DNA of 64,000 nt. Source: Candidatus Woesearchaeota archaeon. GTDB lineage: Archaea; Nanobdellota; Nanobdellia; Woesearchaeales; SKIA01. The position numbers and the translations under genes were made by a program. Positions 1 to 64,000 of this stretch are shown piece by piece. Positions within the stretch are counted from its first letter, which is position 1, and each line of letters opens with the position of its first letter. The notes below the pieces were generated by a model. The model had not been told where the DNA came from and did no database searches. It saw only the letters and a list, made by a program, of their open reading frames with translations. Location of the stretch: contig JBLKOP010000001.1 of NCBI GenBank assembly GCA_047602905.1, positions 26,773 through 90,772 on the forward strand. The letters run 5' to 3'.

Positions 1-2195
1 AAAGCACACAAACAATAAGCAACCAATGCGAAGAACTCATACCGATTAGCTTTCTGAAAACACACCTAGAACAATACTATCCACACGCAGAAAACCTAGG
101 AAGAACCAAAATACCCAGAAAAATACCCAGCAAGAAAGTAAGCCCGACACCAAGAATATACCTAGAAGAACAAGACGAAGAACTCCTCCTACAACTCCGC
201 TTTGCGTACGAAGAAAAAGAAGTACTCGCAGGAAGCAACCAAGAACTCTACACGTACAGAAACGAAACAATAACACACACAACAAGAGACAAAGAAACAG
301 AAGATTTTTTTAGTATACAGTTCAAAACCAACAACGTACAAGCAACAAGAGACGGGTACACACCAAAAAACAACCCGTACAGCTGGTTAGTAGATGACGC
401 AGAAGAACTCTTAGAGCTAGGTTTTGAAATCTACGGAAAAAACAATCTGCTGCATTTTAATGCACAAAAAACTGTGATAAGCATAAGCACGCATGAACAA
501 CCAGATTATTTGGAGCTGCGCATACACGCAAGCGCAGGAGAGCAAAACATACCCTCGCACGTAATAGCAGAGATGCTACGAGCAGGACAAAGATACGTAA
601 AACTAGCAGACCAAAGCACAGCAGTCATACCACAAAAATACTTAGACAAACTCCAGCACAAACTCGCACTCTTAGAAAAAACGCCCGACGGTCTTAAACT
701 GCATCCAGCACACACAAAGCTCGTAGAAGAACTTGAAGAACTAGCAGAAGAAGTACAACACACAGAAGCGTATACTGCGCTTAAAGAGCGACTCCAAGAA
801 TTCACGCACATACAACAAGCAGAACTACCAGAAAACCTATCTGCGACTCTTAGAGAATACCAACAAGCAGGCTATGACTGGCTACACTTTCTAAACAAAC
901 ACTCATTTGGAGGAATACTCGCAGACGACATGGGACTAGGAAAAACGTTGACATGCTTAGCAATGCTACAATGGGCGTATGAAAACAACCCACAAGCACG
1001 CTTCTTAGTAGTCGTACCAACAAGCTTAGTAGATAATTGGCTAGCAGAAAGAAACAAATTCGCACAAGAAATGCCAGTATACACGCACTACGGAACAAGC
1101 AGAGAAACAAAAGCAGAGAACATACCAGCAGGAATAACCATAACCAGCTACAACACATTACGACTAGACCAAGAACTCCTAGCAAGCATTCAATGGGAGT
1201 ACGCGGTGCTGGACGAAAGCCACGCAATAAAAAACCCCGCAAGCAAAGTAGCCCAAGCAACAAGAACACTAAACGCAAAGAACAAACTCGCAATAACAGG
1301 AACACCAATAGAAAACAACGTAAGCGAGCTATGGAGTCAAATGCAATTCACAAACCCAGGACTACTAGGAAGCTACGAAGCATTCACAACAACTTATGGG
1401 GAAGCAACCACTCAAGAACAAGAAACCCTAAAAAACCTCATAAAACCGTTTTTGCTACGAAGAACAAAACAACAAGTAGCAAAAGACCTACCAAAAAAAA
1501 CCATTCTCACACAACTCTGCGAAATGACAGACAAGCAAGCAAGTCTGTACGAAGCAACCAAACAACACCTCCAAGAAGAAGTAAGAAACGAACTACAACA
1601 AAAAGGAGCAACAAACAAAATATTCTTAGCCCTACTACGACTACGACAACTAGCAAACCACCCACAACTACTCACCAACAACTACCACGCAGAAAGCGGA
1701 AAATTCGAAGCGCTCTTTGAGAAAATACAGGAAGCAATAAGTGAAGGACACAAAATACTCATTTTCAGTAGCTTCACAAAAATACTTGACCTCGTAGAGA
1801 AACAAATGCAAGAACACCTCTACTTACGCATAGACGGAAGCACGAAGAACCGACAAGCACTCGTAGAAGAGTTCCAAACCAACAAACACGTAAACGCATT
1901 TCTTATCAGCCTAAAAGCAGGAGGAGTAGGCCTCACACTAACAGCAGCAGACTACGTATTCATCATAGACCCGTGGTGGAACCCACAAGCAGAAATGCAA
2001 GCAATAGACCGAGCACACAGAATAGGACAACAAAAACCGGTGTTTGTCTACAAGTTCATAACAAAAAACACTGTAGAAGAAAAAATAGCTCGGCTACAAG
2101 AAAGCAAACTAGAACTAGCAAACAACCTCATAACAACAGAGGAGAGCTTCGTAAAACAACTAACAAAAGAAGACCTTATCGGACTCTTTGAGTAA
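1..2195 (+). CDS. SNF2-family DNA helicase/translocase, 5'-partial (frame open from nt 3 to window edge)
   Basis: Helicase motif I ILADDMGLGKT and motif II DESH; C-terminal helicase domain LISLKAGGVGLTLTAADYVFIIDPWWNPQAEMQAIDRAHRIGQ; no stop codon in frame upstream of the annotated GTG at 474. Confidence 0.8.
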   Translation, partial: STQTISNQCEELIPISFLKTHLEQYYPHAENLGRTKIPRKIPSKKVSPTPRIYLEEQDEELLLQLRFAYEEKEVLAGSNQELYTYRNETITHTTRDKETEDFFSIQFKTNNVQATRDGYTPKNNPYSWLVDDAEELLELGFEIYGKNNLLHFNAQKTVISISTHEQPDYLELRIHASAGEQNIPSHVIAEMLRAGQRYVKLADQSTAVIPQKYLDKLQHKLALLEKTPDGLKLHPAHTKLVEELEELAEEVQHTEAYTALKERLQEFTHIQQAELPENLSATLREYQQAGYDWLHFLNKHSFGGILADDMGLGKTLTCLAMLQWAYENNPQARFLVVVPTSLVDNWLAERNKFAQEMPVYTHYGTSRETKAENIPAGITITSYNTLRLDQELLASIQWEYAVLDESHAIKNPASKVAQATRTLNAKNKLAITGTPIENNVSELWSQMQFTNPGLLGSYEAFTTTYGEATTQEQETLKNLIKPFLLRRTKQQVAKDLPKKTILTQLCEMTDKQASLYEATKQHLQEEVRNELQQKGATNKIFLALLRLRQLANHPQLLTNNYHAESGKFEALFEKIQEAISEGHKILIFSSFTKILDLVEKQMQEHLYLRIDGSTKNRQALVEEFQTNKHVNAFLISLKAGGVGLTLTAADYVFIIDPWWNPQAEMQAIDRAHRIGQQKPVFVYKFITKNTVEEKIARLQESKLELANNLITTEESFVKQLTKEDLIGLFE

Positions 2196-2207
2196 CAAAA
2201 AATGTTT

Positions 2208-2759
2208 TTATTCGTTCTTCATAATCTCAGCGTAGCGCTCAAGAGAATCAAGAACTTTAGCTAGTCGATCAGTATAGGTTTCATCAACAAGAACACCTTG
2301 TTCACCAAACACTTCTTGCACCCTACTAATCGCTAAAGACTCAGGAATACTACTACAACCAAGCTTATTAAGAATAGGTCGTAACTGCTCAACTGCACGA
2401 ACACCACCAAAACCCCCAGAGCTATAACTAACAAGTAAGAAAGGAGAACCAAACAACTCCTTACCAAACACGTCAAGAACGTTCTTTAACGAACCAGGAA
2501 ACGAATGATTATACTCAGCAGTAACCGCAACAAACCCATCAGCACGAACAATACGATCGCGAAGCAAAGTAAGTTTCTCAGAAGGACTCGCTAAGAAACC
2601 GTAGCGCTCACGCATAACAAGTAACTCCTCGTACTCAAGAGGATCAAGAAGAAACACCTCATGACCCCTTCTTTGCAAAGAAGAAACAACCCACTCAGAA
2701 ACCTTCATCCCCTCACGACCATCACGAACACTTCCACAAACAACAACAAACTCTGCCAT
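2208..2759 (-). CDS. NAD(P)H-dependent FMN reductase-like flavoprotein
   Basis: Flavodoxin-like fold motifs (MAEFVVVCGS, FPGSLKNVLD); start chosen at MAEF because a palindromic TATA sits about 30 bp upstream on the minus strand. Confidence 0.55.
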   Translation of the reverse strand: MAEFVVVCGSVRDGREGMKVSEWVVSSLQRRGHEVFLLDPLEYEELLVMRERYGFLASPSEKLTLLRDRIVRADGFVAVTAEYNHSFPGSLKNVLDVFGKELFGSPFLLVSYSSGGFGGVRAVEQLRPILNKLGCSSIPESLAISRVQEVFGEQGVLVDETYTDRLAKVLDSLERYAEIMKNE

Positions 2760-2827
2760 AACAACCAACAAACAACCACTCATTAAAAAAACTAACTTAT
2801 AAAAAGCTCTTCTTATAAAACACCCCT

Positions 2828-3961
2828 ATGAGTACGCAAGAAGAAACACGAAGAATACAAGAAGTAATCAAGAACAACGACTACAACGACACACGAGCAA
2901 GCGTACTACTACCGTACCAAGACACGACACCCATAGAACTCACCGCACAAAAATACCGAGGATGCGAAGCACTCGTAATCATAGGAATAGGAGGAAGCAA
3001 CCTAGGAACGTGGGCAGTGCATGAAGCAATACACGGAGAACTCCATAACGAAACAGCAAAAACAAAAGTATACTTTGCGGACACAACAGACGCACACCAA
3101 CTAACAAAACTACAACAACGACTAGAAACCATACAAGGAAGAACTGTATACGTAGTCATAAGCAAAAGCGGAACAACAGCAGAAACAATAGCAAACGCAA
3201 GCATACTCGTAAAGGACTGGAGTGACGCAATCATCATAACAGGAAAAAACAGCCTCCTAGACGGACTTAACGGCGCAAGCACGCTACACATACAAGAACA
3301 AATAGGAGGGCGCTACAGCGTCTTTAGCGCAGTAGGACTCCTCCCACTAGCAATACTAGGAATAAACATAAACCAACTCCTAGCAGGAGCAAGAGGAGCA
3401 CTAGAAAACCTAGAAGCAATAGCGCAACAAGTCAATAAAGAACACGAAGCAAACAAACAAATAACAGAAGCCTTCTTCTTCGCACCACTACAACGACTAG
3501 GGCAGTGGAGAAGACAACTCATAGCAGAAAGCCTAGGAAAAAACGGCAAAGGACCACTACCAACAACAAGAATAGGAAGCACAGACCTACACAGCACAGC
3601 ACAAAGAAGCCTAGACGGACCAAACGACACCTACACAACATTCATAACAGTAGAAGAAACACCAACAATACCCATACCCAACAACAAAACAAGCCAACTC
3701 GTAGAAGACCTAGCAGACAAAACCACCAAACAACTCCTAGAAGCAATACAAGAAGCAACAATGAAAGCGTATGAAGAAGCAAACAGACCCTACAAACACC
3801 TAACCCTACAAAAAATACACGAGAAAAGCATAGGAGCACTCATGCAAACAATGATGCTAGAAACAATGCTACAAGCAAACCTCCTAGGAATAAACGCGTT
3901 TGACCAACCAGCAGTAGAAAACTACAAAAAACACACCAAAGAAAACCTTAAACAACTATGA
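2828..3961 (+). CDS. pgi: glucose-6-phosphate isomerase
   Basis: GIGGSNLG, SKSGTTAET and GGRYSVFSAVG motifs; TATA about 25 bp upstream. Confidence 0.8.
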   Translation: MSTQEETRRIQEVIKNNDYNDTRASVLLPYQDTTPIELTAQKYRGCEALVIIGIGGSNLGTWAVHEAIHGELHNETAKTKVYFADTTDAHQLTKLQQRLETIQGRTVYVVISKSGTTAETIANASILVKDWSDAIIITGKNSLLDGLNGASTLHIQEQIGGRYSVFSAVGLLPLAILGININQLLAGARGALENLEAIAQQVNKEHEANKQITEAFFFAPLQRLGQWRRQLIAESLGKNGKGPLPTTRIGSTDLHSTAQRSLDGPNDTYTTFITVEETPTIPIPNNKTSQLVEDLADKTTKQLLEAIQEATMKAYEEANRPYKHLTLQKIHEKSIGALMQTMMLETMLQANLLGINAFDQPAVENYKKHTKENLKQL

Positions 3962-4696
3962 TCTACGAGTTTTTAGTGCTTCTTTAATATCAGTAATTAC
4001 ACTAAATCCATGGTAATATATTGCGCTACACAACTGAACACTGCTCGCTCCTGCGTGTACTGCTTCTTGCGCGTCTTGAGCATTCATGATGCCTCCTGAA
4101 GCAGAAAAATATGTATCAGAAAACCTTTCTGAGAGTATATGAACAAGAGTCATTGTTTCTGCTCGCAACCCTTCTCCACAACGAGAACTCTTTCCCCAAT
4201 ACAACCCAGGACTGTTAGTTGGTGAGGAATAATACACTCCTATCGTTTCAGAATCAGAAAACGTAAACCCATCAACTGCAAACGCTAGTTGATCTAATAA
4301 CGGCATTTCTTGCTCTTGACGAGCAAGCTTAAAAAGCAAAGGAACTCCGAGCACAGACCTATCTATTCCTTGAATGAACTCATTAAATGCAGAGACTTTT
4401 CTTTTAACAAATCGCCGGTATTCTTGCGTGTTCAAGTCTAAATGTTCATCGTAGAGAAGCTTAATTGGTTTCTTATGACTTCCCTTAAACCAACGACTAT
4501 TAATCTCGATAGCATCTGCTCGTAGCCTGTATACCTCATCAAACTGCTTCTCATTTCTTGGAGCGTGACTTTGAATAACTTTTGTTTTAGGACTGTATTC
4601 TTTGATATCTTCATACAACTTATTTGCTTGCTTGAGCGTAAGTATTTCTATATCTTTTTTATCAGACCAACAATTAACGCTTTGAAGCGCTCGCAT
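3956..4696 (-). CDS. dihydroorotate-dehydrogenase-like TIM-barrel protein, probably N-terminally truncated or degenerate
   Basis: C-terminal GGIMNAQDAQEAVHAGASSVQLCSAIYY resembles DHOD FMN-binding tail; ADAIEINSRWF sits where the ELNLSCPN active-site motif would be (Cys absent); 246 aa is short for DHOD. Confidence 0.4.
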   Translation of the reverse strand: MRALQSVNCWSDKKDIEILTLKQANKLYEDIKEYSPKTKVIQSHAPRNEKQFDEVYRLRADAIEINSRWFKGSHKKPIKLLYDEHLDLNTQEYRRFVKRKVSAFNEFIQGIDRSVLGVPLLFKLARQEQEMPLLDQLAFAVDGFTFSDSETIGVYYSSPTNSPGLYWGKSSRCGEGLRAETMTLVHILSERFSDTYFSASGGIMNAQDAQEAVHAGASSVQLCSAIYYHGFSVITDIKEALKTRRS

Positions 4697-4956
4697 ATCT
4701 TTTCCTTCGATTACTTCTTGATCATTTATTTCTGGAATGATATACTTTGGTGATTTTGAGTTGGTCCCTGAAAAAAGCGGTGCTTTTCCTTTTAGGATGT
4801 GTCGATCTTTTTTTCTTGGAATTGGCTCAAAGAGCGTCTATTCCTGCATCTATTGCTTTCTTTGCATGCCTAAAATTGTCAGTGAATGGCGAGGAAGCCA
4901 TCCATACGTTTCCAAAAGAAAACAACGAATCCATATAACTACCAATTAGTAGTTAT

Positions 4957-5592
4957 TTAAAAGTTTTTATGTTTTTTCTCAACACAAGAAACAATATACT
5001 CCTCGTGAATAACCTGAACAGGAAGAGAACCATCAAGAGTAACTATACGATCACTATGCATCCTAGCAAGTTCATCATAGCCCTGCTTAACAAGAGCATG
5101 AAACGAGTCGTTTTGAGACTCCATACGATCCCTCTCTCCTTTACGAGAATTCAATCTTTGAAGGCGCTCCTCTAAACTAATACTCAAATAAAACGTTACG
5201 TCAGGAACCATATCAAAAGACTCATTCATACGCTGTATCAACCCCCAATGTGGTTGTTGCTGTTGATAACGAGCAAACCCTTGATACGCAGAAGTACTAT
5301 CATAAAAACGATCCATAACAACAGTAACTCCTTGAGCAAGGTGTGGACGAATAACTTCTTCAACCATCTGAGCACGAGAAGCATTAAACAAATACAACTC
5401 AGACAAAGAACTCATATCCTCTCCGTGAAGCAACAACGAACGAATCTGCTCCCCCAAATTAGTACCTCCAGGCTCTCTACGAACAATATGATCTATGCCT
5501 TGCTTAGAAAAATACTCTTTTAGCAACTCAATTTGTGTGCTCTTACCACAACCATCAAGGCCTTCAAACGTAATTAACGGAGCAGACCTCAT
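4957..5592 (-). CDS. tmk: thymidylate kinase
   Basis: P-loop ITFEGLDGCGKST, REPGGT, DRFYDSTSAYQG. Confidence 0.85.
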   Translation of the reverse strand: MRSAPLITFEGLDGCGKSTQIELLKEYFSKQGIDHIVRREPGGTNLGEQIRSLLLHGEDMSSLSELYLFNASRAQMVEEVIRPHLAQGVTVVMDRFYDSTSAYQGFARYQQQQPHWGLIQRMNESFDMVPDVTFYLSISLEERLQRLNSRKGERDRMESQNDSFHALVKQGYDELARMHSDRIVTLDGSLPVQVIHEEYIVSCVEKKHKNF

Positions 5593-6764
5593 GAAGCCAT
5601 ACGGGGAGGAAAACCATTAATAAGTACTTTTTCTGCGCGCTGTTTAATAGCATAGTTTTCTACTACGAAATCATCTACTTCTGTCTCGTTTAGTGGATTA
5701 GAAACAACTCGTAATCTCGGTGGCTCAGCATGACTTCTTCGCCCAAGCTGCTCTAATAAATACGGGACGTGATCATAGCCAGGAGTACCCTCTTCTTCAG
5801 GAAGCTTCTTAAGCAAATCCTCAAGAACGGTGTGCGGGTGCTCTTTTCTGAGTGTATCTTGAAGCCAACGAAGATTATCTTCTTGTGCATACCAAGAAGC
5901 GCGTTTATCTGAACCAACATATATGTGGTGATCACCAATATTATGGATGAACTCTCCGGGTTTTACACCTACTTCAACAGCTATTTTTGCTGTTAATGCT
6001 GCGTATTGTGGAGGATTAAACCCTAAGCCTAAGAAATGGTCTGCGCTTCTTTGATTCATTTGCAAATCAAGGCGCTCCTCTCCAGCTCTATCAGTGTATG
6101 TGTACGCTTGAAACATGTTATGACACGGAGCAAGAGCTGCTCGTTTCAGCTTAACATCAACAGGGTTCCAAGCAGTTACTATGTGATATCTGCTCGTAGG
6201 ATCTTCTTGTAAATGAGTTACCATATCTTGAAGCTGATCAACATAAACAATTCCTTGCTCAGTTACGCCTGCAAAGTTTCTCCACTGTTCAGGATAAAAC
6301 TTACCTAGATCACCTGCCTCAGGATTATTTCCTGATAAAACAAGCTCTTCATACTCTTGTAGTGCATCCTCAAAAGCAGGAGTGTCTTTTTTGAGTTGCT
6401 TTCACTTATGATCGTCAGGAAGCTTGTTTCGATAAAAATTAAACGCGTTAGCAGTCCATATCGTCATTCCCTGCTCCAAATACCACTTCAGGTTCGTCTC
6501 GTTACGAATAAAACCCACTATTTCAGGTAGTAACTGTGATTTGTAGCCTATGGGTTTTGTTTGAGAAAGAGGAAAGCTTTCGTCACTAAGATCGTACACT
6601 GCTTGTGTACCAAAAGAACCTATGGTGTGTATAACTGTTCTACTTGCTTTTCGAAAGTTTAGCTTTGAACTCGTCAATAAATCATAGCTGTGTTGATGAT
6701 ATGCTTTGTCGTGTTTGTTTAATGAACTGTCTTCTCTTGGCTTTAACATTACTGCCCCCAACAC
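5589..6764 (-). pseudogene. thyA: thymidylate synthase ThyA interrupted by one in-frame TGA (plus strand 6402-6404)
   Basis: N-terminal ORF (6402-6764) and C-terminal ORF (5589-6224) are in the same frame, with no other stop in the 59 codons between them; conserved ThyA segments flank and span the TGA (GDLGKFYPEQWRNF, HIVTAWNP, ALAPCHNMFQAY, QRSADHFLGLGFN). Confidence 0.75.
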
Positions 6765-6822
6765 CCCTTTTAATAAGTTCTAAAGCCAACTATATAACTG
6801 TTTTCTTATTACTACTTTGGGA

Positions 6823-6996
6823 CTACTGCTTAGTTAACGCCATAGCAGCAAATCCAAGACCTAAACCAATAAATAAGCTAGCAATAAGAGCGTCCAGTAA
6901 GAACCCAACACCAATACCAAGCATGATACCTGCAGGAATAAACAACCCGCTTCTATCCTCAGAGCCTTTCTTTTTAGCAGACGATTTCTTAGCCAT
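6823..6996 (-). CDS. small membrane protein (57 aa), absent from ORF track
   Basis: Hand translation: MAKKSSAKKKGSEDRSGLFIPAGIMLGIGVGFLLDALIASLFIGLGLGFAAMALTKQ; basic N-terminus followed by one or two TM helices. Confidence 0.35.
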   Translation of the reverse strand: MAKKSSAKKKGSEDRSGLFIPAGIMLGIGVGFLLDALIASLFIGLGLGFAAMALTKQ

Positions 6997-7032
6997 AATG
7001 CCTTCTTTGTGCGTACTCGTTCTTATACGTAT

Positions 7033-7491
7033 CTATTCTTCTAGTTCATCAGCATTTACGCTGAGAAGAACGCTTTCATCAACGCGATCAATAACGTCCT
7101 GAGTAATAACAATCGTCTTACGCCTACTCACCCGAACAACTAATTCGTTAATCGTATTATCTTCTTCGTGCAAAGAAACGCTCTGCACATGACCAACAAG
7201 GCCTCCATCAACACCAAAAACAGGCACTCCACGCAAACGAAAAGCAGGACGAATAGTCAAAAAAATCGCGTGAGCAGTGATCTCAGCAACGTGCTTTGTA
7301 CCAATCATTAACCCGTCTCGCAAAAACCCTTTATCAACACTAAAGCCAAGAACCTGAATAGAAGCAGGGTCTATGTAGAGCTTATCAACAACACCGATAT
7401 GCAACCCGTCAGCATCAAGAACGTCTTTTCCAAGGATATCCTCGGAAGTAATAGCGTTACTTGGTAGGTTTGAATGAGTCCTTGACATCAA
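7033..7491 (-). CDS. PRC-barrel domain protein
   Basis: Two PRC-barrel-like repeats (ILGKDVLDADGLHIGVVDKLYID...); true start may lie downstream of the annotated M. Confidence 0.5.
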   Translation of the reverse strand: MMSRTHSNLPSNAITSEDILGKDVLDADGLHIGVVDKLYIDPASIQVLGFSVDKGFLRDGLMIGTKHVAEITAHAIFLTIRPAFRLRGVPVFGVDGGLVGHVQSVSLHEEDNTINELVVRVSRRKTIVITQDVIDRVDESVLLSVNADELEE

Positions 7492-7939
7492 CGTAGCCTC
7501 CCTTAAGAATAATAGCGGAGTTCATACTCGCAACAGCACTAACAGGAACTTCACGCATAAACAACAATCGTCGACGAACAATAAAGGAGACTAAATCATT
7601 AGTTTCTTGCTCGCGAACAACATCAACGACTCTGCCAAAACGTTTCCCATCCTTAGAAACAACGCTTCGACCCCGAAAAACAATAACAGGATCCACACGC
7701 AAAATAACTGCCTTATCCGTTAAGCGACTCACAAACTCATGACTAACGTACACCTTAGACTGCCAAGGCCGTCTACGAACAAGAACGCCCTCTAAACTTC
7801 TATGAGAATCATCCAAACGAACCTCACAAACCCTGCCAAGAACCAAACCACTCTTCGTTAAGACACGCTTACCAAGAAGATCATGTGCTTTTTTTGTCTG
7901 CGCAAAAACAGCAGCTTCTTTACGAAAAACCTCAATCAT
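7457..7939 (-). CDS. PRC-barrel domain protein, paralog of downstream gene
   Basis: LLGKRVLTKSGLVLGRVCEVRLDD and a second barrel; tandem with 7033-7491. Confidence 0.5.
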   Translation of the reverse strand: MIEVFRKEAAVFAQTKKAHDLLGKRVLTKSGLVLGRVCEVRLDDSHRSLEGVLVRRRPWQSKVYVSHEFVSRLTDKAVILRVDPVIVFRGRSVVSKDGKRFGRVVDVVREQETNDLVSFIVRRRLLFMREVPVSAVASMNSAIILKGGYVDVKDSFKPTK

Positions 7940-7971
7940 GAATGTACCGTACCCCTAGAAGCTTATATGCT

Positions 7972-8556
7972 TTATGCTAACAGAACAGCAAGATACGCAG
8001 TAACAGAGAACTTCACAACACAACCAAGAACTAAAAACACAAACAACCGAAGCATGTTATAACGAGCAACACCCAAACCAAAGGTAAGAACAGGAGCAGG
8101 AACGAACGGAAGAACATTAGCAACAAACACATACACAGAACCATGAGCGTTTACTCTACGACGAAGACCATACATTTTCTTCGCACTCACCAAAGACAAC
8201 GCGATACGAGAAAGCTTCCAACCAATAACGTAACTAACCAAGTTACCAAGAACAAAACCAGCAACCATAGCAGCAACACTAGCTATAGGAGCAGAACCAG
8301 AAGAAACAGCCGTAAACAAGACAGCCTCTAACGGAACACCCAAGAAGAACAAGCCAGAAACAAACGATAAATACAGCAGCGTAGAAGCGCTTAAAGAAGA
8401 AAAATCCGGTGTAAGAGCAGAAAACCCTCCTCGCAACAACACAGCCAAAGCAACACCAACAACTACCAAACTCACACCAAGAGCAATGAGCCGAGGCTTT
8501 TTGTGCTCAGAAGTTAAGAACAAGTAACTCGTAGACATACACACTACACAAAACAA
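7972..8556 (-). CDS. DedA/VTT-family-like integral membrane protein
   Basis: Multiple TM helices; GNLVSYVIGWKLSR resembles DedA motif. Confidence 0.4.
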   Translation of the reverse strand: MFCVVCMSTSYLFLTSEHKKPRLIALGVSLVVVGVALAVLLRGGFSALTPDFSSLSASTLLYLSFVSGLFFLGVPLEAVLFTAVSSGSAPIASVAAMVAGFVLGNLVSYVIGWKLSRIALSLVSAKKMYGLRRRVNAHGSVYVFVANVLPFVPAPVLTFGLGVARYNMLRLFVFLVLGCVVKFSVTAYLAVLLA

Positions 8557-8607
8557 ACGTTTATAAGAACCTATCCATACAAAACACTGTATACGAGGTG
8601 TGAAGAA

Positions 8608-10320
8608 GTGAGTTTTTATAAGAGCAAAGACACAGAATACGCACTAAACAAAATCAAAGAAAGCGAAATAATATATGCTTCTATGGAGATAGGTCTTGTT
8701 AGCGAAGTAAAGACGTACAGCGGAGGACTAGGAGTGCTCGCAGGAGACACGCTCAGAAGCTGCGCAGACCTAGCACTACCAGTAACAGGAATTACCTTAC
8801 TATACAGAAAAGGCTATTTTGAGCAAATAATACACGACAAGCAACAACAAGAAGCAAGCGAGCCTTGGAACGTAGACGAATACACAACAGCACTCCCGCA
8901 AGCACGCGTACAACTCATTATTGAAGGACGAGAAGTCATTGTAGAGCCAAGAGTAGGAATCGTTGTGGGACATGAAGAAGACGTCGTTCCCGTACTCTTC
9001 TTAGACACAGACCTAGAAGAAAACGACGCTGCAGACAGAGAAATAACGAATTATTTGTACGGAGGAGACAACCGTATGCGCATAAAACAAGAAGCAATAC
9101 TTGGAATAGCAGGAAAACGAGTCTTGCGACGACTACAAGCAACCAACATCAACACGTTTCACATGAACGAAGGACACGCAGCACTAGCACCCGTAGAAGA
9201 CGCAAGGTACCTGAGTAAGTACTACGAGTTTAACACACCAAAAATCCAGGAGTTAGTACGCAGCATGCACGTATTCACGACACACACACCAATACCAGCA
9301 GGACACGACAAGTTCAGCTACGAACTCATCAAAGAAGTTCTAGGAGCAGAGGACGTAGCGTGGAAACACCTAGACTTAGCAGGTCATGAAGAATGCAACA
9401 TGACACAACTCGCACTCAACTTCAGCCGCTTCACAAACGCAGTAGCAAAGAAACACGCACAAGTAAGCAGAAAAATGTTTCCAGGATACGACATCAAAAG
9501 CGTAACAAACGGAGTACACCTAGGAGAATGGATGAGCCCACACATACAAGCACTTCTTGACGAAACAATGCCTAGCTGGAGACACGAACCAAGCATCTTA
9601 CAACACGCGTACAGAGTAATAGGGCCAGAACAAATACACGAAGCGCACACAAAAGCAAAACAAGACCTCCTAGACTTCGTTAAAGAAACAACAGGAATAC
9701 AACTCGATATGAACAAACTCACCGTAGGATTCGCAAGGCGCTTTGCACCCTACAAACGAGCAGACCTCATATTCACAGACATAAACCGCCTTTTAGAACT
9801 AGCAGAAGGAAAAATCCAGTTCGTATTCGCAGGAGAAGCACACCCAAAAGACCAAGCAGGAAAAGACATTATTCGACGAGTACTAGAGAAAGCAGAAGAG
9901 CTACGAGGAAGAATAGACGTCGCGTTCATACCCAACTACAACATGCACGTAGGAAAAGCCCTGGTAAGCGGCTGCGACTTATGGCTAAACAACCCCGTAC
10001 CACCAAAAGAAGCAAGCGGAACCAGCGGGATGAAAGCAGCAGCCAACGCAGTACCCAACCTCTCAACACTAGACGGCTGGTGGATAGAAGGAATAACCCA
10101 AGACCCACTAGCAGGATGGATCATACACCACCGCCACGACGGACGAGACGAGATAAGCCTGTATGAGCAACTCGAGCACATAACACGAGTGTATCACGAG
10201 CACAGAACAAGATGGAACGAGCACCAAGTACACGCACTAGCACTAGCAAGCTACTTTAACACGCACCGAATGGTACAAGAATACCTGGACAAAGCGTGGA
10301 GCCTAAAGATATACTCATAA
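8608..10320 (+). CDS. alpha-glucan (glycogen/maltodextrin) phosphorylase, short GT35 form
   Basis: PLP-site EASGTSGMKAAANAV; GGLGVLAGD near N-terminus; TATA about 30 bp upstream. Confidence 0.75.
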   Translation: MSFYKSKDTEYALNKIKESEIIYASMEIGLVSEVKTYSGGLGVLAGDTLRSCADLALPVTGITLLYRKGYFEQIIHDKQQQEASEPWNVDEYTTALPQARVQLIIEGREVIVEPRVGIVVGHEEDVVPVLFLDTDLEENDAADREITNYLYGGDNRMRIKQEAILGIAGKRVLRRLQATNINTFHMNEGHAALAPVEDARYLSKYYEFNTPKIQELVRSMHVFTTHTPIPAGHDKFSYELIKEVLGAEDVAWKHLDLAGHEECNMTQLALNFSRFTNAVAKKHAQVSRKMFPGYDIKSVTNGVHLGEWMSPHIQALLDETMPSWRHEPSILQHAYRVIGPEQIHEAHTKAKQDLLDFVKETTGIQLDMNKLTVGFARRFAPYKRADLIFTDINRLLELAEGKIQFVFAGEAHPKDQAGKDIIRRVLEKAEELRGRIDVAFIPNYNMHVGKALVSGCDLWLNNPVPPKEASGTSGMKAAANAVPNLSTLDGWWIEGITQDPLAGWIIHHRHDGRDEISLYEQLEHITRVYHEHRTRWNEHQVHALALASYFNTHRMVQEYLDKAWSLKIYS

Positions 10321-10344
10321 AGACTGCTTACTTTCTTTTGTACT

Positions 10345-11103
10345 ATGGAGTATGAAGCATTCATCAAAGAAGTATTTGAGCTAGTAACACAAAACATCCC
10401 GTACCCTATACGAGACGTAGAAGAAAAAGCAAGCAAGGAACTCGTTACCACAACAGACCTCGCAGTAGAGCAGCTCATACGAGAAGAAATTAAGAAAACA
10501 TATCCCGAACACGGAATACGAGGAGAGGAAGAAGAAGACTACAACGCAGCAAGCGAGTACCAATGGGTAATAGACCCCATAGACGGAACAACAAACTACG
10601 CACACAACATACCCGTTTTTTGCGTAGCAATAGCGCTCCTACACGACCAAGAAGTCATTGCAGCAGGAGTACACCAACCAATAACACAAGACGTCTACTT
10701 AGCAACGAGAGGGCGAGGAGCAACAAAAAACGGTGCGTTACTACGCGTACAAGAAACTCCTCTCTCAGAAGCACTCATAGGGTTTTGTCACGCAAACAAC
10801 CAAGAAGCAGTAGCGTGGATTACTCAAAGATATGAACGACTAAAGAACGCAACAAGAGACTTTAGAAGACTAGGAAGCGCGAACTTAGAACTCTGCATGG
10901 TAGCCACAGGAGACCTAGCAGGCTTTGTAGGATACGAAATACAACCATGGGACTTCTTAGCAGGATGCCTTATAGCAGCAGAAGCAGGCTGCACCATAAC
11001 CAACTTACAAGGAGGGTTGTGGGAGGACAAAAACGTACGCAGCGTACTAGCAGCACCCAAGAACCTTCATGAAGAACTCACGCAACACATAAATACTTCG
11101 TAA
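10345..11103 (+). CDS. inositol monophosphatase / FBPase-family phosphatase
   Basis: WVIDPIDGTTNYAHNIPVF metal-binding motif. Confidence 0.75.
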   Translation: MEYEAFIKEVFELVTQNIPYPIRDVEEKASKELVTTTDLAVEQLIREEIKKTYPEHGIRGEEEEDYNAASEYQWVIDPIDGTTNYAHNIPVFCVAIALLHDQEVIAAGVHQPITQDVYLATRGRGATKNGALLRVQETPLSEALIGFCHANNQEAVAWITQRYERLKNATRDFRRLGSANLELCMVATGDLAGFVGYEIQPWDFLAGCLIAAEAGCTITNLQGGLWEDKNVRSVLAAPKNLHEELTQHINTS

Positions 11104-11117
11104 AGAAACACACCTGT

Positions 11118-11729
11118 ATGAACCGTTGGTTACTCACAGCAGGACTTGTCGGCTTATTAGCAACATCCACAGCACAAGCACAAACAGCAGTCTACACCGA
11201 TACAGAAACCCACAGACTATACCTTGTAGACCAGAGAAACACAGGAGAGTACGAACTAGGAGTAGCTATTAATCATAAAGAACCAATCGCTAGCATACTA
11301 TACCCAGGATCAGAAAGCATAAACGTTTGGATAAGCGCAAACACGCTAGAGGAAGCCTTACAAGCACCAGACATATTTACACAATACTTCTCGCAAGCAA
11401 CACGAGTAGATAACACCCTATTTGCAGAGAAACAAGGAATACGAGACGCACCAACATACGCTGTACGCGTAGAAGACAAAATATACTTCTTCTTAGACCT
11501 TAACGAGGACGGCAAACTACAACGGTTCATAGACGCAGTACAAGTAGTGCAGATTAATAAACAAGAAGATAACACAAGCGTTTTTTGGAACGGACTAGAA
11601 CCAAACCACCCAGAACCAGTACTCCGAGGAGACCCAAGAGAAGGGCCGGTACTGTTTTATCACTTAACACCAGAAAACACTGCTCACATACCTGAATACG
11701 TTACACCTATAAACACAAGCACCCCATAA
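11118..11729 (+). CDS. secreted hypothetical protein
   Basis: Sec signal peptide MNRWLLTAGLVGLLATSTAQAQTA. Confidence 0.45.
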   Translation: MNRWLLTAGLVGLLATSTAQAQTAVYTDTETHRLYLVDQRNTGEYELGVAINHKEPIASILYPGSESINVWISANTLEEALQAPDIFTQYFSQATRVDNTLFAEKQGIRDAPTYAVRVEDKIYFFLDLNEDGKLQRFIDAVQVVQINKQEDNTSVFWNGLEPNHPEPVLRGDPREGPVLFYHLTPENTAHIPEYVTPINTSTP

Positions 11730-11737
11730 GCACATAC

Positions 11738-12295
11738 ATGGCAGTCACACCCAGCAACATGGTACCGTTAAGAAGCAAAGCACACCCGTTTACTCTTTTA
11801 GACGTCGTTAGTGGTACGAAAAAAAGCTATGAAGAACTGCGAGAAGAGAACGGAGTAGTAATTATGTTCATCTGCAACCACTGCCCCTTTGTCAAACACA
11901 TAAACCAAGGACTCGTACGAGTAGCCAACCAGTACCAGAAAAAAGGAATACGCTTCGTAGCTATTAGTAGCAACGACGCAAAAAACTACCCAGAAGACAG
12001 CCCAGAAAACATGAAAGAAGTAGCGAAGAAACAACAATACCCGTTTGTGTACTTGTATGACGAAACACAAGAAGTAGCTAAGAAGTACAAAGCAGCGTGC
12101 ACACCAGACTTCTTTGTTTATGATAGTAACGACGAACTCTTTTACCGAGGACAACTCGATGAGAGCAGACCAGGAAACGACATACCAGTAACCACAAGCC
12201 ACCTACAAGAAGCACTCAACAAACTCCTTGCAGGAGAGCAACCGCCAGAAGAACAAATCCCAAGTGCTGGTTGCGGAATTAAGTGGAAGAACTAA
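11738..12295 (+). CDS. thioredoxin-fold thiol-disulfide oxidoreductase family protein
   Basis: CNHCPF (CxxC) motif in thioredoxin-like context. Confidence 0.55.
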   Translation: MAVTPSNMVPLRSKAHPFTLLDVVSGTKKSYEELREENGVVIMFICNHCPFVKHINQGLVRVANQYQKKGIRFVAISSNDAKNYPEDSPENMKEVAKKQQYPFVYLYDETQEVAKKYKAACTPDFFVYDSNDELFYRGQLDESRPGNDIPVTTSHLQEALNKLLAGEQPPEEQIPSAGCGIKWKN

Positions 12296-12324
12296 CAAGA
12301 CCGAAAACCTTCTGCTAACAGCAC

Positions 12325-12894
12325 TCATCCAAGAACATACATCAACCAAGGACGCTTAACAACAAAACGCGTCTTTCTTAGCCAAGCATCAAGACCAAGA
12401 ACTTGACCAGCACCAAAAGAAGAAATACCAAACAATAACATAACATACACTATGTGCTCATTAACGACAAACCCGTGCTCAAGAGGTAGGAACGCAAGAA
12501 GACCTCCTTGCAGAGCAGCCAAATAAAACAAGAACATAAGAATAGCAGCAAACAACGCGCACAAACGAGTAAATAAACCAAGAATAAGACCTAGACCAGT
12601 AGCTGTTAAACCAATAATAACCAACCAATCAACTAATACGCTACCAGCAAGACTTGCAAACACAGAAACAAATGGGTTAGCAGGATGAATTGCGTGCAGC
12701 AAATACCCACTAGCACTCCACGAAGAACTAAAAAGCTTATCAAGACCTCCAGCAAGCAAAATCCAACCAATGGCTACGCGCATAAGAACAAGAGAGTAAC
12801 CAACAGCTTGGTGAGCGTACGGAAAAGACACTTCTTTACCAAACACCTCTGTCTGAACACTATCTGAGCGCATACACGTATCAATGAAGAACAA
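12325..12894 (-). CDS. DoxX-like membrane protein
   Basis: Four TM helices, DoxX-like pattern; coding strand G+T-rich. Confidence 0.4.
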   Translation of the reverse strand: MFFIDTCMRSDSVQTEVFGKEVSFPYAHQAVGYSLVLMRVAIGWILLAGGLDKLFSSSWSASGYLLHAIHPANPFVSVFASLAGSVLVDWLVIIGLTATGLGLILGLFTRLCALFAAILMFLFYLAALQGGLLAFLPLEHGFVVNEHIVYVMLLFGISSFGAGQVLGLDAWLRKTRFVVKRPWLMYVLG

Positions 12895-12966
12895 GCTATA
12901 AAAATCTCTCGGTTACCAACAAGTAACTACAACAACCATATAAAGAACGCCTAAAAACCTTACTGT

Positions 12967-14061
12967 ATGCTTCGACACATCATTATCAGCGACACGCATG
13001 CACCTGACCAAATACGACTCATCCTAGAGCACGTACAGCAACGAGTACTTAAAGAAAGCGCTGTAGATGCGATAGTCATTAACGGAGACCTCCTAGGAGT
13101 GTTTAGTATGCAAGGAAGCAACAAACACAAACAAGAAGACATTAGCAGAGAAGAAAAAGAATCGTACCTACAAGAAGCAGCGCCGAAATGGCATAAAAAA
13201 CACGGTATGAACACGCAACTAACCGTAGAAAACGTGCTAGAATACGCACAGGAGCGCTACAAGTGGGTGGAGAAGACTTTAAGAGAAACAAGCAAGCTAG
13301 CAACAACTATTTGGAACATGGGAAACCACGAAAGCCCAGAGCACTTCTTAGTACTGCAAGAACTCCCCTTCTTACTGGAGCAACCAATGAACTTCTCCGT
13401 ACCAGACGAGCAACTACAAACAATTTTTTACAAACACGAACAAGCACTAGCAGTACTAGAACTCACTAACAACTTCGTGTACATACGAGACAAACCATAC
13501 ATACAAGAAGACACGCTCATCATAGGAATACCAGGAGAAAGCCACGCAGCAATAGGAAGTAGCAAACCAGCAAGAAAACAAGAAGAACAAACCCTTGCTG
13601 TACTTAAGAAAGCAAGCAAGAAACTACCTGAGGTAACCAACGCAATTATTTACAACCACACACAAGGAAGCTACGACAAAAACACCAGCACGTTTATGCC
13701 AGCAAGCACGGCAGCAAAAGAATTCATGAACCAAACAAGCAACCTACAACACCTTATTTGGGTGCAAAGCCACAACCACTGGAGCTACACACAACACCTA
13801 CACAAAGAAAACACTCATTACGTACTTAATAACGCAGGACTACACAACGCAATCTACAACCTCCTAGAACTCGATGAAGAACTAACCATTTATGACGTGG
13901 ACGCAAACAAAAACACCATAACCAAACTACAACAAAGCAACCAAGAAATAACAGGAGGAGACGCTTTAGCAATTATTAAAAGAAACTACCCCAACTACAT
14001 GGACGTATACCTACACAGAAAAATGCGCCTAGACGCAACAAAACAACCAAGAACTTCCTAA
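12967..14061 (+). CDS. calcineurin-like metallophosphoesterase
   Basis: Motifs DTH, GDLLG, GNHE. Confidence 0.6.
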   Translation: MLRHIIISDTHAPDQIRLILEHVQQRVLKESAVDAIVINGDLLGVFSMQGSNKHKQEDISREEKESYLQEAAPKWHKKHGMNTQLTVENVLEYAQERYKWVEKTLRETSKLATTIWNMGNHESPEHFLVLQELPFLLEQPMNFSVPDEQLQTIFYKHEQALAVLELTNNFVYIRDKPYIQEDTLIIGIPGESHAAIGSSKPARKQEEQTLAVLKKASKKLPEVTNAIIYNHTQGSYDKNTSTFMPASTAAKEFMNQTSNLQHLIWVQSHNHWSYTQHLHKENTHYVLNNAGLHNAIYNLLELDEELTIYDVDANKNTITKLQQSNQEITGGDALAIIKRNYPNYMDVYLHRKMRLDATKQPRTS

Positions 14062-14513
14062 TCAGAATCAACCCACAAAAACAACCCCTTACTCTGAAGC
14101 CAAACAAACCACTTAGCGCGATCAACAACTAACTCGCCAAGAACAGCAAACGGAAGAGTAACTAAGAACACAATCCAAACCACTTGTAACGTAACTGGCT
14201 CACCAGTAAGTAAGGTAATAACAATTAAGTCCTCAACAACACCCATAACCATACCAAACACCAAAAACTCAAGAAACACCTCCAAACGCTGCAAACGAGC
14301 ACTTTTTGCGTGAGGAATAAGCGAGTGCCTATCAACAATTAATTCACCAAGAGCAGCAAACGGAACAACCACTAAAAACGAAATAACAACAGCACGCAAA
14401 TCAATAGCGTGACTCGTAGCGAAATGAATAGCAATCAAGTTCTCAATAAGACCAATAACTACACCAAACACTAAGAAACTCACAAAAATCTTTACTTGCT
14501 TACGAGACCACAC
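14058..14513 (-). CDS. membrane protein with internal tandem duplication
   Basis: Two homologous halves (FLVFGVVIGLIENLIAIHF...ALGELIVDR versus FLVFGMVMGVVEDLIVITL...VLGELVVDR). Confidence 0.4.
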   Translation of the reverse strand: MWSRKQVKIFVSFLVFGVVIGLIENLIAIHFATSHAIDLRAVVISFLVVVPFAALGELIVDRHSLIPHAKSARLQRLEVFLEFLVFGMVMGVVEDLIVITLLTGEPVTLQVVWIVFLVTLPFAVLGELVVDRAKWFVWLQSKGLFLWVDSD

Positions 14514-14587
14514 ACGAGAACATTACTTGCGCAACGTATAAACCCTTTGGTACTACTCAGCAGGATACACTAACACTGCAGCACATG

Positions 14588-15550
14588 CTACGAGGAGCAG
14601 TAGAAATATGAGCAAACTTGCTTTAGGTGTGTGAATAGTTGCTTTTTGAATTCTTGATATTCTTGTTTGTCTATTGTTTGAAGTGATAAGTACTGTACGT
14701 CTTCTTGTGTATGTAATTCTTGATTTTGTAATTGCGTGCAGTTTTTTGTGAGCGTTTCTGTGTAGTTTTGCAGTGTTCGCTTGCTTGCTTGAATCTTTCT
14801 TATTATTTGTTGTACGGGTATTTCAAATAGGTCTAGTTGTTTGTTAAGCAAATACATGTCAAGTATGTCTCGCTCTTTTGGTTGTTCTCGTGTGAGTATT
14901 GCTCGAAATTTTTCTAGAGCTATTTCTGTTTTTGGATAGCACGGAATTGTTGGGCTGTGCAGAGTTACTCCAATAACTTGTGCTTGTTCTTGCACGCCTA
15001 GAATATCTGGAAGGTTTGGAACGGTTATTTGTACGGGCTTATTTTGAAGTTCTTCGGTAAAACTTATTTCTAACTTAATACTCTGTTTTTGGTTTGTTAT
15101 TGTAGAGATATAATGCATGTGCAGAACGTATATCGCTCGGCTATTACGTAGCTGTACGTAACGCTTGTTTGTTCTGTCATGAACGAAGTCAAGTCCTGTT
15201 CTTTGAGCTATAAGTTCTATTTCGTCAAAGAGTTCTTTGACGAGGTGTTTTATTACTCTTTCTTGTTGTTGAATGGATTCTAACTCTCGTATATCGTTGC
15301 ATTGCGGGTGTGTGAAGTCAAGATCTTCGCTGATGCGATGATACTTCAGATATGCTTTTGTGAGAAGAGTCCCTCCTTTAAACACAAGAGTTTGTAACCG
15401 TTGTATCTCCTTCTTTTTTGCTGCTTGTGCGAGTTCTGAAAGAAACAAGCTGAGTCGGTAGTCCTTCTCAAACTGTTCTTCTCCTGTGGTATATTGTCCT
15501 TGTTTTTTGAGGAATTGAATATATCGTTGTAATCGTTTTTGTGTAATCAT
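14588..15550 (-). CDS. AbiEii-like nucleotidyltransferase toxin (type IV TA / abortive infection)
   Basis: FKGGTLLTKAYLKYHRISEDLDF motif; 4-bp ATGA overlap with upstream AbiEi-like gene. Confidence 0.6.
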   Translation of the reverse strand: MITQKRLQRYIQFLKKQGQYTTGEEQFEKDYRLSLFLSELAQAAKKKEIQRLQTLVFKGGTLLTKAYLKYHRISEDLDFTHPQCNDIRELESIQQQERVIKHLVKELFDEIELIAQRTGLDFVHDRTNKRYVQLRNSRAIYVLHMHYISTITNQKQSIKLEISFTEELQNKPVQITVPNLPDILGVQEQAQVIGVTLHSPTIPCYPKTEIALEKFRAILTREQPKERDILDMYLLNKQLDLFEIPVQQIIRKIQASKRTLQNYTETLTKNCTQLQNQELHTQEDVQYLSLQTIDKQEYQEFKKQLFTHLKQVCSYFYCSS

Positions 15551-16158
15551 AGGAGTTGTTGTGCTCGTTTCTGAACAGCTAGAGGGTATTTTGTGAGGTA
15601 CGGATTATTATTTGGTATTTTCTGTATAAGTTCTTGAGGGGGCTGTTCTTTATAATATACAAAATCCATGAACGTTTTTTCTGTATTACTATAAAACATT
15701 GTTAGCTGGTTTTTCGTCTTAATCTTGTTAATCCCAAAACCAAATAATTTTTTTTTGAGTTTACGAAATTCAATTTTTGTTCCTTGAACTGTACGTGTTC
15801 GAGAAAGTTTGTTATTCAGAATGACTATTGTGTTATGTCCTTGCCAGACGACGTTGTTTCTTTCTAAAGCGGTTGTAAGTCCAAGATACCAATCAATTTT
15901 GAGCTTGTTAAGTACCACAGAAGTCATTTCTAGTGCTGTGTAGTTGGTAAAATCAAATCTGTGCTCCTCAGTATCGCAAATATAGTAATATCCATTTAGG
16001 ATATAGGTAACCCAACCCTGTTTTCGTAATTGATATATGATGCGTTTAGGATATGCTTTATCCTGAAATAACACTTCTAATTTATCTCTAGAAATAATTC
16101 TTGTCTTATTTTGCTCTAGATAGTGTAAAAGAATGTTTTTAGGAGCTGTGAAATCCAT
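15547..16158 (-). CDS. AbiEi-like antitoxin / transcriptional regulator
   Basis: Position and size upstream of AbiEii-like gene; wHTH-like N-terminus. Confidence 0.5.
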   Translation of the reverse strand: MDFTAPKNILLHYLEQNKTRIISRDKLEVLFQDKAYPKRIIYQLRKQGWVTYILNGYYYICDTEEHRFDFTNYTALEMTSVVLNKLKIDWYLGLTTALERNNVVWQGHNTIVILNNKLSRTRTVQGTKIEFRKLKKKLFGFGINKIKTKNQLTMFYSNTEKTFMDFVYYKEQPPQELIQKIPNNNPYLTKYPLAVQKRAQQLL

Positions 16159-16428
16159 TACAATAAGAATGGATTAATTTATTTATATACTTAATTGTTT
16201 CAAATAATTCCTTTTCGTGACGTTTTTGAAACAAAAATATTTATTTTCTAGAGTACACTCACCATGTTTGCGGTGTGTGTACAAAAGTTAAGAGAGGTGA
16301 TTTTAGGAATTAATGAACGTATAAACTGCCTCGCCCACCAGTGCTTAATAAAGATAACTTGAAGAAGGCATATGAGTACATTCAAAAATATGCCTTGATG
16401 ACTCCTTAGATGTCAGCAAAGCTATATA

Positions 16429-16503
16429 TGCCCCGTCCGGGATTTGAACCCGGGTTACCGCCTTGAAAGGGCGGAGTGATTGGCCGGACTACACTAACGG
16501 GGC
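16429..16503 (-). tRNA. tRNA-Glu (anticodon TTC)
   Basis: Cloverleaf folds by hand: acceptor GCCCCGT/ACGGGGC, anticodon stem CCGCC/GGCGG with loop CTTTCAA; TATA about 30 bp upstream on minus strand. Confidence 0.8.
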
Positions 16504-16596
16504 GTAGTAGTCTAGTGAAGCAAAACAGGGTTTGCTTATAAACATATCGAGAAATTACGCAAACATATAAAAAAACTCTTCTGTAGCAATTACTTC

Positions 16597-17142
16597 ATGC
16601 TAGAACTCCTGACAAACCCCTACCTCATCTGTCTAAACGCGCTTATAACAGGCTTATTTACGAAAATAGCGGATGTAGGAGTGGATGATGGAGTGCGTCA
16701 ATCAACAACAAAAAACTTGTTGTACGGATTCTTATGGGGCTTTTTTGCATCACTAGTAGTGCTTGGAAGCAGCTTAATAGCAGCGTTTTATTTTGGCATC
16801 CTTCTTAGCTGGGTAGTACGTTACAAACTCGACTACTACTCGCACGGAATAGGAGGCGCTCTTGTGCTGTTCTCAATACTACTCGTAAACCCTACACAGC
16901 AACTAGAACTCATTATTATGCTTGTAACGTTTGCGTTATTTACGTTTTTTGGAGTGCTCTCACGAGAGTACAAACTAAAAAACCGTCTAGGAGTCTTTCA
17001 CACATACAACCTCTACTCGTTTCTGTTCTTAGCAGCACTAGCAATACTTTATCCGCAAGTATGGATCGTGTTCTTTGCGTCACTAACAAACGTTATTGGA
17101 TACCACTTTGTTCGCTTTACGGTAAAAAAGCAACAAGCTTAA
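16597..17142 (+). CDS. integral membrane protein
   Basis: 5-6 predicted TM helices; TATA 25 bp upstream. Confidence 0.4.
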   Translation: MLELLTNPYLICLNALITGLFTKIADVGVDDGVRQSTTKNLLYGFLWGFFASLVVLGSSLIAAFYFGILLSWVVRYKLDYYSHGIGGALVLFSILLVNPTQQLELIIMLVTFALFTFFGVLSREYKLKNRLGVFHTYNLYSFLFLAALAILYPQVWIVFFASLTNVIGYHFVRFTVKKQQA

Positions 17143-17180
17143 AAAACACTTCTCCCCTCCGCACACCTACTGATACATAC

Positions 17181-18161
17181 ATGGTATACGAAACGATTCT
17201 TATCGTTGTGGCTCTTGTTTTCTTTAGTGGGTTATTTAGTGGATTAACGCTCGGCTTAATGACGCTTAAGCCGCAGACGCTGAAACGAAAAGCAAAGCTT
17301 GGAGACGCACAAGCAAAACAGGTGTATCCTCTGCGAAAAAACGGAAACCTCCTCTTAACTACACTGCTTCTTGCAAACGTGCTTGTAAACACCATTCTGA
17401 GTATCTTCTTAGGAAGCCTAACAACAGGAGTAATCGCTGTGGTGCTCGCAACAGCTCTTATCGTGGTGTTTGGAGAAATCATTCCTCAAGCGCTCATGAA
17501 CAAGCACGCGTTGAGGTTTGGAGCACGAACAAGACACCTCACACGGCTCTTCATGATCCTTCTGTACCCAATAGCAAAACCGGTAAGTGTGTTGCTGGAT
17601 AAGACTCTTGGTCATGAGCTACCAACAATATTTAGTAAAAAAGAGATTGGTATGATGGTAAAAGAGCAAGTAACGATACAAGAAAGTGATCTTGACAACC
17701 TTGATTACAGCATAGTAACTCGAGGCCTTAGCTTTAGTGATAAGCGCGTGCGAGACATAAAAACACCGCTAAAAAACACGTATAGCCTGCAGCAAAACCA
17801 ACGACTTACAAAGAAGTTATTGCACGAAATACAAGAGCAAGGGTATAGTCGCATACCAGTTTTTGATGAAGAACGACGAGGAGTCGTTGGTATTTTGTAC
17901 GCTAAAGACTTAATTGAGGTGCACTACCAAGACAAACAAACAATACGGGACTTAATGAAGCAACCAGTAGAAGTAGTCAGTGAGCGAAACAAGCTGGATA
18001 AAGTTCTTCGGTTGTTTAAAGAAAAAAGAATTCACTTATTTATTGTTTTAGACGCAGACAATAACCCAGTAGGAATAATTACTTTAGAGGACGTACTTGA
18101 AGAAATCATTGGAGAAATAGAGGATGAGTATGATGAAACACCAACAACTCCTTCTTCATAA
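17181..18161 (+). CDS. CNNM/CorC-family (DUF21 + CBS pair) membrane protein
   Basis: N-terminal DUF21 TM region, then CBS-domain-like segments; start placed at MVYETIL. Confidence 0.55.
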   Translation: MVYETILIVVALVFFSGLFSGLTLGLMTLKPQTLKRKAKLGDAQAKQVYPLRKNGNLLLTTLLLANVLVNTILSIFLGSLTTGVIAVVLATALIVVFGEIIPQALMNKHALRFGARTRHLTRLFMILLYPIAKPVSVLLDKTLGHELPTIFSKKEIGMMVKEQVTIQESDLDNLDYSIVTRGLSFSDKRVRDIKTPLKNTYSLQQNQRLTKKLLHEIQEQGYSRIPVFDEERRGVVGILYAKDLIEVHYQDKQTIRDLMKQPVEVVSERNKLDKVLRLFKEKRIHLFIVLDADNNPVGIITLEDVLEEIIGEIEDEYDETPTTPSS

Positions 18162-18171
18162 AAAAAAGAGG

Positions 18172-18293
18172 TGAGCCCAGAGGGATTTGAACCCTCAACC
18201 ACTGGTACACTCAGAGACCTAAGTGCTAACACTAAGGAAATTCCTTATTGCCTCATATAAGACCAGCGCTCTACCAGGTTGAGCTATGGGCTC
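18172..18293 (-). tRNA. tRNA-Ile (anticodon TAT) with a 48-nt intron at the canonical 37/38 position
   Basis: Acceptor GAGCCCA/TGGGCTC, D-stem GCTC/GAGC, anticodon stem CTGGT/ACCAG, loop CTTATA then intron TGAGGCAATAAGGAATTTCCTTAGTGTTAGCACTTAGGTCTCTGAGTG, T-arm GAGGG-TTCAAAT-CCCTC. Confidence 0.7.
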
Positions 18294-18534
18294 GGCTATG
18301 AAGAGCAAGAACGCATTCATTCTTAAACGCTTCGTTTCAGCAAAAAAAAAGAAACATCTAAAAAACGCGTTTACCAAACAACACTTTATGAACGAACTTC
18401 TAGAAGAAGCAGATACGCTTGCACAACAAGAAATAGCCAAGTACGGCCTACCAAGCAAAAAAAACTACGACACGGCAAACAAGAAAGGACTACAACTCGC
18501 AAAACAACTTGGCGCAAACACACAAGTAATATAA
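18286..18534 (+). CDS. hypothetical basic protein
   Basis: ORF only; overlaps tRNA by a few nt. Confidence 0.25.
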   Translation: MGSAMKSKNAFILKRFVSAKKKKHLKNAFTKQHFMNELLEEADTLAQQEIAKYGLPSKKNYDTANKKGLQLAKQLGANTQVI

Positions 18535-18549
18535 GTCGCAACTCGCCTC

Positions 18550-18954
18550 ATGGACGTAAAGCTTGGAGAAGCAAAACACAATAACAGAATACAAGACCAC
18601 GTACACCTAAGCGTACAAGCAGCAGAGAAGTTTCTAAACCAACAACAAGCAAACCCCAAACTCATTCAGCAAGTACTTGCTTGCGTACACGAGCACCACC
18701 AAACAAGCTGGAGTAGCAAAGAAGCAGAGATATGCGCTAACGCGGACTGCTACCGATTCCTAGACCTAAACAACTGGCTCTCATTTATACACGAGCAAGG
18801 AAGAAAACAACAACCATACACAGAAACACTTGCTTTAGCAATACAGAAGTTTGAAGAAAAACGCGCGATTCTTTCACTGCAGATTTGCAAAGAAGAACTC
18901 AAGGAGCACCAACGAATCATTCAAGAACTTATCGACAAGATGAAAACCTTATAA
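18550..18954 (+). CDS. HD-domain-like protein (divergent motifs)
   Basis: DHVHLS ... ACVHEHH ... ICANADC spacing resembles H..HD..H..D of HD phosphohydrolases. Confidence 0.3.
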   Translation: MDVKLGEAKHNNRIQDHVHLSVQAAEKFLNQQQANPKLIQQVLACVHEHHQTSWSSKEAEICANADCYRFLDLNNWLSFIHEQGRKQQPYTETLALAIQKFEEKRAILSLQICKEELKEHQRIIQELIDKMKTL

Positions 18955-18973
18955 ACAACACACAAATAACAAC

Positions 18974-19044
18974 CATACAAAGCAGCCATAGTCTAGTGGT
19001 ATGATACGGCCTTGCCAAGGCTGAGGCCCGGGTTCAATTCCCGG
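18974..19044 (+). tRNA. tRNA-Gly (anticodon GCC)
   Basis: Acceptor GCAGCCA/TGGCTGC, anticodon stem CGGCC/GGCTG with loop TTGCCAA, T-arm CCGGG-TTCAATT-CCCGG; followed by T-run. Confidence 0.75.
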
Positions 19045-19103
19045 TGGCTGCATAACCCTTTTTTTTCGAAGAACTTAAAACCTAGTTACTCTCTTACTCC
19101 TGT

Positions 19104-19706
19104 GTGGTATACAGCACGCCTATACTTGCTTTAACAACGCTTACGTTTTGCGCAGCAGCAGCGTTGCTTGTAGGAGCGTATAAAGCAAACAGTGTTCTTC
19201 GTAACAGCACTAGTAAAGCGTTTCTTGCAGCGTTTAGCTTAATTACTCTTGGTCTTGGGATGCGCTTATTAGTTGAGACGCTGTATTTGCCAACGCACAT
19301 TCTTGGCTTGGAAGTTATGGTTCTTCCTATCATGAGTAACTTATTCTTACTCTCCGCGTACACAGTGCTGTTATTGGTTGCTGAGAGAATTCGTAACGCA
19401 GCAACAAAGATTCTCTTTGCACTATTACTTGTTCTCGCAGTTATCTTAAGCACATACCTACCTGCGGTGATGCACGTAACCACAGCTACGTTGTTATCTC
19501 TTCTCGCGTACCGCTTCTACATGAACTTCTTACAGAAGAACTCCGTAAACGCGCTTATTGTGTACGTAGCGTTTTTGTTATTGCTAGTTGCGCAAGTAGC
19601 AGCAGTATTTATGAACACAAGCTTACTTGCTCATTACGCGTACCTCGTCCTTACACTTCTTGGCTACTTCGCACTGTTTGTTATGCTGTGGAGGGTGCGT
19701 CAATGA
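19104..19706 (+). CDS. integral membrane protein (6 TM)
   Basis: Hydrophobic throughout; overlaps next gene by ATGA. Confidence 0.4.
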   Translation: MVYSTPILALTTLTFCAAAALLVGAYKANSVLRNSTSKAFLAAFSLITLGLGMRLLVETLYLPTHILGLEVMVLPIMSNLFLLSAYTVLLLVAERIRNAATKILFALLLVLAVILSTYLPAVMHVTTATLLSLLAYRFYMNFLQKNSVNALIVYVAFLLLLVAQVAAVFMNTSLLAHYAYLVLTLLGYFALFVMLWRVRQ

Positions 19707-19954
19707 AGAAGCGAACCAAACGAGAAACGCTTGTGGAAATGCTTGAAGTACTTGCTGAGAAGCCACGCAAACCAACGCACCTCATGTACAAAGCAAACCT
19801 TAGTCATCCACGAATGAAAAAACTCTTAGAGGAACTTACCGAAAGTAACTTAGTCGTTGAAGGAGAGGAAGAAATTCGTATAACCGAGCAAGGAAGAGCG
19901 TTCTTGCACGAGTACAAAAAAGCACAGGACTTGTTTGATAGCTTTGGAATATAG
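19703..19954 (+). CDS. winged-helix transcriptional regulator
   Basis: RETLVEMLEVLAEKPRKPTHLMYKANLSHPRMKKLLEEL resembles a wHTH; 4-bp overlap with upstream membrane gene. Confidence 0.4.
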   Translation: MKKRTKRETLVEMLEVLAEKPRKPTHLMYKANLSHPRMKKLLEELTESNLVVEGEEEIRITEQGRAFLHEYKKAQDLFDSFGI

Positions 19955-20001
19955 TTGTCACTACTACTAAGTTTATATAGTTTTGTTTTGTTCTTTGCAT
20001 A

Positions 20002-20652
20002 ATGCCAGAAAAAGCACCTCCTAAAGCATCACTAAAACAACACTTCATAGACACTACTTCACTTGCTTCAGAATCAAACCCTCCCTTTGCAGTTGTGGAA
20101 CTCGTATCAGGAATGAGTGCAGCAGCGTCACTTGGAGCAAAAATAAGTGCAACAACACTAGGATACTTGGGACTTGCAAGCCTATACTCAAAAGGAAGAG
20201 ACACCTACATGAAATACTTCTCAATTCCAGAAGATAAGCGAGCAAGACATGATGTGGCATATACGTTTGGCTTTAACGCAGCATTTCTTCCTGTACTATA
20301 CACAGCAATGACGCTTATAGCAGGAGAACCTGTAGATCCAAAAACTATTGGGCTAGCATCTCTTACAGGATCATTTCTTGGAGCAGCAAACGGGCCATTT
20401 CTTGGCTACGCAATAGATGTAGGTAGAGACCTAACAGGACTTTCTGAATGCAACAGGAAAACGTATCCTGACTTTGTTAAACGACAACCACCAAAAATAA
20501 AAAAAGGAATATATGCAGGTCTCGTGGCTGCAAGCATAGCAACACTAGGGGCACTCTACTCAAACGCAGACAAAATACCAACAATCCCTTCGCTATTTGA
20601 GCAAACACAAACAATAGATGCAAAACTAACTTCGTTTACCAACGATTTCTAA
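20002..20652 (+). CDS. hypothetical protein
   Basis: ORF; Gly/Ala-rich, partly hydrophobic. Confidence 0.3.
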   Translation: MPEKAPPKASLKQHFIDTTSLASESNPPFAVVELVSGMSAAASLGAKISATTLGYLGLASLYSKGRDTYMKYFSIPEDKRARHDVAYTFGFNAAFLPVLYTAMTLIAGEPVDPKTIGLASLTGSFLGAANGPFLGYAIDVGRDLTGLSECNRKTYPDFVKRQPPKIKKGIYAGLVAASIATLGALYSNADKIPTIPSLFEQTQTIDAKLTSFTNDF

Positions 20653-20694
20653 AAACAAAGCCTTATAAAAGAAGTGCGATTTGCACGTAGTTAT

Positions 20695-20793
20695 ATGAAG
20701 AGAAGTTCTCGACGTTGGAAAAAGAAAGGACAGATGCGCTGGAAATGGCAGCGCAAGCGCATGAAGAAAGAAAAGCGCAGAAGAAGAAGACGA
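20695..20793 (+). CDS. rpl41e: ribosomal protein L41e (32 aa), absent from ORF track
   Basis: Hand translation MKRSSRRWKKKGQMRWKWQRKRMKKEKRRRRR matches the archaeal/eukaryal L41e basic peptide; TATA about 20 bp upstream. Confidence 0.7.
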
Positions 20794-20854
20794 TAAGCAC
20801 TCTTCACACTACTTATTTTGCTACGCACACCAATAGATTGCTTTAGGTTCTTAT

Positions 20855-20878
20855 TGAAGAAGGTGCGTTTCTAAAATG
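20855..20878 (+). repeat. direct repeat copy 1 (TGAAGAAGGTGCGTTTCTAAAATG)
   Basis: 18-nt identical core plus AAATG shared with 22292-22315; retains coding potential HFRNAPSS on minus strand. Confidence 0.7.
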
Positions 20879-20898
20879 GTGTTTTTGGGTTAACGAAG

Positions 20899-21666
20899 CT
20901 ATTTGTTTGCTTGTAGGCGTTCTTTTACTTCTGAGAGAGTAAAGTACTTCGCATTTACTTGCATAACCTCATGAAAAGAAACTGGCTCTTGTAGAAGAGC
21001 TACCATGTCCTCATCCCATCTGTTGTAGAGTTTTTTTGCTTGCGAAAACATACGTATAACTAGCTCATCAGTGTTTTCATGCGCGCACTTTGTTGTTACT
21101 AATTGCATTGATATAGGAAGTTGGTGCTTGATTATTTGGTATATATCGTAGTGGTCTCGTGGCTTGTTTCGTTGTATAGTTGCAGCAACCTTTTCTGCGA
21201 TAAGCTCTTGTTTATCTAGACAAAATACTTCGTAAACAGGTATGTTCTCGTAGTAGTGAGATATTTGTTGTTTTTGCGGCTTCTTAAGTAGTGTTGCGTT
21301 CTCATTAAGATCAACGTATATTGTGTCTGTTGTTTGCGTGAATGTTTCGTACTCGCAGATGATACGAACAAACCCTTTCACGTCTTTTCCTGTTGTTATT
21401 GCTTGTATGAACGGTATTTGCCTGAGTAGTTGTTGTATGTCTTTGCGTGCTTGTTTGAGATTTGTTACAGTAAAATCTATGTCTTCTGAGAGCCTTGCAT
21501 GATTAAGAAATATTTTGTTTAGTGCAGTTCCTCCCTTAAAGAAAATGTTTTTTACATCTTTGATTGCGTAGAGTACTTGTGTGAGGTAGTAGTCTTTGAG
21601 GATTAGTCGCTGTGCGAATCCTGTTTTTGCTGCTGTTTGTATTATACGTTTCTTTTCTTCATCCAT
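20899..21666 (-). CDS. AbiEii-like nucleotidyltransferase toxin, second copy
   Basis: FFKGGTALNKIFLNHARLSEDIDF; start taken at MDEEKK because the annotated 90-aa N-terminal extension is low-complexity and overlaps the upstream gene. Confidence 0.6.
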   Translation of the reverse strand: MDEEKKRIIQTAAKTGFAQRLILKDYYLTQVLYAIKDVKNIFFKGGTALNKIFLNHARLSEDIDFTVTNLKQARKDIQQLLRQIPFIQAITTGKDVKGFVRIICEYETFTQTTDTIYVDLNENATLLKKPQKQQISHYYENIPVYEVFCLDKQELIAEKVAATIQRNKPRDHYDIYQIIKHQLPISMQLVTTKCAHENTDELVIRMFSQAKKLYNRWDEDMVALLQEPVSFHEVMQVNAKYFTLSEVKERLQANK

Positions 21667-22223
21667 TGTTTGGTTTTTTCTTTTGGTTCTATTCGTATGT
21701 TGTGTCCTTGTATTGTGTTGTTTTGTGCTTCTTGGAGTCTTTTTTTTGTCGTTTTTTTGAATTTGTATCTCGTGTTTAGTATTGTTGTTGTGTTGTTTCT
21801 TTTGTTTGTGTAAATATCTACTTGTTGAGGTATTTGGTCTGTTAGATTGTAATAATTTGCTGCTGCCCACCCTCCTATGAAGTAGTCTTGTGAGTTCATC
21901 ATCTCGTCTGCTATAATAAATTCGTGCTCGTACCATGTGTTGTTTGGTGCTTGTATTGGTAGGAGATAGTATTTGTTTTTGTTCAGTTTGAGGATGCGCT
22001 TTTTTTGTAGAAGACGGTGTATTATGTAATAGAGTTGTTGTTTGTTTGTTGCGTGGTGTTTGATGTCTTCTTGTGTGAAGAAGTACTGGTTGTTGAACTC
22101 AAGTTCTTGAATGATGCGTACTTCTCGTTGAGAAAGAGAGGAAATATCATTATTTTTTGACATAATCAAAGATAAGTGATGTTTATTTATAAATGCAGGG
22201 GTTTTTTGTGTCTGTGCAAACAT
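21642..22223 (-). CDS. AbiEi-like antitoxin, second copy
   Basis: Upstream partner of AbiEii-like gene, 25-bp overlap; TATA about 29 bp upstream. Confidence 0.45.
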   Translation of the reverse strand: MFAQTQKTPAFINKHHLSLIMSKNNDISSLSQREVRIIQELEFNNQYFFTQEDIKHHATNKQQLYYIIHRLLQKKRILKLNKNKYYLLPIQAPNNTWYEHEFIIADEMMNSQDYFIGGWAAANYYNLTDQIPQQVDIYTNKRNNTTTILNTRYKFKKTTKKRLQEAQNNTIQGHNIRIEPKEKTKQWMKKRNV

Positions 22224-22288
22224 ACGCTGAACAAAGAAATACTCATTTATAACGCGTTTTGCTGTATGTGTCCAGTGTGTCCAGTGGT

Positions 22289-22573
22289 TTATGAAGAAGG
22301 TGCGTTTCTGAAATGATTTTGTTGCTGCTTTCTTCGCTGAATAAGTCGTTGTAACTTAGCATTCATCTTTGCGCGAGTATCGCAGCCTTGAAGCTCTTTG
22401 TGCTCGGTATGCTTAAGTAAGGTATTATCTCCAAACGAATCTCTTAGACCATCCCGGTAATCATCCCAATCGCTATACGTAGGGGTTATGAAGTAGTTAG
22501 TTAATTGGTGTGTAGGAATTGTTTGTTGTGGCGTTACGTACCCATTTCTTCGCCGATCCTTTTTTGTGACCAT
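22289..22573 (-). CDS. hypothetical protein (94 aa)
   Basis: ORF; C-terminus ...NHFRNAPSS encoded within repeat copy 2. Confidence 0.3.
   Translation of the reverse strand: MVTKKDRRRNGYVTPQQTIPTHQLTNYFITPTYSDWDDYRDGLRDSFGDNTLLKHTEHKELQGCDTRAKMNAKLQRLIQRRKQQQNHFRNAPSS
22292..22315 (+). repeat. direct repeat copy 2 (TGAAGAAGGTGCGTTTCTGAAATG), overlaps 3' end of gene 22289-22573
   Basis: See copy 1; the two copies bracket the second AbiEi/AbiEii module. Confidence 0.7.
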
Positions 22574-22783
22574 GAACTCATATTAGCAAAACAAGTCTTT
22601 TATGTGTTATGAATTACTTCTGGAGTATTTTCGTTTTTTACGGAAACAATTCGTTTTTCTTAGCGAAGAATATTTAAATATCAACACGCACTATATATGT
22701 ATGGTGACAGGCGGTGCCTGCTCGCAAGAGTAAATCTGTGATTATTCACAGAACGCCGCAAAAGTATTCCCTGTCTTTGCCTC

Positions 22784-22996
22784 GTGCAAAGGCAAGTATC
22801 TTATATTTCCAAGACAAGAATATCTGTTTTTATTGATGGAGCTAACTTCTACTATGGGGTTCGTTCAATCAATTCACGCTATACAGACTTCAAATTTGAC
22901 TTTGCTGCATACGTACAAGATCTTTTTGTATCATGTTCTCGTTTAGATTCTTGGTTACTAATGATAAAGGGATTAGTTCTGACTTGGTTCGTGTAG
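22784..22996 (+). CDS. NYN/LabA-like domain fragment (possible gene remnant)
   Basis: ISVFIDGANFYYG matches N-terminal NYN motif of the full-length paralog at 23668-24243; only 70 aa. Confidence 0.35.
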   Translation: MQRQVSYISKTRISVFIDGANFYYGVRSINSRYTDFKFDFAAYVQDLFVSCSRLDSWLLMIKGLVLTWFV

Positions 22997-23245
22997 TGTC
23001 AAGTTCAGCTCTGTAAGGAGGTCTCGTTGTGACTTCTCATATGCGTTAATTACTGCTTCTCGATCAATGGAGTTTGTTTGTCCAGCTCCTTTTTGTAGTG
23101 CGAGTAGCTCTAGCTGTTTTCGTTTGAGGTGCTCGCGTAATGCTTCTAGTATGAGTTCTTGACGGTTAAGATAGCCGCAGTGAGTGGTGATTGCTTGTGT
23201 TTGTGTGTGCAGGTGTTTAGGTATGGTGAGTTTTACGACAGGCAT
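22973..23245 (-). CDS. ribbon-helix-helix (CopG/Arc-like) protein
   Basis: MPVVKLTIPKHLHTQ...ELILEALREHL; paralog of 27929-28192. Confidence 0.45.
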   Translation of the reverse strand: MPVVKLTIPKHLHTQTQAITTHCGYLNRQELILEALREHLKRKQLELLALQKGAGQTNSIDREAVINAYEKSQRDLLTELNLTLHEPSQN

Positions 23246-23667
23246 AGTACTTGATAGTACTTTGAAGTACTTAAATGTTTTCTCTTGTTTGTTATGTTCT
23301 TTGCGATGCAGGCTTGCTACGTGCGCTCATATAGCTTGTTTAGTGGGTGAGTTGTTGTGTTGAAGTCTTTTCTGTATAATAAAAAGATTTTAATCGTGAT
23401 TGTATAAAAGATTGTGTTCTTCGAATTAACAGATGATCTTCCTTGGTCTGGGAAGTCTGTGTATAGTTTCTATTATATGAGAAAGTTATAAAGATATCTC
23501 TTTATTTCTCGAAATTTGTTTTAGGTGTTGCTTTGTTAGCAAGAGTATTCCGTGTTTTTGAAGTATTTACGAAAAAGCATACATAAGGCTTATAAATTCC
23601 TGTGTGCTTTGTATACATAACATGATCCCTATTGATCCTACGTGGGTCAATAGATGTTTTTATTTTT

Positions 23668-24243
23668 ATGAAACAACACACACTAGTCTTTATAGATGCA
23701 GGCTTCTTATCCAAGCTCTCAAAGCACTTTGGGAAAGGAAAGCACATTTCCTTTGATATAGAGGCCTTTTCAAAAAACCTTGCTAAACAAGAGAACTTGT
23801 TTTGTAAACATATTTTTTACTATACGGCGCCGCCTTTTCAAAGCACTCCTCCTTTAGAGAATGAACGAAGAAGAAAAGAAAACTACGATGGTTTTATCCA
23901 AGCGCTATCAGCATATAAAACAATTACTGTTCGAGAAGGAAGAGTGCAAAAATTAGTTACGCCTACAACTACTGAGTACAAACAAAAAGGAGTGGATACG
24001 CTACTAGTAATGGATCTTATGAGGACGCCGCTGAAATACCCAGAAATACAACAAATACTCTTAATTGCGTGCGATAGTGATTTTGTACCGGTAATTACTG
24101 ACTTAAAGCAGTACGGGATACAAACAATATTGTACACGTACTTTGATAAAAAAAGACGCTCTCCCTTTTCAACCTCAAACGAGCTCATACAATCAGTGCA
24201 TAAATATGTACAGTTATCAAAAAACTCTTTTACTCAACTATAG
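23668..24243 (+). CDS. NYN-domain (LabA-like, PIN-fold) putative ribonuclease
   Basis: LVFIDAGFL ... KGVDTLLVMDLM ... IACDSDFVPVI pattern of the NYN domain; AT-rich composition unlike neighbours. Confidence 0.55.
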   Translation: MKQHTLVFIDAGFLSKLSKHFGKGKHISFDIEAFSKNLAKQENLFCKHIFYYTAPPFQSTPPLENERRRKENYDGFIQALSAYKTITVREGRVQKLVTPTTTEYKQKGVDTLLVMDLMRTPLKYPEIQQILLIACDSDFVPVITDLKQYGIQTILYTYFDKKRRSPFSTSNELIQSVHKYVQLSKNSFTQL

Positions 24244-24339
24244 GTGTGTTTTTTGTATCCTACTTATCAACAACTTTCTTAATAAAAATAGTTATATAAG
24301 TGCGTGATCTCCTGGTCTGGAAATCTCGCAATACTAGGT

Positions 24340-24640
24340 AGGTGTGCTTTGTTTATATGTTTTTGTATGTATTTTTTCTTTGTATCGTACTAAATACGTA
24401 TATTTGTTTGTTTTGTGTTTTTTGTTTCTTCTTTGTGTACGTTTATTCAGTTTGTTCTTAGCGCTTCTTTTTTGCTTATTCTTGTTTCTTAGCTTGTTTG
24501 TTTGTTTGTTTTTGTTGTTTTCTTCTTTTTTTTGCTTTTTTGTACGAAAACGTTTTTAGGTGTTTTTGTTTTTTCTTCTTTTTTCTTCTTTTTTTTGTTG
24601 GTTTCTTCTTTTCGGGTTTTCATACGTTATATGATTTTGT
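24340..24640. repeat. T/G-rich low-complexity tract with (TTTG)n and TTTTCTTCTTTT repeats
   Basis: Seen directly: about 300 bp with T over 55 percent on plus strand, microsatellite-like units. Confidence 0.7.
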
Positions 24641-25002
24641 ACGTGTTATTCATAGCGCTTATAAAGAGAAACCCCTGATTCGTTTCATGATGCAAAAAGA
24701 TACACATCATAAGCTATTTGTCACCGCACAGAAACAAAAGGTCTCTGGTGAGGAATTTGAGCAGTACAGACCCTGTACTCGCAACATAAGTTTTCGTTCG
24801 CGAAAACACGACGAAACGCTTATAAACCAAGTCGTATCCAAAGCATCACACAGACTCACCAGTCTGCAACGAAGTGTGCAAGCACAGGTCACTAACGTGT
24901 ACGCGTTTTTGAGTGCAACTTGCATGCAAAAAGCAAGTCAGACACGGTGCCTGAACGCACAAAGAGGCGTTCTTGTACAAAAAATAGAGGTCTAAAAAGA
25001 AA

Positions 25003-27576
25003 ATGAATATTAAAAAAACAGCAAAGAAAATTGTTGCAGTCAGTGCAGGAATTGGTCTAGCAGGAGCTACACTAATGAGCGCAATGGCAGCAGCACCAGA
25101 CCTGGCAAACTACCCAAGCGACTTTATCGTAGACGGACAGTTTGACGGGAAGATCGTTGTCGGAGCAGCAGCAGCTAGCCAAGACATCATCGGAGCAATC
25201 GACATAGCAAGCAGCCTACAAGCAGCAAGCACAAGCCCAGTAGAAGGCGGCGACAGCACAACTGTAGTAGAAGGAGATGCTAAACAAGTAGCAGAACCAG
25301 GCGACATGCTAGAAATCGGTGAGAAAGTTAGCGACGTTCTTGAAATTCTCTCAGGCGACGACCTAGAAATGCTTTCAAGCGGACGAATCACAAACCGAAG
25401 AGGTAGCACAGACTACACACAAACACTAGAAATCGCAAGCGGTTCAGTAGCTAACCACGGAGTTGTAGGAGTCTTTGAGCAACGACTCAGAGACGGTAGC
25501 CGAAACATCGGAGACTTCCTACGATTCGGAAACGATGACTTATTTGTGTACGAGCTAGACTTTACATCAGGACTACGAAGTAACACACAAGAAATTAGTG
25601 GTGGTAACTTATGGGATTTAAGAGATCTTAAAGACCAAAGAATCAGTATGCTAGGACAGTCTTACACAATTGTAGGTGCAGAATGGCATTCTGGTGATGG
25701 AACAATCGAAATGACCTTAATGGCAGGAGATGTTAGTGACACACTAGAACAAGGACAAACACGAACCTACAGCGTTGACGGACAAGACTACGAAGTAACA
25801 GTACTCATCGTAGGACAATCCGGAGACGACAACACAGTTCGATTCCTTGTAAACGGTGAAGTAACAGACACCCTACGAGTAGGAGACACGGACACACTAA
25901 GTAACGGAATGGAAATTGGAGTACAGGAAGTTATTCGAAGCAACCGAGCATTCGAAGGTGACCAAGGAAGCCTAGTAGAATTCTACCTAGGAGCAAACAA
26001 AGTGGTCTTTAAACACAGTGGAGATGTAGAAATCGGAAACGAAAACATCAACACAGCAAGTGTAGATATCCAACACACAGCTACTGGAACAAGCCAAGTA
26101 CGAATTAACAACATTAAGTACACACTTGGAGCAGACTACGAATACCGAAGCGAAGCACACCTAGCAGCAGGACAAGGACTAGCACAGTTCCTACGATACC
26201 CTGAGGCAATGCTAAACTCAGGATGGGACATCGTCTACGAAGGACTAAGCCAACCAGCACACAGCCTTATCGAGTTTGACCCACGAGGAGACGACGAGTA
26301 CGAACTCACCTTCACAAACAGAAGAGGAGACACATTCAGCATACCGTTCCTATACGCAAGGCAATCAGATCAAACAGTGTACTTTGGAAGCGACCAAGAA
26401 AGATTACTTCTTGATGAAAGCAACGAATGGGATCACATCGCACCAGACGAGTACTTCGTAGTAACTCATAATGGGGCTGACAGTGCAGGAGATACTTATG
26501 TATTGGAATGGACAGATGTTAACACAAACGACAACATCCTACGATTCAGTCATGCAGCTACAGGAGCAGAAATTGTAAGCAGTTATACGACAGCATACAA
26601 TAGAAACGATACTGGATCTTCACCTCAAGTACAGAATGTAACCTCTGTTACTGGAGTTGATTTGAATAATCCAAGCGGTAACATCCTACTTGGTGGGCGA
26701 AGCTTCGACTTCTGGCTAAGCCATGATGGTGGAGAAAACTACCGCCTAGCTGTAGATATGAACAACGATAAAGCACTTACAAGTACAGGTGTGAACATCG
26801 TAACCCGAGGAGGAGGAATATTAAGTTTCACAGCAACAGGTGGAACTGATGTATATAACCGATCCGGACCAGGAGCAGCTAGTGTAACTGTAAGTCTACA
26901 AACGCTTGAGAAAAACATCGACGACGGTACGGAAACTGAGGGAGTAGAAACTTCTTGGACTTTCAACGCACCAGCTAATGGAGAAGTTGATCTTTCAGCA
27001 AGACCTACAAGTAACAACACGTATACGTTATACGAGCAAAAACTACGAAACGTAGACCAATACCTCGGAATGGACCGATACGGAGCTAAGTACCACACAA
27101 TCGTTGAGAGCAACAGCCCAGACACGCTACGCATCGAGTACCCACACAGCCAAGTTGAGCCACAAGTGTTCATCGTAGGCGGTGCAGTAAGTACCCGAAC
27201 AGTAGCTACCGGCGGAGCAGCTCAAGTAAACGTTCTTCCAGTAGGAATTGCAGTACTTGACAGCGACGTAAGCTTTGACCAAGACAACATGATTGTTGTA
27301 GGAGGTCCATGTGCTAACACCATCGCAGCTGAGCTACTAGGAAACCCAACTGACTGTGCAGAAGGCTTCACAGACGGAATGGGAGTAATCCAAAGCTTTG
27401 ATACCGGAGACAACTTCGCTATCTTAGTAGCAGGTTACAGCGCTCAAGACACTGTTGAGAGCAGCCGTGTTCTTGCAAGAGCAGCAACAGAAACAGTACC
27501 TTCCCTAAGCGGAACAAGCGTTGAAGTTGTTGTAGCAGGAGCAAACGACGTCTCAGTCAGAGCACCTAGCAACTAA
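25003..27576 (+). CDS. large secreted cell-surface protein (putative S-layer / surface glycoprotein), 857 aa
   Basis: Sec signal peptide MNIKKTAKKIVAVSAGIGLAGATLMSAMAAAP; many N-x-S/T sequons; GAGG 12 nt before ATG; strong hairpin terminator downstream. Confidence 0.5.
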   Translation: MNIKKTAKKIVAVSAGIGLAGATLMSAMAAAPDLANYPSDFIVDGQFDGKIVVGAAAASQDIIGAIDIASSLQAASTSPVEGGDSTTVVEGDAKQVAEPGDMLEIGEKVSDVLEILSGDDLEMLSSGRITNRRGSTDYTQTLEIASGSVANHGVVGVFEQRLRDGSRNIGDFLRFGNDDLFVYELDFTSGLRSNTQEISGGNLWDLRDLKDQRISMLGQSYTIVGAEWHSGDGTIEMTLMAGDVSDTLEQGQTRTYSVDGQDYEVTVLIVGQSGDDNTVRFLVNGEVTDTLRVGDTDTLSNGMEIGVQEVIRSNRAFEGDQGSLVEFYLGANKVVFKHSGDVEIGNENINTASVDIQHTATGTSQVRINNIKYTLGADYEYRSEAHLAAGQGLAQFLRYPEAMLNSGWDIVYEGLSQPAHSLIEFDPRGDDEYELTFTNRRGDTFSIPFLYARQSDQTVYFGSDQERLLLDESNEWDHIAPDEYFVVTHNGADSAGDTYVLEWTDVNTNDNILRFSHAATGAEIVSSYTTAYNRNDTGSSPQVQNVTSVTGVDLNNPSGNILLGGRSFDFWLSHDGGENYRLAVDMNNDKALTSTGVNIVTRGGGILSFTATGGTDVYNRSGPGAASVTVSLQTLEKNIDDGTETEGVETSWTFNAPANGEVDLSARPTSNNTYTLYEQKLRNVDQYLGMDRYGAKYHTIVESNSPDTLRIEYPHSQVEPQVFIVGGAVSTRTVATGGAAQVNVLPVGIAVLDSDVSFDQDNMIVVGGPCANTIAAELLGNPTDCAEGFTDGMGVIQSFDTGDNFAILVAGYSAQDTVESSRVLARAATETVPSLSGTSVEVVVAGANDVSVRAPSN

Positions 27577-27590
27577 AAACAAAATATTTA

Positions 27591-27624
27591 GAAGCCCCGA
27601 AAGGGGCTTCATCCCTTTTTTTTC
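27591..27624 (+). terminator. stem-loop plus T-run terminator
   Basis: GAAGCCCC-GAAA-GGGGCTTC perfect 8-bp stem followed by CCCTTTTTTTTC. Confidence 0.7.
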
Positions 27625-27709
27625 TTAACAATTTTTCTACTACTAACAAAAACTTTTCAACAAACGATTCACAACACGTATAAGAATACTAATACGCCTT
27701 ACTACTACG

Positions 27710-27823
27710 ATGCAAACAGTCACAATATCTCAAAAAGAGTACGAACGACTTAAACAAATAGAACAAGAACTAGACGCATCTCTAGAACAAGCAATAAGCG
27801 ATATTAGAAACGGACGCATTTGA
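27710..27823 (+). CDS. small ORF (37 aa), possible antitoxin-like peptide
   Basis: Hand translation MQTVTISQKEYERLKQIEQELDASLEQAISDIRNGRI. Confidence 0.2.
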   Translation: MQTVTISQKEYERLKQIEQELDASLEQAISDIRNGRI

Positions 27824-27928
27824 GTACTAAGTTTTTCTAACTGATTCAAAAACAACTCCTAAACCAATAATAAGTACTTAAAAGTGCCTAAAAGAACTTT
27901 TATATAGTCCCTCCCCCTACAAAAAACC

Positions 27929-28192
27929 ATGAGCAAAGCAATAAAACTCACCCTACCAGATAACTTAGCACAACAACTACACGAATACGCAGAAGAGCTA
28001 GGTTACACAAACATACAAGAAATAACTCTAGAAGCACTCAGAGAAAAGACCCAAAAACTACACACAATACGAGAACTATACAGAAAAAAAGCAACCAAAA
28101 ACATATCGCTACTAACACCGCAAGAAAAACAACAACTCACCCTTAGTGCAGAAGAAAACTCAAAGATTCTCAGGGAGTTTAACCTCAACTAA
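27929..28192 (+). CDS. ribbon-helix-helix protein, paralog of 22973-23245
   Basis: MSKAIKLTLPDNLAQQLHEYAEELGYTNIQEITLEALRE; TATA 25 bp upstream. Confidence 0.45.
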   Translation: MSKAIKLTLPDNLAQQLHEYAEELGYTNIQEITLEALREKTQKLHTIRELYRKKATKNISLLTPQEKQQLTLSAEENSKILREFNLN

Positions 28193-28318
28193 ATCACCAG
28201 TAAAAACCAAAAAACTTCTGCCTAGCAACAAAAATCCTTCAAGAACTCCTAAGCAATCAATAAAAACAACAAAAAACACAATTTGCAAAGGAGGAAATTT
28301 AAATAGAGAGAAACACAC

Positions 28319-28540
28319 ATGATACTCATGACAACACTTAGCGCAGTCATACAGCAAGAAGAAGACATGTACGTTGCAAGCTGCCCAGAAATAGGAACAG
28401 CAAGCCAAGGAAAAACACTAGAAGAAGCAATAAGTAATCTCAAAGAAGCAACACAACTATACCTAGAAGAATTCCCAAGAAAAAACAGCTCTCGAACAAT
28501 CCTCACAACGTTTGAGGTAAACGAGATTGCCAAAGCATAA
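28319..28540 (+). CDS. hicB: HicB-family antitoxin
   Basis: EEDMYVASCPEIGTASQGKTLEEAISNLKEATQLYLEE matches the HicB/UPF0150 pattern. Confidence 0.65.
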   Translation: MILMTTLSAVIQQEEDMYVASCPEIGTASQGKTLEEAISNLKEATQLYLEEFPRKNSSRTILTTFEVNEIAKA

Positions 28541-28757
28541 AATCATCTCAGGAGAAACATGCATAAAAATACTTTGTAAACACTTCGACTTCTTCATAGC
28601 AAGACAAAAAAGAAGCCACGTAATACTAAAGAAACACACCAGAAAAGAAACCATAGGAACAGTCGTACCCCTACACAAAGAACTACGCATAGGAACACTC
28701 AAAAGCATCCTAAAACTTGCGCGCGTACAAGAACAAGAATTTAACAAACACCTATAA
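28527..28757 (+). CDS. hicA: HicA-family toxin
   Basis: ISGETCIKILCKHFDFFIARQKRSHVILKK...TVVPLHKELRIGTLKSILKLA matches HicA; overlaps hicB by 14 nt. Confidence 0.65.
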   Translation: MPKHKIISGETCIKILCKHFDFFIARQKRSHVILKKHTRKETIGTVVPLHKELRIGTLKSILKLARVQEQEFNKHL

Positions 28758-29966
28758 CGCCTTAGCAAAGAAGATGTTGTGCTTATCACGAATGATACGA
28801 ACAAAAAACTTCTCCTTATCAGGAACACGACCAATAACCTTAACCACACGATCAGAAGCCTTACACAACGTCTCATTAGGCAAACGACCAGGAAACAACC
28901 GCTCAACCTCAACAACATCACGCTTCTTAAAAGGCTTAGGAAGCTGAGCATCCTCAACAATAGAAAAATCCTCAGGACCAAGCTTTAAACGAGTACCAAA
29001 CTGCTTCTCCAACTCAAGAATCTTCTCAGTAAACCCATCCCAACCAACCTCCTCAACAGGATTACGACCACCCTTATAAAAAAGAAAATTCTGAAAACCA
29101 ACAACAGGCTCCACAGAACGAACAGACAAACCAAACTCAACAAAAGACTCCATCTCATGCTCATTAACGCCCCGCATAATAACAGGACAAACCAAACAAT
29201 CAATCTTATCAGAAGCATACACAACAGCCCTTTTTGTACGCTCAACATCATACGGCATACCAGCAATTTCCTCAGCCAAAGAAGGATCCAAACTATTAAT
29301 AGACCAATTAATCTGATCCAAACCAGCAGCAACATACGCATCAATACGAGAAGGAGACAAAAACGTACCATTAGTAACCATAGTAACCTTAACCACATCA
29401 TCACGCTTTTTCAATTCACTAATCAACTCAGGAAGCTGCCAATACAACGTAGGCTCACCCTGAGTCTCAATAAACACCTCCAAAGGAGCAGACTTAACAG
29501 AAGCAACCTTAGCAAACTCAGAAAGAAAATACTCAGGCTCAACAACAAAATCACGAACCTTAACACCACCAGGACCCTCAGAAACAGAACAATACGTACA
29601 CTGCAAATTACAACCAGACATAGGACGAATCTCAATAAGATTAGTACCGCGATCAATAATACCAAACTCTAAGGAACCCTGCAAAGGAACACCAGACAAC
29701 GAATCAATATACACAGAAGGATTACCAGTAATCGTACACACCAAATCAGAACGCAAAGCAACACCAAGCAACTGCATAAAACGAGTACGCTTCTTCTCAT
29801 GACAAGAAAACACTAAACAACCATCAACAACCACATACGAACCAACAGACAACAAAGACTCATCAGACAAAAAAAAACGAAAAAAACGATGCAAAACACC
29901 AAAAACACCACCACCAGGAGCAGAAACAAAACGAATAGAGGAAAAACAAACCTTCATAACAAACAA
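28752..29966 (-). CDS. radical SAM protein with C-terminal TRAM-like domain
   Basis: CNLQCTYCS (CxxxCxxC) cluster motif; C-terminal beta-barrel-like VVEVERLFPGRLPNETLCKASDRVVKVIGRV; coding strand G+T-rich, NNT/NNG codons. Confidence 0.55.
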   Translation of the reverse strand: MFVMKVCFSSIRFVSAPGGGVFGVLHRFFRFFLSDESLLSVGSYVVVDGCLVFSCHEKKRTRFMQLLGVALRSDLVCTITGNPSVYIDSLSGVPLQGSLEFGIIDRGTNLIEIRPMSGCNLQCTYCSVSEGPGGVKVRDFVVEPEYFLSEFAKVASVKSAPLEVFIETQGEPTLYWQLPELISELKKRDDVVKVTMVTNGTFLSPSRIDAYVAAGLDQINWSINSLDPSLAEEIAGMPYDVERTKRAVVYASDKIDCLVCPVIMRGVNEHEMESFVEFGLSVRSVEPVVGFQNFLFYKGGRNPVEEVGWDGFTEKILELEKQFGTRLKLGPEDFSIVEDAQLPKPFKKRDVVEVERLFPGRLPNETLCKASDRVVKVIGRVPDKEKFFVRIIRDKHNIFFAKAL

Positions 29967-30043
29967 GAAAAAAACAACGATTTAAGAAACTACCCCCAAA
30001 CAACAAAACAACCTTTAAATACAACAACACAGAAACAAACACC

Positions 30044-30685
30044 ATGGGGGAAGAAATAAGCTACGAAGAACTCTTCGACACAGTACGACGAGAACGAGCA
30101 AGAGAACAACTACAAGAAATACAAGAAAACTTCTACGAACAAGCAAAAAAACACCAAGAACAACTAGAACAAGAAATACGACAAAAAGACCCACTAGACC
30201 CACAAACAGACAACACAAGAACACAACTCACCAACAGCAAAAAACTCCTACGAGAACTCTACGACAGAAGAGAAAAAAAAATACTCCTCCTAGCACTCAA
30301 CAAAGCAAGAACCAACAGCAACCTCATAGACACAAGCACAATAACAACAAACGAACAACCACTATACAAACAACTCCTAGAAACACTCAAAGAACACAGA
30401 GAAAACAACAACATACAAACACCAAAACCACCAACAACAATACCAGACCCAAGAGAGAAAACAACTAAGAGCAGCGCCCAGAGCACTGAGAGCAGAACTC
30501 AAAATACAGAGAACAAAACACAAAGCACAGAAAACAACACAACAATAACAATAACCAAACAAACACCAAAATTCATAGGAACAAACGGACAAACACACGG
30601 ACCATACAACCAAGGAAGCACAGTAGAACTCCCAAACAACATAGCACAAATACTCATACGAAAAGGAAGAGCAGAACAAACATAA
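30044..30685 (+). CDS. GINS-subunit-like replication protein (Gins51-like) with T/N/Q-rich insertion
   Basis: N-terminal YEELFDTVRRERAREQLQEIQENFYEQ and C-terminal GSTVELPNNIAQILIRKGRAE resemble archaeal GINS; weak. Confidence 0.3.
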   Translation: MGEEISYEELFDTVRRERAREQLQEIQENFYEQAKKHQEQLEQEIRQKDPLDPQTDNTRTQLTNSKKLLRELYDRREKKILLLALNKARTNSNLIDTSTITTNEQPLYKQLLETLKEHRENNNIQTPKPPTTIPDPREKTTKSSAQSTESRTQNTENKTQSTENNTTITITKQTPKFIGTNGQTHGPYNQGSTVELPNNIAQILIRKGRAEQT

Positions 30686-30692
30686 AAACAAA

Positions 30693-30705
30693 AGTTTATA
30701 AACAA
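30693..30705 (+). promoter_or_regulatory. TATA box (AAAGTTTATAAAC), candidate rRNA operon promoter
   Basis: Archaeal TATA consensus about 290 nt upstream of 16S 5' end. Confidence 0.35.
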
Positions 30706-30984
30706 ACCACGTATTCTTGCAACGCTACAAAAAAAACGTAGCACAATCACCACCGCAAACCCACACAAGGGAACGCACACACTCCGAAAAGGAGAAATCA
30801 CACTTGCAACACAAACAAACAGATTTGTGAGCAACAAAAAGGGTCACATAAACAAACAATATGTGGCAGAGTAGACACGCAACAATTGACGCAATTCCGC
30901 AAAAAAAAACATTTTTTTGTGTACAAGAACTTGCGACCAAAAAAGTACAAACATAACAATAATAGCAAAATTATGCTAGAACAG

Positions 30985-32458
<1,474 letters not shown>

Positions 32459-32564
32459 TCTTTTTTTTTCAACAAAGAAAATCAAGAAAACGATGAACAA
32501 GTTCATCAAACAAAAACACGTTGCGTGTCACTCAAACCCTTTCCCATTCACCAACCACACGATC

Positions 32565-32637
32565 GGGCTCTTAGCTCAGTTGGTAGAGCGCCCGCTTTGC
32601 AAGCGGGAGGCCACGGGTTCGACTCCCGTAGAGTCCA
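32565..32637 (+). tRNA. tRNA-Ala (anticodon TGC) in the 16S-23S spacer
   Basis: GGGCTCT acceptor with G3:U70, anticodon loop CTTTGCAAG. Confidence 0.85.
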
Positions 32638-32877
32638 TTTACGCCACGCGCGTCAAAAAAGACCGTGTGGTATAATGAAAAACCGATCACGACGTAACAA
32701 TCGTGATCTCAGACAGAGATGCAAGTTCACTGCAGATTGTACCTACAATCAACGTACCAAGCAGTGTTCTTCACAACGAATTGCATTCATGACGTCACGC
32801 ATACACAAACCACAATATCCTGGAAATAACACCAAATTTTAGTAACGCAAGTTACTAAAAGACGCTAAACACTACAC

Positions 32878-35765
32878 TAGGTGTTTAGCGGATTGGAGGA
32901 ATGTTTCTTGGTGGATAGCTTGGCTTATCAAATGCGATGAAGGACGTGGCAAGCTGCGAAAAGGTTGGGCGAGGCGCAAGCAGCCTACGAACCCAACATA
33001 TCCGAATGCGACATCGCCAAAGAATACCGACAGGTAAGCAAACGCGGGGAATTGAAACGTCTTAGTACCCGCAGGAAAAGAAATCAACAGAGATACCCTT
33101 ATTAGCAGCGAGCGAAAAGGGCAAAGGGCAAACTGAATCCTCTGCAGAAATGCAGTTGGAAATGTAGTGTATAGGGACCTCACAACGGTACCTCTCTTTG
33201 AGATATGAAGTCCGCTGGAAAGCGGCAGCACAGAGGGTGAAACTCCCGTAATAGAATCAAAGAAGGACCAGAGGAATCCCGGAGTAAGGCGTCTTGGTTT
33301 TGGCGTCTGAAGATAGGAGTCATCAACTTCTAACCCTAAATAATCGATAAGTCCGATAGAGAACAAGTACCGTGAGGGAAAGCTGAAAAGAACCCGTGAC
33401 AGGGAATGAAAAGACCTTGAAACCAAGAAATTATAGTGAAGTACGCAACTAACGAGGTTGTGTACTGTTCGTTTTGAATAACGAGCCCGGGAGTGCGTCT
33501 CTGTGGCGAGGAAAACTCGACACGAGTGATCCGAAGCGAAAGCGACAGCTTGCAGCTTGCAAGAAGCGAGGTATGAAAGTGCCTGGAGTCACAGGGATTC
33601 GACCCGAAACCGGTCGAACTAGGCGTGGGTAGGGTGAAGCGTCGGTAAAACGACGTGGAGGCCCGAAGAGGTGCTGTGAACAAGCGTTCTCCTAACCTGC
33701 GTCTAGGGGTGAAAAGCCAATCGAGACCGGTGATAGCTGGTTCCTACCAAAGTTGACCGTAGTCAAGCCTTGAGCGAGACCGTATTCGCGGTAGAGATAC
33801 GGATTGGGGATGCAGGGGAAGAAATTCCTCGGTTCCTTGTCCAACTCCGAATGCGAATACATCGTAGACCTCAGGAGACGGTGGCACGGGGTAAGCCTGT
33901 GTCACGAGAGGGAAACAACCCAGATGAATGTTAAGGTCCCAAAGTACTGTTTAAGTGTTAACGGGTGAAGATTGTTGGTGTCCATAGACAGCGAGGAGGT
34001 TGGCTTAGAAGCAGCCACCCTATAATAAGTGCGTAACAGCTTACTTGTCAAGGGCGCCAGTATCGAAAATGGACGGGGCTAAATCAGTCACCGATACATT
34101 CAGCAGAAATGCGGTAGGTAGGCGTAGTGGTCGGGTAGAAGCGTGTTCGTGAGATCACGTGGACTAGCCACTAACGAAAATCCGGGTAATAGTAGGATCT
34201 GAGCATAGTGAGAATCTATGTCACCGAAAGGGCAAGGGTTCCTTGACACTGTACATCAGTTAAGGGTTAGTCGATCCTAATTCCCATCCTAACTGGATGA
34301 GAGAAAGAAAGGGAAACAGGTTAATATTCCTGTACCAAAGTACTAGACGGCGACGTGAAGTCGTATAGCCGACGCTTTGGGCTAAGAAAACACAGTCAAA
34401 TGTGTTAAGCAAGACATGTCTTTGGAGTGCTGTCATGGCGAGAAAAAGACAAAATTGTGATGAGTGCTTCGTATGAAGCATTTTTCTGATGCCTAGAGCC
34501 CATGAAAAGGAAATACGAAGCGACGTACTTTGATCGTACCCAGAACCGGCACAGGTGCCCCTAGGTTAGAAGCCTCAGGTGTGAAAGGATACTGTAGTTA
34601 AGGGAATTCGGCAAATTAGCCACGTGCCTTCGGCATAAGTGGTCCCTGCGCTTGTAGCAATGCGAGTGCAGGGTGCAATAACAAAGGAGTTCCGACTGTT
34701 TAACAAAAACTTAACTGGCTGCTAACCCGCAAGGGCTTGTATAGCCGGTGACGTCTGCCCAGTGCCAATACCTAAAAGTCCCGTTCAAGGGGCCTAAGGG
34801 CTGGTAAACGGCGGGGGTAACTATAACTCTCTTAAGGTAGCGAAATGCCTTGCCGTTTAATTGACGGCCTGCATGAATGGCGTAACGAGATCTCCACTGT
34901 CCCTAACTACACCCTTCCGAAAATTCCTCCTGGTGCAAAGGCCAGGGACTTCCAGTGGGAAGTGAAGACCCCGTGAAACTTTACTGTAACCTGTTGCTGT
35001 GATGTGGCTTTTGACGTGAAGGCTAGGTAGTAGCAATCGAAGGGCGCGCGCTAGCGCGTCTGGATGCGAAAGATGGGACACTACCCTTCAACAACTGCAT
35101 TACTTACCTCCAAAGAGAGGGACACCAGCAGGCGGACAGTTTGGCTGGGATGGCACACCGTCGAAAATGTATCGATGGTGCCCAAAGGTTGGCTCAGACG
35201 GGTCAGAAATCCGTCGTAGAGTGCAAGAGCAAAAGCCAGCCTAACTGGGATCTCAACATGACAGATCTCAGTACAGAAATGTAGGTCTAGCGAACCCCTG
35301 TAGCTCCTTGATGGGGCTCAGGTATGACCGAAAAGTTACTCCGGGGATAACAGAGTTGTCCCGCCCGAGAGCTCGTATCGACGGCGGGGCTTGCTACATC
35401 GATGTCGGCTCTTCCTATCCTGGCCGTGCAGAAGCGGCCAAGGGTGAGGGTGTTCACCTATTAAAAGGGATCGTGAGCTGGGTTCAGAACGCTGTGAGGC
35501 AGTTTGTTTATTATCTACTGGAAGTGTGGACTATCTGAGAGGAAGGATCGTTTAGTACGAGAGGAACGATGGTTCGTCGCCACTGGTCTATCGGTTGTCT
35601 TACAAGGCAGGCCGAGCAGCTACGCGATATCTGATAAGCGCTGAAAGCATCTAAGTGCGAAGCAGTCCTCGAAAAGAGATAGCACAACTCCGCGCAGAAC
35701 ACGCGGTTGATGGGACTGGGATGTACGCACCAAGCTTTTGCGAGGTGTTTAGTCCGCGGTTTCCA
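32878..35765 (+). rRNA. 23S rRNA (about 2.9 kb; ends approximate)
   Basis: GATGAAGGACGTGGCAAGCTGCGAAAAG near 5' end; sarcin-ricin loop region GTACGAGAGGAAC present; GC-rich relative to flanks. Confidence 0.85.
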
Positions 35766-35913
35766 ACAGGTTGGTTACCAATCTTTTGGTTTTAGTTCCT
35801 TTTGGATATTGTGGTTTGTGTATGCGTGACTTCATTTTTTTTCTTATTTTTTTGTTGTTTCTTCGGTTTTTTCTTCGTTACTTTTGTAAAGGCGTGTTTC
35901 TTTTTTTCTTGTT

Positions 35914-36309
35914 ATGTCTCGTAATCATCTTAATTTGTTGGTGTATCAGAAGGCTTACTCGTTTGTTCTTGAGTGCTATGCTGTTTGTGATTCTTTGCTT
36001 GATGCTGCTTTTTCTTCTCAGTTGCGTCGCGCGTTGTTGTCTGTTCCGTTAAATATTGCTGAGGGTTGTGGTTCTCGTTCGCAAAAAGTTTTTCGTAATC
36101 ATCTCTCCTACGCGTATGCTTCTTCTCAGGAGGTTGATGTGTTGTTGTCTTTATCTTGTGATCTTGCTTTTCTTGATGATTCGGTGGTTGTTTCTTTGCG
36201 GGAGGATTTGGATGTTGTTAAGAAGATGTTGTTTGGTTTGTTGGTTCGTGTTGAGAAGGAGATTTCTGGTGGTCGGCGTTATTCTTCGTATCGTTCTTCT
36301 AGTTCTTGA
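35914..36309 (+). CDS. four-helix-bundle protein of the 23S-rRNA-IVS-protein / Avd family
   Basis: LLVYQKAYSFVLECY...SSQLRRALLSVPLNIAEGCGSRSQKVFRNHLSYAYASSQEVDVLLSLSCDLAFL follows the family pattern W-QKA...Q-RRA..SIP-NIAEG...F.....A-GS..E; coding strand G+T-rich. Confidence 0.65.
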   Translation: MSRNHLNLLVYQKAYSFVLECYAVCDSLLDAAFSSQLRRALLSVPLNIAEGCGSRSQKVFRNHLSYAYASSQEVDVLLSLSCDLAFLDDSVVVSLREDLDVVKKMLFGLLVRVEKEISGGRRYSSYRSSSS

Positions 36310-36857
36310 ATTTCTTTTTCGTATATTCTTAGTTGTTTGCTTAGTGGTTTGTACATTGTTGTTAGGTGTTGTGTTCGTTGTTGTTTTCTTTTTTTTGTGT
36401 ATACGTTCATGTCTTGGCTGTTGTCTATTACGTCTGCTAGTTTGATGATTCCTACTTGCGGGTTTGTTTTTGTTTCTTCTTGTAGTTGTTTGTGGTATTG
36501 TTTGTCTTCTTCTTGTTTGTTCTCTGGGTTTTTTGTTTTGGTGAGTGCTTGTACTATTCTTGTTACGTCTCTTCCGAAGTGTTTTTCTAGTTGTTTGCTT
36601 GTTGTTTTTGTGTCTTCTAGTGTGTCGTGTAGGAGTGCTGCTATTATTGTTGTTGGTGTTATTCTTTTGTCGGTTGTTTCTAGGAGTTTTTTGGCTACGT
36701 TTAGTGGGTGTGTTATGTATTCTTCTCCTGTTTTTCTTGTTTGTCCTTCGTGGCTTTTTTGTGCGTAGATGGCTGCGTAGAGTATGTGTTTTGCTTGTGC
36801 TTCTCCGTATCTCTTGTTTGCTTTTTCGTGGATGGTTTGTAGTTCTTCTTCTTGCAT
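36279..36857 (-). CDS. HD-domain phosphohydrolase (RelA/SpoT-type HD, ppGpp-hydrolase-like)
   Basis: YITHPLNVAKKLLE...AALLHDTLEDT; 31-bp convergent overlap with 35914-36309. Confidence 0.65.
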   Translation of the reverse strand: MQEEELQTIHEKANKRYGEAQAKHILYAAIYAQKSHEGQTRKTGEEYITHPLNVAKKLLETTDKRITPTTIIAALLHDTLEDTKTTSKQLEKHFGRDVTRIVQALTKTKNPENKQEEDKQYHKQLQEETKTNPQVGIIKLADVIDNSQDMNVYTKKRKQQRTQHLTTMYKPLSKQLRIYEKEIQELEERYEE

Positions 36858-36931
36858 GTCTTTCTTGTTGTTTTGGTTGTTTTTAAGTTGGTTGGATACG
36901 TTTTTAAGTTCGTTCTTGTTCTTCTTGTTTT

Positions 36932-37933
36932 ATGTTGTGTTTGGCTATTGAGTCTACTGCTCACACGTTTGCTGCTTCTGTTGTTAAGAAGTCTTCTTCT
37001 GGTTTGGTGAGTGTTTTGTCTTCTGTTCGTGATATGTTTACTACTGAGGGCGGGGGTCTTATTCCTCGTGAGCTTGCTGATCATCATGTTCTTGTTTGGC
37101 GAGAAGTTGTTTCTTCTGCTCTTGCTGAGGCGGGTGTTTCTTTGTCTTCTATTGGTTTGTTGGCGTATTCTCGCGCTCCTGGTTTTGGTCATGCTTTGCG
37201 TGTGGGTAGTGGTGTTGTTCGTTGCTTGGCTTCTCGTTATGGTTTGCCTGTTGTTGGGGTTAATCATTGCGTTGCTCACTTAGAGGTTGGTCGGGTTCTT
37301 GGTGGGGTGGCTGATCCTGTGTTGTTGTATGCTTCTGGTGCTAATACGCAGGTGATTGCTTTGGAGGGTGGTCGGTATCGGGTTTTTGGTGAGACGCTTG
37401 ATTTGGGGGTGGGTAATTTTTTGGATTCTCTTGCTCGTAGTATGGGTTTGGGTTTTCCTGGTGGCCCTGCTCTTGAGAAGCTAGCTGCTTCTTATCGTGG
37501 TTCTCTTGTTGAGTTGCCGTACGTGGTTAAGGGTATGGATGTTTCTTTTTCTGGTATTCAGTCTGCTGTTCGTTTGTTGCTTAAGAGGGGTGTTTCTTCT
37601 GAGGCTATTGCTTTTTCTGTTCAGGAGCACGTGTTTGCTATGCTTGTGGAGGTTTCTGAGCGAGCGTTGGCTCATACGGGTAAGTCTTCTTTGGTTCTTG
37701 GTGGTGGCGTTGCTTGTAATGCTCGTTTGCAGGAGATGTGTTCTTTGATGTGTTCTTCTCGTGGAGTTTCTTTTTTTGCTCCTGAGAAGCGGTTTCTTGT
37801 TGATAACGCTGCTATGATTGGTGTTCTTGGTTTCTCTGTTTTTGACCGGTTTGGTTCTGTTTGTGTTTCTGAGGTAGATTTTGATCCGTATGAGCGTACT
37901 GATGAGGCGGTTGTTGCTTTGTGGGATGTCTAG
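36932..37933 (+). CDS. kae1: Kae1/TsaD tRNA N6-threonylcarbamoyladenosine synthase
   Basis: LAIESTAHTFAASVV, GVNHCVAHLEVG (HxxxH metal site), GGGVACNARL; codons almost exclusively NNT/NNG. Confidence 0.8.
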   Translation: MLCLAIESTAHTFAASVVKKSSSGLVSVLSSVRDMFTTEGGGLIPRELADHHVLVWREVVSSALAEAGVSLSSIGLLAYSRAPGFGHALRVGSGVVRCLASRYGLPVVGVNHCVAHLEVGRVLGGVADPVLLYASGANTQVIALEGGRYRVFGETLDLGVGNFLDSLARSMGLGFPGGPALEKLAASYRGSLVELPYVVKGMDVSFSGIQSAVRLLLKRGVSSEAIAFSVQEHVFAMLVEVSERALAHTGKSSLVLGGGVACNARLQEMCSLMCSSRGVSFFAPEKRFLVDNAAMIGVLGFSVFDRFGSVCVSEVDFDPYERTDEAVVALWDV

Positions 37934-38325
37934 TAGTATCTATTGAAGTTTCTTCCTTGTAGTATGGTTGGTTGGTGGTTTCTGTGTAGGTGTGGTTGGT
38001 TGTGCGCGTAGTGTCTTGTTGTGTGTGTTTTGTACGTGCTGCTGTAGTGGTTGTAGTAGTTTTGGTTGTAGTGTACGTACATGGTTCTTGGTGGATGGAT
38101 TATTTCTTCAAAGACGTAGTGAGTTTGTGCTCTTGGTATGGTTGTTTGTAGGTGGCTTCTTTGGTGTGTGCTAGTACTTATTGGTGTGCTGTAATTTGGT
38201 GCTCTTGCCCAGAGCGGGCATTCGGGTGTTGGGCAGTGGTTGCTTGTTGTTGTGTGCTGTGCGCTTGCTACTGGTAGGAGTAGGAGAAGTGCTGCTAGGA
38301 GTAGGGTTGTTGTTTTTAGTTCCAT
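37930..38325 (-). CDS. small secreted His/Tyr/Asn/Thr-rich protein
   Basis: Signal peptide MELKTTTLLLAALLLLLPVASAQ; HYNQNYYNHY...HYAHNQPHLHRNHQP. Confidence 0.4.
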   Translation of the reverse strand: MELKTTTLLLAALLLLLPVASAQHTTTSNHCPTPECPLWARAPNYSTPISTSTHQRSHLQTTIPRAQTHYVFEEIIHPPRTMYVHYNQNYYNHYSSTYKTHTTRHYAHNQPHLHRNHQPTILQGRNFNRYY

Positions 38326-38549
38326 GTGTGTATTCCTCGTTGGTACTCGGTTATTCCGGGCGCGGTTATTGTTGTTTGTAGTTCGTGAGTTAGTGTTGGG
38401 TTGTGTATTCCGTGTGTGGTTGTTTGTGGGTTGTGTATGTGATACGTTGTTGTGTGTGCTGTTATGCTAATTGCTTGTAGCGTGAGTATTGCTAGTAGGA
38501 GTACTGCTAGTATGCTGAGTAGTTGGTGTGTTTTGTTGTTTAGTACCAT
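38316..38549 (-). CDS. small secreted His/Thr-rich protein
   Basis: Start taken at MVLNNK; signal LLSILAVLLLAILTLQA; HTTTYHIHNPQTTTHGIHNPTLTH. Confidence 0.35.
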   Translation of the reverse strand: MVLNNKTHQLLSILAVLLLAILTLQAISITAHTTTYHIHNPQTTTHGIHNPTLTHELQTTITAPGITEYQRGIHTWN

Positions 38550-38965
38550 GTGTATACGTTTGGGTTGTAGGTTCTTGGTGTGTTGTAGCTGTTTGTTTGT
38601 GGTCTTTGGTTTGGTTGTGTCATTCGTTGTCCGTTGACTCCGCTGTAGAACCTTCCTGGTGTCCATGCGCTTGTGTGTCCGAGGAGTTGGTTGTTGTGTT
38701 GGTATAGGTAGCGGTTGTGCGGGTAGCTTATTGGTTGTTGTACTCTCATGTACCCTTCTGGTCTTCCTGTTGCTCCTACGTATCGTTGGTAGGGGTTGGT
38801 TCTTGGTGGTTGGTTGTTCCAGCTAAGTATTGTTGGTGTGTTGTAGCTGTATGGCTGTATTGTTTGGTATCCGTGGGTTGCTGGGTTGTAGACGCTGATT
38901 GCTTCTGTTAGTGGTATGCTTGCTAGGCTGATGATGATTGCCAGTACAAAAAACACGTATTTCAT
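38540..38965 (-). CDS. small secreted Tyr/Asn/Pro/Gln-rich protein
   Basis: Signal MKYVFFVLAIIISLASIPLTEA; low-complexity mature part. Confidence 0.4.
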   Translation of the reverse strand: MKYVFFVLAIIISLASIPLTEAISVYNPATHGYQTIQPYSYNTPTILSWNNQPPRTNPYQRYVGATGRPEGYMRVQQPISYPHNRYLYQHNNQLLGHTSAWTPGRFYSGVNGQRMTQPNQRPQTNSYNTPRTYNPNVYTWY

Positions 38966-39041
38966 GACTACTAGTAAGTGGTGTTTGTTTTTATATGTTG
39001 TTATTTTTTCTTGCCGAAAAGCAAGCGTTTAAAAAGCTTGA

Positions 39042-40886
39042 TTGGTCGTTTTTTCTCTGAGAGAAATGGTTTTAGAGCAATACTTCTTATCACCAAACTG
39101 GGCGTGGGCACTACTCGCACTTATTCCTCTTATTCTGCTGTACTTACTTAAGCCTAAACCAAAGAAACAAACCATTCCTAGTCTCATGTTTTTCTTACAA
39201 GACGCAAAGAAGAAACGCTTACAAAACTTTCTTCGTCGATTCCTCCCTAACCTCCTATTATTACTACAACTCCTTATCTTACTTGGACTAGCTGCTGCTC
39301 TTATGCAACCCTACATTAGCGTTCCTGTCGTTTCTAGCGCTCAAAACACCGTAATCGTTCTTGACTCAAGCGCTTCTATGCACGCAGTTGATTCATCAGG
39401 TGTTCGCTACGAGCAAGCAATCACTCAATTACTGCCGTTACTTGGCTCCTCTAACACCATTATCTTAGCTGGTGTGAGCGCGGAGATTGTTGTAGAAGAA
39501 GCATCTGCTCGAGAAGCACAGCAATTCCTGCGATCATGGACTCCTAGTCACCAACCAACACGCTTGCGAGTAGCTTTACAAGAAGCTCTTACGCGCGTTG
39601 ATGAAAACACCGTGGTTCTTATCGCAAGTGATTTTATCGATACAGAAGTAGGCAACGGACCTGCTGAGGCGCTTGGTGCTTTACGCGCACGAGCAGCACA
39701 AGTTGTTGAGGTACGCGTGGGCGAGGAGAACACAAACAACATCGGCATAGTGGATGTGGCAGCAACGGATACGACAACAACCATTACTGTGCAGAACTTT
39801 GATGAACAAACACGAGAAACACAAGCGTGTATTGCGGGTACGTGCAGAGAGTTTGTTCTTGAAGCGCAAGAAACGCAGCAATGGACGTTTAACACTCCTG
39901 CAGGAACAAGCGAGGTGCGCTTATCTCATGAGGACGCGTTTAGCGTTGATGACGTAGCGTACATTAGCTCTGAAGAGCAACGAGTACTACGCGTGCTTGT
40001 CGTTACAAACAGCGACTGGCAGTCTCATGAACTCGCGCAATTCCTAGCAGCGCTTAGTGAGAGCACAAACCTTGCTGTAGAGGTAGAAATAAACACTCCT
40101 CCTCGTCTTGTGGACGTAAACCACGACCTCATAATCTTTTATGAAGTAGGTTTATCAACAGTTGTTGAACGAACGTTTCGAGACGTAGAGTCTCGTGTGC
40201 GAGCAGGGGATTCTGCAGCGATTATCTTGTACCAGCAAGGACTCTTTGGGCTGCCGTTTGGTAGCTTACTTGCTCACGAGTACGAAGGAGTAGGAGGTGC
40301 TTCTGCGGTTATTAACACCAACAACCAGCAACGACTCGTAGGCCTTGATTACGGCTACACACCAACACACCCAATTACTCGCTTAACACAACAATCCTTA
40401 GTACTCGCTACTTCTCAAGAAGAAAACCCTCTCATTACAGTTACCAACCTTGGAGCAGGCAGAGTACTGTATTACGGTCTTTCTGGAGAAGCAGGGTTTT
40501 CTGCAACTCCAGACTACGCGCTTTTCTTTAAGGAAGCTATTGATTACTCACTAAACCGCTTAAGTACTTCTTCGCGTACGTTACGAACACAAACAGTACT
40601 TGGAGGAGTAGGGCAAGCAAGAACTCCTAGTGGAGAAGTAGTTTCTGGACGAGTAGCGCTTTTTGAAGCAGGGTTTTATCAAACAAACCAAGGAGTGTTC
40701 GCCGCTAACCTTGCTAACGCTGCAGAAAGCAACATCGCTGTACGAGCATCTACGCAGACAAGTACGTCTGTAGGTGCTGAAATTGTTTCTTCACAGCCAA
40801 GAAACCTCTCGCAATGGCTTATTCTTCTCGTGCTCGTATTACTTCTTCTTGAATTACTCTACGTAAAGTACCGGGGGGATCTCTAA
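39042..40886 (+). CDS. BatA-like membrane-anchored von Willebrand factor A protein
   Basis: N-terminal TM + basic stretch, MIDAS IVLDSSASM, C-terminal TM. Confidence 0.55.
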   Translation: MVVFSLREMVLEQYFLSPNWAWALLALIPLILLYLLKPKPKKQTIPSLMFFLQDAKKKRLQNFLRRFLPNLLLLLQLLILLGLAAALMQPYISVPVVSSAQNTVIVLDSSASMHAVDSSGVRYEQAITQLLPLLGSSNTIILAGVSAEIVVEEASAREAQQFLRSWTPSHQPTRLRVALQEALTRVDENTVVLIASDFIDTEVGNGPAEALGALRARAAQVVEVRVGEENTNNIGIVDVAATDTTTTITVQNFDEQTRETQACIAGTCREFVLEAQETQQWTFNTPAGTSEVRLSHEDAFSVDDVAYISSEEQRVLRVLVVTNSDWQSHELAQFLAALSESTNLAVEVEINTPPRLVDVNHDLIIFYEVGLSTVVERTFRDVESRVRAGDSAAIILYQQGLFGLPFGSLLAHEYEGVGGASAVINTNNQQRLVGLDYGYTPTHPITRLTQQSLVLATSQEENPLITVTNLGAGRVLYYGLSGEAGFSATPDYALFFKEAIDYSLNRLSTSSRTLRTQTVLGGVGQARTPSGEVVSGRVALFEAGFYQTNQGVFAANLANAAESNIAVRASTQTSTSVGAEIVSSQPRNLSQWLILLVLVLLLLELLYVKYRGDL

Positions 40887-43301
40887 ATGGTTTCTTTTCT
40901 TAACGCATGGGTTCTTCTTAGTATACCCGTAGTTCTTCTTTTTATCCTCTGGCTTGTAAGAAAAGACTTTGTTTCTTTTGATACGCGCTTCTCAGAAGAA
41001 GTAGTTGCTCGCAAAAAACATGCTCGTATGCGTCGCTTTGTTCTTATTACAAGAACAATTATTTTCACGTGCTTACTACTTGCTCTCGCAACTCCTGTGC
41101 TCACAACAGATTTTTTTAGCGAGACAGACCCGCGCATCGTAGTCTTAGTGGATGAGAGTGAGAGCATGAACGTGTTTGCCGCTACAAACCTTATTGAAGA
41201 ACTCTCTGAGCTTGCGCGCGTAGAACAACACGTAATAGCAACAGGAAACACAAGCGCACTAGGAGACGCTATTCTTACGCACATAGGAGTAGGAAGTCAC
41301 GTAGTACTCATTAGTGATGGGCGTCTTACAAGCGGAGCTAGTCTTGCTAGTGTTGCTAGCTTTGCAGAAAACCAGCAAGCAACAATTAACGCAGTAGAGC
41401 TTCCTAGGCGTTTTGAGGACGCAAGCGTGCAGGTAGAGGTTGAGAGCCTTGTTATTGAGAATATACAAACACCTATTCATGTACGCGTACACACAACTGA
41501 TGGCGTTGCTAGAGCAGTACAAGTACTTGTTAATAACGAAGTAGTTGATGAGCGAGAAACAAGCACTTCTTTTACGCTCTCACAAGCATTTAGTTCTCGT
41601 GAGAACACCGTAACTGCTCGTATACTTACAGAGGATGAGTTCATGAGTAACAATGAGTTTACCGCAACAGTAACAGCGACTACTAAGCCACGAGTACTTC
41701 TTATCGCTTCTCGAAGTAGTGCTTTTGAAGGAGTACTTAAGCAACTCTACAGCGTGGATACAAAAACAACAATTCCTACTAGCTTAGATAAGTATGCAGC
41801 AATAGTTGTTTTTGACACACCAAGAAGCGCGCTAGACGAGCAAGCACTTGTTGAGTACGTAACCGCAGGAGGAGGACTTATAGTTATAGGAGGGGAGAGG
41901 AGCTTTGAGTTTGGAGGGTACCGTAATAGTTTACTTGAGAGTCTACTTCCTGTACGCGTAGGAGTGGGAGCGAGCGCTGCTCCAAGCGCAAACATCGTCT
42001 TAGCAATAGATATGAGTAACCGAGCGCTTGGAAGCGTTGCTTTTGTTGACGGAGAACAAATACGTGCAAGTCAAGAAGTACAGAGCGTACAAAAAGCGCT
42101 CGCAATAGACTTACTTAATAGGCTGAACAAAAACAACCGAGTAGGAGCACTAGCGTTCACCTATCCGTTACCAGACCAACACTCGTGCACAGGAGCATGC
42201 GTACTTGCACCCATACGAAGCTTAGGAGAGCACCAAGAAGAACTCATAGACCGAGTAGCTCGCGTAAACATTACTGGAGGAACAAGTATAAGCACAGGAG
42301 TGCAAGGAAGCATACAATTACTTGAGCAAGTAAGCGGCTCACAAAACATTGTTCTTATTAGTGACGGAGTAACAGGTGTTGAGGACGCTAACCAAGCGCT
42401 TAACGCAGCAAGAACGTTTGCTGCGAGAGGAGGAACGCTCTACGCAGTACACGTAGGAAACAGCGAGCAAGGACTAGGGTTTTTGCAAGAACTCGCGACA
42501 GCAACAGGAGGAGTGGCTTTTGTAGCAGGAGCAAACAATCGCTTAGCAGTCTTGTTTGGTGAGCCACAAGAAAGCGAAGGAGAAGACGCTTTCGCACTTA
42601 TTCCCGTAGACGAGTACCATTTCATTACGCGAGGAATTACTCCAAGCGCAACCCTATTTGGAAGCAACCAAGTACTTGTTAAGCGAGGAGCGAGGCAACT
42701 TCTTGCAACAAACAACGCACAACCAGTACTTACTGTGTGGAACTACGGAGTAGGGCGTGTAGGAGCAATTACTGCGTTTAGTAACGACGACTTAGGAGCG
42801 CTACTACACGCTCCTAACAGCGAGTACATCAGCCGCCTAGGAAACTGGGCTATAGGACCACTAGAGCGAATACAACAAACACTTATTCTTGTAGAAGACG
42901 TTCGCGAGGGAGAAGAAGCGCTTGTCGTTGCTCGAGGAGAACGACCGCTTCTTGAAGCAGTAGCGTTTAGCAGAGTAGCTCGTAACGAGTACGAAGCAAA
43001 CCTGCCTGCACGCAACCAAGGAGTACACGAAGTACTCGGTACTCGCTACGCAGTAAACTACCCCTCAGAGTTTGACGCACTAGGAATAAGTGATGAGCTA
43101 CGAGAAGCAGTTAATCTGAGCGGAGGAGACATGTACGCTCCTAACGACGCACAACAAATACTTAAGCACGCAACCACGCTTAGCGAACTCAAAGACATAC
43201 GTGAAGAACCACTATACTGGCCGTTTGTACTCGCAGCTCTTATCGTGTTCTTACTGGAAGTGCTCATTCGACGAGTAACGAGTATGCGCAAACACTCATA
43301 A
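40887..43301 (+). CDS. large membrane-anchored double-vWA protein
   Basis: N-terminal TM, MIDAS motifs VLVDESESM and LAIDMSNRA, C-terminal TM LYWPFVLAALIVFLLEVLI. Confidence 0.55.
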   Translation: MVSFLNAWVLLSIPVVLLFILWLVRKDFVSFDTRFSEEVVARKKHARMRRFVLITRTIIFTCLLLALATPVLTTDFFSETDPRIVVLVDESESMNVFAATNLIEELSELARVEQHVIATGNTSALGDAILTHIGVGSHVVLISDGRLTSGASLASVASFAENQQATINAVELPRRFEDASVQVEVESLVIENIQTPIHVRVHTTDGVARAVQVLVNNEVVDERETSTSFTLSQAFSSRENTVTARILTEDEFMSNNEFTATVTATTKPRVLLIASRSSAFEGVLKQLYSVDTKTTIPTSLDKYAAIVVFDTPRSALDEQALVEYVTAGGGLIVIGGERSFEFGGYRNSLLESLLPVRVGVGASAAPSANIVLAIDMSNRALGSVAFVDGEQIRASQEVQSVQKALAIDLLNRLNKNNRVGALAFTYPLPDQHSCTGACVLAPIRSLGEHQEELIDRVARVNITGGTSISTGVQGSIQLLEQVSGSQNIVLISDGVTGVEDANQALNAARTFAARGGTLYAVHVGNSEQGLGFLQELATATGGVAFVAGANNRLAVLFGEPQESEGEDAFALIPVDEYHFITRGITPSATLFGSNQVLVKRGARQLLATNNAQPVLTVWNYGVGRVGAITAFSNDDLGALLHAPNSEYISRLGNWAIGPLERIQQTLILVEDVREGEEALVVARGERPLLEAVAFSRVARNEYEANLPARNQGVHEVLGTRYAVNYPSEFDALGISDELREAVNLSGGDMYAPNDAQQILKHATTLSELKDIREEPLYWPFVLAALIVFLLEVLIRRVTSMRKHS

Positions 43302-43337
43302 ACGTTTATAAATACTTGTTAAGCTATACAGAGTACT

Positions 43338-43799
43338 ATGGCAGTAATGAAAAAACAAGTAAACATGTTCTTGCTCTTTCTTATCATACTTGGTATTGGG
43401 TTACTGGCAGGAGTAACTATCCTGTACCAAGGACAACTCTCTACGTTTAGTAACGACTTAGTGCAACGAAACCAAGAACTTGCTGTGTGCACAGAAGAAC
43501 TTGAAGAAACCCAACAAGCACTGAGTACTGCGCAAAGAGAACTAAGCACAAACATCGGAGATGTAGATAGAACAGTAGCGCTACTTGAAGAAAACGAGGA
43601 AGTTATTGATGAGCAACAAACACGTATTAGCGCCTTAGAAAACGAGGTTAACCGCTTAGAAGTGCGCTTATCAGAAGAGCAAACACGAGTAACGCAATTA
43701 CAAACAACTATTAGTACACGAGACCAAACAATCCTCACGCTGCAAAACCGAATCGAAGACTTAGAAGAGGATTTACAAGCCTGCCAGGATGCTTCATGA
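43338..43799 (+). CDS. membrane-anchored coiled-coil protein
   Basis: N-terminal TM then heptad-rich Q/E/L sequence; TATA 28 bp upstream. Confidence 0.35.
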   Translation: MAVMKKQVNMFLLFLIILGIGLLAGVTILYQGQLSTFSNDLVQRNQELAVCTEELEETQQALSTAQRELSTNIGDVDRTVALLEENEEVIDEQQTRISALENEVNRLEVRLSEEQTRVTQLQTTISTRDQTILTLQNRIEDLEEDLQACQDAS

Positions 43800-44587
43800 G
43801 ACAAGCAAAGAAACTCTTTAACGAACTACGATACGAAATCATCAAGGCTCTTGTAGCAAAAGAATTCCTTAACGCAGCAATGCTTTTCTTCGCCCTGCTC
43901 ATACCGTTATCACTTATGAGCATGAGCTTCTTGTACGCACTCATACCAACTGCTCTTTTCTTCGTAATAAAACTCTACCGAGCATTCAAGGATAACACCA
44001 TACAAAAACTTGAGCAAGGAAACCCAGAAGTACATGAACTCCTACACACAGCGTATGAGCACCAAGAAGTAGATAGCTTAATGGTGCAAGGACTCATGTA
44101 TGACTTACAAAAAAAGCTCGCAACAGTAAGCACAGGAGTACTCATAGACCCAAGACGAGCAATAGGAAAAGTGTTTGTTATAGCAATACTCGCACTCATA
44201 CCGCTAGCGATATACACAGTAACTCCTTCGCTTATACAAGCAAACCCGCTTGCAGACATAGACTTTAGTGCTTTAGCAATGAGAGGAGAGAGGTTTTTTT
44301 TAGAACAAACAACACCAGTAAATCTTAGTGAGGAAGGAATAAGCTATGGAGATATTAATCTTGCTTTGCTTGGCGAAGACGAGCTGGAACTAGCGCTAAG
44401 AAGTAGTGCGGGAGCAATGGACTCTTCTAATGAGCAAGAACTACGCGAAAGAGAATTCGCTCAAGGAAGGGTAAGTGGAGAAATAGAAGTAGTGGAGTCA
44501 GAGTATGATAGCAGCGCACGAGTGTATGATGAGAGCGAAGTAGCGCTTATTACTCGCTATAGTTGCAAGCAACGAGGAGACTGCTAA
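43796..44587 (+). CDS. membrane protein, unknown function
   Basis: Several TM helices; overlaps previous gene by 4 nt. Confidence 0.35.
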   Translation: MRQAKKLFNELRYEIIKALVAKEFLNAAMLFFALLIPLSLMSMSFLYALIPTALFFVIKLYRAFKDNTIQKLEQGNPEVHELLHTAYEHQEVDSLMVQGLMYDLQKKLATVSTGVLIDPRRAIGKVFVIAILALIPLAIYTVTPSLIQANPLADIDFSALAMRGERFFLEQTTPVNLSEEGISYGDINLALLGEDELELALRSSAGAMDSSNEQELREREFAQGRVSGEIEVVESEYDSSARVYDESEVALITRYSCKQRGDC

Positions 44588-44626
44588 AAAACTATCTTTA
44601 TAAACCAAGCTAGTTGTAAACTACTC

Positions 44627-45580
44627 ATGGTAGAGCAAGTAAAGAACCTGGAGAAACTCAAAGAAACCTTTGGCAACGTAGCACAAGAAGTAAGCAAAAC
44701 CATTGTAGGACAACAAGAAGTTATCGAGCACATCCTCGTAGCGATACTCACCGGAAGCAACGCACTTCTAGAAAGCCCTCCAGGACTAGGAAAAACTACG
44801 CTGATAAAAAGTTTAGCGCAAGTACTTGACTTAGACTTTAGCAGGATACAAAACACTCCTGATCTCATGCCAAGTGACATTACAGGAACGTACGTGATAG
44901 AGGAGCACGAAGGAAAAAAGACGTTTATTTTTCAGAAAGGACCGTTATTTGCAAACATCGTTCTTGCAGACGAAATTAACCGTGCAACACCAAAAACACA
45001 AGCAGCACTTCTAGAAGCGATGCAAGAAAAACAAGTAACAGTAGGAACAGAAACGTTTTATTTAGAAGAACCGTTCTTCGTACTCGCAACACAAAACCCT
45101 ATTGATAACGAGGGCGTCTATCCCTTGCCTGAAGCACAAGTAGATCGTTTCTTACTCAAAATCGTTGTGCCGTACCCGACAGCAGAAGAAGAACTAGAAA
45201 TAGTTAATCGGTTCACGACAGCAGCAGAGATAACGCCAGTAAACAAACTCTTAGGGGAGAACAGCATTAAGCTCTTACAAAAACTTACTCGACAAGTACC
45301 TATAGCAGATGATATCAAGCAACGAGCAGTAAAACTTGTACAACAAACAAGAAATACGCCGGAGCGTATTGAGTACGGAGCAAGCCCGAGAGCAAGCATA
45401 GGACTCATACTCGCAGCTAAAGCACACGCGCTTATTCAGGGAAGAAAATTTGTTAGTAGCAAGGACGTAGACGCAATGGCGCTACCAGTTCTGCGGCACA
45501 GAATTATCGCTAGCTTTAGTGCGGAGAGAGAAGGAAAAACTACTGATGACCTCATCAAAGAACTCCTTGACAAGCTATAA
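44627..45580 (+). CDS. MoxR-family AAA+ ATPase
   Basis: Walker A ESPPGLGKT, Walker B VLADEINRA; TATA 22 bp upstream. Confidence 0.8.
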   Translation: MVEQVKNLEKLKETFGNVAQEVSKTIVGQQEVIEHILVAILTGSNALLESPPGLGKTTLIKSLAQVLDLDFSRIQNTPDLMPSDITGTYVIEEHEGKKTFIFQKGPLFANIVLADEINRATPKTQAALLEAMQEKQVTVGTETFYLEEPFFVLATQNPIDNEGVYPLPEAQVDRFLLKIVVPYPTAEEELEIVNRFTTAAEITPVNKLLGENSIKLLQKLTRQVPIADDIKQRAVKLVQQTRNTPERIEYGASPRASIGLILAAKAHALIQGRKFVSSKDVDAMALPVLRHRIIASFSAEREGKTTDDLIKELLDKL

Positions 45581-46456
45581 ATGACTCGCAAGAACAACGG
45601 AATTGATTACGAAGACTTTCTTAAACAACTCGACCGCTTTCGTATAGTACTAAAAAAGAACGTAAGTAGCAAGTACCAAGGAGCAAGAAAAACTACTATA
45701 GCAGGAAGCGGATTAACGTTTAAAGACTATAAAAGCTACGTTCCAGGAGATGATTTTCGAAACCTCGACTGGAGAGTGTATGCGCGAACCAACAAGCTGT
45801 ACGTGCGGCGATACGAGGAAGAACGAGACTTAACAGTGCACATCATCGTTGATGCGAGCGCAAGCATGGATTTTGGAGTGCCAAGCAAGTACGAGTACGC
45901 AACGCTACTCGGAGTAGGGTTTGCGTACCTAGCGCTTAAGAACAACGAAAAATTTGATTTCAGCACGTTTGCAGAAGAAATGAGTCCTGTACGTGCAAAG
46001 AAAGGAAGAAAACAACTCCTCGCACTTCTCGAGTACCTTACTCAATCACGCTTAGATGGAAAAACGGCTTTTCAAGAAAGCCTAGAGAGTGCGCGCAAAA
46101 GCATAAGTAGCAAGAGCTTAGTTATTATTATCAGCGATTTCTTGTATGAGCCAGCAAGCGTGCAAGAAACCCTTACTCGATTCAGAAAAAGCACTGTTTT
46201 GTGCATACAAGTCCTTGATAAACAAGAAAAACACCTTAGTATACAAGGAGACATGATCCTTGAGGACGCAGAAGAAAAAACGACGCTACGAACCTTTATT
46301 ACGCGAAGAGTAAAAAAAGAGTATCAAGAAAGCCTAGAAACGCACCTAGACAAGCTACGAGTGGCTTGTGAGCAAACACGAGCGGGTTTTGTAAGTGTAG
46401 GAACAGACGAAGAAATCTTTGATGCATTCTTTAGCGCGTATCAAAAACTACGATAA
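45581..46456 (+). CDS. DUF58-family (vWA-like) protein, MoxR partner
   Basis: GLTFKDYKSYVPGDDFRNLDWRVYARTNKLYVRRYEEER and IIVDASASM. Confidence 0.7.
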   Translation: MTRKNNGIDYEDFLKQLDRFRIVLKKNVSSKYQGARKTTIAGSGLTFKDYKSYVPGDDFRNLDWRVYARTNKLYVRRYEEERDLTVHIIVDASASMDFGVPSKYEYATLLGVGFAYLALKNNEKFDFSTFAEEMSPVRAKKGRKQLLALLEYLTQSRLDGKTAFQESLESARKSISSKSLVIIISDFLYEPASVQETLTRFRKSTVLCIQVLDKQEKHLSIQGDMILEDAEEKTTLRTFITRRVKKEYQESLETHLDKLRVACEQTRAGFVSVGTDEEIFDAFFSAYQKLR

Positions 46457-46511
46457 AACTTTTTTTTTGTGTTTAGTTTAGATAAATAAAAAAAACATAT
46501 TTTTCGCACAG

Positions 46512-46685
46512 TTACTGCTTCTCAACGAAGTAGTACACAATTGCTGTTATGATACTAAACACAATAGCAGCTACAGTCCAGACGACTTTGGCTACTGTTG
46601 ATAATCGTTTGTTGTTTGCGAACACGTCATAAATGACCCATACAGCACATAACAAGCCAATAATCCACACAATATTTCCTAACAT
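46512..46685 (-). CDS. PLDc_N-like small membrane protein (57 aa), absent from ORF track
   Basis: Hand translation MLGNIVWIIGLLCAVWVIYDVFANNKRLSTVAKVVWTVAAIVFSIITAIVYYFVEKQ fits the PLD-nuclease N-terminal small-protein pattern. Confidence 0.5.
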   Translation of the reverse strand: MLGNIVWIIGLLCAVWVIYDVFANNKRLSTVAKVVWTVAAIVFSIITAIVYYFVEKQ

Positions 46686-46758
46686 AATTTTTTTTTACCT
46701 CCCTTACCATGGGTTAAGGAGGCGTTTATTTATAAAACTGCTCGCTATCTCTATACAC

Positions 46759-47304
46759 ATGAATCGCTGTTCTTGGTGCACGAATACGTTACTGGCGGAT
46801 TATCACGACACAGAATGGGGTGTTGTAGTTACTGATGAGAACACGCTCTTTGAATTTCTTATCTTAGAAGGAGCACAAGCAGGCCTTTCTTGGAATACGG
46901 TGCTGCAGAAACGAGAAGCGTACAAAGAAGTCTTCTACGGGTTTAACCCAAAACAAGTAGCTGCTATGCGTGAAGAAGACGTGCAACGACTTCTTCAAGA
47001 CAAACGAATTATTAGACACGAAGGAAAAATTCGTTCAGCAATACACAACGCAAAAATATTTTTAGAAATACAAGAAGAATTTGGAAGTTTCAGCGACTTC
47101 TTAGAACAACTCCTTCCTAGCTTACCAGTAAAAAACGTGTACGAAACACTCGCTGACATGCCAGCACAAACAACAGACTCACAACGACTTAGTAAAGAAC
47201 TTAAGAAGCGAGAAATGAAGTACGTAGGAGCAACGATTTGTTACAGCTACCTACAAGCGATTGGTCTTGTTGATGACCACGAAAAAACGTGTTGGAGAGC
47301 CTAG
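46759..47304 (+). CDS. tag: DNA-3-methyladenine glycosylase I
   Basis: CSWCTNTLLADYHDTEWG ... LILEGAQAGLSWNTVLQKR ... EFGSFSDF. Confidence 0.75.
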   Translation: MNRCSWCTNTLLADYHDTEWGVVVTDENTLFEFLILEGAQAGLSWNTVLQKREAYKEVFYGFNPKQVAAMREEDVQRLLQDKRIIRHEGKIRSAIHNAKIFLEIQEEFGSFSDFLEQLLPSLPVKNVYETLADMPAQTTDSQRLSKELKKREMKYVGATICYSYLQAIGLVDDHEKTCWRA

Positions 47305-47702
47305 ACTTGTTGTTTATACGAAGCATGAAACACTACTTGTTCATCGTGTACGAGCTGCAAAAAAACAGGACTTACACCTAGTAGCACAGGACGAGTGTAT
47401 TTGTCAATACGTAAAGAACCTTTTTGTTTAGCAGATATGTGAGCGCTAAGTAAAGAAGAAAAATATTGCTGAGTACTTATGAATCCTCTTGCAATTAACA
47501 AACCCTCTTGCTCATAAAACGTATCAGCTAATTCCTCTAAAGGAATGCGCATATCTTCATCCACGCAAGAAGCGCTAAGAACTGCTTTGCGCACAGAATA
47601 CTTTTCTGCATGTAGTAACGAAAGTATTTGTGTATGTGGACGAATAATTTCGTGCTTTGAGTGAGCGTACACAAGAGAAAGTATGTTTTGAAGTGCTTGC
47701 AT
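47301..47702 (-). CDS. hypothetical protein
   Basis: ORF only. Confidence 0.25.
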   Translation of the reverse strand: MQALQNILSLVYAHSKHEIIRPHTQILSLLHAEKYSVRKAVLSASCVDEDMRIPLEELADTFYEQEGLLIARGFISTQQYFSSLLSAHISAKQKGSLRIDKYTRPVLLGVSPVFLQLVHDEQVVFHASYKQQV

Positions 47703-47822
47703 ACAAAGAAGCAGTAGCTATGTATTCATTACTGTTTCGAAAAAACGTGCTTGTTGTATCTTCGAGGAAGTAGTTACGAAAAGAAGTGTTTAAATACTGC
47801 TGTTAATACCTTGAACACACGC

Positions 47823-48470
47823 ATGAACCCACTGCTTAGAGAACTCAATCAAATAAATCGCCACTACAAGGCACAGCAGCGAGAAGCACGCGAAGCTCTT
47901 GTTAGTGCAAGCAAAGCACAACGAGAACTTCAAACGATTCACGAAGACTTTCCAGAAAAAGAACTGGATCATCTTATTCCTTTGTTTGAGCAAGACGTAG
48001 AGCAAGAACGAAGAAAAGAAAATCTTATCAACAATAAACGAATAAGAAGTTTAGGAAGAGAACTAGACTATCGATCAAACACTTTACTTGATAGAGTCTA
48101 CGCAGGAGAAACAACCGTACGAGAAGAACTCTTTTTATCCCTGAAAGAACGACTACACAAAACAACTCTACAAGAACAAGAACTACACAGTGATTTTTAC
48201 GAACTTATGCTAATAACAAAAGAACCCTTTGATACACAATCAAAATATTTCTTAGAAGCAGACCTTGAACAGAAACGTTTCATAAATAAATGGTGGACTC
48301 CTAGCCCAGTTTCGTTAGTACTATCCGTTAATAAATCATTATCTGATCAAATCATTAAACAAACAAGCATGAGAAACTCTGCTAATAAGCTACTGATGCA
48401 AGCAAATAAGTTAGATGCCTATATACGAGAAACACAGCCACAACTACGTCTATACTTTCCAGCCTCCTAA
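47823..48470 (+). CDS. hypothetical coiled-coil protein
   Basis: ORF; start moved to MNPLLRELNQ (TATA about 30 bp upstream). Confidence 0.3.
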   Translation: MNPLLRELNQINRHYKAQQREAREALVSASKAQRELQTIHEDFPEKELDHLIPLFEQDVEQERRKENLINNKRIRSLGRELDYRSNTLLDRVYAGETTVREELFLSLKERLHKTTLQEQELHSDFYELMLITKEPFDTQSKYFLEADLEQKRFINKWWTPSPVSLVLSVNKSLSDQIIKQTSMRNSANKLLMQANKLDAYIRETQPQLRLYFPAS

Positions 48471-48473
48471 TAT

Positions 48474-48866
48474 TTACACGCGCATAGCAGCTTGTTTGCT
48501 GAGCTCATCAGCAACACTGTTTTCTTCTCGAGGAACGTAACTAATAGTAAACGAACTAAGTTGCTGCGCTAACGCCCAAATAGCTTCTGCTAAGGGAAGT
48601 AGTTTCTCATCCTTAATGCGCCAGTTCTTACTGACTTGCTCAACAACTAACTTGCTATCAAGAAACGCCTCTACCTCAGTAACTCCCATATCAAGAGCTA
48701 ACTGCAACGCCTTAAGAAGAGCGGAGTACTCAGCAACGTTATTAGTACCTACTCCATGAAAAAACTTTTCTTTACGAACACCCAGACTCGTCTCTATAAC
48801 CACACCAAGACCCATAGGACCAGGATTGCCCAGGCAAGCACCATCAGTATGAATAGTTGCTTTCAT
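48474..48866 (-). CDS. rnhA: ribonuclease HI
   Basis: TDGACLGNPGPMG, TNNVAEYSALLKAL, REENSVADELS. Confidence 0.8.
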   Translation of the reverse strand: MKATIHTDGACLGNPGPMGLGVVIETSLGVRKEKFFHGVGTNNVAEYSALLKALQLALDMGVTEVEAFLDSKLVVEQVSKNWRIKDEKLLPLAEAIWALAQQLSSFTISYVPREENSVADELSKQAAMRV

Positions 48867-50323
48867 TGTTTTGGCTTCATAGCAGGAAAGAAAATAACGT
48901 CACGAATACTGGTGGTATTCGTAAGTAACATGACTAAACGATCAATACCGATACCTATACCGCCAGTAGGAGGCATGCCGTACTTCATAGCCTCAACAAA
49001 ATCTTCATCCATAGGGTGTGCTTCGTCATCTCCTGCAACTCGCTCATCAACTTGCTGGCGCAAACGAGCTTCTTGGTCGCGAGGATCAGTAAGTTCGCTG
49101 TACGCGTTAGCAATCTCCCAGCCATTAATGAAGAGCTCAAAACGCTCAACGTACCGCTCATCTTTGCGATGAATTTTTGTTAACGGACTGGTCTCAACAG
49201 GGTAATCAGTGATGAAGGTAGGCTGAATAAGTTGCTCCTCAACGAGTTCTTCAAACAACGCAAGAACAGCGTAGCCCCAAGTAGGCTGGTTAGGAGTTGC
49301 TTTGTGCTTCTTACAATACGCAAGGATCTCCTGCTCATCCATATCCTCCACGTTAAGATTAGCGTATTTCTTAATAGCATCCACCATGCGTAAACGAGTA
49401 AACGGAAGCTTCAGACTAATCGTTTCTGTACCAACAACTACTTTTGGCTCTCCATGCAACTGCTGTGCTAAACCACTAATGAGCTGCTCGGCTTGTTGCA
49501 TCATAACAGTATAATCAGCGTACGCCTGGTACCACTCAACCTGCGTAAACTCTGGGTTGTGCGTGGTATCAACTCCTTCGTTACGAAAATCTCTTGCTAT
49601 CTCATAAATCTTCTCAAAACCACCAATGACTAGTCGCTTCAGGTACAACTCGTTACTAATACGAAGATATAAGTCCTGCTTAAGAGCGTTGTGATGAGTA
49701 ACAAACGGACGAGCATTAGCGCCCCCGTAAATAGGTTGCAAGATAGGCGTTTCTACCTCTAAAAACCCTTGTTTATCAAGGAACTTACGAATACCACTAA
49801 TGACTTTACTTCTTTTTACGAAACGATCCTTACTCTCAGGATTATAGAGTAAATCAAGGTATCGTTTACGATAACGAATCTCTACGTCTTGTATTCCATG
49901 ATACTTCTCAGGCATAGGCATAAGGTTCTTTGAAAGAAGGGTTAATTGATGAGCACGAACAGTAATCTCATCTGTTTTTGTACGAAACACAGGACCAGCA
50001 ACACCAACGATGTCACCAACATCTAAGTTCTTTAGTAAGGAGAACTCCTTAGTATCGTTTTTACTCAGAAGAACTTGTATCTGCCCAGAATCATCTTGTA
50101 CCTTAAGAAAAGCAAGTTTTCCCATATCCCGAGAAAACATTACTCGACCAGCAACACTAACAATCTCCTCAGAAGGAGTGCTCGTAACGTTCTTAAACTC
50201 CTCAAGAACCGTTTTTGCTTGGTGAGTTACGTCGTAGCGGTGAGGGTACGCGGTAATACCTGCTTCTTCAAGAGCAGCGAGTTTATCGTGTTTATCAGCA
50301 ATAATGTCATCCATAAGCAACAA
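48863..50323 (-). CDS. lysS: lysyl-tRNA synthetase, class II
   Basis: Class II motifs (FRNEGVDTTHNPEFTQVEWYQAY; GGIGIGIDRLVMLL); N-terminal OB anticodon-binding domain. Confidence 0.85.
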   Translation of the reverse strand: MLLMDDIIADKHDKLAALEEAGITAYPHRYDVTHQAKTVLEEFKNVTSTPSEEIVSVAGRVMFSRDMGKLAFLKVQDDSGQIQVLLSKNDTKEFSLLKNLDVGDIVGVAGPVFRTKTDEITVRAHQLTLLSKNLMPMPEKYHGIQDVEIRYRKRYLDLLYNPESKDRFVKRSKVISGIRKFLDKQGFLEVETPILQPIYGGANARPFVTHHNALKQDLYLRISNELYLKRLVIGGFEKIYEIARDFRNEGVDTTHNPEFTQVEWYQAYADYTVMMQQAEQLISGLAQQLHGEPKVVVGTETISLKLPFTRLRMVDAIKKYANLNVEDMDEQEILAYCKKHKATPNQPTWGYAVLALFEELVEEQLIQPTFITDYPVETSPLTKIHRKDERYVERFELFINGWEIANAYSELTDPRDQEARLRQQVDERVAGDDEAHPMDEDFVEAMKYGMPPTGGIGIGIDRLVMLLTNTTSIRDVIFFPAMKPKQ

Positions 50324-50395
50324 GAAGGAAAGAATTGTTTAAAAGAGTTAGCGTACAACAAAGCTCACTGGACACACTGGACATGCACGGCCAAG

Positions 50396-50824
50396 ATGCT
50401 TATAAGTAAGAAGAAGTATGTTTCTTACATGGCTTCAGAAACCCAAACCCGAACTGAAAACGAACAATACATACAACCACTCATGGACAAAGCATTCTTT
50501 GGCAAAGATAACTGCCTAACCGTGCAGCTGCGAGCAAAGAACGTGTACTTTAAATGGGGAAAAAAAGTTGGTGAGCAATGGGAGTGGAAGAACGTAAAGT
50601 TTAGTGATGTCGAGCTAGGAGATATTCTTCGATTATTACAAGGAGACGTAAGCGAGGTAAAGTTTTATCATTCCTTTAACGAGGAGAGCACACAAATATG
50701 GGGTTCTCGACTCAAAGACAAAGTAGTACTTAAAGCAGCAGACTACACGAAAGGACTAAGCGCAGGAGAGCAGAAAGTCCTAGAAGTACTGCTCACACAC
50801 GCTATTTGGATGATGAACGTATAA
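50396..50824 (+). CDS. hypothetical protein
   Basis: ORF; annotated N-terminal extension overlaps lysS on opposite strand, so start moved to MLISKK. Confidence 0.3.
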   Translation: MLISKKKYVSYMASETQTRTENEQYIQPLMDKAFFGKDNCLTVQLRAKNVYFKWGKKVGEQWEWKNVKFSDVELGDILRLLQGDVSEVKFYHSFNEESTQIWGSRLKDKVVLKAADYTKGLSAGEQKVLEVLLTHAIWMMNV

Positions 50825-50854
50825 GTATAAAAACAACTGCTACCTACTACTAGT

Positions 50855-51100
50855 ATGGTTTGGTTTGAGCTCTCAACACTCATTATCGTTATACTCATCG
50901 TAGTAGCGTTGTTCTGGTTATTTAAGAAAACAATAGCGCTGGTTATTAACAGCATCATAGGCTTCTTCGCACTTTTCTTTGCAAGCCTGTTTTTGCCAGA
51001 ACTACAAATAGGCTTTTGGAGTATTATCATAACAGCAATAGGAGGAATTTTTGGCTTCTTAGCAATCATCATCCTTCACTTACTCGGAATAGCGTTCTGA
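50855..51100 (+). CDS. small membrane protein (2-3 TM)
   Basis: Hydrophobic throughout. Confidence 0.35.
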   Translation: MVWFELSTLIIVILIVVALFWLFKKTIALVINSIIGFFALFFASLFLPELQIGFWSIIITAIGGIFGFLAIIILHLLGIAF

Positions 51101-51144
51101 AGAGGTAAACTTATAAACAAAACGTTGTTTCACCACGTATACTC

Positions 51145-51708
51145 ATGGCAAAAGATAGAAAATTTGTAGCTTACAGACGCCTCGAGCGGCCGTACACAAG
51201 AAAAAGTAAGTACCGAAAGTACATGTACGTACGAGGACGACCACACAACAAGCTAAACAGATACGTCATGGGAAACAGAACACGAACGTTTCCAGTAAGC
51301 GTGCGTCTTGTAAGCAAGACGGGACTACAAATCCGTCACAGCGCCTTAGAAGCAGGAAGAATGGCAGCTAACCGGCGCATGGAAACACGCCTAGGAAGAA
51401 GCAACTTCTACATGAGAATACACACCTTTCCACACCACGTACTACGAGAAAACGCTCTGGCAAGCGGAGCAGGAGCAGACCGTCTCTCTACAGGAATGAA
51501 GAAAAGCTTTGGAAAACCTGTGGGTGTAGCTGCACAAATACCTAAAGGAAAAATTATTTTTGAAATAGGTGTAGAAGAAAAAAACGTTCAACTCGCAAAA
51601 GACGCATTACGCCTCGTACGCAACAAACTTCCTAACGACTACTACATACAAGTCGAGAACCAACCAACAGGAAGTAATGAGAAAGTAAATACGAAACTCA
51701 ACTTATAA
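51145..51708 (+). CDS. rpl10e: ribosomal protein L10e (uL16)
   Basis: Archaeal L10e pattern and size; TATA 30 bp upstream. Confidence 0.75.
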   Translation: MAKDRKFVAYRRLERPYTRKSKYRKYMYVRGRPHNKLNRYVMGNRTRTFPVSVRLVSKTGLQIRHSALEAGRMAANRRMETRLGRSNFYMRIHTFPHHVLRENALASGAGADRLSTGMKKSFGKPVGVAAQIPKGKIIFEIGVEEKNVQLAKDALRLVRNKLPNDYYIQVENQPTGSNEKVNTKLNL

Positions 51709-52662
51709 CTGCGTATAATACTTCTTTGCACAAGCAAGAATCTCTTCTCGTAACAAATCCACATCAGAAACAGTTTTTTCAGAAACAAACCGCTCTGCCT
51801 GCTCATCACTAGCGATATCAAGCTTTGAGACGAACTCAAGAATAGGAGCTCGCAAATCACTTAAGGAAGCTCGCAAGCCACGCTGCAACTCCTCAGAATA
51901 CTGCTCGGTAGGGTCATACACAAAAATGATTAAGTCAGCAACGTACTTTAGAGCAAGAGCAGCTTGGTCCTCAATAGCGTTTGTGTACTCCCTATTCAGC
52001 GTACCAGGAGTATCAATAAACTGCACCTTATAATGCTCCAGCTTAGCAGAACCAACATTCAAACTCTTCGTAGTAAACGCGTAGCTATTCACCTCAGCAG
52101 CGCTACCAGTAATTTTTTGAAACAACGTAGACTTACCGACATTAGGAAAACCAGCGATACAAACAGTAAACATCTCCTTAACAACAGGCAAATCCTCTAA
52201 CAAGCGACGAATCTCCTCCAACCAAATAAACGACTCCTCTAAACGAGTAAGCACAGAAGCAACGCGACCAAAATACTCGCTCATAGCCTTCTTAACCTCA
52301 TCAACATCACCAGCAGCCTCTACACGCCCCTTATACTTCTTAGTCAACGTACTAACCACTTGTTTAGTACTATCAACACGGCCAAGAACGCGCTTATAAT
52401 CATCAAGAGAAAAATGTGTGCCTAATAACGCGCGATAAAACTCGCTAAGAGCATCCACGCTAGGAAAAGAAGTAACTAACTTAGCTAAGCGACTAATAAC
52501 AACCTCGCGAAAAGCAAATAATCGTTCTCGCTCAAACTTACGAGAAGCACTTAACGCGTCATCATACGGCTTCTTACGCATAGACTTAGGGCGAGCAGCG
52601 CTTAAAGAGGAGCGCATAAGCTCTTGTGAGCGAGGAACCTGAGGAATTTTTGCAAAAGCCAT
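51703..52662 (-). CDS. NOG1-family GTPase
   Basis: G1 AGFPNVGKSTL, G3 DTPG; NOG1-type N-terminal domain. Confidence 0.75.
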   Translation of the reverse strand: MAFAKIPQVPRSQELMRSSLSAARPKSMRKKPYDDALSASRKFERERLFAFREVVISRLAKLVTSFPSVDALSEFYRALLGTHFSLDDYKRVLGRVDSTKQVVSTLTKKYKGRVEAAGDVDEVKKAMSEYFGRVASVLTRLEESFIWLEEIRRLLEDLPVVKEMFTVCIAGFPNVGKSTLFQKITGSAAEVNSYAFTTKSLNVGSAKLEHYKVQFIDTPGTLNREYTNAIEDQAALALKYVADLIIFVYDPTEQYSEELQRGLRASLSDLRAPILEFVSKLDIASDEQAERFVSEKTVSDVDLLREEILACAKKYYTQL

Positions 52663-52748
52663 ACAAGAAAGAAAAGGAGCGGCCTTTTTAAATACAGGGC
52701 GTTTTCACAAGAAACGACTAAGGATGAAAAAGGCCTTGGAGAAAACAC

Positions 52749-53138
52749 ATGGAACTAAAAATTAATATTGCAAGCCCGAACGGAACAACGAAACAACTCA
52801 CAGTAGCAGACGCAAAAGCACTGCACGGACTAAAAATCGGAGAGACCTTTAAAGGAGAAATGATTGATAAAACCGGCTACGAGTTCACCATAACAGGAGG
52901 AAGCAACAACAGCGGACTACCAATGAGATGGGATGTTGAAGGACCAGGACAAAAAAAGATTCTTATAACAGGAGGAGTAGGTCACAAACCAAAACGACAA
53001 GGACAACGAGTAAGAAAAACCGTTGCGGGAAACACCGTAGGAGCAAAAACCTCGCAGCTAAACGTCAAAGTAACTAAAGAAGGAAAAACCCCGTTATTTG
53101 AAGAAGCACAACAAGAAACAACACCAACAGAGGAATAA
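52749..53138 (+). CDS. rps6e: ribosomal protein S6e
   Basis: YEFTITGGSNNSGLPMR motif; typical 129 aa. Confidence 0.75.
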   Translation: MELKINIASPNGTTKQLTVADAKALHGLKIGETFKGEMIDKTGYEFTITGGSNNSGLPMRWDVEGPGQKKILITGGVGHKPKRQGQRVRKTVAGNTVGAKTSQLNVKVTKEGKTPLFEEAQQETTPTEE

Positions 53139-53141
53139 ATC

Positions 53142-54380
53142 TTGCAGCCAGAAATAAATATCGGCTTAGTAGGCCACGTAGACCACGGAAAAACCACGCT
53201 CACCCAGCAACTCAGCGGGAAATGGACTGACACGCACTCAGAGGAGCTTAAGCGAGGAATCACTATACGTCTAGGATACGCAGACGCGCAGATACGAGAA
53301 GTTCCTGGAGCAAAAAAACTTGATGCGTACACAACAAAAGAAACTGTTAACGGAAAAAAAACCACTCTTGCAAGAAAAATTAGTCTTATAGACGCGCCAG
53401 GACACGAAAGCCTCATGGCAACAATGATCGCAGGAGCAAGTCTTATGGACGGAGCACTACTCATGGTAAGCGCAACAGAAAGCGTACCGCAACCACAAAC
53501 TGTAGAGCACCTCATGGCACTAGAGATGAGTGGAATAGAACACGTAATCGTGGTACAGAACAAAATAGACGCGGTAAGTGCGAAGCGAGCAACAGAGAAC
53601 TATGAACAAATCAAGGCTTTTTTGAAAGATACGCGCTTTACAGAAGCACCTATTATTCCTATAAGTGCTTTACAAGGAACAAATATTGATGCACTACTAT
53701 ACGCAATTCAAGAACACATACCCACACCTAAGCGAGACGAGAAAGCACCTGCTCGCATGCACGTAGCAAGAAGCTTTGACGTAAATAAACCAGGAACTAC
53801 GCCAGAAAACCTTAAAGGAGGCGTTCTCGGAGGAGCAGTTGTTCAAGGAGTCTTTAGGAAAGGACAAGAAATCGAGATTCGACCAGGAAGAATGAGTCAA
53901 GAAGCAAACAAGCTTGTAGCGCACCCAATAACCACGACCATCACCTCGCTAGTAAGCGGAGGAGAACAACTCAAAACACTACACGCAGGAGGAAGCAGCG
54001 CACTCATGACAACACTAGACCCAGCAGTAGTAGCTAGTGACTCATTAACAGGAAGCGTAGTAGGAGCGCCAGGAGAACTCCCTCCAGTATGGTACACGAT
54101 AGAACTAGAAACGACTCTTCTTGAACGAATGGTAGGGATGCAAGGAGCAGAAGCAACTATACACCCGCTTAAATCAGGAGAGCTACTCTTACTAAACGTT
54201 CATAGCAGCACCACAGCAGGACAAATCATTGATTTAGGAAAGAACAAAGCAACACTTGCTTTGCGAATGCCTATCTGCGCAGACACAAATGATCGTATTA
54301 CTCTGTCAAGAAAGTTCGGTACACGCTTTCGATTAATCGGGTACGGAATTCTTAAAGGAGGAAAAAACACTCCTCAGTAG
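53142..54380 (+). CDS. translation initiation factor aIF2 gamma subunit
   Basis: NIGLVGHVDHGKTTL G1, DAPGHE, NKID, zinc-knuckle Cys; TTG start in ORF track. Confidence 0.85.
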   Translation: MQPEINIGLVGHVDHGKTTLTQQLSGKWTDTHSEELKRGITIRLGYADAQIREVPGAKKLDAYTTKETVNGKKTTLARKISLIDAPGHESLMATMIAGASLMDGALLMVSATESVPQPQTVEHLMALEMSGIEHVIVVQNKIDAVSAKRATENYEQIKAFLKDTRFTEAPIIPISALQGTNIDALLYAIQEHIPTPKRDEKAPARMHVARSFDVNKPGTTPENLKGGVLGGAVVQGVFRKGQEIEIRPGRMSQEANKLVAHPITTTITSLVSGGEQLKTLHAGGSSALMTTLDPAVVASDSLTGSVVGAPGELPPVWYTIELETTLLERMVGMQGAEATIHPLKSGELLLLNVHSSTTAGQIIDLGKNKATLALRMPICADTNDRITLSRKFGTRFRLIGYGILKGGKNTPQ

Positions 54381-54505
54381 TACTTGTCACTGAACACGTA
54401 TGACAAAATGCGTAAAGCTTAAAAAGGGTTAATACCAGTAAGGTAGTATACTCAGTTTGGGGGAACTGGCCGTTATCAACAACCCTATAACAAGGAGAAG
54501 AATCT

Positions 54506-55003
54506 ATGAACGATACACAAAAACCAACAGAATACGTCATCACAGAACTCGTAGGAGAAGACGCACTAGAAGCAATCGAATACCTACAAGGAAAGAAAAA
54601 CGTAAGCGAATTCATCATAGCAGAAGACCTAGGAATAGAAATCCACGAGATGAGAAACATCCTGTACCGCTGCTACGACCACAACATATGCACATTCGTA
54701 CGACGAAAAGACAAGAAGAAAGGATGGTACATCTGCTACTGGAACTTCAATGCAGAACAAATACCGCACCTACAAGCAAAGATACAAAAAAACAAGATAG
54801 CAAAACTCACGCAAAGACTCGCAACCGAGCAACAAGGACAATTCTACATGTGCAAACAAGCATGCGTACGCATGGACTTTGACAAAGCAGTAGAGTACAA
54901 CTTTAAATGCCCAGAATGCGGAGAAATACAAGAAATGCAAGACAACGCAAGAACAATAGCGTTCCTAACAGAGCAACTAGAAAAACTCACAGCACAAGAA
55001 TAA
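54506..55003 (+). CDS. tfe: transcription factor E (TFIIE-alpha homolog)
   Basis: N-terminal winged helix, C-terminal zinc ribbon CPECGEI; T-run terminators downstream. Confidence 0.7.
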   Translation: MNDTQKPTEYVITELVGEDALEAIEYLQGKKNVSEFIIAEDLGIEIHEMRNILYRCYDHNICTFVRRKDKKKGWYICYWNFNAEQIPHLQAKIQKNKIAKLTQRLATEQQGQFYMCKQACVRMDFDKAVEYNFKCPECGEIQEMQDNARTIAFLTEQLEKLTAQE

Positions 55004-55130
55004 CTTTTTTCTAATACTTTTTCTTTTTTCTCACTGCACACAATTAACTCTATTCGGCATAAAAATAAGATTCTAACACTTAATAAAGCGTTACATTCAA
55101 AAAGAAACAACTAATTCAGAAATACACTAA

Positions 55131-55214
55131 GCCGCAATCGCATAATCTGGTTATTGCACCGCCCTGGAAAGGCGGGCCCTCACGGGCGTCCCGGTTCAAA
55201 TCCGGGTTGCGGCG
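55131..55214 (+). tRNA. tRNA-Ser (anticodon GGA) with long variable arm
   Basis: Acceptor GCCGCAA/TTGCGGC, anticodon stem CCGCC/GGCGG loop CTGGAAA, variable arm GCCCTCACGGGCG, T-arm CCCGG-TTCAAAT-CCGGG. Confidence 0.75.
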
Positions 55215-55998
55215 TCCAGTGAAGCCAATTATTTGTTTTGGTCAACAACCAAACGGAGTTCTCCCGACAAACTTCTTCATCGCAAAACTACGCACAGCAA
55301 AGAAACTCCAAGAAGAAATAGGAGGAAGAATAGTGTGGTTTTGTCATGACAGCGACCACGACGCTCAAGAAACAAGAACAAGAATACCTAGTAAGCAACA
55401 CCCAGAAGGACACGTAGACATTAACTTCACCTTCAAAAACAAGACGCAAAGAAAATACACGCCACTAAGCCACAAAGAAATAAGTGGCCTAGAAGAGATA
55501 CGGGAAACACTCCTACGACTAGCACCAAACGCAATACAAGCCTTTGAGAAAGTACAAGCAAGAACAGCAAGCGAGTTCTGCATAGAAATGTACACACAAC
55601 TAGGACTACTTGAAGGAATAGAAGTGGTTAGATCAAGTGACGAGGCCTTTAGAAAACAAGCAAGCGTTTGGGATACAGAAGAAGGCTGGTACTACGACAC
55701 AACTTATAACGGGGAGCTCGTACGAGCAAACCTTGAAGGAAAACAATTACGCCTACATAAAGGAGGAGGAAAGTACCAAGAACTCGAAGAAGTAAAGGAG
55801 TTAGAACAAGAACGCCTAAACCCAGGCTGGAAGAAACGCTTTGACTGGATGCAAACAGCAATACAAGCAACGCACTACGTAGTAGGGCGCAGCGAGAAAG
55901 AATACCTAGAAGAAGTAAACATAAAACACCCAGCAGAATTCATAGACAGAGAAGAAATAGCAAACAGCGGATACGCATGGATTCAGCAAAGAAAATAA
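55207..55998 (+). CDS. hypothetical protein (start uncertain; annotated start overlaps tRNA-Ser)
   Basis: ORF only. Confidence 0.3.
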   Translation: MRRPVKPIICFGQQPNGVLPTNFFIAKLRTAKKLQEEIGGRIVWFCHDSDHDAQETRTRIPSKQHPEGHVDINFTFKNKTQRKYTPLSHKEISGLEEIRETLLRLAPNAIQAFEKVQARTASEFCIEMYTQLGLLEGIEVVRSSDEAFRKQASVWDTEEGWYYDTTYNGELVRANLEGKQLRLHKGGGKYQELEEVKELEQERLNPGWKKRFDWMQTAIQATHYVVGRSEKEYLEEVNIKHPAEFIDREEIANSGYAWIQQRK

Positions 55999-56009
55999 GA
56001 ACTTTATTG

Positions 56010-56441
56010 TTATTTATCTATTCGTAACCATTGCCCATGCTCAAAGTACATGTCCTTTCCAAACTTGAATGCTGCGAGTCCCAGATCCTGTTCATGTCCA
56101 TACAAGATATTGTGCGATGTAGTAGTTTCATTAATTAATTCAACTATACCGCCTGTTTGGATTATAAGCTCATTTTTTTCTTCTACAACAACATTAACTC
56201 CTTGTATCAATTTTTCTAGTTCCTCTTTTGATACCCAAGCAGATTGTACTGTTCTATGGGATGGACCGGTAAAAATATGTATCTTTTTTGGAAGACCTGA
56301 CTGTTTCATGTCTTGGCATATTCCTTTACTTGCATTAACTATTTGCTGTTTTCCTTCCGTAGTAAGGGGGTTCTTTTCATAGCTATGATCATGATCTCCA
56401 TGACGAACAATATAAAAATGTTGAAGTACTAAATTATTCAT
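56010..56441 (-). CDS. histidine phosphatase superfamily (phosphoglycerate-mutase-like) protein
   Basis: IVRHGD catalytic motif; AT-rich, atypical composition. Confidence 0.55.
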   Translation of the reverse strand: MNNLVLQHFYIVRHGDHDHSYEKNPLTTEGKQQIVNASKGICQDMKQSGLPKKIHIFTGPSHRTVQSAWVSKEELEKLIQGVNVVVEEKNELIIQTGGIVELINETTTSHNILYGHEQDLGLAAFKFGKDMYFEHGQWLRIDK

Positions 56442-56461
56442 AAACTACTAGTGAGTGAATA

Positions 56462-57154
56462 TTATTTAAATGTGTTTATTCTTAGAAGAGAAGAAAACGA
56501 TATAGGAACAGCATCCACGCTCACAAACTCCTCAACAAACACTTCACCGCGCTGACGAAGAGAAACCAAGTACTCAGCAACACCACCCTCCTTAAGAGCG
56601 AGCTGAGAAGCATGACAAGCCATTAACTCACGAAACAACTGCATATACTTAGTTACCTCAACACACACGGTAGGTCTATCAAAACGACCAAGCATATAGT
56701 ACAGAACGTGAGACACTCGATGAGCAGAACCAGAAATAGAAGAAGCGTTTTTGAAACGAGCAAGGCGAGTAGCGAAACGAACAGCACTACCAAGAGCGAG
56801 GTGATCCGGATGAGACGAGCCAGAAACGTGACTGTCAGGATTATCGTACCAAGGAGCAAAGACCATAGAGGGCTGGTACTTACGAATAACACCTGCGAGT
56901 TCTTTACGCAAAACAACATTATCCTCAACAGAACAATCCATGTAATCAAGAATCGTAATATCAGCGCCTAAGAAATTCGCTGCCTGCTTCATCTCCGCTT
57001 CACGAACAACAGGAGTGCCAAACGTGCCGCACTCACCACGAGTCAAGACACAAATAGCTATCGAAAACCCCTCTTGAGCAAGCCGGCACAGCGTTGCTCC
57101 CATACCAAACTCAGCATCATCAGGGTGAGCACCAAACACTAAAACATCAACCAT
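56462..57154 (-). CDS. PIG-L/LmbE-family N-acetylglucosaminyl deacetylase
   Basis: HPDDAEFGMG and HPDH metal-binding motifs. Confidence 0.7.
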   Translation of the reverse strand: MVDVLVFGAHPDDAEFGMGATLCRLAQEGFSIAICVLTRGECGTFGTPVVREAEMKQAANFLGADITILDYMDCSVEDNVVLRKELAGVIRKYQPSMVFAPWYDNPDSHVSGSSHPDHLALGSAVRFATRLARFKNASSISGSAHRVSHVLYYMLGRFDRPTVCVEVTKYMQLFRELMACHASQLALKEGGVAEYLVSLRQRGEVFVEEFVSVDAVPISFSSLLRINTFK

Positions 57155-57186
57155 ACCATGTAGTAAGCGTTACGCACACATAAAGG

Positions 57187-57399
57187 TTACTTCTTTTTCT
57201 TACGTTTACCAGACTGCTTAGCAGCAGTTTGTTTCTGAGCACGAACATACAAATACGCAAGAACCGCGATAAGTACTGCAAAACCACCCCAGAACCAAAA
57301 AATACTTGTTGGGTCCTGCGCGTACGCAGGAGGAGAGCCTTGGTGTTGTCCTACAGTGTCGTGATACACTCCAAAAACGAAGGTGGTTACATCAATCAT
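57187..57399 (-). CDS. small membrane protein with poly-Lys tail
   Basis: One TM plus C-terminal SGKRKKKK. Confidence 0.3.
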   Translation of the reverse strand: MIDVTTFVFGVYHDTVGQHQGSPPAYAQDPTSIFWFWGGFAVLIAVLAYLYVRAQKQTAAKQSGKRKKKK

Positions 57400-57474
57400 A
57401 CCTCTTCTATTACGTAAACAACTATAAGTGTTATGCTTAAGTTAAAAAAGCAAACAAGAATACTGTGTGTACAC

Positions 57475-57546
57475 GGGCTCATGGTCTAATGGTATGATAC
57501 TCCGCTGGCAGCGGAGAGACTCCGGGTTCGATCCCCGGTGAGTCCA
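57475..57546 (+). tRNA. tRNA-Ala (anticodon GGC)
   Basis: Acceptor GGGCTCA with G3:U70, anticodon loop CTGGCAG. Confidence 0.75.
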
Positions 57547-57587
57547 GTAAAACCTTATAAATAAGACACAGATACACCATATAAGAC

Positions 57588-57705
57588 GCGGATGTAGCTC
57601 AGCCTGGTTAGAGCACTACGCTCATATTGATGAGCACTGAGATCAAGTTATTGATTGATGACAGGAGATACGTAGGGGTCCGGAGTTCAAATCTCCGCAT
57701 CCGCA
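57588..57705 (+). tRNA. tRNA-Met (anticodon CAT, elongator or Ile2-type) with about 43-nt intron
   Basis: Acceptor GCGGATG/CATCCGC, anticodon stem CTACG/CGTAG, loop CTCATA then intron; TATA 30 bp upstream; T-run downstream. Confidence 0.7.
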
Positions 57706-57766
57706 CCTCTTTTTTTTAGTGTATTAATAGATACGTTTAAGAACAAAACCCTCTTTACAACACACT

Positions 57767-58312
57767 ATGGAATGGTGGATAATAGTAATTATTGTTGTAG
57801 CGGTACTGTGGATTATTCTTATGTACAACGCGTTTGTGCGCGTAAGCAACCAAGTAAAAAACGCATGGGCACAAATTGATGTTCAACTCAAAAGAAGAAC
57901 AGACCTCATCCCAAACCTTATTGAAAGCGTAAAAGGGTATATGAAGCATGAAAAAACTGTTCTTGAAGAAGTAACCAAGGCACGAACAGCGCTTATGGGA
58001 GCACAAACACCAACTGAGAACGCAAAAGCAGACAACATGCTCACAGGAGCACTCAAAAGCTTGTTTGCAGTCAGCGAGAACTACCCAGACCTAAAAGCAA
58101 ACACGAACTTCATACAACTCCAAGAAGAGCTTGTAAGCACGGAGAACAAAGTAGCGTATAGCAGACAACACTACAACGACATGGTAATGAAGTACAACAC
58201 AAAACTACAAAGCTTTCCAAACAACCTCTTTAGCGGAGTCTTTGGTTTTAGCAAGGCGGACAGTTTTGAAGCAGAAGCAACAGACAGAAAACCCGTCAAG
58301 GTAAGTTTCTAA
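57767..58312 (+). CDS. LemA-family protein
   Basis: N-terminal TM plus LemA conserved region ([20 protein letters not shown]...). Confidence 0.7.
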
Positions 58313-58316
58313 ACCG

Positions 58317-59213
58317 ATGGGAAAGCTCGTAAGCTTTGATGAAGTACGAAACAACAACCTACGAAGCACACTACTCATAGCATTCTTCTTAGTCTTCATG
58401 ACAGCACTAGGAGCAGCGATAGGATGGGTGTGGGATAACTACGTGTTCGGAGCAATCATCACGCTTATAGCAGCAAGTATGTACGCGCTCATAGCATACT
58501 TTCAAGGAAGAAACATGGTTAAGCGAATGACTGGTGCACGAGAACTCACAAAACGAGAGTTTCCACACGCATACAACGCAATAGAAGACCTTAGCCTAGC
58601 AGCAGGCATACCAACACCAGACAGATACGTTATCGACACACCAGCACTCAACGCGTTTGCAACAGGAAGAAACCCAGAGAACGCAGCAGTAGTACTCACA
58701 ACAGGACTCATAAAACACCTGAACAGAGAGGAGCTAGAAGGAGTAATAGCACACGAACTTGCACACATAAAAAACTACGATATACGAGTAATGATGATAG
58801 GAGCAGTAATAACAGGAATAATCCTTTTCTTAAGCCAATTTCTTCTCAGAAGCTTCTTCTTTAGCGGCAGTAGACGAAACGACGGAAAAGCAGGAGTTAT
58901 TATGCTTGTTATCGCAATAGTACTAGCAATTCTTAGCCCAATAATTAGTGAAATGATAAAACTCGCTATTAGCCGCAAAAGAGAGTACGCAGCAGACGCA
59001 GGAGCAGCAACGATAACCAGATACCCGCAAGGACTAGCAAACGCTTTACGAAAGATATCAAACGATCCACGACCAGAAGAAAAAATAGCGAACAGCGCGC
59101 TTAATCACATGTACATAAGTAACCCAGACAGAAAAAAAACAGGATTTTGGAGCAAAGCATTTAGTACCCACCCCCCAACAGAAGAACGAATTATGCGCTT
59201 AGAGCGGATGTGA
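58317..59213 (+). CDS. HtpX-like M48 zinc metalloprotease
   Basis: HELAH (HExxH) between TM segments. Confidence 0.75.
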   Translation: MGKLVSFDEVRNNNLRSTLLIAFFLVFMTALGAAIGWVWDNYVFGAIITLIAASMYALIAYFQGRNMVKRMTGARELTKREFPHAYNAIEDLSLAAGIPTPDRYVIDTPALNAFATGRNPENAAVVLTTGLIKHLNREELEGVIAHELAHIKNYDIRVMMIGAVITGIILFLSQFLLRSFFFSGSRRNDGKAGVIMLVIAIVLAILSPIISEMIKLAISRKREYAADAGAATITRYPQGLANALRKISNDPRPEEKIANSALNHMYISNPDRKKTGFWSKAFSTHPPTEERIMRLERM

Positions 59214-59247
59214 AGCTATAAAAAGTTCTGTTCTTATAACAACACCT

Positions 59248-59628
59248 ATGAGCGAGTCACTACGAGAACTAGCAAGAGACTTCTTAGCACTAGGAAGCTG
59301 GATATTTTACGCACTCGTAGTCGTACGAGCACTTATCGAGCCGTACTGGGAGTTTGCAACGCCAGTACTCATAACAGGAGCACTCCTACTCATAACACAA
59401 AACCTCTACGCATACGAAGGATACACCGCACGAGCAACCGCTCTAGTCTACTACACAACGCAGTTCTACCAAGACACGCTCTTTAGCATCTTCGCGTACG
59501 CACTACTACTAGGAGTGCCACTAGCTGCGTACGTAAATGAGAGCACAAAAAAAGAGTTAGCACTAGCAATACTTACAACAATACCATGCATAGCAGTAGG
59601 AGTGCTGATAAGTACGTTATGGATATAA
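59248..59628 (+). CDS. membrane protein
   Basis: 4 TM helices. Confidence 0.35.
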   Translation: MSESLRELARDFLALGSWIFYALVVVRALIEPYWEFATPVLITGALLLITQNLYAYEGYTARATALVYYTTQFYQDTLFSIFAYALLLGVPLAAYVNESTKKELALAILTTIPCIAVGVLISTLWI

Positions 59629-59658
59629 GAAAGAAAAAAATATTTTGTTTACTGCACT

Positions 59659-60138
59659 TTATCCGCAAATAATCGCTTCTATAACGTCAGCTTCATCAAG
59701 ATACACGTTTAGACGATCAACTCGGTAATCCATAGTGACAGCGTCACCAGGACGAATAACTCTGTACGAGTCACTATAGCCAGCAACATCCATCTCCTCA
59801 ATAGACAAACCAAGATAGTCTTGAAGCTGTGAAGCGCCACAAGCATCCTCATCAAAAACAGGCACGTCGTCTTGCTCATTACAAGCACCAGGCGTGTGGT
59901 ACGTTACGTTCTCATTGCTACAAGCAACACAAGAGTTACTATATGTCACGTTGTAATCACCACAAACAGGCATGTACTCGCGAGTACACACTTCAGGGCG
60001 GTTATCCACGTCACACAAAGTAGCCTCGCTAGGCACTTCGCTGACAGGATCAAGGGTTTGGGAATCATCCACAGCAACGCAACCAGCAAAGAGCAGGAGC
60101 GCTGCGAAGACGAACAATACGTTTTTCATACACAACAC
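59659..60138 (-). CDS. secreted lipoprotein with a Kazal-type domain and an I78-family protease-inhibitor domain
   Basis: Lipobox LLFAGC; Kazal Cys spacing C..C..PVCG.DY..TY.N.C.AC; C-terminal SYRVIRPGDAVTMDYRVDRLNVYLDEADVIEAIICG matches the I78 signature. Confidence 0.6.
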   Translation of the reverse strand: MLCMKNVLFVFAALLLFAGCVAVDDSQTLDPVSEVPSEATLCDVDNRPEVCTREYMPVCGDYNVTYSNSCVACSNENVTYHTPGACNEQDDVPVFDEDACGASQLQDYLGLSIEEMDVAGYSDSYRVIRPGDAVTMDYRVDRLNVYLDEADVIEAIICG

Positions 60139-60188
60139 AAAGACAACAGCATTTATAAATATCGAAGATAGTTACCACAACCATAGAA

Positions 60189-60524
60189 ATGACCTCTACA
60201 GAACCAACAGAGAACACGAGCAAACAACGGCTCAGAGTAGCAACAGGACTACTCATAGCTCCTTTAATGACAGCAGCCTACAAACTAGGAAAAAAACAGC
60301 CGTGGAGCGCACTAGAAACAACAGCAGCAGGAGTAGGGCTTGTTCTGTACCAGTGGAGATGGGCAGTTCCGCTCTACATAGCAACAGCACTTACACCCTC
60401 TGCTCAATCAAACACACCAACTCCCCTCTCGCAACTAGAAGAAATAGTAATTGAGCAATGCATAGACGCAACACAAAAAGATACCTCCTACGCGCAGCAA
60501 CCAATAGACTTCTTGTACGAATAA
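60189..60524 (+). CDS. small membrane protein
   Basis: 2 TM helices. Confidence 0.3.
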   Translation: MTSTEPTENTSKQRLRVATGLLIAPLMTAAYKLGKKQPWSALETTAAGVGLVLYQWRWAVPLYIATALTPSAQSNTPTPLSQLEEIVIEQCIDATQKDTSYAQQPIDFLYE

Positions 60525-60555
60525 ACATATAAACAGCACGCCGCTTAACGAACTC

Positions 60556-62223
60556 ATGGAACTTGAGCAATTCATAAAACAAGTACTCCTTGATAACGCA
60601 ATTAAATACGAAGGAGAAACAACACCCAAAGCAGCTCTAGGAGCAGTAATGAGAGAATACCCTGAGTACAGAGGAAAAACCCAAGAAATACTTGCACTAA
60701 CAAAACCACTCGTAGAAGAAATAAACGCTTTATCAGTAGAGGAGCAAAAACAACTCCTCAGCACACTAGGAGGTAGCGGAGCTCCAGAAAAAGAAGAGAA
60801 GAACCAATGGGAGCTAGAAGGAGAAAACCTTGTTTTACGCTTTGAGCCAAGCCCAAGCGGGCCGATGCACATAGGACACGCGTACAGCCTAGGAGTAAAC
60901 CACCTACTAGCAGCTCGTAACGACGCAAAACTCATCCTACGAATAGCAGACACCAACCCAGACAATATTTATGAGCCAGCATACAAACTCCTTGAAGAAG
61001 ACGCGAACTGGTACACGCACCAAAACATCGCAGAAGTAATCATCCAAAGCGACCGCCTAGAACTCTACTACACCTACGCAGAACAACTCCTGCAACGAGG
61101 ACACGCATATATTTGCACGTGCGAAGCAGAGAAGAGCAGAGAACACCTCAAAGAACAACAAGCATGTGAATGCAGAGAATTATCTGTAGGAGAAAACATC
61201 CAGCGATGGGAGCTCATGAAAACAACCTGGGAGCCAGGAGACGCAGTAATGAGACTAAAAACCGATCTCACACACAAAAACCCCGCGATGAGAGACTTTC
61301 CGCTCATGAGAATACACCACGGAAACCACCCGCGAGCAGGAACAAAATACGCTGTTTGGCCGCTTATGAACTTCTCCGTGTTCGTTGACGACGTAGAAAG
61401 CAACATGACACACATCCTACGAGCAAAAGACCACGCAGATAACGCAAAAAGACAAGAATACCTCTACAAATACTTCAACAAACCAATACCAGAAACGTTC
61501 TTTGTAGGAAAAATCAACTTCACAGACCTAAAACTCTCCACCTCACAAACAAGAAAACTCATTGATGAAGGAGTATACACGGGCTGGGACGACATCAGAC
61601 TACCCTTTCTACCTGCTCTACGAAGAAGAGGATACCAAGCAGAAGCGTTCTTACGACTCGCAGACGAGGTAGGGATAACCCAAACAGACAAGACACTCAG
61701 TAAAGAAGAATATTTTAAGACCATAAACGCGTATAACAAAGAACTCATCGACGCACAAGCAAACAGAGCGTTTCTCATACAAACACCCGTTCTCATAACC
61801 ATACAAGGAGCACCAACGATTACTGTACAGAAAGCAAAACACCCAGACAAAAAAGTAGGAACTCGCGAATTAGTAGTGGGAGAAGACGTATACGTGGATG
61901 AAGAAGACCTTAAAGAACCGCAAGGAGTAATTTTTCGCCTCATAGACGCGTATAACTTCCAGTACATTAACGGCAGCTTTGTATACCTTGATAGCGACGT
62001 AGAAACGTACAAACAAGCACCTAAGAAACGCATACTGCATTACGTACCAGCACAAGAAGCTCTAGAAGCAACGCTTCTTACACCTGATGGACGAGTACAC
62101 GCAGCAAAAGCAGAGAAAAGCGTTGCAGAATACGAACAGGACACGATCGTACAGTTTGAGAGAGTAGGCTACGCACGCCTAGACGATAAAAAAACATTTA
62201 CTTTTTGGTATACTCACCCCTAA
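60556..62223 (+). CDS. gltX: glutamyl-tRNA synthetase, archaeal/eukaryal type
   Basis: HIGH-region PSGPMHIGHA; archaeal GluRS architecture; TATA 24 bp upstream. Confidence 0.8.
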   Translation: MELEQFIKQVLLDNAIKYEGETTPKAALGAVMREYPEYRGKTQEILALTKPLVEEINALSVEEQKQLLSTLGGSGAPEKEEKNQWELEGENLVLRFEPSPSGPMHIGHAYSLGVNHLLAARNDAKLILRIADTNPDNIYEPAYKLLEEDANWYTHQNIAEVIIQSDRLELYYTYAEQLLQRGHAYICTCEAEKSREHLKEQQACECRELSVGENIQRWELMKTTWEPGDAVMRLKTDLTHKNPAMRDFPLMRIHHGNHPRAGTKYAVWPLMNFSVFVDDVESNMTHILRAKDHADNAKRQEYLYKYFNKPIPETFFVGKINFTDLKLSTSQTRKLIDEGVYTGWDDIRLPFLPALRRRGYQAEAFLRLADEVGITQTDKTLSKEEYFKTINAYNKELIDAQANRAFLIQTPVLITIQGAPTITVQKAKHPDKKVGTRELVVGEDVYVDEEDLKEPQGVIFRLIDAYNFQYINGSFVYLDSDVETYKQAPKKRILHYVPAQEALEATLLTPDGRVHAAKAEKSVAEYEQDTIVQFERVGYARLDDKKTFTFWYTHP

Positions 62224-62342
62224 AAAGCACGAATACGCGCGTAAGAAGCCGTATAACCACAAGTTTTATATAATAAGTTTCTGCTAAGAAGTATAGAGAG
62301 AGCGTTTAGGCGTTCTTTTCAAAAAAATATACGGAGATAAAA

Positions 62343-62516
62343 ACAAAAAAATGGCAGATTCAATTGTCGTAAAGGCAAAAATTAAAGACGTCGCAGCTGG
62401 CTACAACATCGCTGGTGACTTCGCAGAAGCACTAGACAAACACGCACGAAAACTCATCAAAGATGCAGTTAAGCGAGCTGAAGCTAACAACCGAAAAACG
62501 GTTATGGCAAAGGACC
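62343..62516 (+). CDS. small protein (57 aa), possibly histone-fold-like; absent from ORF track
   Basis: Hand translation MADSIVVKAKIKDVAAGYNIAGDFAEALDKHARKLIKDAVKRAEANNRKTVMAKDL; C-terminal half resembles archaeal histone alpha2-L2-alpha3. Confidence 0.3.
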
Positions 62517-62776
62517 TATAAAGGTCCAACTTTTTTTTTCTTTATTTTTTCTTCAAGCAAACGCACCTGAGACTGCAAAACTGCTTGTTTAGGATGATCT
62601 CTACTTCTTGCTAAAACTTCTTTTATCTGCGCTAACTCCTCCTCTAACAACAAAATAGTTGCTTGCTGGCGAGAAGGAATGTGTGTAGGGAGGTGATTAG
62701 AAAAATACACGTGCTCAGGCTTAGCTACGTGTTGAGCAGTAACGAGCTTACTAAATACGTACCAATGCTTTTTCAT
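62516..62776 (-). CDS. hypothetical protein
   Basis: ORF only. Confidence 0.25.
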   Translation of the reverse strand: MKKHWYVFSKLVTAQHVAKPEHVYFSNHLPTHIPSRQQATILLLEEELAQIKEVLARSRDHPKQAVLQSQVRLLEEKIKKKKVGPL

Positions 62777-63123
62777 TGAAACTCACGCATAATACTTTTG
62801 CGAGTAGCAGGAACCTCTTCTTCACGCTTCCAAGGAGGAGTTGATTCCTCAGAAGACTTTAGTGGGTAGCTAGGATTGGTACTTAAGTGATTATCCGCGA
62901 GTGCAAGAATACCTTTAGCGATGCGCTCGTTTTGATGAATTAATTGATCAAGCTTTTGCGCGTCTTGATGAAAGCCTTGCTGGTACTCTGCGTGCATTTC
63001 TTTATTCGCTTGCTCAAACAACGTAATAAGTTTACTAATCTGCGTTGCTAACCGATCCATTGACTCAATAAGAGTAAGTGACGTTTTGTAGTCTTTTACA
63101 GAAGGTTCTTTCTCACGCTCCAT
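62773..63123 (-). CDS. hypothetical protein
   Basis: ORF only; palindromic TATA about 25 bp upstream. Confidence 0.25.
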   Translation of the reverse strand: MEREKEPSVKDYKTSLTLIESMDRLATQISKLITLFEQANKEMHAEYQQGFHQDAQKLDQLIHQNERIAKGILALADNHLSTNPSYPLKSSEESTPPWKREEEVPATRKSIMREFQ

Positions 63124-63379
63124 GCCTTACTAACAGAAGCGTTGCTTTATAAACATGCCTTTTTGCACAAAAACGTATACTAGAGGTGAAAAAACCTCAT
63201 TAACAACGAAAAAATCGCTTTTTCGGAAGAAAAAAAACAATTAATAGACGCTCTAAGAAGCACGTAAACAAAGAAAATAAGCGTTTTTGACGCACAAAAC
63301 ATTTCTCGATACGCTTTTATACTCCTAAACACAAAAACACACATAGAAACACATGCGCACAAGCGCAAAAAGTAAAGCA

Positions 63380-63958
63380 ATGAATAACAACAAAAAAGCA
63401 GAAATGGGAGTAGGAACGCTCATCATATTTATCGCACTCCTACTCGTAGCAGCAGTAGCAGCAGGAGTACTCATACAAACAGCAGGATCCCTGCAACAAC
63501 AAGCGCTTACAACAGGAAAAGCAACCCAGTCAGAAATAAGCACGAACGCACGAGTAATAGAAGTCTCCGCAACAAATGGAAGCACACAAACAATTAGTAA
63601 CTTCAGCATGCAAATGCGCCTAAGCCCAGGAAGCGACCCACTAAAACTAGAAGAAGTAATCCTCACACTCAACACAGATGACGAAACACTCACGCTACAA
63701 TACAGCGGAAACGAAACATACCAAACAACAGGAAGTGCAGGGACATACGGAGTACGCTACCTCATCAACGGAAGCAACCACGTAGCAGGAGTTCTGCAAC
63801 GAGGAGACGTCATACAAGTAGACTTTAGCAGCCCAAGCCCAATAGGGCGCTCACAAGCAGTACGGCTAAACTTCATACCAAAAGTAGGGACGCCAACACT
63901 CGTAAAATTCGCTACACCAGACCTGATAAGCACAGAACGAGTATACCTATACCCATAA
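63380..63958 (+). CDS. archaellin / archaeal type IV pilin-like protein
   Basis: Class III signal peptide [38 protein letters not shown] closely resembles the FlaB/ArlB N-terminus. Confidence 0.6.
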
Positions 63959-64000
63959 ACACGAGCAAAAAAATACTTTTTTTAAACAATTTTTATAAAC

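Follow-up and report, generated by a model that had tools for sequence, protein, structure and literature searches.

How did a two-gene AbiE module come to stand directly behind a small conserved gene, with the last codons of that gene repeated on the module's far side? The question is raised by a 64,000-nucleotide stretch of a Candidatus Woesearchaeota genome (the whole of the stretch analyzed, herein the window), and it reaches beyond a single locus: defence and toxin–antitoxin (TA) genes are known to move between genomes, and little is known of the route that they take in DPANN archaea, whose genomes are tiny and poor in recombinases. An earlier note on this DNA had taken the arrangement for a target-site duplication around a small mobile defence cassette. 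Here we ask which parts of that reading hold.

A gene end repeated behind an AbiE pair

The locus comprises the following features, given in the order in which the minus strand is read:

22289..22573, minus strand: p94 (94-aa product; uncharacterised family, conserved in Woesearchaeota/Nanoarchaeota, DPANN)
22292..22315, minus strand: direct repeat copy 2 (attL-like), the last eight p94 codons (HFRNAPSS), abutting the stop codon TAA at 22289-22291
21642..22163, minus strand: AbiEi-type antitoxin, 173 aa from the ATG at 22163 (PADLOC AbiEi, 1.1e-24)
20899..21669, minus strand: AbiEii nucleotidyltransferase toxin, 256 aa (Pfam PF08843, 1.9e-28; PADLOC AbiEii, 7.7e-38)
20855..20878, minus strand: direct repeat copy 1 (attR-like), 20 nt 3' of the AbiEii stop, 23/24 identity to copy 2
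20843..20854, minus strand: ATA AGA ACC TAA, three codons and a stop in frame with copy 1

The repeat, TGAAGAAGGTGCGTTTCT(A/G)AAATG on the plus strand, is present in the same orientation at two positions 1437 bp apart, as the earlier note had described, and the copies differ at a single site (A at 20873, G at 22310). Exactly these two copies were recovered from the 64-kb window, with no third match when up to three mismatches were allowed, and none is expected by chance (100 dinucleotide-preserving shuffles, no match). At lower stringency the similarity extends to 33 nt (20855-20887 versus 22292-22324; 88% identity, spacing 1437), and beyond these 24-33 nt significant similarity between the repeat flanks was not found on either side. 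Among all open reading frame ends of the window that are repeated downstream, the 3' end of p94 is the top case (score 22, the next being 16).

One copy of the repeat is coding sequence inside p94, whose C-terminus is ...QQNHFRNAPSS*. Read on the minus strand, copy 1 gives ...QKHHFRNAPSSIRT* and keeps the frame of p94 (a p94-like tail QKHHFRNAPSS, followed by IRT and a stop), which bears out the claim that copy 2 encodes the p94 C-terminus and that copy 1 still reads HFRNAPSS. We infer that the ATA AGA ACC TAA following copy 1 is the displaced original tail of p94 with its stop codon (...PSSIRT*). The p94 protein itself has no match in Pfam, NCBIfam, PADLOC or PDB and yields a poor AlphaFold model (pLDDT 56); across the family the core is conserved, the C-terminal tail is hypervariable and the 3' ends of the homologs are strongly diverged.

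Between the two copies lie AbiEi, AbiEii and 128 nt upstream of AbiEi and nothing else; the insert encodes neither an integrase nor a transposase. The genes form a bicistronic unit with the antitoxin gene first and a 28-nt overlap between the end of AbiEi and AbiEii. The antitoxin is short, aligning to the N-terminal ~150 positions alone of the 252-position PADLOC model and giving no Pfam match at E<=0.01; its counterparts in homologous pairs elsewhere have 166 aa, and an in-frame upstream ATG at 22223 would lengthen it by 20 codons. The PF08843 match of AbiEii spans profile positions 9-222 of 238. In the AbiE family, AbiEi is a winged-helix antitoxin and autorepressor, and AbiEii is the toxin, a nucleotidyltransferase that depends on GTP and blocks growth when phage infects, roles that are predicted for the genes studied here. 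AbiE has reportedly been described in Lactococcus (pNP40 AbiE) and in Streptococcus agalactiae. The window pair resembles these known type IV TA systems in its gene order and overlap and in its PF08843 nucleotidyltransferase with a GG...DxD motif, and differs from them in its DPANN host and short AbiEi (173 aa). Of 689 AbiEii homologs the nearest is 55% identical, and there is therefore no sign of recent spread.

The GC content of the cassette is 0.35-0.39, compared with 0.41-0.48 in the flanking core genes, with low GC covering the whole 20.8-24.6 kb islet of which the cassette is one part. This lower GC relative to the core flanks and what looks like a displaced tail with its own stop codon both support the view that a cassette was inserted.

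Related loci and searches for an empty site

Flanking repeats were not found at three homologous AbiE loci or at the first AbiE module of the window, and the repeat therefore belongs to the p94 site and not to AbiE modules. Consistent with insertion, the same architecture is found in the relatives L032 and L112 and at a PadR-like gene. In L032 (Woesearchaeota), a 35-39-nt repeat overlapping the p94 stop is present in three copies that separate a Fic gene, an antitoxin and PIN pair and a further PIN gene, giving the locus an array-like look. The L032 repeat unit begins in the 3' end of p94 and reaches as far as ATGTTTGTGCA, a start motif that also stands in the p94-downstream region of the window, although the similarity between the two loci downstream of the p94 stop is not statistically significant. 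In L112 (Woesearchaeota), a methyltransferase cassette is bracketed by a ~57-nt duplication of the p94 3' end, and in L065 a segment of 1.4 kb is enclosed by a ~52-nt repeat beginning 22 nt past the stop codon of p94. Two further loci, L064 and L057, show the 3' end of another gene without and with TA cassettes: in L064 (empty) a PadR/TRASH gene and its neighbour converge directly, whereas L057 (occupied) has ~3.4 kb of extra DNA at the same position, including MNT and HEPN genes and a further small cassette, each cassette being followed by a 110-140-nt copy of the PadR/TRASH gene 3' end.

The 3' end of p94 is also the site of indels between near-identical or orthologous loci (67 bp between L028 and L029; ~410 bp between L064 and L057), and TA genes abut or overlap it in L131 and L074. 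Repeats are ~2.8-fold enriched at p94 relative to other gene ends (3/52 versus 17/801), a difference that is not significant (Fisher p = 0.12), so that individual cases, and not statistics, carry the claim of a p94 'hot spot'. One strong match among the control gene ends (L053) was rejected as an insertion, as it consists of a pair of SET-domain paralogs that are each followed by the same palindrome.

An empty version of the p94/AbiE locus was not found in related genomes or contigs. The 20 contigs with an exact p94 or with the neighbouring 216-aa protein all belong to one population, and every one of them that reaches the AbiE module carries AbiE, either complete or cut by the contig end. The p94 90% cluster holds a single sequence, and no p94 allele with an alternative tail is on record. 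When genome and metagenome collections were scanned with the p94 alignment, the window's own species was not among the matches, and the p94 homologs lie on contigs too short, or in contexts too different, for an empty-site comparison; for the flanking 216-aa gene a single remote homolog was recovered, from a contig of 634 bp. In the two relatives nearest by p94 (74% and 69%), an MNT-type TA gene stands at the position of AbiE.

Searches for a cognate recombinase in the 64-kb window were likewise negative: tblastn and phmmer with the archaeal tyrosine integrase of L027, together with Pfam on ten of the larger open reading frames, detected neither a tyrosine recombinase nor an IntI-like gene, and neither Cas1 nor a transposase was detected in the insert or the window. 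Across about 100 p94 loci, an integrase is found nearby in one, and no att-like repeats were found around the L027 integrase. A search for a virus or plasmid origin found both the 24-mer and the p94 family to be absent from viral contigs. Given that all spanning contigs are occupied, together with the single p94 tail, the distant AbiEii relatives and the negative recombinase searches, the suggestion that a mobile cassette had been caught with its scar is not borne out.

The segment between p94 and AbiEi and the competing explanations

Two additional features lie between p94 and AbiEi:

22201..22288, minus strand: conserved p94-downstream region, homologous to the region after the L130 p94 homolog and more weakly to L021
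22183..22192, minus strand: second TATA-like box, TTTATAAATA, read from the sequence, 20 nt upstream of the AbiEi ATG at 22163

From the p94 stop onward, the downstream region contains two copies of CACTGGACA (22269-22286), 16 nt, a TATA-like TTATAAAT (22245-22252), 21 nt and then ATGTTTGCACAG..., which holds an ATG at 22221-22223. The chromosomal gene at 50429 shares this operator-like motif (2 x CACTGGACA - 16 nt - TTATAA), which recurs at its promoter 28 kb away. The earlier note had held that the repeats enclose exactly the AbiE pair, and this is accurate with respect to genes, AbiEi and AbiEii being the only ones inside; it is less secure at the left edge, where ~78-80 nt following the p94 stop, within the bracketed segment, match the p94-downstream region of L130 (score 47, shuffle maximum 32). 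Because L130, a relative, has these ~80 nt next to another TA module, the position of the left boundary is uncertain; the ~80 nt may be resident DNA, in which case the true boundary would lie near 22200. The second TATA-like box sits just past the end of the L130 homology and is probably the cassette's own promoter.

A simple attL/attR picture does not explain the L130-homologous stretch inside copy 2, and the main competing account starts from it. Here p94, a TGGACA/TATA promoter and a short ATG leader would all be resident, forming a docking site at which TA modules are swapped after the leader (~22200), and copy 1 would be the remnant of a second unit of p94 3' end and promoter, of the kind seen between the L032 cassettes, that either came with the donor DNA or stayed behind as further cassettes were deleted and the array decayed. 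Such an exchange would account for the L130 homology running from the p94 stop to ~22201 and breaking directly upstream of the second TATA box and AbiEi; it would also suit L130 and L021, in each of which an MNT-type gene is joined to this ATG leader, as well as the reach of the L032 repeat unit to the shared start motif and the occurrence of the operator-like motif before the chromosomal gene at 50429. We nevertheless judge it rather unlikely: duplication in the window is limited to 24-33 nt of the p94 end with the promoter part single, the L032 similarity 3' of the stop falls short of significance, and an extra deletion with its endpoint just after the 24-mer is required. Less probable again is a local duplication without a mobile element, whereby AbiE is an old resident and part of p94, or a paralog of it beyond AbiE, has decayed to a 24-33-nt remnant. 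The p94-like tail read from copy 1 and the failure to find a recombinase, an empty site or a close AbiE relative agree with such a history, but a non-coding remnant with 23/24 identity points to a recent event, given how strongly p94 homologs have diverged there, no trace of p94 sequence lies upstream of the remnant, and the analogous loci show an insertion against an empty-site relative.

The remaining explanations fare considerably worse. Classical transposition of an IS-, MITE- or casposon-like element carrying AbiE, with a 24-bp target-site duplication in the sense of the earlier note, would produce the discrete insert between direct repeats that is observed; we regard it as highly improbable and do not retain the term, as terminal inverted repeats inside the direct repeats were not found (no inverted repeat pairs the two insert ends), the insert has no transposase or Cas1 and none was detected in the window, and the repeats are too long and too variable, ranging from 35 to 140 nt in the analogous duplications. 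Even the 24-33 nt of the window are, to our knowledge, longer than known transposase target-site duplications. Slightly more remote still is an integron-type origin, in which the repeats would be attC-like sites or an attC cluster without a neighbouring integrase, as has been reported in Nanoarchaeota: integrons are known from archaea, Nanoarchaeota among them, integron arrays often contain TA cassettes (PMC9668308) and L032 is array-like, but the repeats are plain copies of a neighbouring gene end and not imperfect palindromes, no IntI-like gene was found in the 64-kb window, and the repeat regions fold no better than shuffled sequence on either strand (z-scores -1.5 to +0.9; no stable hairpin). 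DNA folds of two of the three L032 repeat units were also no better than shuffled sequence, and no Rfam match was found in 20600-22800. We give equally little credence to chance or to a shared functional motif such as a terminator following many genes. A TTTT run does lie in copy 1, downstream of AbiEii; yet the 24-mer occurs just twice in 64 kb where none is expected, one occurrence is p94 coding sequence, and neither viral-contig matches nor a stable hairpin were found.

A probable recombined cassette at the end of p94

Insertion at the gene end accounts for the locus better, and we consider it probable that AbiEi/AbiEii is an accessory cassette that recombined into the 3'-distal end of p94. 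The best reading of the repeats would be as attL/attR-type junctions, and with 24-33 nt in the window and 35-140 nt at the analogous loci they agree with junctions of the att type or with homology-driven (Campbell-like) ones. The event would have run in the direction of insertion, the incoming DNA most likely being a small circle with a short segment resembling the p94 3' end. A crossover between this circle and the resident p94 within the 24-nt identical core would leave the core on both sides. Copy 2 would then be the attL-like junction, where the element has supplied the present end of the resident p94 together with a new TAA, and copy 1 the attR-like junction, followed by the displaced original tail IRT and its stop. 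The cassette itself codes for the defence module alone, and the crossover could have been catalyzed by a site-specific recombinase acting in trans or by host homologous recombination (Campbell-type).

Among archaeal integrated mobile elements are some whose target is the 3'-distal part of a protein-coding gene (Krupovic et al. 2019, for Thaumarchaeota, PMC6563490), and crenarchaeal att sites measure 29-69 bp (cited in PMC6563490). In elements of the Thaumarchaeota type, as in the window on the reading proposed here, direct repeats flank the insert and one of them extends over the 3' end of a conserved gene, a new stop comes with the insert while the original tail and stop are displaced, and re-use of the site leads to tandem arrays comparable to L032 and L057. 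Such elements usually bring a tyrosine integrase of their own and typically span several kb or more, whereas the AbiE cassette is a 1.4-kb TA/defence pair without a recombinase.

Small modules without an integrase of their own are found in other systems. The cis-mobilizable elements (CIMEs) and accretion arrays of streptococci are integrase-less segments with attL/attR-type repeats at a gene 3' end, the arrays arising as new elements integrate into a flanking att site; CIMEs are bacterial, derive from integrative conjugative elements by deletion and depend on the integrase of a neighbouring element. The window shares with them the absence of an integrase and the repeats at a gene 3' end, but has no visible partner element. 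The pdif modules of Acinetobacter plasmids are small and recombinase-less, often carry TA pairs and are moved by a host enzyme. The short recombination sites that bound them are XerC/XerD sites of 28 bp with dyad symmetry, placed in inverted orientation, whereas the window repeats are direct and without dyad symmetry. Integron cassettes and attC clusters without an integrase occur in archaea (Ghaly et al. 2022, PMC9668308), and like the p94-type cassettes they hold one or two genes, often TA genes, arrayed at short repeats beside a fixed anchor; the attC sites on which IntI acts are imperfect palindromes with a structure, in contrast to the unstructured copies of an anchor-gene 3' end seen here.

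We tentatively hypothesize, as a possibility well short of an even chance, that DPANN archaea (Woesearchaeota) build up defence and TA genes by an undescribed route in which recombinase-less mini-cassettes of 0.7-1.5 kb insert serially at the end of an anchor gene. Each would bear a short copy of the 3' end of its anchor (p94 or the PadR/TRASH regulator), and their serial insertion, by host recombination or by a recombinase in trans, would generate integron-like arrays without attC or IntI, of which the AbiE module of the window would be a single-cassette example. Should the repeat be merely a decayed integrated element, it would represent an ordinary insertion scar. If TA cassettes do enter the 3' ends of conserved genes through a carried copy of the gene end, this would explain the variable defence islets of DPANN genomes as well as the hypervariable tails of some conserved small proteins, and a gene end repeated 0.7-3 kb downstream would provide a signature for accessory cassettes in metagenome-assembled genomes.

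The repeat at the p94 end

The 24-mer TGAAGAAGGTGCGTTTCT(A/G)AAATG occurs on the plus strand at 20855-20878 (copy 1) and 22292-22315 (copy 2) and was matched in none of 100 dinucleotide-preserving shuffles. These are its only two sites in the window with up to three mismatches allowed, so that within the window it does not behave as the widespread terminator motif that the earlier note had named as the finding that would overturn its reading. A repeat finder gave a longer match of 33 nt with 88% identity (20855-20887 versus 22292-22324; spacing 1437), and local alignments of the flanks outside the repeat were no better than those of shuffled sequence. Among all ORF ends of the window tested for a repeat up to 4 kb downstream, that of p94, a 94-aa gene of an uncharacterised family, ranked top (score 22; next 16). 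The genes around the repeat are all on the minus strand:

22573->22289, minus strand: p94, 94 aa, C-terminus ...QQNHFRNAPSS*
spacer between p94 and AbiEi: 128 nt
22163->21642, minus strand: AbiEi-type antitoxin (PADLOC AbiEi 1.1e-24; no Pfam match)
21669->20899, minus strand: AbiEii toxin (PF08843 1.9e-28; PADLOC 7.7e-38), overlapping AbiEi
copy 1, 20 nt past AbiEii, minus strand: reads ...QKHHFRNAPSS, then IRT-stop

At copy 1 the 24-mer core is preceded by a p94-like, probably decayed stretch (CAAAAACAC). The arrangement is as the earlier note described it, with the repeat and the enclosed AbiE pair present in all their elements. Convergent toward copy 1 is an Arg/Lys-rich 20-codon ORF (MRWKWQRKRMKKEKRRRRRR; 20734-20796, plus strand), uncalled in public assemblies, which we take to resemble ribosomal protein L41e. 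Across the whole window, coding sequence is strongly strand-asymmetric: the sense strand of genes is A/C-rich, minus-strand genes therefore appear as T/G-rich runs on the plus strand, and the repeat finder consequently returned many spurious low-complexity "repeat families."

In the AbiE family, the AbiEii toxin works as a GTP-dependent nucleotidyltransferase, and AbiEi serves as its winged-helix antitoxin and as an autorepressor; by this analogy the pair would form an abortive-infection and stabilizing module. The AbiEi encoded here is short (173 aa), and the toxin looks intact by sequence, its domain matches being nearly full-length and the GG...DID nucleotidyltransferase motif (FKGGTALNKIFLNHARLSEDIDF) present. 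Since flanking repeats are absent from the other AbiE pairs (three homologous loci and the first module of the window), the repeat is a property of the p94 site and not of AbiE. That first AbiEi/AbiEii module (14588-16158, minus strand; 203 and 320 aa) lies 270 nt downstream of tRNA-Glu (16429-16503, minus strand) and shows neither flanking direct repeats above background nor a duplicated tRNA end.

Cassettes at gene ends in related archaea

The p94 family comprises small basic, uncharacterised proteins, with 7 relatives in the protein collection, 19 loci in GTDB species genomes (all Nanoarchaeota/Woesearchaeota-type MAGs), 79 in JGI metagenomes and none in viral contigs. Conservation is high in the core, where 16 columns are invariant across 24 sequences, and the C-terminal tails beyond the RR(K) motif are wholly different in length and sequence between members. 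No match to p94 was found in Pfam, NCBIfam, PADLOC or the PDB, and its AlphaFold model (pLDDT 56) was too poor for use. In other genomes, p94 commonly has TA-type genes to either side: within 1.5 kb to each side in the surveyed p94 loci (L026-L123), NTP_transf_2, HicA/B, PIN_2, HEPN and DUF2283 domains occur downstream, and MazE/AbrB-like domains (11 of 150 ORFs), PIN, Fic and ParE occur upstream. A small DNA-binding gene is frequently found directly upstream in the same loci. Next to the two closest relatives of p94 (74% and 69% identity), an HTH+nucleotidyltransferase (MNT-type) gene stands in place of AbiE.

The 3′ end of every p94 homolog was probed against its own locus. In a Woesearchaeota MAG with a p94 of 41% identity (L032; CAYNBR010000022.1), a 35-39-nt unit overlaps the p94 stop codon (8283-8321) and recurs at 9379-9417 (97%) and 10121-10159 (27 nt exact). 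A Fic gene, an antitoxin-like small ORF accompanied by a PIN_2 gene, and another PIN_2 gene lie between and after the three copies, and the array (8283-10161) runs off the contig end. At L112, a segment of about 57 nt from the p94 3′ end has a second copy 1.09 kb downstream (88% identity), the two enclosing a Methyltransf_11 gene and a small Cys-rich ORF, and at L065 a repeat of about 52 nt, beginning 22 nt past the p94 stop, brackets 1.4 kb of small ORFs. Two pairs of loci differ by indels exactly at the p94 3′ end: the near-identical L028 (5812-5878) and L029 by 67 bp, and the orthologous L064 (8270-8694) and L057 (8270-8290) by about 410 bp, the extra sequence in L064 bringing a new stop codon and displacing the old p94 tail. 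Both indels alter the protein tail, and no long flanking repeats were seen at either. Two further loci (L131, L074) carry a TA gene, of PIN or UPF0175 type, that overlaps the 3′ end of p94. Repeats at the gene end are not significantly enriched at p94 (3/52 p94 ends versus 17/801 other ORF ends at the same threshold, some of the latter belonging to the same arrays; Fisher p = 0.12), and recurrence at p94 rests on the quality of the individual examples.

The control analysis also led to an occupied and an empty site at a different gene in L057 and L064, regions of 75-85% nucleotide identity. In L064 (9943-10363), a PadR/TRASH regulator gene and a 167-aa gene converge directly on each other; in L057 (10350-14155), the orthologs of these genes are separated by about 3.4 kb absent from L064. 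In this insert are Macro-domain and SnoaL-like genes, 139 nt copied from the PadR 3′ end, a 123-aa ORF (without a Pfam match, its homolog in locus L037 matching ParE_toxin), a further copy of that end (111 nt) and an MNT+HEPN pair, after which comes the intact PadR gene, so that the last 110-140 nt of the PadR gene are present three times. The comparison of occupied L057 with empty L064 shows that TA cassettes enter at a gene 3′ end in these archaea, duplicating that end each time.

The islet within its population

Together with its neighbors, p94 is annotated (locus tags ACMXYD_00285-00300) in an NCBI genome of Candidatus Woesearchaeota that was assembled from a metagenome, and 20 Logan contigs from two sets of sequencing runs encode exactly these proteins, at least 99.8% identical to the window. 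The search for empty sites in related genomes and metagenomes that had been proposed for this locus returned none: the AbiE module is present, complete or cut by the contig end, in every Logan contig reaching the AbiE region, and neither these contigs nor the p94 90%-identity cluster holds a strain-level empty site. That cluster is a single sequence, and hence no p94 allele with an alternative tail is on record.

AbiE and p94 lie in a low-GC islet (20800-24650; 0.27-0.40 versus 0.42-0.48 around it) that further contains:

22784-22996, plus strand: apparent N-terminal NYN-domain fragment
22973-23245, minus strand: ribbon-helix-helix protein, 90 aa
23632-24243, plus strand: NYN-domain gene, 203 aa
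24344-24620: T-rich low-complexity stretch

In independent assemblies of the same population (L002-L020), contig ends fall disproportionately inside the AbiE/p94/NYN islet (20928-24546), at about 21121-21152, 21323, 21767, 21973-21997 and 23651 (four times), and none falls at the 24-mers. This clustering may reflect strain-level variation or a coverage drop within the islet; it hints at microdiversity and does not in itself demonstrate presence/absence polymorphism.

Elsewhere in the window, a ribosomal RNA operon (30986-35835) comprises 16S (30986-32456), tRNA-Ala and 23S (32888-35786) genes, the last flanked by a 32-nt inverted repeat (97%; 32789-32820 and 35804-35835) that is probably a processing stem. 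Two tRNA genes of about 120 nt, found by Rfam and missed by ARAGORN (18172-18293, minus strand; 57588-57705, plus strand), presumably contain introns.

Possible routes of integration and the promoter stretch

The repeat had been read as the target-site duplication of a small mobile defense cassette. An insertion scar at a conserved gene end remains probable; a transposase-type duplication does not fit, as no inverted repeats pair the insert ends, no transposase is present, and the repeats are long and variable (24-33, 35-39, ~52, ~57 and 110-140 nt). We found no evidence of present mobility. Archaeal integrons exist in this phylum (PMC9668308); attC-like repeats were rejected here, as folding on either strand was no better than that of shuffled sequence.

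Archaeal integrated elements recombine, through a site of their own, with a chromosomal site in the 3′-distal part of a gene; att repeats result (29-69 bp in crenarchaea), the gene acquires a stop codon from the element, and arrays build up as the site is used again (PMC6563490). The repeat pattern of the window matches theirs; its element is unusual in being only 1.4 kb and without a recombinase. Copy 2 would correspond to attL, where resident p94 runs into element sequence with a new TAA, and copy 1 to attR, where the core and the original tail, IRT-stop, would come after element sequence including CAAAAACAC; on this reading, 46 nt would have separated the ancestral p94 stop codon from that of the convergent L41e-like mini-ORF. 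A search for a cognate recombinase over the 64-kb window and about 100 p94 loci detected one only at L027. The cassette may have entered through a recombinase acting in trans or as a small circle integrated Campbell-type by host homologous recombination, and the variable repeat lengths lead us to lean slightly toward the latter.

The boundaries of the cassette depend on the 78 nt directly past the p94 stop, inside the bracketed segment, which are significantly homologous to the p94-downstream region of L130 (score 47 versus a shuffle maximum of 32) and more weakly to that of L021, both loci in which an MNT-type gene follows. In its layout the stretch resembles an archaeal leaderless promoter (two copies of CACTGGACA, 16 nt, TTATAAAT, 21 nt, ATGTTTGCACAG); its ATG opens a 20-codon in-frame extension of AbiEi, and the MNT gene of L130 and L021 is fused to this same start. 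Homology to L130 stops at about 22201, just ahead of a second TATA box fitting the AbiEi ATG at 22163. The exact motif (two CACTGGACA, 16 nt, TTATAA) has two sites in the window against 0 expected, 22245-22286 (minus strand) and 50366-50405 (plus strand), the latter preceding an uncharacterised gene of 131 aa (50429-50824), with a tRNA-synthetase-like gene running divergently; CACTGGACA, 16 nt and a TATA-like box also follow the p94 homologs of L021 and L130. The motif is probably an operator and promoter for a regulator.

Because the exact motif also precedes the 131-aa gene, the promoter piece may belong to the resident chromosome, under the control of a host factor; the AbiE module proper would then begin near 22200, and copy 1 would be left over from a second unit like the one seen between cassettes in L032, which ends with the same ATGTTTGTGCA. 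Cassettes of different cargo may alternatively share this arm. The homology to L130 that ends at about 22201 speaks for the resident-promoter reading, the main rival, as do the L032 unit and the MNT genes fused to the same start in L130 and L021. We nevertheless consider it unlikely, and it would alter the boundaries and history of the cassette, not the conclusion that the repeat is the scar of recombination by which a cassette was acquired at the p94 end. The interpretation of the earlier note is partly supported: the repeat is probably an insertion scar, of att or homologous-recombination type. Integrated elements of this kind are already known; what is new is a minimal, TA-only integrated cassette without a recombinase in a DPANN archaeon, and the finding would gain weight if such mini-cassettes were a general, active route of defense-gene acquisition in DPANN archaea.

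Follow-up and report, generated by a model that had tools for sequence, protein, structure and literature searches.

In this work, we show that the gene for a small four-helix-bundle protein is conserved in position directly behind the 23S rRNA gene across a deep clade of DPANN archaea. The gene was characterized in a 64-kb stretch of DNA from a Candidatus Woesearchaeota archaeon, referred to here as the window, and in related loci. Taken overall, it is best explained as an ancestral accessory gene linked to the rRNA operon, with its own promoter and an RNA-directed protein product, a reading that we consider rather probable as a whole. The positional conservation itself is newly shown; our search of the literature did not find the archaeal behind-23S arrangement described, which is not proof that no such paper exists.

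Conservation of the position behind the 23S rRNA

Upstream DNA could be read in 23 lineages of Woesearchaeota and Nanoarchaeota, and in 20 of them the gene sits directly behind the 23S rRNA (the window, L001-L003, L006-L011, L013-L020, L022, and L023). In these 20 lineages, the gene follows the 23S 3′ end at a distance of 91-470 nt and always on the same strand. Two other lineages, L021 and L024, carry the gene 467-492 nt from the 5′ end of the 16S rRNA, a placement that looks like the outcome of an operon inversion, and in one lineage (L012) there is no rRNA within 850 nt of the gene. Identity to the window across these lineages is 78-84% for 16S and 71-77% for 23S rRNA, and adjacency to rRNA has been kept at order- to class-level divergence. 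Indeed, linkage on the rRNA side (22/23 assessable lineages) is kept far better than linkage to the genes downstream. The divergence of the protein also tracks that of the adjacent 23S rRNA (Mantel r = 0.66, p = 2e-4; 21 taxa and only 230 nt of 23S). It is therefore very likely that linkage to the rRNA operon is ancestral and that the gene has descended vertically. In a neighbor-joining (NJ) tree, the archaeal sequences group as a single clade, with only 63% bootstrap support. A sister relationship between this clade and the bacterial members embedded in RNA genes appeared in one NJ tree only, with 8% bootstrap, and we make no claim for it.

The gene is under purifying selection, with dN/dS values of 0.40 between the window gene and its closest relative and 0.11 between L001 and L002. 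Among related rRNA operons, it was present behind 7 of 31 23S 3′ ends, or 7 of 23 where the 23S match was at least 80% identical (~23-30%), indicating loss or replacement of the gene at roughly 70-77% of them. Its absence from most related operons marks the gene as accessory rather than essential, and any role in the handling of rRNA must be dispensable. In L101, Kae1 follows straight after the 23S rRNA and the four-helix-bundle gene is missing, while in L090, L091, and L155 the slot is filled by unrelated small ORFs. Degraded copies were absent from the related gene-less loci, except for a marginal match in L096 (E = 0.029), and no relatives of the protein were confirmed in viral contigs.

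Family and fold of the protein

The 131-aa product was readily assigned to a family by profile searches. It matched PF05635 (23S_rRNA_IVP) in Pfam with an E-value of 6.2e-24 and 84.7 bits (curated cut-off, 33.8 bits) and TIGR02436 ("four helix bundle protein") with an E-value of 3.2e-23 and 82 bits (cut-off, 24 bits). Both scores support the placement in the Avd/IVS family proposed in the initial annotation of this DNA. The motifs on which that proposal rested (QKA, QLRRA, NIAEG, and AxxSxxE) are all present; QKAYSF, QLRRA, LNIAEG, and ASSQE map to invariant columns of the clade alignment, and the signature Q36-L-R38-R39-A-x2-S43-x2-L-N47-I-A-E50-G51, together with S70 and E73, is invariant in all 26 sequences (alignment A1). 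A family motif of the GxxRxxxSxxxNxxE type has been described (PMC3936711). An NCBI record from Candidatus Woesearchaeota archaeon, named "four helix bundle protein", is 100% identical to the window protein. The start at 35770 that had first been given did not survive, since it falls in the last bases of the 23S rRNA and the actual ORF begins at 35914. The only ORF starting at the earlier point (35771-36052) did not match the family profile and is in all likelihood spurious. The pI of the window protein is 7.66; values for it and its nearest relatives range from 5.3 to 7.7, and more distant members of the clade are basic (pI 8.4-9.6). No second copy of the gene was found in the 64-kb window. 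As regards both identity and architecture, we are highly confident that the gene is an intact, single-copy representative of the IVS-protein branch of the Avd/IVP superfamily. That branch is large: a search of public data with this profile alone recovers about 32,000 clusters (50% identity). Membership in a defence system was considered and rejected, as neither the protein nor its HD-domain neighbour has a PADLOC match.

The AlphaFold2 monomer model (pLDDT 91) contains four helices (residues 9-25, 31-52, 57-83, and 89-127) arranged as an up-down bundle like that of Xcc0516, in agreement with the fold first proposed from sequence. Foldseek searches with this model ranked Xcc0516 of Xanthomonas campestris (2GSC) first, followed by BT_0352 of Bacteroides thetaiotaomicron (2RLD) and the Avd protein of a Bordetella phage. 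The best matches were 2GSC chains, with TM-scores of 0.76-0.82/0.90-0.92 and 27-29% identity, and a profile comparison to 2GSC gave an E-value of 5.6e-23; Avd (4DWL) aligned to the model with TM-scores of 0.73/0.88 and 13-14% identity. Xcc0516 and BT_0352 are free-standing PF05635 "S23p" proteins of the same Pfam/TIGRFAM family, and they have the QxRRAxxSxxxNIAEG...S..E signature and the four-helix-bundle fold in common with the archaeal protein. They differ in being bacterial and, from the present data, not tied to an rRNA operon, whereas the archaeal clade is positionally locked to that operon. The crystal entries 2GSC and 2RLD each contain five chains, from which we infer that the archaeal protein may likewise form a homo-oligomeric ring, as do Xcc0516, BT_0352, and Avd.

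Operon architecture and a candidate promoter

The features of the operon and of the genes that follow it are listed in Table 1.

Table 1. Coordinates of the rRNA operon, the four-helix-bundle gene, and adjacent features in the window
Feature	Position	Strand	Basis or remark
16S rRNA, first operon gene	30986-32456	+	Rfam SSU_rRNA_archaea, 1411.6 bits, full model
tRNA-Ala(TGC), 16S-23S spacer	32565-32637	+	Rfam and ARAGORN
23S processing stem, 5′ arm	32789-32820	+	32-nt inverted repeat, 97% complementary to 35804-35835
23S rRNA, complete, no ORF-bearing insertion	32888-35786	+	Rfam LSU_rRNA_archaea, 2554.2 bits, model positions 1-2987
23S processing stem, 3′ arm	35804-35835	+	Pairs with 32789-32820
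Four oligo-T tracts	35835-35842, 35847-35853, 35867-35872, 35901-35907	+	Probable rRNA-operon terminators
TATA-like box TTTGTAAA	35883-35890	+	Begins 31 nt 5′ of the ATG; inferred own promoter
Four-helix-bundle protein gene, 131 aa	35914-36309	+	ATG ORF, PF05635/TIGR02436
HD_4 (HD-domain) protein gene, convergent	36279-36857	-	Pfam HD_4, E = 1.4e-22
Kae1/TsaD gene	36932-37933	+	Pfam TsaD, E = 5e-70

Measured from the Rfam 23S end at 35786, the spacer to the ATG is 127 nt, close to the figure of about 150 bp reported initially. The gene lies 79 nt past the 23S processing stem and outside it, and the same stem-then-gene geometry is found in five complete related operons (L007, L014, L015, L018, and L019). 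Placement inside the processing stem, as in an IVS-like trailer, can thus be rejected, since the stem closes at 35835 in the window and ahead of the gene in those five relatives. Nor is the ORF carried within an insertion in the 23S rRNA, which aligns end to end with the Rfam model and is followed by the gene, as in 19 relatives. In addition, no inverted repeat flanks the gene in the window, L002, L014, L015, or L019, whereas the control L069, in which the ORF is inserted in RNase P RNA, showed a 40-nt flanking stem with 85% complementarity. The gene, being outside the mature 23S rRNA and its processing stem and having no flanking stem, is not an IVS-encoded ORF.

Archaeal RNA polymerase terminates at oligo-dT. 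The T-rich tract that had been noticed ahead of the gene consists of four T runs, and the region 35836-35913 is 68% T; every relative likewise has T tracts after the processing stem, and two to four of them separate stem and gene in the window and these loci. On the basis of the established termination behaviour of the polymerase, the four tracts most likely terminate the rRNA operon. Within the last 90 nt before the gene, about 20 of 26 related loci have their best TATA-like octamer, alone or tied with another, beginning between -33 and -25. Octamers matching at least seven of eight positions numbered 16 across the pair of bins from -35 to -26, as compared with three or fewer in any other bin. 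With a TATA-like box starting 31 nt ahead of its ATG, the gene is probably transcribed independently of the operon, yielding a leaderless mRNA. In L021, a TATA-like box is found at -29 despite the divergent orientation of the gene from 16S, and this orientation, which applies to L021 and L024, makes co-transcription with rRNA impossible there. The spacer showed no excess of RNA structure over shuffled controls (z = 0.04) and no Rfam match to a known RNA family. A TAGC-N4-GCTA hairpin is enriched about 10-fold in the spacers (17 matches in 14 of 26, vs. 1.6 expected), which raised the idea of a binding site or of the boundary of a cassette. The window has no copy of it, and gene-less relatives carry it behind the 23S rRNA too, indicating that the motif is part of the rRNA trailer and not of the gene.

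We know of no function assigned to 23S-IVS or "S23p" proteins since the 1990s, and they are usually dismissed as the cargo of selfish insertions. Bacterial relatives were found inside the 23S rRNA (L048 and L059) and inside RNase P RNA (L069 and L044), such that 4 of 58 bacterial loci were confirmed within a stable-RNA gene, with about 21 of the 58 scanned with Rfam. Two bacterial loci have a tRNA within 250 nt, most of the others showed none, and the closest bacterial relatives are for the most part free-standing, away from stable-RNA genes; a link to such genes is therefore not general in bacteria. Insertions in the 16S and 23S rRNAs of CPR bacteria encode members of the 23S_rRNA_IVP family (PMC11270868), and the IVS of Coxiella has been described as a selfish element with a decaying ORF that is probably not translated (PMC4990558). 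The IVS proteins of Coxiella burnetii (S23p), Leptospira, and CPR insertions are of the same family as the archaeal protein and have the same association with the rRNA operon (PMC4990558; PMC11270868). Their ORFs, however, interrupt the rRNA gene itself: they occupy the loop of a long stem that RNase III cuts out, and they rely on the promoter of the rRNA. The archaeal gene, in contrast, is outside both the mature rRNA and the processing stem, lacks a flanking stem, is preceded by a TATA-like box of its own, and evolves under purifying selection.

Alternative explanations and possible function

DGRs are common in DPANN genomes, and the genes for their Avd proteins normally sit within the DGR cassette. 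Separating the present gene from a DGR Avd role matters for the annotation of DPANN genomes. Within the 64 kb, the gene does not form part of any diversity-generating retroelement: no window ORF of about 190 aa or longer contains a reverse transcriptase domain, and no TR/VR pair occurs in this stretch, where the repeats found are only low-complexity T-rich or A-rich ones; the absence of both from the window, as already remarked in the initial annotation, holds in these searches. Likewise, no reverse transcriptase family was among the best 25 of 69 listed for 72 neighbouring ORFs at 21 related loci. The window protein did not match the bAvd-like profile PF22296 at E-values up to 1, and neither did three archaeal relatives, while the bacterial P0029 did. 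A study of archaeal DGRs used a strongly basic small protein, with a pI of about 9, as a criterion for Avd (PMC4372165); in the archaeal clade, the window protein and its nearest relatives fall below this value, and more distant members come up to it. Avd (4DWL and 8UB7), which as a pentamer binds both structured RNA and a partner enzyme (bioRxiv 10.1101/2023.10.23.563531), has the same fold and is in the same Avd/IVP superfamily, but it is basic where the window protein is near neutral, and its context is a retroelement instead of an archaeal rRNA operon. It is most improbable that the protein is an orphan Avd acting in trans with a DGR elsewhere in the genome. It shares its fold with Avd, DGRs are known in Nanoarchaeota and other DPANN archaea (PMC4372165), and the window covers 64 kb of the genome; yet, besides the missing reverse transcriptase, TR/VR pair, and PF22296 match and a pI of 7.7, the protein is closer to the non-DGR Xcc0516 and BT_0352 than to Avd, and a position behind 23S that is conserved in 20 lineages has no DGR rationale. 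Of the readings offered initially, the link to rRNA is thus borne out, the part in a DGR is not, and the gene is neither an orphan nor a remnant, being intact, under selection, and fixed in position over deep divergence.

It is conceivable, though in our judgment rather unlikely, that the gene is the cargo of a selfish, IVS-related element that once targeted stable-RNA genes, landed in the non-essential 3′ trailer of the rRNA operon, and has been fixed or is slowly decaying there, its protein being of use to the element, or of no use at all, and not to the host. The stem-loop insertions in bacterial 23S and RNase P RNA, those in CPR 16S and 23S rRNAs (PMC11270868), and the Coxiella element with its decaying ORF (PMC4990558) would all fit such a history, as would the variable slot behind 23S and the patchy distribution (7/31). 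However, the archaeal loci lack the flanking repeat seen in L069, the gene appears to have its own promoter, and viral contigs gave no relatives. This account is also at odds with a signature invariant in 26 sequences, dN/dS values of 0.11-0.40 over deep divergence, co-divergence with the 23S rRNA, and gene-less loci that contain no remnants apart from the weak L096 match.

The orientation of the gene and its short distance from 23S in 20 lineages, just past the processing stem, also raise the idea of read-through, in which the ORF would lie in the 3′ trailer of pre-rRNA and be released by processing, as a direct archaeal analogue of an IVS ORF. We regard this as quite improbable in view of the oligo-T tracts between stem and gene, the TATA-like box conserved in position at about -30, the divergent transcription in L021 and L024, and a spacer that has no more structure than shuffled controls and no Rfam match. 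A separate promoter means that the position is not needed for co-transcription, and the linkage could therefore be historical. Carried further, the gene might have an unrelated cellular role and simply never have moved from the rRNA operon; the frequent presence of Kae1 nearby, and the fact that a single operon inversion can explain both 16S-side cases, are compatible with such inertia. It too is a very doubtful account, since linkage on the rRNA side far exceeds that downstream in lineages with 78-84% 16S identity, and since bacterial members of the family, too, show a recurrent tie to stable-RNA genes (PMC11270868; PMC4990558).

The explanation that we favour, an ancestral accessory gene of the rRNA operon, would run as follows. 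A gene clade of the Woesearchaeota and Nanoarchaeota would occupy an ancestral slot directly behind the 23S rRNA and, by means of its own TATA-like promoter past the T-tract terminators, would yield a leaderless mRNA. The oligomeric protein would be a putative RNA-binding or adaptor factor acting on transcripts of the rRNA operon or in ribosome biogenesis, and placement beside the operon may couple its expression to rRNA synthesis. In archaea, it would correspond to the family members that bacteria encode within their 23S, 16S, and RNase P RNA genes. The RNA-directed function is the tentative part of this proposal, possible but open to real doubt; the near-neutral pI of the window protein and its nearest relatives, unlike that of basic Avd, counts against it. 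A broader and decidedly speculative reading, which we consider improbable, is that PF05635 proteins are cross-domain, cis-acting factors for strongly transcribed genes of structured RNAs (23S, 16S, and RNase P RNA) and that the DPANN clade is a domesticated form, retained at the operon because its protein needs to be produced close to nascent pre-rRNA or to assemble on it. It may then act as a chaperone, a protector, or an adaptor for a processing enzyme. If true, the long-unexplained IVS proteins of bacteria would gain a host-level function. An archaeal clade that sits beside the operon but not within the rRNA, with an apparent promoter of its own and subject to purifying selection, argues that the link between this family and rRNA is biological and not an accident of insertion-tolerant sites.

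Downstream of the gene, the convergent HD_4 gene shares 31 nt at its 3′ end with the four-helix-bundle gene, and the same arrangement occurs in L001 and L002. Kae1 was found downstream in about half of the related loci by tblastn, and other genes in this position in relatives encode LonB, a topoisomerase, arginase, and deoxyhypusine synthase, among others. The reversed-skew, G+T-rich block in which the gene had been reported to lie is extreme, with an AT skew of -0.54 to -0.66 over 36-39 kb, as against +0.3 to +0.64 over most of the window.

A 23S-IVS-protein family gene behind the rRNA operon

The plus strand of the window carries an rRNA operon with complete archaeal 16S, tRNA-Ala and 23S genes, and the genes for Gins51, eIF2-gamma, Kae1, an S-layer protein and an archaeal flagellin encoded elsewhere in the window confirm an archaeal chromosome. 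As the initial annotation had proposed, a member of the 23S-IVS-protein (IVP) family stands at the 3′ end of the 23S gene, 127 nt behind it. Its product matches PF05635 (23S_rRNA_IVP; E = 6.2e-24, 84.7 bits vs. a cut-off of 33.8) and TIGR02436 ("four helix bundle protein"; E = 3.2e-23). An NCBI entry that bears the TIGR02436 name and comes from a Candidatus Woesearchaeota MAG is 100% identical to it. The gene is single-copy within the window. It occupies the slot where the 5S rRNA gene stands in many archaea; no 5S gene was found in the window, nor behind the 23S in any related operon examined (L001-L026).

Features of the rRNA operon, the adjacent gene and two bacterial RNase P RNA loci
Feature	Position	Strand	Remarks
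16S rRNA	30986-32456	+	Rfam
tRNA-Ala	32565-32637	+	between 16S and 23S
23S processing stem	32789-32820 / 35804-35835	+	32-nt inverted repeat, 97% complementary
23S rRNA	32888-35786	+	full Rfam model
TATA-like octamer TTTGTAAA	35883-35890	+	starts 31 nt before ATG
Four-helix-bundle gene	35914-36309	+	ATG ORF, 131 aa
L069 RNase P RNA	NZ_BDJL01000041, 707-1481		complete PF05635 ORF in insertion
L044 RNase P RNA	JAAXZE010000104, 4826-5598		complete PF05635 ORF in insertion

The AlphaFold2 model, with 26 homologues as input, consists of four helices (pLDDT 91). Its top Foldseek match in the PDB was Xcc0516 (2GSC; TM 0.82/0.91, 27-29% identity), followed by BT_0352 (2RLD) and by Avd of a Bordetella phage (4DWL, 8UB7; TM 0.73, 13-14% identity), and a profile search of PDB sequences retrieved 2GSC (E = 5.6e-23) and 2RLD only. 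The bAvd-like Pfam model PF22296, which does match one bacterial relative, matched neither the window protein nor the three archaeal relatives examined, and PADLOC returned no match for the protein. The family signature (Q36, R38, R39, A40, S43, L46-N-I-A-E-G51, S70, E73) is invariant across the clade, and the pI is near neutral (7.66), as in the closest relatives. The protein thus belongs to the IVP branch of the superfamily; its fold is that of Avd, but the features that define Avd were not seen. We infer that it assembles into an oligomeric ring.

Because the arms of the processing stem pair across the 23S, the gene lies outside both the mature 23S and the stem, 79 nt beyond the latter, and the same stem-then-gene geometry recurs in five related complete operons. 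The spacer matches no Rfam family and its RNA structure did not exceed shuffled controls (z 0.04). The T-rich tract initially noticed before the gene is real: T makes up 68% of 35836-35913, including four runs of 6-8. When the last 90 nt before the gene were compared among 26 related loci, the best TATA-like octamer began at -33 to -25 in about 20 of them; the two bins spanning -35 to -26 contain 16 strong matches vs. at most three in every other bin. The archaeal TATA box is centered ~26-27 nt before the transcription start. The spacing therefore suggests that the gene has its own TATA promoter and yields a leaderless mRNA. Transcription of the rRNA operon would end at the oligo-T tracts, directly before this putative promoter; both roles rest on established archaeal transcription biology.

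Many related spacers contain a palindrome or hairpin, TAG[CT]-N4-[AG]CT(A), often with a GNRA-like loop, 38-66 nt past the 23S end (17 matches in 14 of 26 spacers vs. 1.6 expected; e.g., L014 at ~4877-4890, L013 at ~430-443, four copies in L159 and three in L131). It is absent from the window and, since it is also found in loci without the four-helix-bundle gene, belongs to the rRNA trailer. In one locus, L019, part of the spacer (3873-3917) is reverse-complementary to a segment of its own 23S near the 3′ end (3510-3557), with one match of 19 nt (95%) and another of 22 nt (86%).

Linkage, descent and patchy presence in related archaea

By identity, homologues fall into a compact group (50-87%), a second group (35-42%) and then bacterial proteins (~32-36%). 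In four close relatives, every contig starts within 23S and continues into the gene on the same strand. The best matches in a one-genome-per-species scan were 22 archaeal loci from Woesearchaeota, Nanoarchaeota, Nanobdellota and some MAGs labeled Methanosarcinales. When Rfam and blastn results were combined, a 23S 3′ end was located 91-470 nt upstream on the same strand in 20 lineages. In two others (L021 and L024) the gene is divergently transcribed and separated from the 5′ end of the 16S by 467-492 nt, and one operon inversion would explain both. The contig ends 104-235 nt upstream in three lineages, which are not assessable (L085, L025, L026), and one (L012) has a protein-coding gene in place of the rRNA. 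These operons are 78-84% (16S) and 71-77% (23S) identical to that of the window, indicating order- to class-level divergence. Conservation is lower downstream than for the upstream rRNA: Kae1 comes next in about half of the loci, and other neighbors include LonB, topoisomerase, arginase and deoxyhypusine synthase. Within this archaeal clade, the position is locked to the rRNA operon, yet the gene is autonomous from it.

The gene has co-diverged with its neighbor: across 21 taxa, pairwise identities of the protein and of the 23S 3′ end beside it are correlated (Mantel r = 0.66, p = 2e-4). An NJ tree groups the archaeal sequences as a single clade (63% bootstrap). The gene is under purifying selection, with dN/dS values of 0.40 for the comparison with L085, its closest relative (87% identical in amino acids), and 0.11 between L001 and L002. 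Its presence is patchy. Metagenome contigs were scanned with the 23S 3′-end pattern of this archaeal group, and among those extending at least 700 nt beyond a related 23S end (n = 31), the gene was present in seven, 84-486 nt behind 23S; with a 23S match of at least 80% identity, the count was 7 of 23. No copy or clear remnant was seen in the remaining contigs. Downstream synteny is common to loci with and without the gene: 23S is followed directly by Kae1, 107 nt away, in L101, and by an unrelated 121-aa ORF and then Kae1 in L090; L091 and L155 have other small ORFs behind 23S. The picture is of an old, vertically inherited gene that is maintained by selection but dispensable, and whose slot behind the rRNA operon is subject to turnover.

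Across L090, L091, L101, L155 and L159, the slot is either empty or filled by unrelated ORFs of 100-121 aa. A marginal, partial family match in L096 (E = 0.029), ~170-330 nt after 23S, could be a decayed copy, and L154 has a second, partial profile match (profile positions 72-114) ~1.5 kb downstream of its four-helix-bundle gene.

The wider family and the possible role of the gene

At E up to 1e-3, the family profile retrieves ~32,000 representative clusters, and 56 of these reach 1e-30. The bacterial loci (n = 58) are mostly free-standing, with four embedded in stable-RNA genes: inside 23S in L048 and L059, and inside class-A RNase P RNA in L069 (Carboxydothermus islandicus) and L044 (a Clostridia MAG). 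Each of these RNase P RNA genes is ~775 nt long vs. a 367-position model, and the insertion is an IVS-type element. In L069, a hairpin at model positions ~126-141 carries the 118-aa ORF (877-1233) in its apical loop. Family ORFs are known from 23S IVSs of Coxiella, where the ORF is probably untranslated, and Leptospira (PMC4990558), from 16S and 23S insertions of CPR bacteria (PMC11270868) and from CRISPR-cas operons (PMC3936711), and Avd of diversity-generating retroelements (DGRs) belongs to the same wider family (PMC10053308; bioRxiv 10.1101/2023.10.23.563531). We found no description of the archaeal rRNA-flanking arrangement in the literature; a known family and fold occur here in an apparently undescribed context. 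The archaeal clade strengthens the case for a functional link between the family and rRNA genes.

As to what that link might be, the protein would bind structured RNA or recruit a partner to rRNA-operon transcripts, and its location beside the operon would couple its expression to rRNA synthesis; this is speculative, and we hold it only as a tentative possibility. The main rival, that the gene became fixed as cargo of an IVS-like selfish element, appears doubtful. In the RNase P RNA insertion of L069, a 40-nt inverted repeat (826-865 / 1239-1278) brackets the ORF, whereas no inverted repeat was found around the window ORF. Expression of the ORF by read-through from the rRNA operon is unlikely; the two share a strand, and the oligo-T tracts and putative promoter lie between them. 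Inert synteny is likewise unlikely, as the upstream linkage to rRNA is kept far better than the downstream one.

The results also correct a tempting DGR annotation. The initial annotation saw neither a reverse transcriptase nor a template/variable repeat pair, and our searches agree: the window holds no reverse transcriptase domain among ORFs of at least ~190 aa and no TR/VR-like repeat. A trans-acting Avd serving a DGR elsewhere is unlikely; no reverse transcriptase family occurs among the best 25 of 69 neighbor families listed for related loci.

Strand composition and other features of the window

Composition analysis bears out the reversed-skew, G+T-rich block in which the gene had been placed. 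Third codon positions (A/C/G/T, %) are 4/5/30/61 in the four-helix-bundle gene (+), 2/4/28/66 in Kae1 (+) and 70/26/3/1 in the convergent HD_4 gene (-), and strand composition at synonymous sites is almost fully segregated (35800-39000 region, whole window). The polarity of the AT skew is reversed over most of the window (+0.3 to +0.73), with further T-rich blocks at ~14.7-16.2 and 21.0-24.3 kb, and the skew tracks the strand, not the direction of genes. The extreme values recur in L085, whereas in L001 and L002 the polarity and the switch at the BatA start are as in the window but mild; the pattern is therefore conserved and its amplitude lineage-specific. Two AbiEii-family nucleotidyltransferase toxin genes (14588-15550 and 20899-21936, both -; E ~4e-28 each) fall within the two other blocks with a T-rich plus strand. 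Rfam, but not ARAGORN, reports two further tRNAs, of 122 nt (18172-18293, -) and 118 nt (57588-57705, +); both are probably archaeal tRNA genes with introns.

Follow-up and report, generated by a model that had tools for sequence, protein, structure and literature searches.

Three small, overlapping genes on the minus strand of a 64-kb Woesearchaeota window (the whole stretch of DNA analysed, 64,000 nucleotides) raise the question of whether low-complexity reading frames of this kind are real genes, what their products might do, and where their unusual amino acid composition comes from. We consider it likely that the trio as a whole is a minus-strand operon for small exported proteins of undescribed families, with a composition shaped by the local strand regime and a candidate role in the cell envelope.

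Three genes of a small Woesearchaeota clade

Three minus-strand open reading frames (ORFs) fill 37930-38965 (37930-38325, 131 aa; 38316-38666, 116 aa; 38540-38965, 141 aa), and their translations contain the peptides quoted in the preliminary description, HYAHNQPHLHRNHQP and HTTTYHIHNPQTTTHGIHNP. Its proposal of three overlapping small genes holds, with ORF3, ORF2 and ORF1 tiling the interval through two 10-nt overlaps. For ORF2 an internal ATG at 38549 is most likely the start, rather than that of the 116-aa upstream form, because gene callers in independent assemblies chose 38549 and the homologues begin there. The genes, their parts and their surrounding signals are:

38540-38965, minus strand: ORF3, 141 aa, basic Tyr/Asn/Gln/Pro/Thr-rich protein, predicted to be exported, after a signal peptide; NCBI hypothetical protein ACMXYD_00395
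38900-38965, minus strand: predicted ORF3 signal peptide, MKYVFFVLAIIISLASIPLTEA; in homologues it closes with ASA or ATA, a motif of the A-x-A type
38572-38610 and 38830-38868, minus strand: two copies of an ORF3 internal repeat, 39 nt, 82% identical, SYNTP motif, mixed mismatch types
38316-38549, minus strand: ORF2, 77 aa from the internal ATG at 38549 (MVLNN...), long hydrophobic N-terminal segment and a tail of about 45 aa
38460-38522, minus strand: ORF2 hydrophobic segment, residues about 10-30, exceeding both signal peptides in length and hydrophobicity
37930-38325, minus strand: ORF1, 131 aa, predicted signal peptide followed by a cysteine-pair protein; NCBI hypothetical protein ACMXYD_00385
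38260-38325, minus strand: predicted ORF1 signal peptide, MELKTTTLLLAALLLLLPVASA
38540-38549, minus strand: ORF3/ORF2 overlap, 10 nt, the ORF2 ATG lying within the codons for a conserved Thr/Ser-Trp (xCA TGG) at the ORF3 C-terminus
38316-38325, minus strand: ORF2/ORF1 overlap, 10 nt, ACACATGGAACTAA, a copy of the ORF3/ORF2 junction
37930-37933, unstranded: convergent stop overlap of ORF1 and Kae1, 4 nt, CTAG
38988-38996, minus strand: TATA-like box, ATATAAAAA, with its centre some 27 nt before the ORF3 ATG
38967-38979, minus strand: promoter-proximal motif, ACTTACTAGTAGT, directly before the ORF3 ATG

T makes up only about 10% of this strand and stop codons are rare, so ORF length alone is not evidence for the genes. 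Long frames can arise here by chance: the antisense of Kae1 yields a chance 188-aa ORF rich in N, T, K and R, and known families give the trio no match. Even so, we give next to no probability to the three having arisen by chance or as antisense artefacts on a strand rich in A/C and poor in stops. What lifts them above chance is gene order conserved in at least six lineages, the HMMER E-values and the excess of differences at third codon positions. At least six related lineages of Woesearchaeota (L093, L094/L095, L096, L097, L100 and L101), the much less skewed L094 and L096 among them, share the gene order, the gene sizes and the close junctions, and the trio lies between BatA and Kae1-HD-IVP-23S wherever enough flanking DNA was recovered. 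E-values run from 3e-55 to 1e-24 for ORF1 relatives in profile searches and from 7e-23 to 3e-4 for ORF3 relatives with HMMER (P0002 and P0004-P0007 being used as ORF3 family members). The relatives' ORFs are 32-48% identical and hence not assembly copies of one sequence. Between the window and L093 (85% identical), differences fall 35/25/64 across the three codon positions (chi-square about 20, 2 d.f.). The called frames have pN/pS values of 0.25-0.56, and the other sense frames reach at least 0.9 (ORF1, 0.25; ORF3, 0.53 against 1.2-1.9); values near 0.5 indicate only moderate constraint. One antisense frame approaches the called-frame value, yet it shares the third position and has stop codons. 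Starts, stops and overlaps are conserved, all three genes have hydrophobic leaders, and the plus strand across the interval offers only ORFs of 76 aa or less. The preliminary description had named lack of conservation in relatives and antisense origin as what would speak against the genes; they are conserved, with low pN/pS only in the called frame, and by these comparisons the trio consists of real genes, not antisense artefacts.

Nothing significant came from PDB, Pfam, NCBIfam and PHROG profile searches with the trio, two scans of JGI metagenome contigs with the family profiles found no relatives, and the trio was not found at 80 GTDB Woesearchaeota and Pacearchaeota loci around Kae1. As far as these searches reach, the genes form three undescribed families, found together and only in one small Woesearchaeota clade, in which all trio-bearing lineages are fairly close (Kae1 identity 66-75%). 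Contigs from other sequencing runs (n = 12) are 100% identical to the window wherever they overlap 35700-41000, with no polymorphism. An origin of the trio by tandem duplication was rejected, given that alignments of ORF3 with either partner do not rise above shuffles (mature parts, z = -0.4 and -0.9). The local alignment of ORF2 with ORF1 is marginal (z about 2 against shuffles), and only the two junction sequences look alike among the trio members.

Predicted export and coupled expression

The preliminary description had given each gene a signal peptide, and the N-termini agree with this, ORF1 and ORF3 having conserved n/h/c leaders and ORF2 a stronger hydrophobic segment. The best 15-residue Kyte-Doolittle mean is 2.6-3.1 at the N-termini and does not exceed 0.2 elsewhere in each protein, and hydropathy gives no hydrophobic stretch beyond the leader. 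On reading 6-7 orthologue sequences for each of ORF1 and ORF3, we find a short n-region that is polar or basic, a hydrophobic core of 10-15 residues and small residues at -3/-1, and both proteins are predicted to be exported through Sec-type signal peptides. The hydrophobic segment of ORF2 (15-residue mean of 3.05 in the window and 3.0-3.7 across the family) is probably an uncleaved-looking membrane anchor with a short outward tail, in which the family alignment has a conserved HNPxL...APG. A class III signal peptide of the type IV pilin-like kind (K/R-G/A before the hydrophobic segment) is absent from all three families on direct reading.

Both predicted exported products, ORF3 and ORF1, are basic (net charge +5 to +12) and rich in Tyr, Asn, Gln, Thr, Pro and Arg. 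The ORF1 family has a CxxxxCP(L/S)WA motif in which Cys31, Cys36, Pro37, Trp39 and Ala40 are invariant and Leu38 is replaced by Ser in one member, an H-x-P motif with invariant His77 and Pro79 (HPP in five of six members), a VHYNxNY motif and a C-terminus of F(N/T)RYY (FNVYY in one member). A cysteine pair is also retained by ORF3 in four of five homologue lineages, and is missing from the ORF3 of the window. AlphaFold2 gave no fold (pLDDT 43 for ORF3 and 46 for ORF1) from alignments of six sequences, so that 'unstructured' may here mean 'unpredictable'.

All three genes lie on the same strand with overlapping or abutting stops and starts that are kept in relatives. The ORF3/ORF2 and ORF2/ORF1 overlaps are 10 and 10 nt in the window and L093, 13 and 4 nt in L094 and L096, and 4 nt in L101, and L100 has a 4-nt gap at ORF3/ORF2 plus a 4-nt overlap. 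The ORF2 ATG also lies inside the xCA TGG codons of ORF3 in L093, L094, L096 and L101; the ORF2/ORF1 junction is a 4-nt ATGA overlap in five other lineages and has the 10-nt form of the window in L093. The convergent 4-nt overlap of ORF1 with Kae1 is likewise called in L094, L096 and L101. In the alignment, the TATA-like box and the motif before the ORF3 ATG are each conserved in seven lineages. The same architecture precedes an unrelated 143-aa gene starting at 56441, and ACTTACTAGTAGT as a trio-specific regulator is therefore not supported.

The trio is best read as one transcript with coupled translation, and the preserved tight junctions (4, 10 and 13 nt, with the 4-nt gap in L100) strengthen the earlier suggestion of co-translation, which was drawn from overlaps of about 10 nt. 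Transcription would probably start at the conserved TATA promoter, back to back with that of BatA, giving an mRNA that may be leaderless or have a very short leader; ORF2 and ORF1 would then be translated by coupling to the preceding cistron, because each start codon sits within the end of the upstream gene. The trio resembles Sec-exported hypothetical proteins of other coupled operons in its n/h/c leaders with A-x-A-type ends, its overlapping stop and start codons and its probable single promoter for several short cistrons, but it differs from this general pattern in that its families have no Pfam, NCBIfam, PHROGs or PDB relatives and are confined to one small Woesearchaeota clade.

A block of reversed strand composition

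The trio lies within a block whose strand composition is extreme and reversed relative to its surroundings. The block and the genes in and beside it are:

35705-38940, unstranded: reversed-composition block, 3.2 kb, containing the trio; plus strand about A 0.10, C 0.13, G 0.30, T 0.45
35914-36309, plus strand: 23S_rRNA_IVP gene (called 'Avd-like' in the preliminary description), four-helix bundle, PF05635, E 6e-24
36279-36857, minus strand: HD-domain gene on the strand of the trio; third positions A 0.70, C 0.26
36932-37933, plus strand: Kae1/TsaD, convergent with ORF1, PF00814, E 5e-70; third positions T 0.66, G 0.28
39066-46456, plus strand: divergent neighbouring operon (BatA-like, VWA, 153-aa coiled-coil, DUF7502, MoxR, DUF58), near-neutral composition

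The block runs roughly from the 3' end of the 23S gene (about 35790) to the start of ORF3 (38965), and A+C accounts for about 90% of its silent sites on the minus strand regardless of gene direction: the A+C fraction at third positions is 0.88-0.89 for the trio and the HD gene, the G+T fraction is 0.91-0.94 for Kae1 and IVP on the opposite strand, and the intergenic DNA has the same bias. Kae1 uses almost only NNT and NNG codons, and 44% of its residues are G, V, W, C, L or F, the amino acids with all-G/T codons. Outside the block, over about 81 kb, the silent-site skew has the opposite sign, which is the same for genes on both strands. The skew follows the DNA strand rather than gene orientation, as expected of a replication-type skew, and other DPANN loci are alike; here it changes sign twice within 3.2 kb.

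Transcription as a general cause of the skew was rejected, given that seven consecutive minus-strand genes at about 3956-8556 keep the plus-strand bias. The appeal of that idea lies in the boundaries being at promoters and in the minus sense of the block having a single T run of four or more. Read-through from the rRNA operon was likewise set aside, with T6-T8 runs directly after the 23S gene, as was an inverted duplication of the blocks flanking that operon, for which there are only compositional matches. If the block were the decaying remnant of an old inversion in a strongly replication-skewed genome, this would accord with the opposite sign of the rest of the 81 kb regardless of gene orientation, since an inversion flips skew at once. 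Such a remnant is expected to be weaker than its surroundings, yet the block skew equals or exceeds the bulk skew in each lineage except the GC-rich L100, and in the relatives the reversal lies at an unchanged gene boundary even though their four-fold sites are near saturation (identity 0.03-0.13 above that from composition only); we regard this origin as rather improbable. Alternatively, the block boundaries, at the 23S 3' end and the trio/BatA promoters, may be a replication origin and terminus, with the chromosome copied almost entirely one way and the rRNA operon acting as a polar barrier. We consider this possible but unlikely; if true, the odd protein composition would be the footprint of an unusual archaeal mode of replication.

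Vertebrate mitochondrial DNA has an H/L-strand asymmetry, with ND6 on the minority strand and with inverted codon usage, and the minority-strand genes here likewise have inverted codon usage. Genome-wide strand composition disparity has been described in the CPR bacterium Ch65 and its relatives (PMC7143001). The locus resembles both systems in having a C-enriched strand (here A and C), regardless of gene orientation, that carries the rRNA genes. It differs in that both A/T and G/C are skewed, with a silent-site skew that reaches 0.9, and in having a 3.2-kb island of fully reversed sign beside the rRNA operon that is kept in relatives.

An A/C-rich regime pushes residues toward the amino acids with all-A/C codons (K, N, T, Q, H and P), which make up 0.43-0.49 of the trio in the window against 0.32-0.39 in less skewed orthologues. 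The richness in Tyr, Asn and Gln is intrinsic to the trio families, and the extra His, Thr and Pro in this genome's versions are attributable to the local nucleotide regime, with its coding strand at about 90% A+C in silent positions. The local strand bias is the source of much, though not all, of the His/Thr excess. The earlier characterization of the products as His/Tyr/Asn/Thr-rich hence stands in part, Tyr/Asn richness being a family trait and the His/Thr excess not being conserved in orthologues.

This bears on the earlier suggestion of metal capture by His-rich secreted peptides, which is weakened. His-rich metal-binding proteins such as Hpn and the histatins are, like the trio, short and have clustered His; ORF1 and ORF2 contain 10-11% His with HxH or HxxH runs, as a metallophore or metal-storage-like peptide might. 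The clusters of the trio, however, lack conservation and follow the nucleotide bias: the His-rich runs align to R, Y, Q, N or S in orthologues, those with weak skew contain only 3-7% His, ORF1 and ORF3 have a single invariant His each, and CAC (His) is simply an all-A/C codon. Capture through His clusters is unlikely because the His/Thr excess is not conserved, and we hold it highly improbable that the trio encodes metal-binding peptides.

The codon bias was also the starting point for a proposed link to a diversity-generating system. The trio locus does have A-rich codons (AAC, TAC, CAC) and a PF05635 member 1.6 kb away, from the four-helix-bundle fold family to which bAvd belongs or is related. 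The idea fails because the window contains no reverse transcriptase and no template/variable repeat pair. A Pfam search of every ORF of at least 290 aa found no RVT family in the 64 kb, and scanning every reading frame of at least 150 aa for Y/F-x-DD turned up just a tRNA synthetase. No repeat of 45 nt or more exists beyond compositional matches, and the best pair, the 39-nt, 82% identical repeat of ORF3, has mismatches of all types instead of the adenine-specific ones for which the preliminary description had proposed to look. The AAC/TAC/CAC bias is a property of the whole strand and not of the trio genes, spanning the block and, with opposite sign, most of the 81 kb. No reverse transcriptase accompanies the PF05635 gene, which lies beside the 23S gene in every relative fetched as far as that end. 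These observations argue against the trio being targeted by a diversity-generating retroelement, and we give a template or target role served by the Avd-like gene virtually no weight.

A candidate envelope module

From composition, charge and neighbours, the trio would most likely be a small cell-envelope or surface module in which two soluble basic proteins, ORF3 and ORF1, are kept near or on the membrane-anchored partner ORF2. Such a module might serve an episymbiotic cell in structure or in adhesion, and surface adhesion, as put forward earlier, is possible. Compatible with this, the products might be substrates or accessory subunits of the divergent BatA-VWA-coiled-coil-DUF7502 (MoxR/DUF58) envelope system. 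All five lineages recovered on that side retain the adjacency and the back-to-back promoters, even L100, in which MoxR and DUF58 are replaced, and all products are predicted to be membrane-bound or exported. Adjacency is weak functional evidence, however, because the trio lineages are fairly close, and in so narrow a clade shared descent, rather than selection, may account for the synteny. No BatA homologue was found within the fetched Kae1 flanks of 80 other Woesearchaeota loci, all of which also lack the trio, which limits the co-occurrence comparison to the clade. We therefore consider such a partnership conceivable, though doubtful. Related Bat or MoxR-VWA-DUF58 clusters include aerotolerance-type operons of Bacteroides and BB0170-0176 of Borrelia (PMC5700661). 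The neighbouring operon resembles them in its BatA-N, VWA, MoxR AAA and DUF58 members, but such clusters are not known to include the trio, and the link is positional only.

The cell surface of DPANN archaea is thought to mediate attachment to the host and, to our knowledge, is almost wholly uncharacterised; the trio adds to it three undescribed families of predicted exported proteins. The locus also calls for caution, as extreme strand bias alone can yield 'low-complexity His/Asn/Thr-rich' proteins and codons that are A-rich like those of diversity-generating retroelements, and it reshapes even the universal enzyme Kae1. The replication of these tiny archaeal genomes could be studied concretely at the island of reversed skew that adjoins the rRNA operon.

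Gene layout, promoter and junctions

The host is a DPANN archaeon of the Woesearchaeota; among 185,579 species representatives, none exceeds 58% identity to its Kae1 protein. The top matches are labelled almost exclusively as Woesearchaeota, Nanoarchaeota or Pacearchaeota; some records carry wrong labels. As the preliminary description stated, 37930-38965 is filled by three minus-strand ORFs, which we call the trio; the NCBI entries for ORF3 and ORF1 are hypothetical proteins of 'Candidatus Woesearchaeota archaeon'. The region is laid out as follows.

30986-35786, archaeal rRNA operon
35914-36309, plus strand, IVP gene
36279-36857, minus strand, HD gene
36932-37933, plus strand, Kae1 gene
37930-38325, minus strand, ORF1 (131 aa)
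38316-38549, minus strand, ORF2 (77 aa)
38540-38965, minus strand, ORF3 (141 aa)
38988-38996, minus strand, TATA-like box ATATAAAAA, ~27 nt upstream of the ORF3 ATG
39066-46456, plus strand, BatA-VWA-MoxR-DUF58 operon

The start of ORF2 is best read as the internal ATG at 38549 (77 aa), because gene callers choose it in independent assemblies and orthologues begin at the same place; the ORF3/ORF2 and ORF2/ORF1 overlaps are therefore both 10 nt. The ORF2 ATG is embedded in conserved Thr/Ser-Trp codons of the ORF3 end in five lineages. At the ORF2/ORF1 junction, five of the other lineages have ATGA; the window and L093, a contig of another sample, instead have a duplicate of the ORF3/ORF2 junction. 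Junctions this tight support coupled translation from a single predicted transcript, in line with the co-translation proposed earlier. The TATA-like box and a motif immediately 5' of the ORF3 ATG (ACTTACTAGTAGT) are both kept in seven lineages. The same promoter architecture (TATA CATATAAAAA or CATTTAAATA, ~11 nt, ACT(T/C)ACTAGTAGT, 1-3 nt, ATG; 38967-38996 and 56441-56480, minus strand) is also found 5' of an unrelated gene at 56441 (143 aa, product beginning MNNLVLQHFYIVRHGDHDH); it is therefore a promoter type of the lineage rather than a switch dedicated to the trio.

Conservation of the trio and its products

ORF length is uninformative here because T makes up only ~10% of the minus strand and stop codons are few; a chance ORF of 188 aa lies antisense to Kae1. 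L093 is 85% identical to the window at the nucleotide level. It retains ORF3 (141 aa), ORF2 (77 aa) and the beginning of ORF1, and the overlaps between them are unchanged. Counted by codon position (1/2/3), the two sequences differ at 35/25/64 sites. The called frames have pN/pS values of 0.53, 0.56 and 0.25, and the remaining sense frames range from 0.9 to 8; the sole antisense frame with a near-comparable value has its third position in common with the called frame and contains stops. The final ~30 nt of L093 (1210-1242) repeat part of its own ORF3, probably through misassembly of low-complexity sequence. Within the block 35705-38940, many assemblies of the window organism are likewise broken.

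Four more distant relatives of ORF3 (E 7e-23 to 3e-4) came from an exhaustive HMMER search across 1.84 billion representatives, and a profile search added further ORF1 relatives. In the lineages for which enough flanking DNA was recovered (L094/L095, L096, L097 and L100), a common map is seen: the BatA-VWA operon, divergent ORF3-ORF2-ORF1, convergent Kae1, HD and IVP, with the 23S gene beyond IVP in L094 and L100. A short contig (L101) retains ORF2, ORF1 and convergent Kae1. Across these lineages Kae1 is 66-75% identical and the trio proteins only 32-48%. The outcome named as refuting the preliminary description, ORFs unconserved in relatives or antisense artefacts, thus does not hold; judged by comparison of sequences, the genes are real and conserved.

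The signal peptides described earlier hold for ORF3 and ORF1, for which classical leaders with A-x-A-type endings (for example MKYVFFVLAIIISLASIPLTEA and MELKTTTLLLAALLLLLPVASA) are read in all orthologues. The remainder of both proteins is hydrophilic and basic (net +5 to +12), with no second hydrophobic stretch. In ORF2 the N-terminus is neutral or acidic and leads into a longer and stronger hydrophobic segment (15-residue mean 3.0-3.7); a short, neutral tail follows, and the protein is read as a predicted membrane anchor. Each family has a conserved core: CxxxxCP(L/S)WA, H-x-P (HPP in most members), VHYNxNY and terminal F(N/T)RYY in ORF1; HNPxL...APG in ORF2; and GRPEGYGLVQ, GHTSAWxPGxFYSG and a terminal aromatic motif in ORF3. 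No relationship among the three is detectable beyond composition, and searches of Pfam, NCBIfam, PHROG and PDB with the trio gave no relative. No fold is assigned because AlphaFold2 pLDDT was only 43 and 46. The products are probably exported and encoded by one operon, and our preferred reading is a small module of the envelope or cell surface that may act together with the adjacent BatA/VWA membrane proteins.

Origin of the residue composition

The plus strand of the block 35705-38940 is approximately A 0.10, C 0.13, G 0.30 and T 0.45; the transitions at its two edges, the 23S 3' end and the ORF3 start, are sharp. Third positions are T or G at 91-94% in plus-strand Kae1 and IVP, and A or C at 88-96% in minus-strand HD and the trio. 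Hence, codon usage follows the DNA strand and not gene direction, and the intergenic DNA is biased likewise. Oligo-T runs are archaeal termination signals. The Kae1 CDS has six sense T runs of 5-7 (for example T7 at 37771), and in the entire 3.2-kb block the minus sense shows a single run of at least four T (36083).

Amino acids with all-A/C codons (K, N, T, Q, H and P) include, apart from Tyr, every residue listed in the preliminary description, and constitute 0.43-0.49 of the window trio versus 0.32-0.39 of weak-skew orthologues. His in ORF1 and ORF2 is at two to three times the weak-skew level and Thr is also higher; Tyr and Asn are high in the trio proteins of all lineages. ORF3 in the window has lost a cysteine pair (YCxNN ... 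NxCP) retained by four of five homologue lineages (P0004-P0006 and L100); Q and Y occupy the two positions, as pressure against G/T-containing codons would predict. A mirror effect is seen in Kae1, in which G, V, W, C, L and F make up 44% of residues. The low-complexity richness is present, and its His/Thr part is largely a compositional by-product of the strand. Metal capture had been suggested for the His-rich strings; these align to R, Y, Q, N or S in orthologues, so a conserved metal site built on them is unlikely.

A link to diversity-generating systems had also been raised, from the A-rich codons and a nearby Avd-like gene. That gene encodes a PF05635 23S_rRNA_IVP protein, and its place beside the 23S gene is kept in relatives; the strand as a whole accounts for the A-rich codons. 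The 64-kb window contains no reverse transcriptase, and no template/variable repeat pair was found in it. The best repeat touching the trio (39 nt, 82%) is internal to ORF3 and has mixed mismatch types, not adenine-specific ones, and the other repeats are compositional. On these grounds we reject the diversity-generating reading.

Strand asymmetry and the reversed island

With the window extended by overlapping contigs (L103, 7 kb further left; L102, 10 kb further right) to ~81 kb, nearly every gene in either orientation leaves the rRNA-sense strand A/C-rich at silent sites, with a third-position keto skew typically of -0.4 to -0.8 (-1 being all A/C). Transcription units are ruled out as the general cause by the same sign on both orientations, including seven consecutive minus-strand genes (~3956-8556). 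The pattern looks like replication-type asymmetry. Other DPANN loci behave in the same orientation-independent way over 7-17 kb, and whole-genome G/C disparity in a CPR bacterium has been interpreted as near-unidirectional replication (PMC7143001).

Several segments elsewhere in the window were also recorded. Two AbiEii-type toxin genes (14588-15550 and 20899-21936, minus strand) have a local skew of +0.35, opposite to the bulk; they may represent mobile modules that were gained recently or inverted. A short G/T-rich island (24337-24662, +0.57) upstream of the S-layer gene contains a Lys-rich 44-aa minus-strand ORF (24489-24623). Two small plus-strand ORFs (73 and 76 aa, 28319-28757), a HicB/HicA-like pair by eye, lie in an A/C-rich block just upstream of an opposite-strand radical-SAM gene with T/G at 96% of third positions. 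Rfam tRNA matches of ~120 nt at 18172-18293 (minus) and 57588-57705 (plus), uncalled by ARAGORN, are probably intron-containing tRNA genes, and a 32-nt inverted repeat (97% complementary; 32789-32820 and 35804-35835) on either side of the 23S gene is probably an rRNA processing stem.

The block with the trio is fully reversed relative to the ~81-kb background (+0.76 to +0.93). Its Kae1 gene, at +0.87, is above the silent-site range of 82 Kae1 orthologues (-0.47 to +0.76). The most extreme blocks, of opposite signs, flank the rRNA operon: 27847-30991, which adjoins the 16S gene on its left, has the strongest skew of normal sign (-0.9), and 35705-38940 reaches +0.9 at silent sites. The sign changes at the 23S 3' end and again in the ORF3/BatA intergenic region, a 100-bp stretch in which promoter elements only were found. 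To the right, the BatA operon is near-neutral (four-fold sites A 0.38, T 0.35), and the skew rises again across the next 25-35 kb; the orthologous operons of L094 and L096 are strongly A-rich (A 0.68-0.77).

The reversal looks maintained and not like a fading inversion, because it occurs at the identical gene boundary in relatives, at four-fold sites close to saturation, and because block skew is at least as large as bulk skew in every lineage except the GC-rich L100 (Kae1, HD and IVP near neutral). The signs would be consistent with a candidate origin and terminus separated by 3.2 kb, the rRNA operon acting as a barrier. By itself the trio is modestly interesting; the real surprise is the wider strand pattern with its island of reversed skew.

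Follow-up and report, generated by a model that had tools for sequence, protein, structure and literature searches.

A gene of a Candidatus Woesearchaeota archaeon encodes a Kazal domain and an I78 domain in one short chain, and its product is probably a lipid-anchored surface protein whose two canonical serine-protease-inhibitor heads would shield the cell from extracellular proteases. This reading draws on the sequence and on structure models. The gene is located on the minus strand of the window, i.e., the whole stretch of 64,000 nucleotides (64 kb) that was analysed. The protein consists of four parts: a predicted signal peptide with a candidate lipobox, a tether, a single Kazal domain, and a single I78 domain. 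The features of the gene, in the order of the forward strand, are as follows.

59634..59640, minus strand: T7 run, candidate archaeal oligo-T terminator (found by eye in the sequence; putative)
59659..60129, minus strand: coding sequence of the precursor of the predicted Kazal and I78 lipoprotein, 156 aa and stop codon (ORF list)
59662..59841, minus strand: I78 domain, aa 97-156, flanked by Cys97 and Cys155 (Pfam, BLASTP, Foldseek)
59731..59733, minus strand: Met133, predicted P1 residue of the I78 domain in T132-M133↓D134-Y135-R136 (alignment with AFUEI and CI2)
59842..59880, minus strand: short acidic inter-domain linker, aa 84-96 (mean pairwise identity 0.50; pLDDT about 76-83)
59881..60015, minus strand: Kazal domain, aa 39-83, with Cys39, 48, 56, 67, 70, and 83 (Pfam, PROSITE, AlphaFold, Foldseek)
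59980..59982, minus strand: Arg50, predicted P1 residue of the Kazal domain in C48-T49-R50↓E51-Y52-M53 (alignment to 2nu2_I)
60016..60078, minus strand: acidic, poorly conserved tether, aa 18-38 (mean pairwise identity 0.28; pLDDT 60-64)
60079..60081, minus strand: Cys17, predicted lipid-modified first mature residue (invariant alignment column)
60082..60129, minus strand: predicted signal peptide, aa 1-16, MKNVLFVFAALLLFAG, with the candidate lipobox at its end (from the sequence)
60152-60159, no strand assigned: palindromic TATA-like box TTTATAAA (found by eye in the sequence)

Two start codons can be considered for this gene. From an in-frame GTG at 60138, which the first-pass annotation had taken as the end of the gene, the ORF occupies 59659..60138 of the minus strand and encodes 159 aa. 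The ATG located three codons downstream, at 60129, gives a protein of 156 aa and is the start used by public gene calls and by the NCBI record. The box TTTATAAA, which we take to be a promoter element by comparison with archaeal promoters in general, precedes the ATG by 22 nt and is separated from the GTG by only about 13 nt, which favours the ATG. The same box is also located 29 nt upstream of a divergent ORF starting at 60189. The T7 run lies 18 nt past the stop codon, inside the convergent intergenic gap. A scan for sigma-70 promoters and intrinsic terminators, which has no bearing on an archaeon, gave only chance-level matches. That the host is archaeal is shown by an archaeal 16S-tRNA-23S operon in the window and by the neighbouring genes, which include those of TFIIE-alpha, aIF2-gamma, and Spt5. 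The identical 156-aa protein is already present in NCBI/Logan, on 27 contigs. The GC3 of the gene (0.41) agrees with that of its neighbours, and no compositional trace of recent gene transfer was detected.

The layout of the signal peptide is Lys2, a 12-residue hydrophobic core, and then F-A-G↓C. The string LLFAGC, which had been read as a lipobox in the first-pass annotation, is indeed found at aa 12-17. When compared with the consensus [L/V/I]-[A/S/T/V/I]-[G/A/S]-C, the sequence L-F-A-G-C17 matches at positions -2, -1, and +1, while position -3 is occupied by Phe instead of L/V/I. In the orthologues, this position is L, F, or I, and [LFI][AGV][GA]C is present at the lipobox position in all fusion homologues. 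The Cys17 column is invariant in 19 of the 19 aligned homologues, including bacterial I78 lipoproteins. Lipobox proteins and the lipidation enzyme AliA (arCOG02177) are predicted to be prevalent in DPANN archaea, where the occurrence of AliA is described as "with some gaps" (PMC12462473). The predicted mature form has 140 aa, a mass of about 15 kDa, and a pI of about 4, and it is without Lys. Halophily was considered as a cause of this acidity and rejected: the median pI of the window proteome is 6.15, without an acid shift, and the acidity is therefore a trait of the inhibitor protein itself.

The six-Cys pattern of the Kazal domain is complete (C39-x8-C48-x7-C56-x10-C67-x2-C70-x12-C83), and the six residues are kept in the fusion homologues. 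The Kazal-like Cys pattern CTREYMPVCGDYNVTYSNSCVACS, from which this half had been recognised, is present at aa 48-71, and PROSITE PS00282 (C-x7-C-x6-Y-x3-C-x2,3-C) matches aa 48-70. Of the two Pfam families proposed in the first-pass annotation for this domain, Kazal_1 (PF00050) scored 35.4 bits with a cut-off of 21 (E=1.1e-8, aa 44-73); however, Kazal_2 (PF07648) was under its threshold (16.8 vs 22.8 bits). Ovomucoid was matched in PDB at 1.4e-8 by phmmer and at 1.1e-12 with a profile. A word-index homologue search with the lone 59-aa Kazal segment gave no matches, the query probably being too short. Arg50 pairs with residue 18 in the Arg18 variant of OMTKY3 (chain 2nu2_I); the loop CTREY is the same in this variant and is invariant in eight fusion proteins. 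The residues C48, T49, R50, E51, Y52, and N65 pair with OMTKY3 C16, T17, X18, E19, Y20, and N33, i.e., the loop-supporting Thr17, Glu19, Tyr20, and Asn33 of OMTKY3 are T49, E51, Y52, and N65 here. By homology, the P1 residue of the Kazal domain is predicted to be Arg50, which would direct it to trypsin-like targets.

The I78 signature RVIRPGDAVTMDYRVDRLNVYLDEADVIEAIICG, already pointed out in the first-pass annotation, is located at aa 123-156, and the Pfam search suggested there for PF11720 returned Inhibitor_I78 over the full profile (1-65/65, aa 97-156) with 49.8 bits, over the cut-off of 23.6 (E=3.6e-13). AFUEI, the fungal elastase inhibitor that is the holotype of I78, was matched by BLASTP at 2e-10, with 39% identity across 38 aa, and in PDB (3w0d_A) at 1.1e-3 by sequence and 3.8e-7 by profile. 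Cys97 and Cys155 align with Cys5 and Cys67 of AFUEI. When AFUEI and CI2 are included in the alignment, the T-M pair does not vary, Met133 is opposite CI2 Met59 (P1), and the loop-bracing CI2 Arg65 is R139; the CI2 numbering was taken from PDB titles. The sequence comparison thus predicts Met133 as the P1 residue of the I78 domain and subtilisin, chymotrypsin, or elastase-like enzymes as its targets. The nearest relatives of the I78 domain are proteobacterial lipoproteins that have this domain alone (40-52% identity). Among the I78 proteins, only AFUEI has been assayed in the literature searched; one attempt with a bacterial homologue is reported, which failed at expression (PMC12620975).

Structure prediction, also proposed in the first-pass annotation, gave folds that match ovomucoid third domains and AFUEI. 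In the first AlphaFold run, with 19 sequences, the Kazal half was poor (pLDDT 48-74), and Foldseek found only the I78/CI2 half. In the final input, 47 Kazal segments were added, after which the Kazal half became confident. The mean pLDDT of the model is 85.8, and both domains are above 82: the Kazal half reaches 92-97 over aa 31-80, and the I78 half 82-97. For the Kazal half, a Foldseek search of PDB revealed 2ovo (TM 0.62) and OMTKY3 variants (TM 0.63-0.66), with a probability of 1.00 and an identity of 36-38%. In two independent models, the I78 half superimposes on AFUEI 3w0d_A with a TM of 0.79-0.80 and an rmsd of 1.8-2.3 A over 65-68 columns, and structures of CI2 and eglin c bound to subtilisin were found with a TM of 0.52-0.61.

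Comparison of the eight fusion proteins indicated that both reactive loops are 0.90-0.91 identical, in comparison with 0.63-0.64 for the whole domains and the low value of the tether given above. Crude dN/dS against the orthologues is 0.13-0.30 for the whole CDS, 0.03-0.23 for the Kazal domain, and 0.09-0.31 for the I78 domain; purifying selection acts on both domains.

The mechanism that probably follows from this architecture can be described as below. The precursor would be exported through Sec and cut before Cys17, and Cys17 would be lipid-anchored on the outside of the archaeal membrane. The flexible tether of about 20 residues would display two independent heads, both canonical, i.e., Laskowski-type, substrate-like, and tight-binding. 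The Kazal head would offer the loop C-T-R↓E-Y-M to Arg-specific enzymes of family S1, while the I78 head, with the potato-inhibitor-I/CI2 fold, would offer the loop V-T-M↓D-Y-R. Together, the two heads may protect the surface of a small DPANN cell from two specificity classes of serine protease, most likely made by other organisms. An encounter with foreign proteases in the host community is a reasonable expectation. Ecotin (I11) and the Streptomyces subtilisin inhibitor (I16) are bacterial surface or periplasmic inhibitors that serve self-protection; they resemble the proposed role as an envelope shield against exogenous serine proteases, although their folds are unrelated. In ecotin, the breadth comes from a dimer whose P1 is Met; in the archaeal protein, it would come from two separate heads with different P1 residues.

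The alternative that survives best concerns the source of the targets, which may be serine proteases that the archaeon itself secretes or displays, with the inhibitor keeping them silent at the cell's own surface; we consider this rather unlikely. In animal Kazal families, contact residues are typically hypervariable. Conserved loops could mean one fixed target, possibly endogenous, rather than diverse foreign proteases, and near-invariant loops across the orthologues are more easily explained by one co-inherited target than by an arms race. A precedent exists, as the elastase of Aspergillus fumigatus and AFUEI are products of one and the same fungus (PMC8954713). However, no serine protease with a GDSGG (trypsin-type, S1) or GTSMA (subtilisin-type, S8) motif was found in the 64-kb window, and the I78 loop RPGDAVTMDY is also kept in distant proteobacterial lipoproteins, which makes its conservation a property of the family and not of one target.

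It is clearly less probable, and in our estimate quite improbable, that the domains are non-inhibitory binding or adhesion modules, like those of follistatin, agrin, SPARC, and OATP, which attach the DPANN cell to its host or substrate. DPANN archaea are commonly episymbionts and the protein is predicted to be surface-tethered, both of which would suit adhesion. NCBIfam, where no meaningful match was obtained, gave a weak OATP Kazal-like segment (E=0.028), and this shows that non-inhibitory relatives exist. Nevertheless, the best matches are real inhibitors in protease complexes (OMTKY3, PSTI, CI2, and AFUEI). The Kazal P3 Cys, P2 Thr, P1' Glu, P2' Tyr, and the Asn33 equivalent are intact, as is the CI2 motif Thr-Met-Glu/Asp-Tyr-Arg...Arg, and no part of the protein is better conserved than these canonical loop residues.

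Three genes on the opposite strand are convergent with the inhibitor gene.

57767-58312, plus strand: LemA (Pfam LemA, 211 bits)
58317-59213, plus strand: M48/HtpX (Pfam Peptidase_M48, 120 bits)
59248-59628, plus strand: 126-aa membrane protein, between HtpX and the inhibitor gene

The inhibitor gene had been described as sitting next to a LemA and HtpX-like M48 protease pair. The pair is present close by, but the gene of the 126-aa membrane protein intervenes. A joint action with LemA/HtpX, in which the inhibitor regulates HtpX or is processed by it, is still harder to credit than adhesion. Where sequence is available, HtpX-LemA is found downstream of the inhibitor, both in the window and at seven related loci. 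However, all these loci come from close kin with conserved flanks (GluRS, FtsZ, TFIIE, and aIF2-gamma), and a 784-aa gene (locus L010) or a 172-aa gene (locus L005) is inserted between the two. The opposite, convergent strands mean that there is no co-transcription. Kazal and I78/CI2-type inhibitors hit serine proteases, while HtpX is a zinc metalloprotease, and LemA-HtpX pairs are widespread without any inhibitor. Because the genes are convergent, HtpX belongs to the wrong protease class, and the recurrence is limited to close kin with shared synteny, no functional meaning was detected in the adjacency and a functional link was rejected; the arrangement looks like inherited gene order.

The reading of the ORF as a chance frame, with the slightly longer antisense ORF at 59972-60454 (160 aa), which a naive length-greedy caller picks, as the true gene, has a negligible probability and was rejected, given two Pfam domains over their cut-offs, ten homologous fusions, purifying selection in the inhibitor frame, and the choice of this frame by public pipelines.

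The protein has much in common with known inhibitors. With the Kazal inhibitors of MEROPS I1, such as OMTKY3 and pancreatic secretory trypsin inhibitor, it shares the six-Cys pattern, the PROSITE signature, the C-T-P1-E-Y loop, and the supporting Asn. Unlike OMTKY3-type inhibitors, it is archaeal, has a candidate lipobox for a predicted anchor, and shares its chain with an inhibitor domain of unrelated fold, and its reactive loop is highly conserved and not hypervariable. The C5-C6 segment has 12 residues, in contrast to about 17 in OMTKY3, where it is longer. With AFUEI (MEROPS I78.001; 3w0d), the common features are the full-length I78 match, the PGD-x-(I/V)-TM-(D/E)-Y...RLN motif, the terminal Cys pair, and the fold. 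AFUEI comes from a fungus and is secreted as a free protein of one domain, whereas the archaeal I78 domain forms the C-terminal head in a two-domain protein predicted to be membrane-tethered. Barley CI2 and eglin c (MEROPS I13) have the same fold and the loop motif V-T-M-E/D-Y-R-x-D-R; from this correspondence, Met133 can be assigned as P1 and Arg139 as the bracing Arg. In contrast to CI2, the I78 domain has a terminal Cys pair, and it is not a member of that family by sequence, being below the potato_inhibit (PF00280 / MEROPS I13) cut-off in Pfam (15.4 vs 24.5 bits). Animal heterotypic inhibitors follow the same principle, with unrelated inhibitor folds in one chain covering several specificities: WFIKKN contains WAP, Kazal-like, and Kunitz domains, and eppin contains WAP and Kunitz domains. 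These proteins combine other folds and are eukaryotic and secreted.

The Kazal and I78 fusion is rare. Ten such proteins were found, all of which have archaeal neighbours or are close relatives of proteins that have them, and the homologue searches revealed no such pairing outside this archaeal clade. The pairing is undescribed; its parts are familiar, and it is not a new kind of system. As the parts themselves are textbook, the significance of the finding is modest. Protein protease inhibitors of archaea have barely been studied, and in the literature searched we found no archaeal Kazal or I78 protein, nor any prokaryotic I78 protein, that was biochemically characterised. In a 2026 survey of archaeal folds, Kazal inhibitors appear as DPANN-only singletons that are maybe classification artefacts (PMC13607799). 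The locus described here shows that archaeal Kazal inhibitors are real, under selection, and modular. Such proteins could reveal how ultra-small, dependent DPANN cells protect exposed surface proteins, and could supply a compact inhibitor scaffold with two specificities; the small size of the mature form makes this one easy to test.

The protein is not an isolated curiosity, being already annotated in NCBI and part of a wider set of lipoproteins with Kazal arrays. The fusion is one variant of a modular Kazal-array lipoprotein family in Woesearchaeota, and a search with a 246-aa multi-Kazal relative revealed members in Nanoarchaeota too. Members of this DPANN family share the lineage, the putative lipobox signal, and the Kazal subtype (loops CT[RLM][ED]Y.PVCG) with the protein described; they carry 2-4 Kazal heads and DUF333 or a small Cys-rich module, while the latter has the I78 head instead. 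Some of their genes occupy the same chromosomal slot beside HtpX/LemA. It is possible, although we propose it tentatively and with some doubt, that this GluRS-HtpX/LemA slot in related Woesearchaeota is a fast-reshuffling cassette of lipid-anchored multi-headed inhibitors with bacterially derived parts. The Kazal and I78 combination would then be one allele-like state of a surface "anti-protease shield" needed on or beside protease-secreting hosts or neighbours. If this is true, Archaea would gain their first functional inhibitors of the Kazal and I78 types, and DPANN cells would have in them a factor for symbiosis or defence. The sibling genes in the slot all encode lipobox proteins with 1-4 Kazal heads, in which P1 is Arg, Leu, or Met, with or without I78 or a small Cys-rich module. 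In NCBI, the Kazal-array proteins of Candidatus Woesearchaeota and Nanoarchaeota are named [quoted passage not shown] or "DUF333 domain-containing protein".

The first-pass annotation had placed the gene for a lipoprotein combining a Kazal-type and an I78-family domain at 59659-60138. The ORF is present there on the minus strand and encodes 159 aa if started at GTG; the start, however, is better assigned to an ATG at 60129, three codons inside the GTG, which gives 156 aa and is used in the public gene calls and the NCBI record. Given this usage, a TATA-like box upstream of the ATG and a T7 run downstream of the stop codon, 59659-60129 was taken as the gene. All strings quoted in the annotation were found in the protein. 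The promoter element and the parts of the protein are as follows:

60152-60159: palindromic TATA-like box TTTATAAA, 22 nt upstream of the ATG and ~13 nt from the GTG
N-terminus: MKNVLFVFAALLLFAG followed by C17, then a 21-residue acidic tether
aa 39-83: six-cysteine module, then a short acidic linker
C-terminal module: 60 residues, with Cys97 and Cys155 at its borders

The six-cysteine module matches Pfam Kazal_1 (aa 44-73, 35.4 bits, cut-off 21, E=1.1e-8), carries the PROSITE Kazal signature at aa 48-70 and has the complete cysteine spacing C-x8-C-x7-C-x10-C-x2-C-x12-C. The C-terminal module covers the full Inhibitor_I78 model at aa 97-156 (49.8 bits, cut-off 23.6, E=3.6e-13), and BLASTP aligns it with the Aspergillus fumigatus elastase inhibitor AFUEI at 2e-10 (sequence from PMC8954713). 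Among PDB sequences, the top matches are ovomucoid (1.4e-8), PSTI and many variants of turkey ovomucoid third domain (OMTKY3), while the C-terminal half leads to AFUEI and barley CI2; a profile of eight orthologues gave stronger matches than the single sequence (ovomucoid 1.1e-12, AFUEI 3.8e-7). From 19 sequences, AlphaFold at first resolved the I78 half alone. The second model, with Kazal segments of related proteins added to an input of 67 rows, reached a mean pLDDT of 85.8 (Kazal domain 92-97, I78 82-97), and a Foldseek search of the PDB with it returned AFUEI (TM 0.80), ovomucoid third domains (TM 0.62-0.66, 36-38% identity), and CI2 and eglin c, many complexed with subtilisin (TM 0.52-0.61). 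The C-terminal domain falls short of the potato-inhibitor-I Pfam model (15.4 vs 24.5 bits); thus, it has its fold in common with potato inhibitor I (I13), whereas its membership is I78. Sequence, profile and predicted fold agree with both domain assignments of the annotation, and each domain is an unremarkable member of a known family.

The reactive sites can be located by homology. In a phmmer search, query residues 46-71 (EVCTREYMPVCGDYNVTYSNSCVACS) align with 26 residues of chain 2nu2_I, an OMTKY3 variant with Arg18 at P1, so we infer Thr49 as P2, Arg50 as P1, Glu51 as P1' and Tyr52 as P2', with Asn65 as the putative equivalent of the loop-bracing Asn33. An Arg at P1 predicts trypsin-like specificity. 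The Thr-Met pair does not vary in the alignment of the I78 domain with AFUEI and CI2, where Met133 pairs with CI2 Met59, the P1 residue mutated in CI2-subtilisin structures, and Arg139 pairs with the loop-supporting Arg65 of CI2. The predicted targets of a P1 Met are enzymes of the subtilisin, chymotrypsin or elastase type, consistent with the elastase inhibition by AFUEI (PMC8954713). With P1 Arg in one head and P1 Met in the other, the two would span two specificity classes. The Kazal domain also contains two N-X-T sequons, N60-V-T (aa 60-62, nt ~59950-59952) and N74-V-T (aa 74-76, nt ~59908-59910); N60 aligns with the NKT sequon of ovomucoid third domain, and archaeal N-glycosylation is possible at this position.

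The lipobox Cys is invariant in 19/19 aligned homologues, bacterial ones included. A 2025 study (PMC12462473) predicted abundant lipobox proteins in DPANN archaea; AliA, the enzyme of archaeal lipidation, was found in this group too, 'with some gaps'. Position -3 is Phe and not L/V/I, and from the sequence we infer that lipid anchoring is likely. The mature protein has a pI of 4.05 and no lysine, in a window proteome that is not acidic (median pI 6.15); six Arg are left, one of them the P1 bait. Trypsin cleaves at Lys and Arg, and one may speculate that so few sites would suit survival among trypsin-like enzymes.

NCBI already holds an identical protein, with half its architecture named ('MAG: I78 family peptidase inhibitor [Candidatus Woesearchaeota archaeon]'; 27 contigs). 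Seven more Kazal+I78 proteins share 52-71% identity with it. Two Kazal heads are combined with I78 in P0003, from the first homologue search, and in P0185, from a later one, and a tenth fusion (locus L009) has a degenerate I78 domain of 22.4 bits, slightly under the Pfam cut-off. The fusion is rare, since an exhaustive profile comparison with 1.84 billion cluster representatives placed only three full-length architectures among the best 150 matches; multi-Kazal proteins made up the bulk of the others. All eight aligned fusions carry CTREY-x-PVCG and RPGDAVT(M/L)DYR-x-x-RLN unchanged. In pairwise identity, the two loops average 0.90-0.91, the domains 0.63-0.64 and the tether 0.28. Nei-Gojobori dN/dS, a crude estimate with synonymous sites near saturation, ranges over 0.03-0.23 in the Kazal head and 0.09-0.31 in the I78 head. 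Together with the loop conservation, these low values indicate that selection maintains both heads. What is new here is that the Kazal+I78 combination is verified, conserved and under selection: no description of it was found in the literature searched, where the one paper that names Kazal along with DPANN gives it as an unverified singleton (PMC13607799).

Best supported, and in our view quite probable, is the reading of the protein as a membrane-tethered, two-headed canonical inhibitor. Anchored at the membrane, it would present both heads and keep extracellular serine proteases, of two specificity classes, from attacking the cell surface. The alternative that its targets are the organism's own serine proteases carries some weight, as the reactive loops are invariant and one fungus is the source of both AFUEI and the elastase it targets; a motif scan found no S1 or S8 protease encoded within the 64-kb window. 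A non-inhibitory role in adhesion is unlikely, given that no other part of the protein is as well conserved as the canonical loop residues. No assay of any archaeal Kazal or prokaryotic I78 protein was found in the literature searched. The annotation as Kazal+I78 is solid and testable and has some ecological appeal for DPANN biology, while a specialist in protease inhibitors would find the fusion unsurprising.

The window is archaeal, as evidenced by its rRNA operon, usable for phylogenetic placement of the organism, and the neighbours of the inhibitor gene include TFIIE-alpha, aIF2-gamma, Spt5, FtsZ and an archaellin-type pilin. GluRS, inhibitor, (small membrane protein), HtpX and LemA follow one another in this order both in the window and in three loci of related genomes (L005, L006, L089), with the inhibitor gene convergent with the HtpX unit. 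In named Woesearchaeota MAGs (L009, L010, L011), other lipobox proteins occupy the same slot. The rRNA operon and the slot proteins, that of L089 included, are:

Window 30986-35786: complete archaeal rRNA operon (16S 30986-32456, tRNA-Ala(TGC) 32565-32637, 23S 32888-35786)
L089, 3588-4436: 2xKazal + I78
L009, 4986-5450: Kazal + degenerate I78
L011, 4989-5729: three Kazal heads + small Cys-rich module
L010, 4746-5609: four Kazal heads + small Cys-rich module of the L011 type

In the Kazal arrays of the named MAGs, P1 is Arg, Leu or Met. The fusion belongs to a modular family of Kazal-array lipoproteins varying at a single locus, which is also new. In L010, the inhibitor gene and HtpX/LemA are separated by the insertion of a 784-aa surface protein; the gene of the homologue P0004 has different upstream neighbours, and its contig stops 231 bp downstream. 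The adjacency to the LemA and HtpX pair reported in the annotation is real, but there is no evidence of a functional system. All genomes with it are close relatives (HtpX ~80% identical, by eye), so the likeliest source of the adjacency is a gene order inherited on both sides of a slot whose surface protein varies. HtpX is a metalloprotease, beyond the reach of the Kazal and I78 inhibitor classes, and a partnership with it was rejected on both grounds. A spurious ORF was likewise rejected: the rival antisense ORF 59972-60454 (+), 160 aa, which overlaps the true gene and slightly exceeds it in length, is without support. A length-greedy ORF picker chose it, which illustrates a route to mis-annotation of this short gene.

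Several smaller features can be noted around the slot. Next after HtpX, and on its strand, comes a 126-aa multi-pass membrane protein without a family match (59248-59628, +); kept in L001-L004, L006 and L089 and missing from L009 and L011, it could belong to the LemA-HtpX unit as a third component. In L010 (4317-4670), L011 (4552-4920) and L009 (4639-4926), the slot gene has a conserved small membrane protein of ~95-122 aa directly upstream on its own strand. The window has in its place an unrelated divergent 111-aa ORF (60189-60524, +), which shares the TATA-like box with the inhibitor gene and has no Pfam match. Elsewhere, Rfam tRNA matches of 118-122 nt at 18172-18293 (-) and 57588-57705 (+), where ARAGORN made no call, are probably intron-containing archaeal tRNAs.

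With a three-Kazal relative as the query, 465 proteins were retrieved, some of them NCBI Kazal-domain or DUF333-domain entries of Candidatus Woesearchaeota, Nanoarchaeota and a 'Methanopyri archaeon', along with proteins of Verrucomicrobiota and animals. Kazal-array lipoproteins are thus a recurring, already annotated DPANN feature, with DUF333, a Cys-rich 27-mer, pacifastin-like segments and I78 as partner modules. Rhodobacterales, Maricaulis, Halomonas and Lysobacter have the nearest I78-only relatives in the collection of species-level genomes, lipoproteins with 40-52% identity that are frequently encoded as tandem pairs of single-domain genes, the two-gene counterpart of a multi-headed inhibitor. 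Such pairs in Alphaproteobacteria (Maricaulis, Planktomarina) are:

L015: 4830-5225 and 5242-5604
L036: 4959-5255 and 5271-5588

In the second copy of these pairs, the loop is changed to GPNTPVTMDY or PPNSAVTMDY. A lipoprotein of a Henriciella sp. MAG (L084, 4470-5138; Kazal_1 34.2 bits) has a loop, RPEVCTREYMPVCG, identical to the archaeal one; its C-x2-C pair is incomplete for want of the fifth Cys. The shared loop hints at a common prokaryotic Kazal lineage and, together with the bacterial I78 relatives, suggests exchange between bacteria and these archaea. Any transfer would not be recent, since the GC3 of the inhibitor gene matches that of its neighbours. The ~27-aa module C-x2-DA-x2-CPDGS-x-VGR-x-GP-x-CEF-x-PCP, PF27023 in precomputed annotations, closes Kazal arrays in L010 (~5510-5606), L011 (~5640-5720) and the homologues P0177, P0190, P0220, P0242 and P0249. 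It is repeated six times in P0177 and accompanies a Kunitz domain in P0249, and could be a further inhibitor or a unit for binding.
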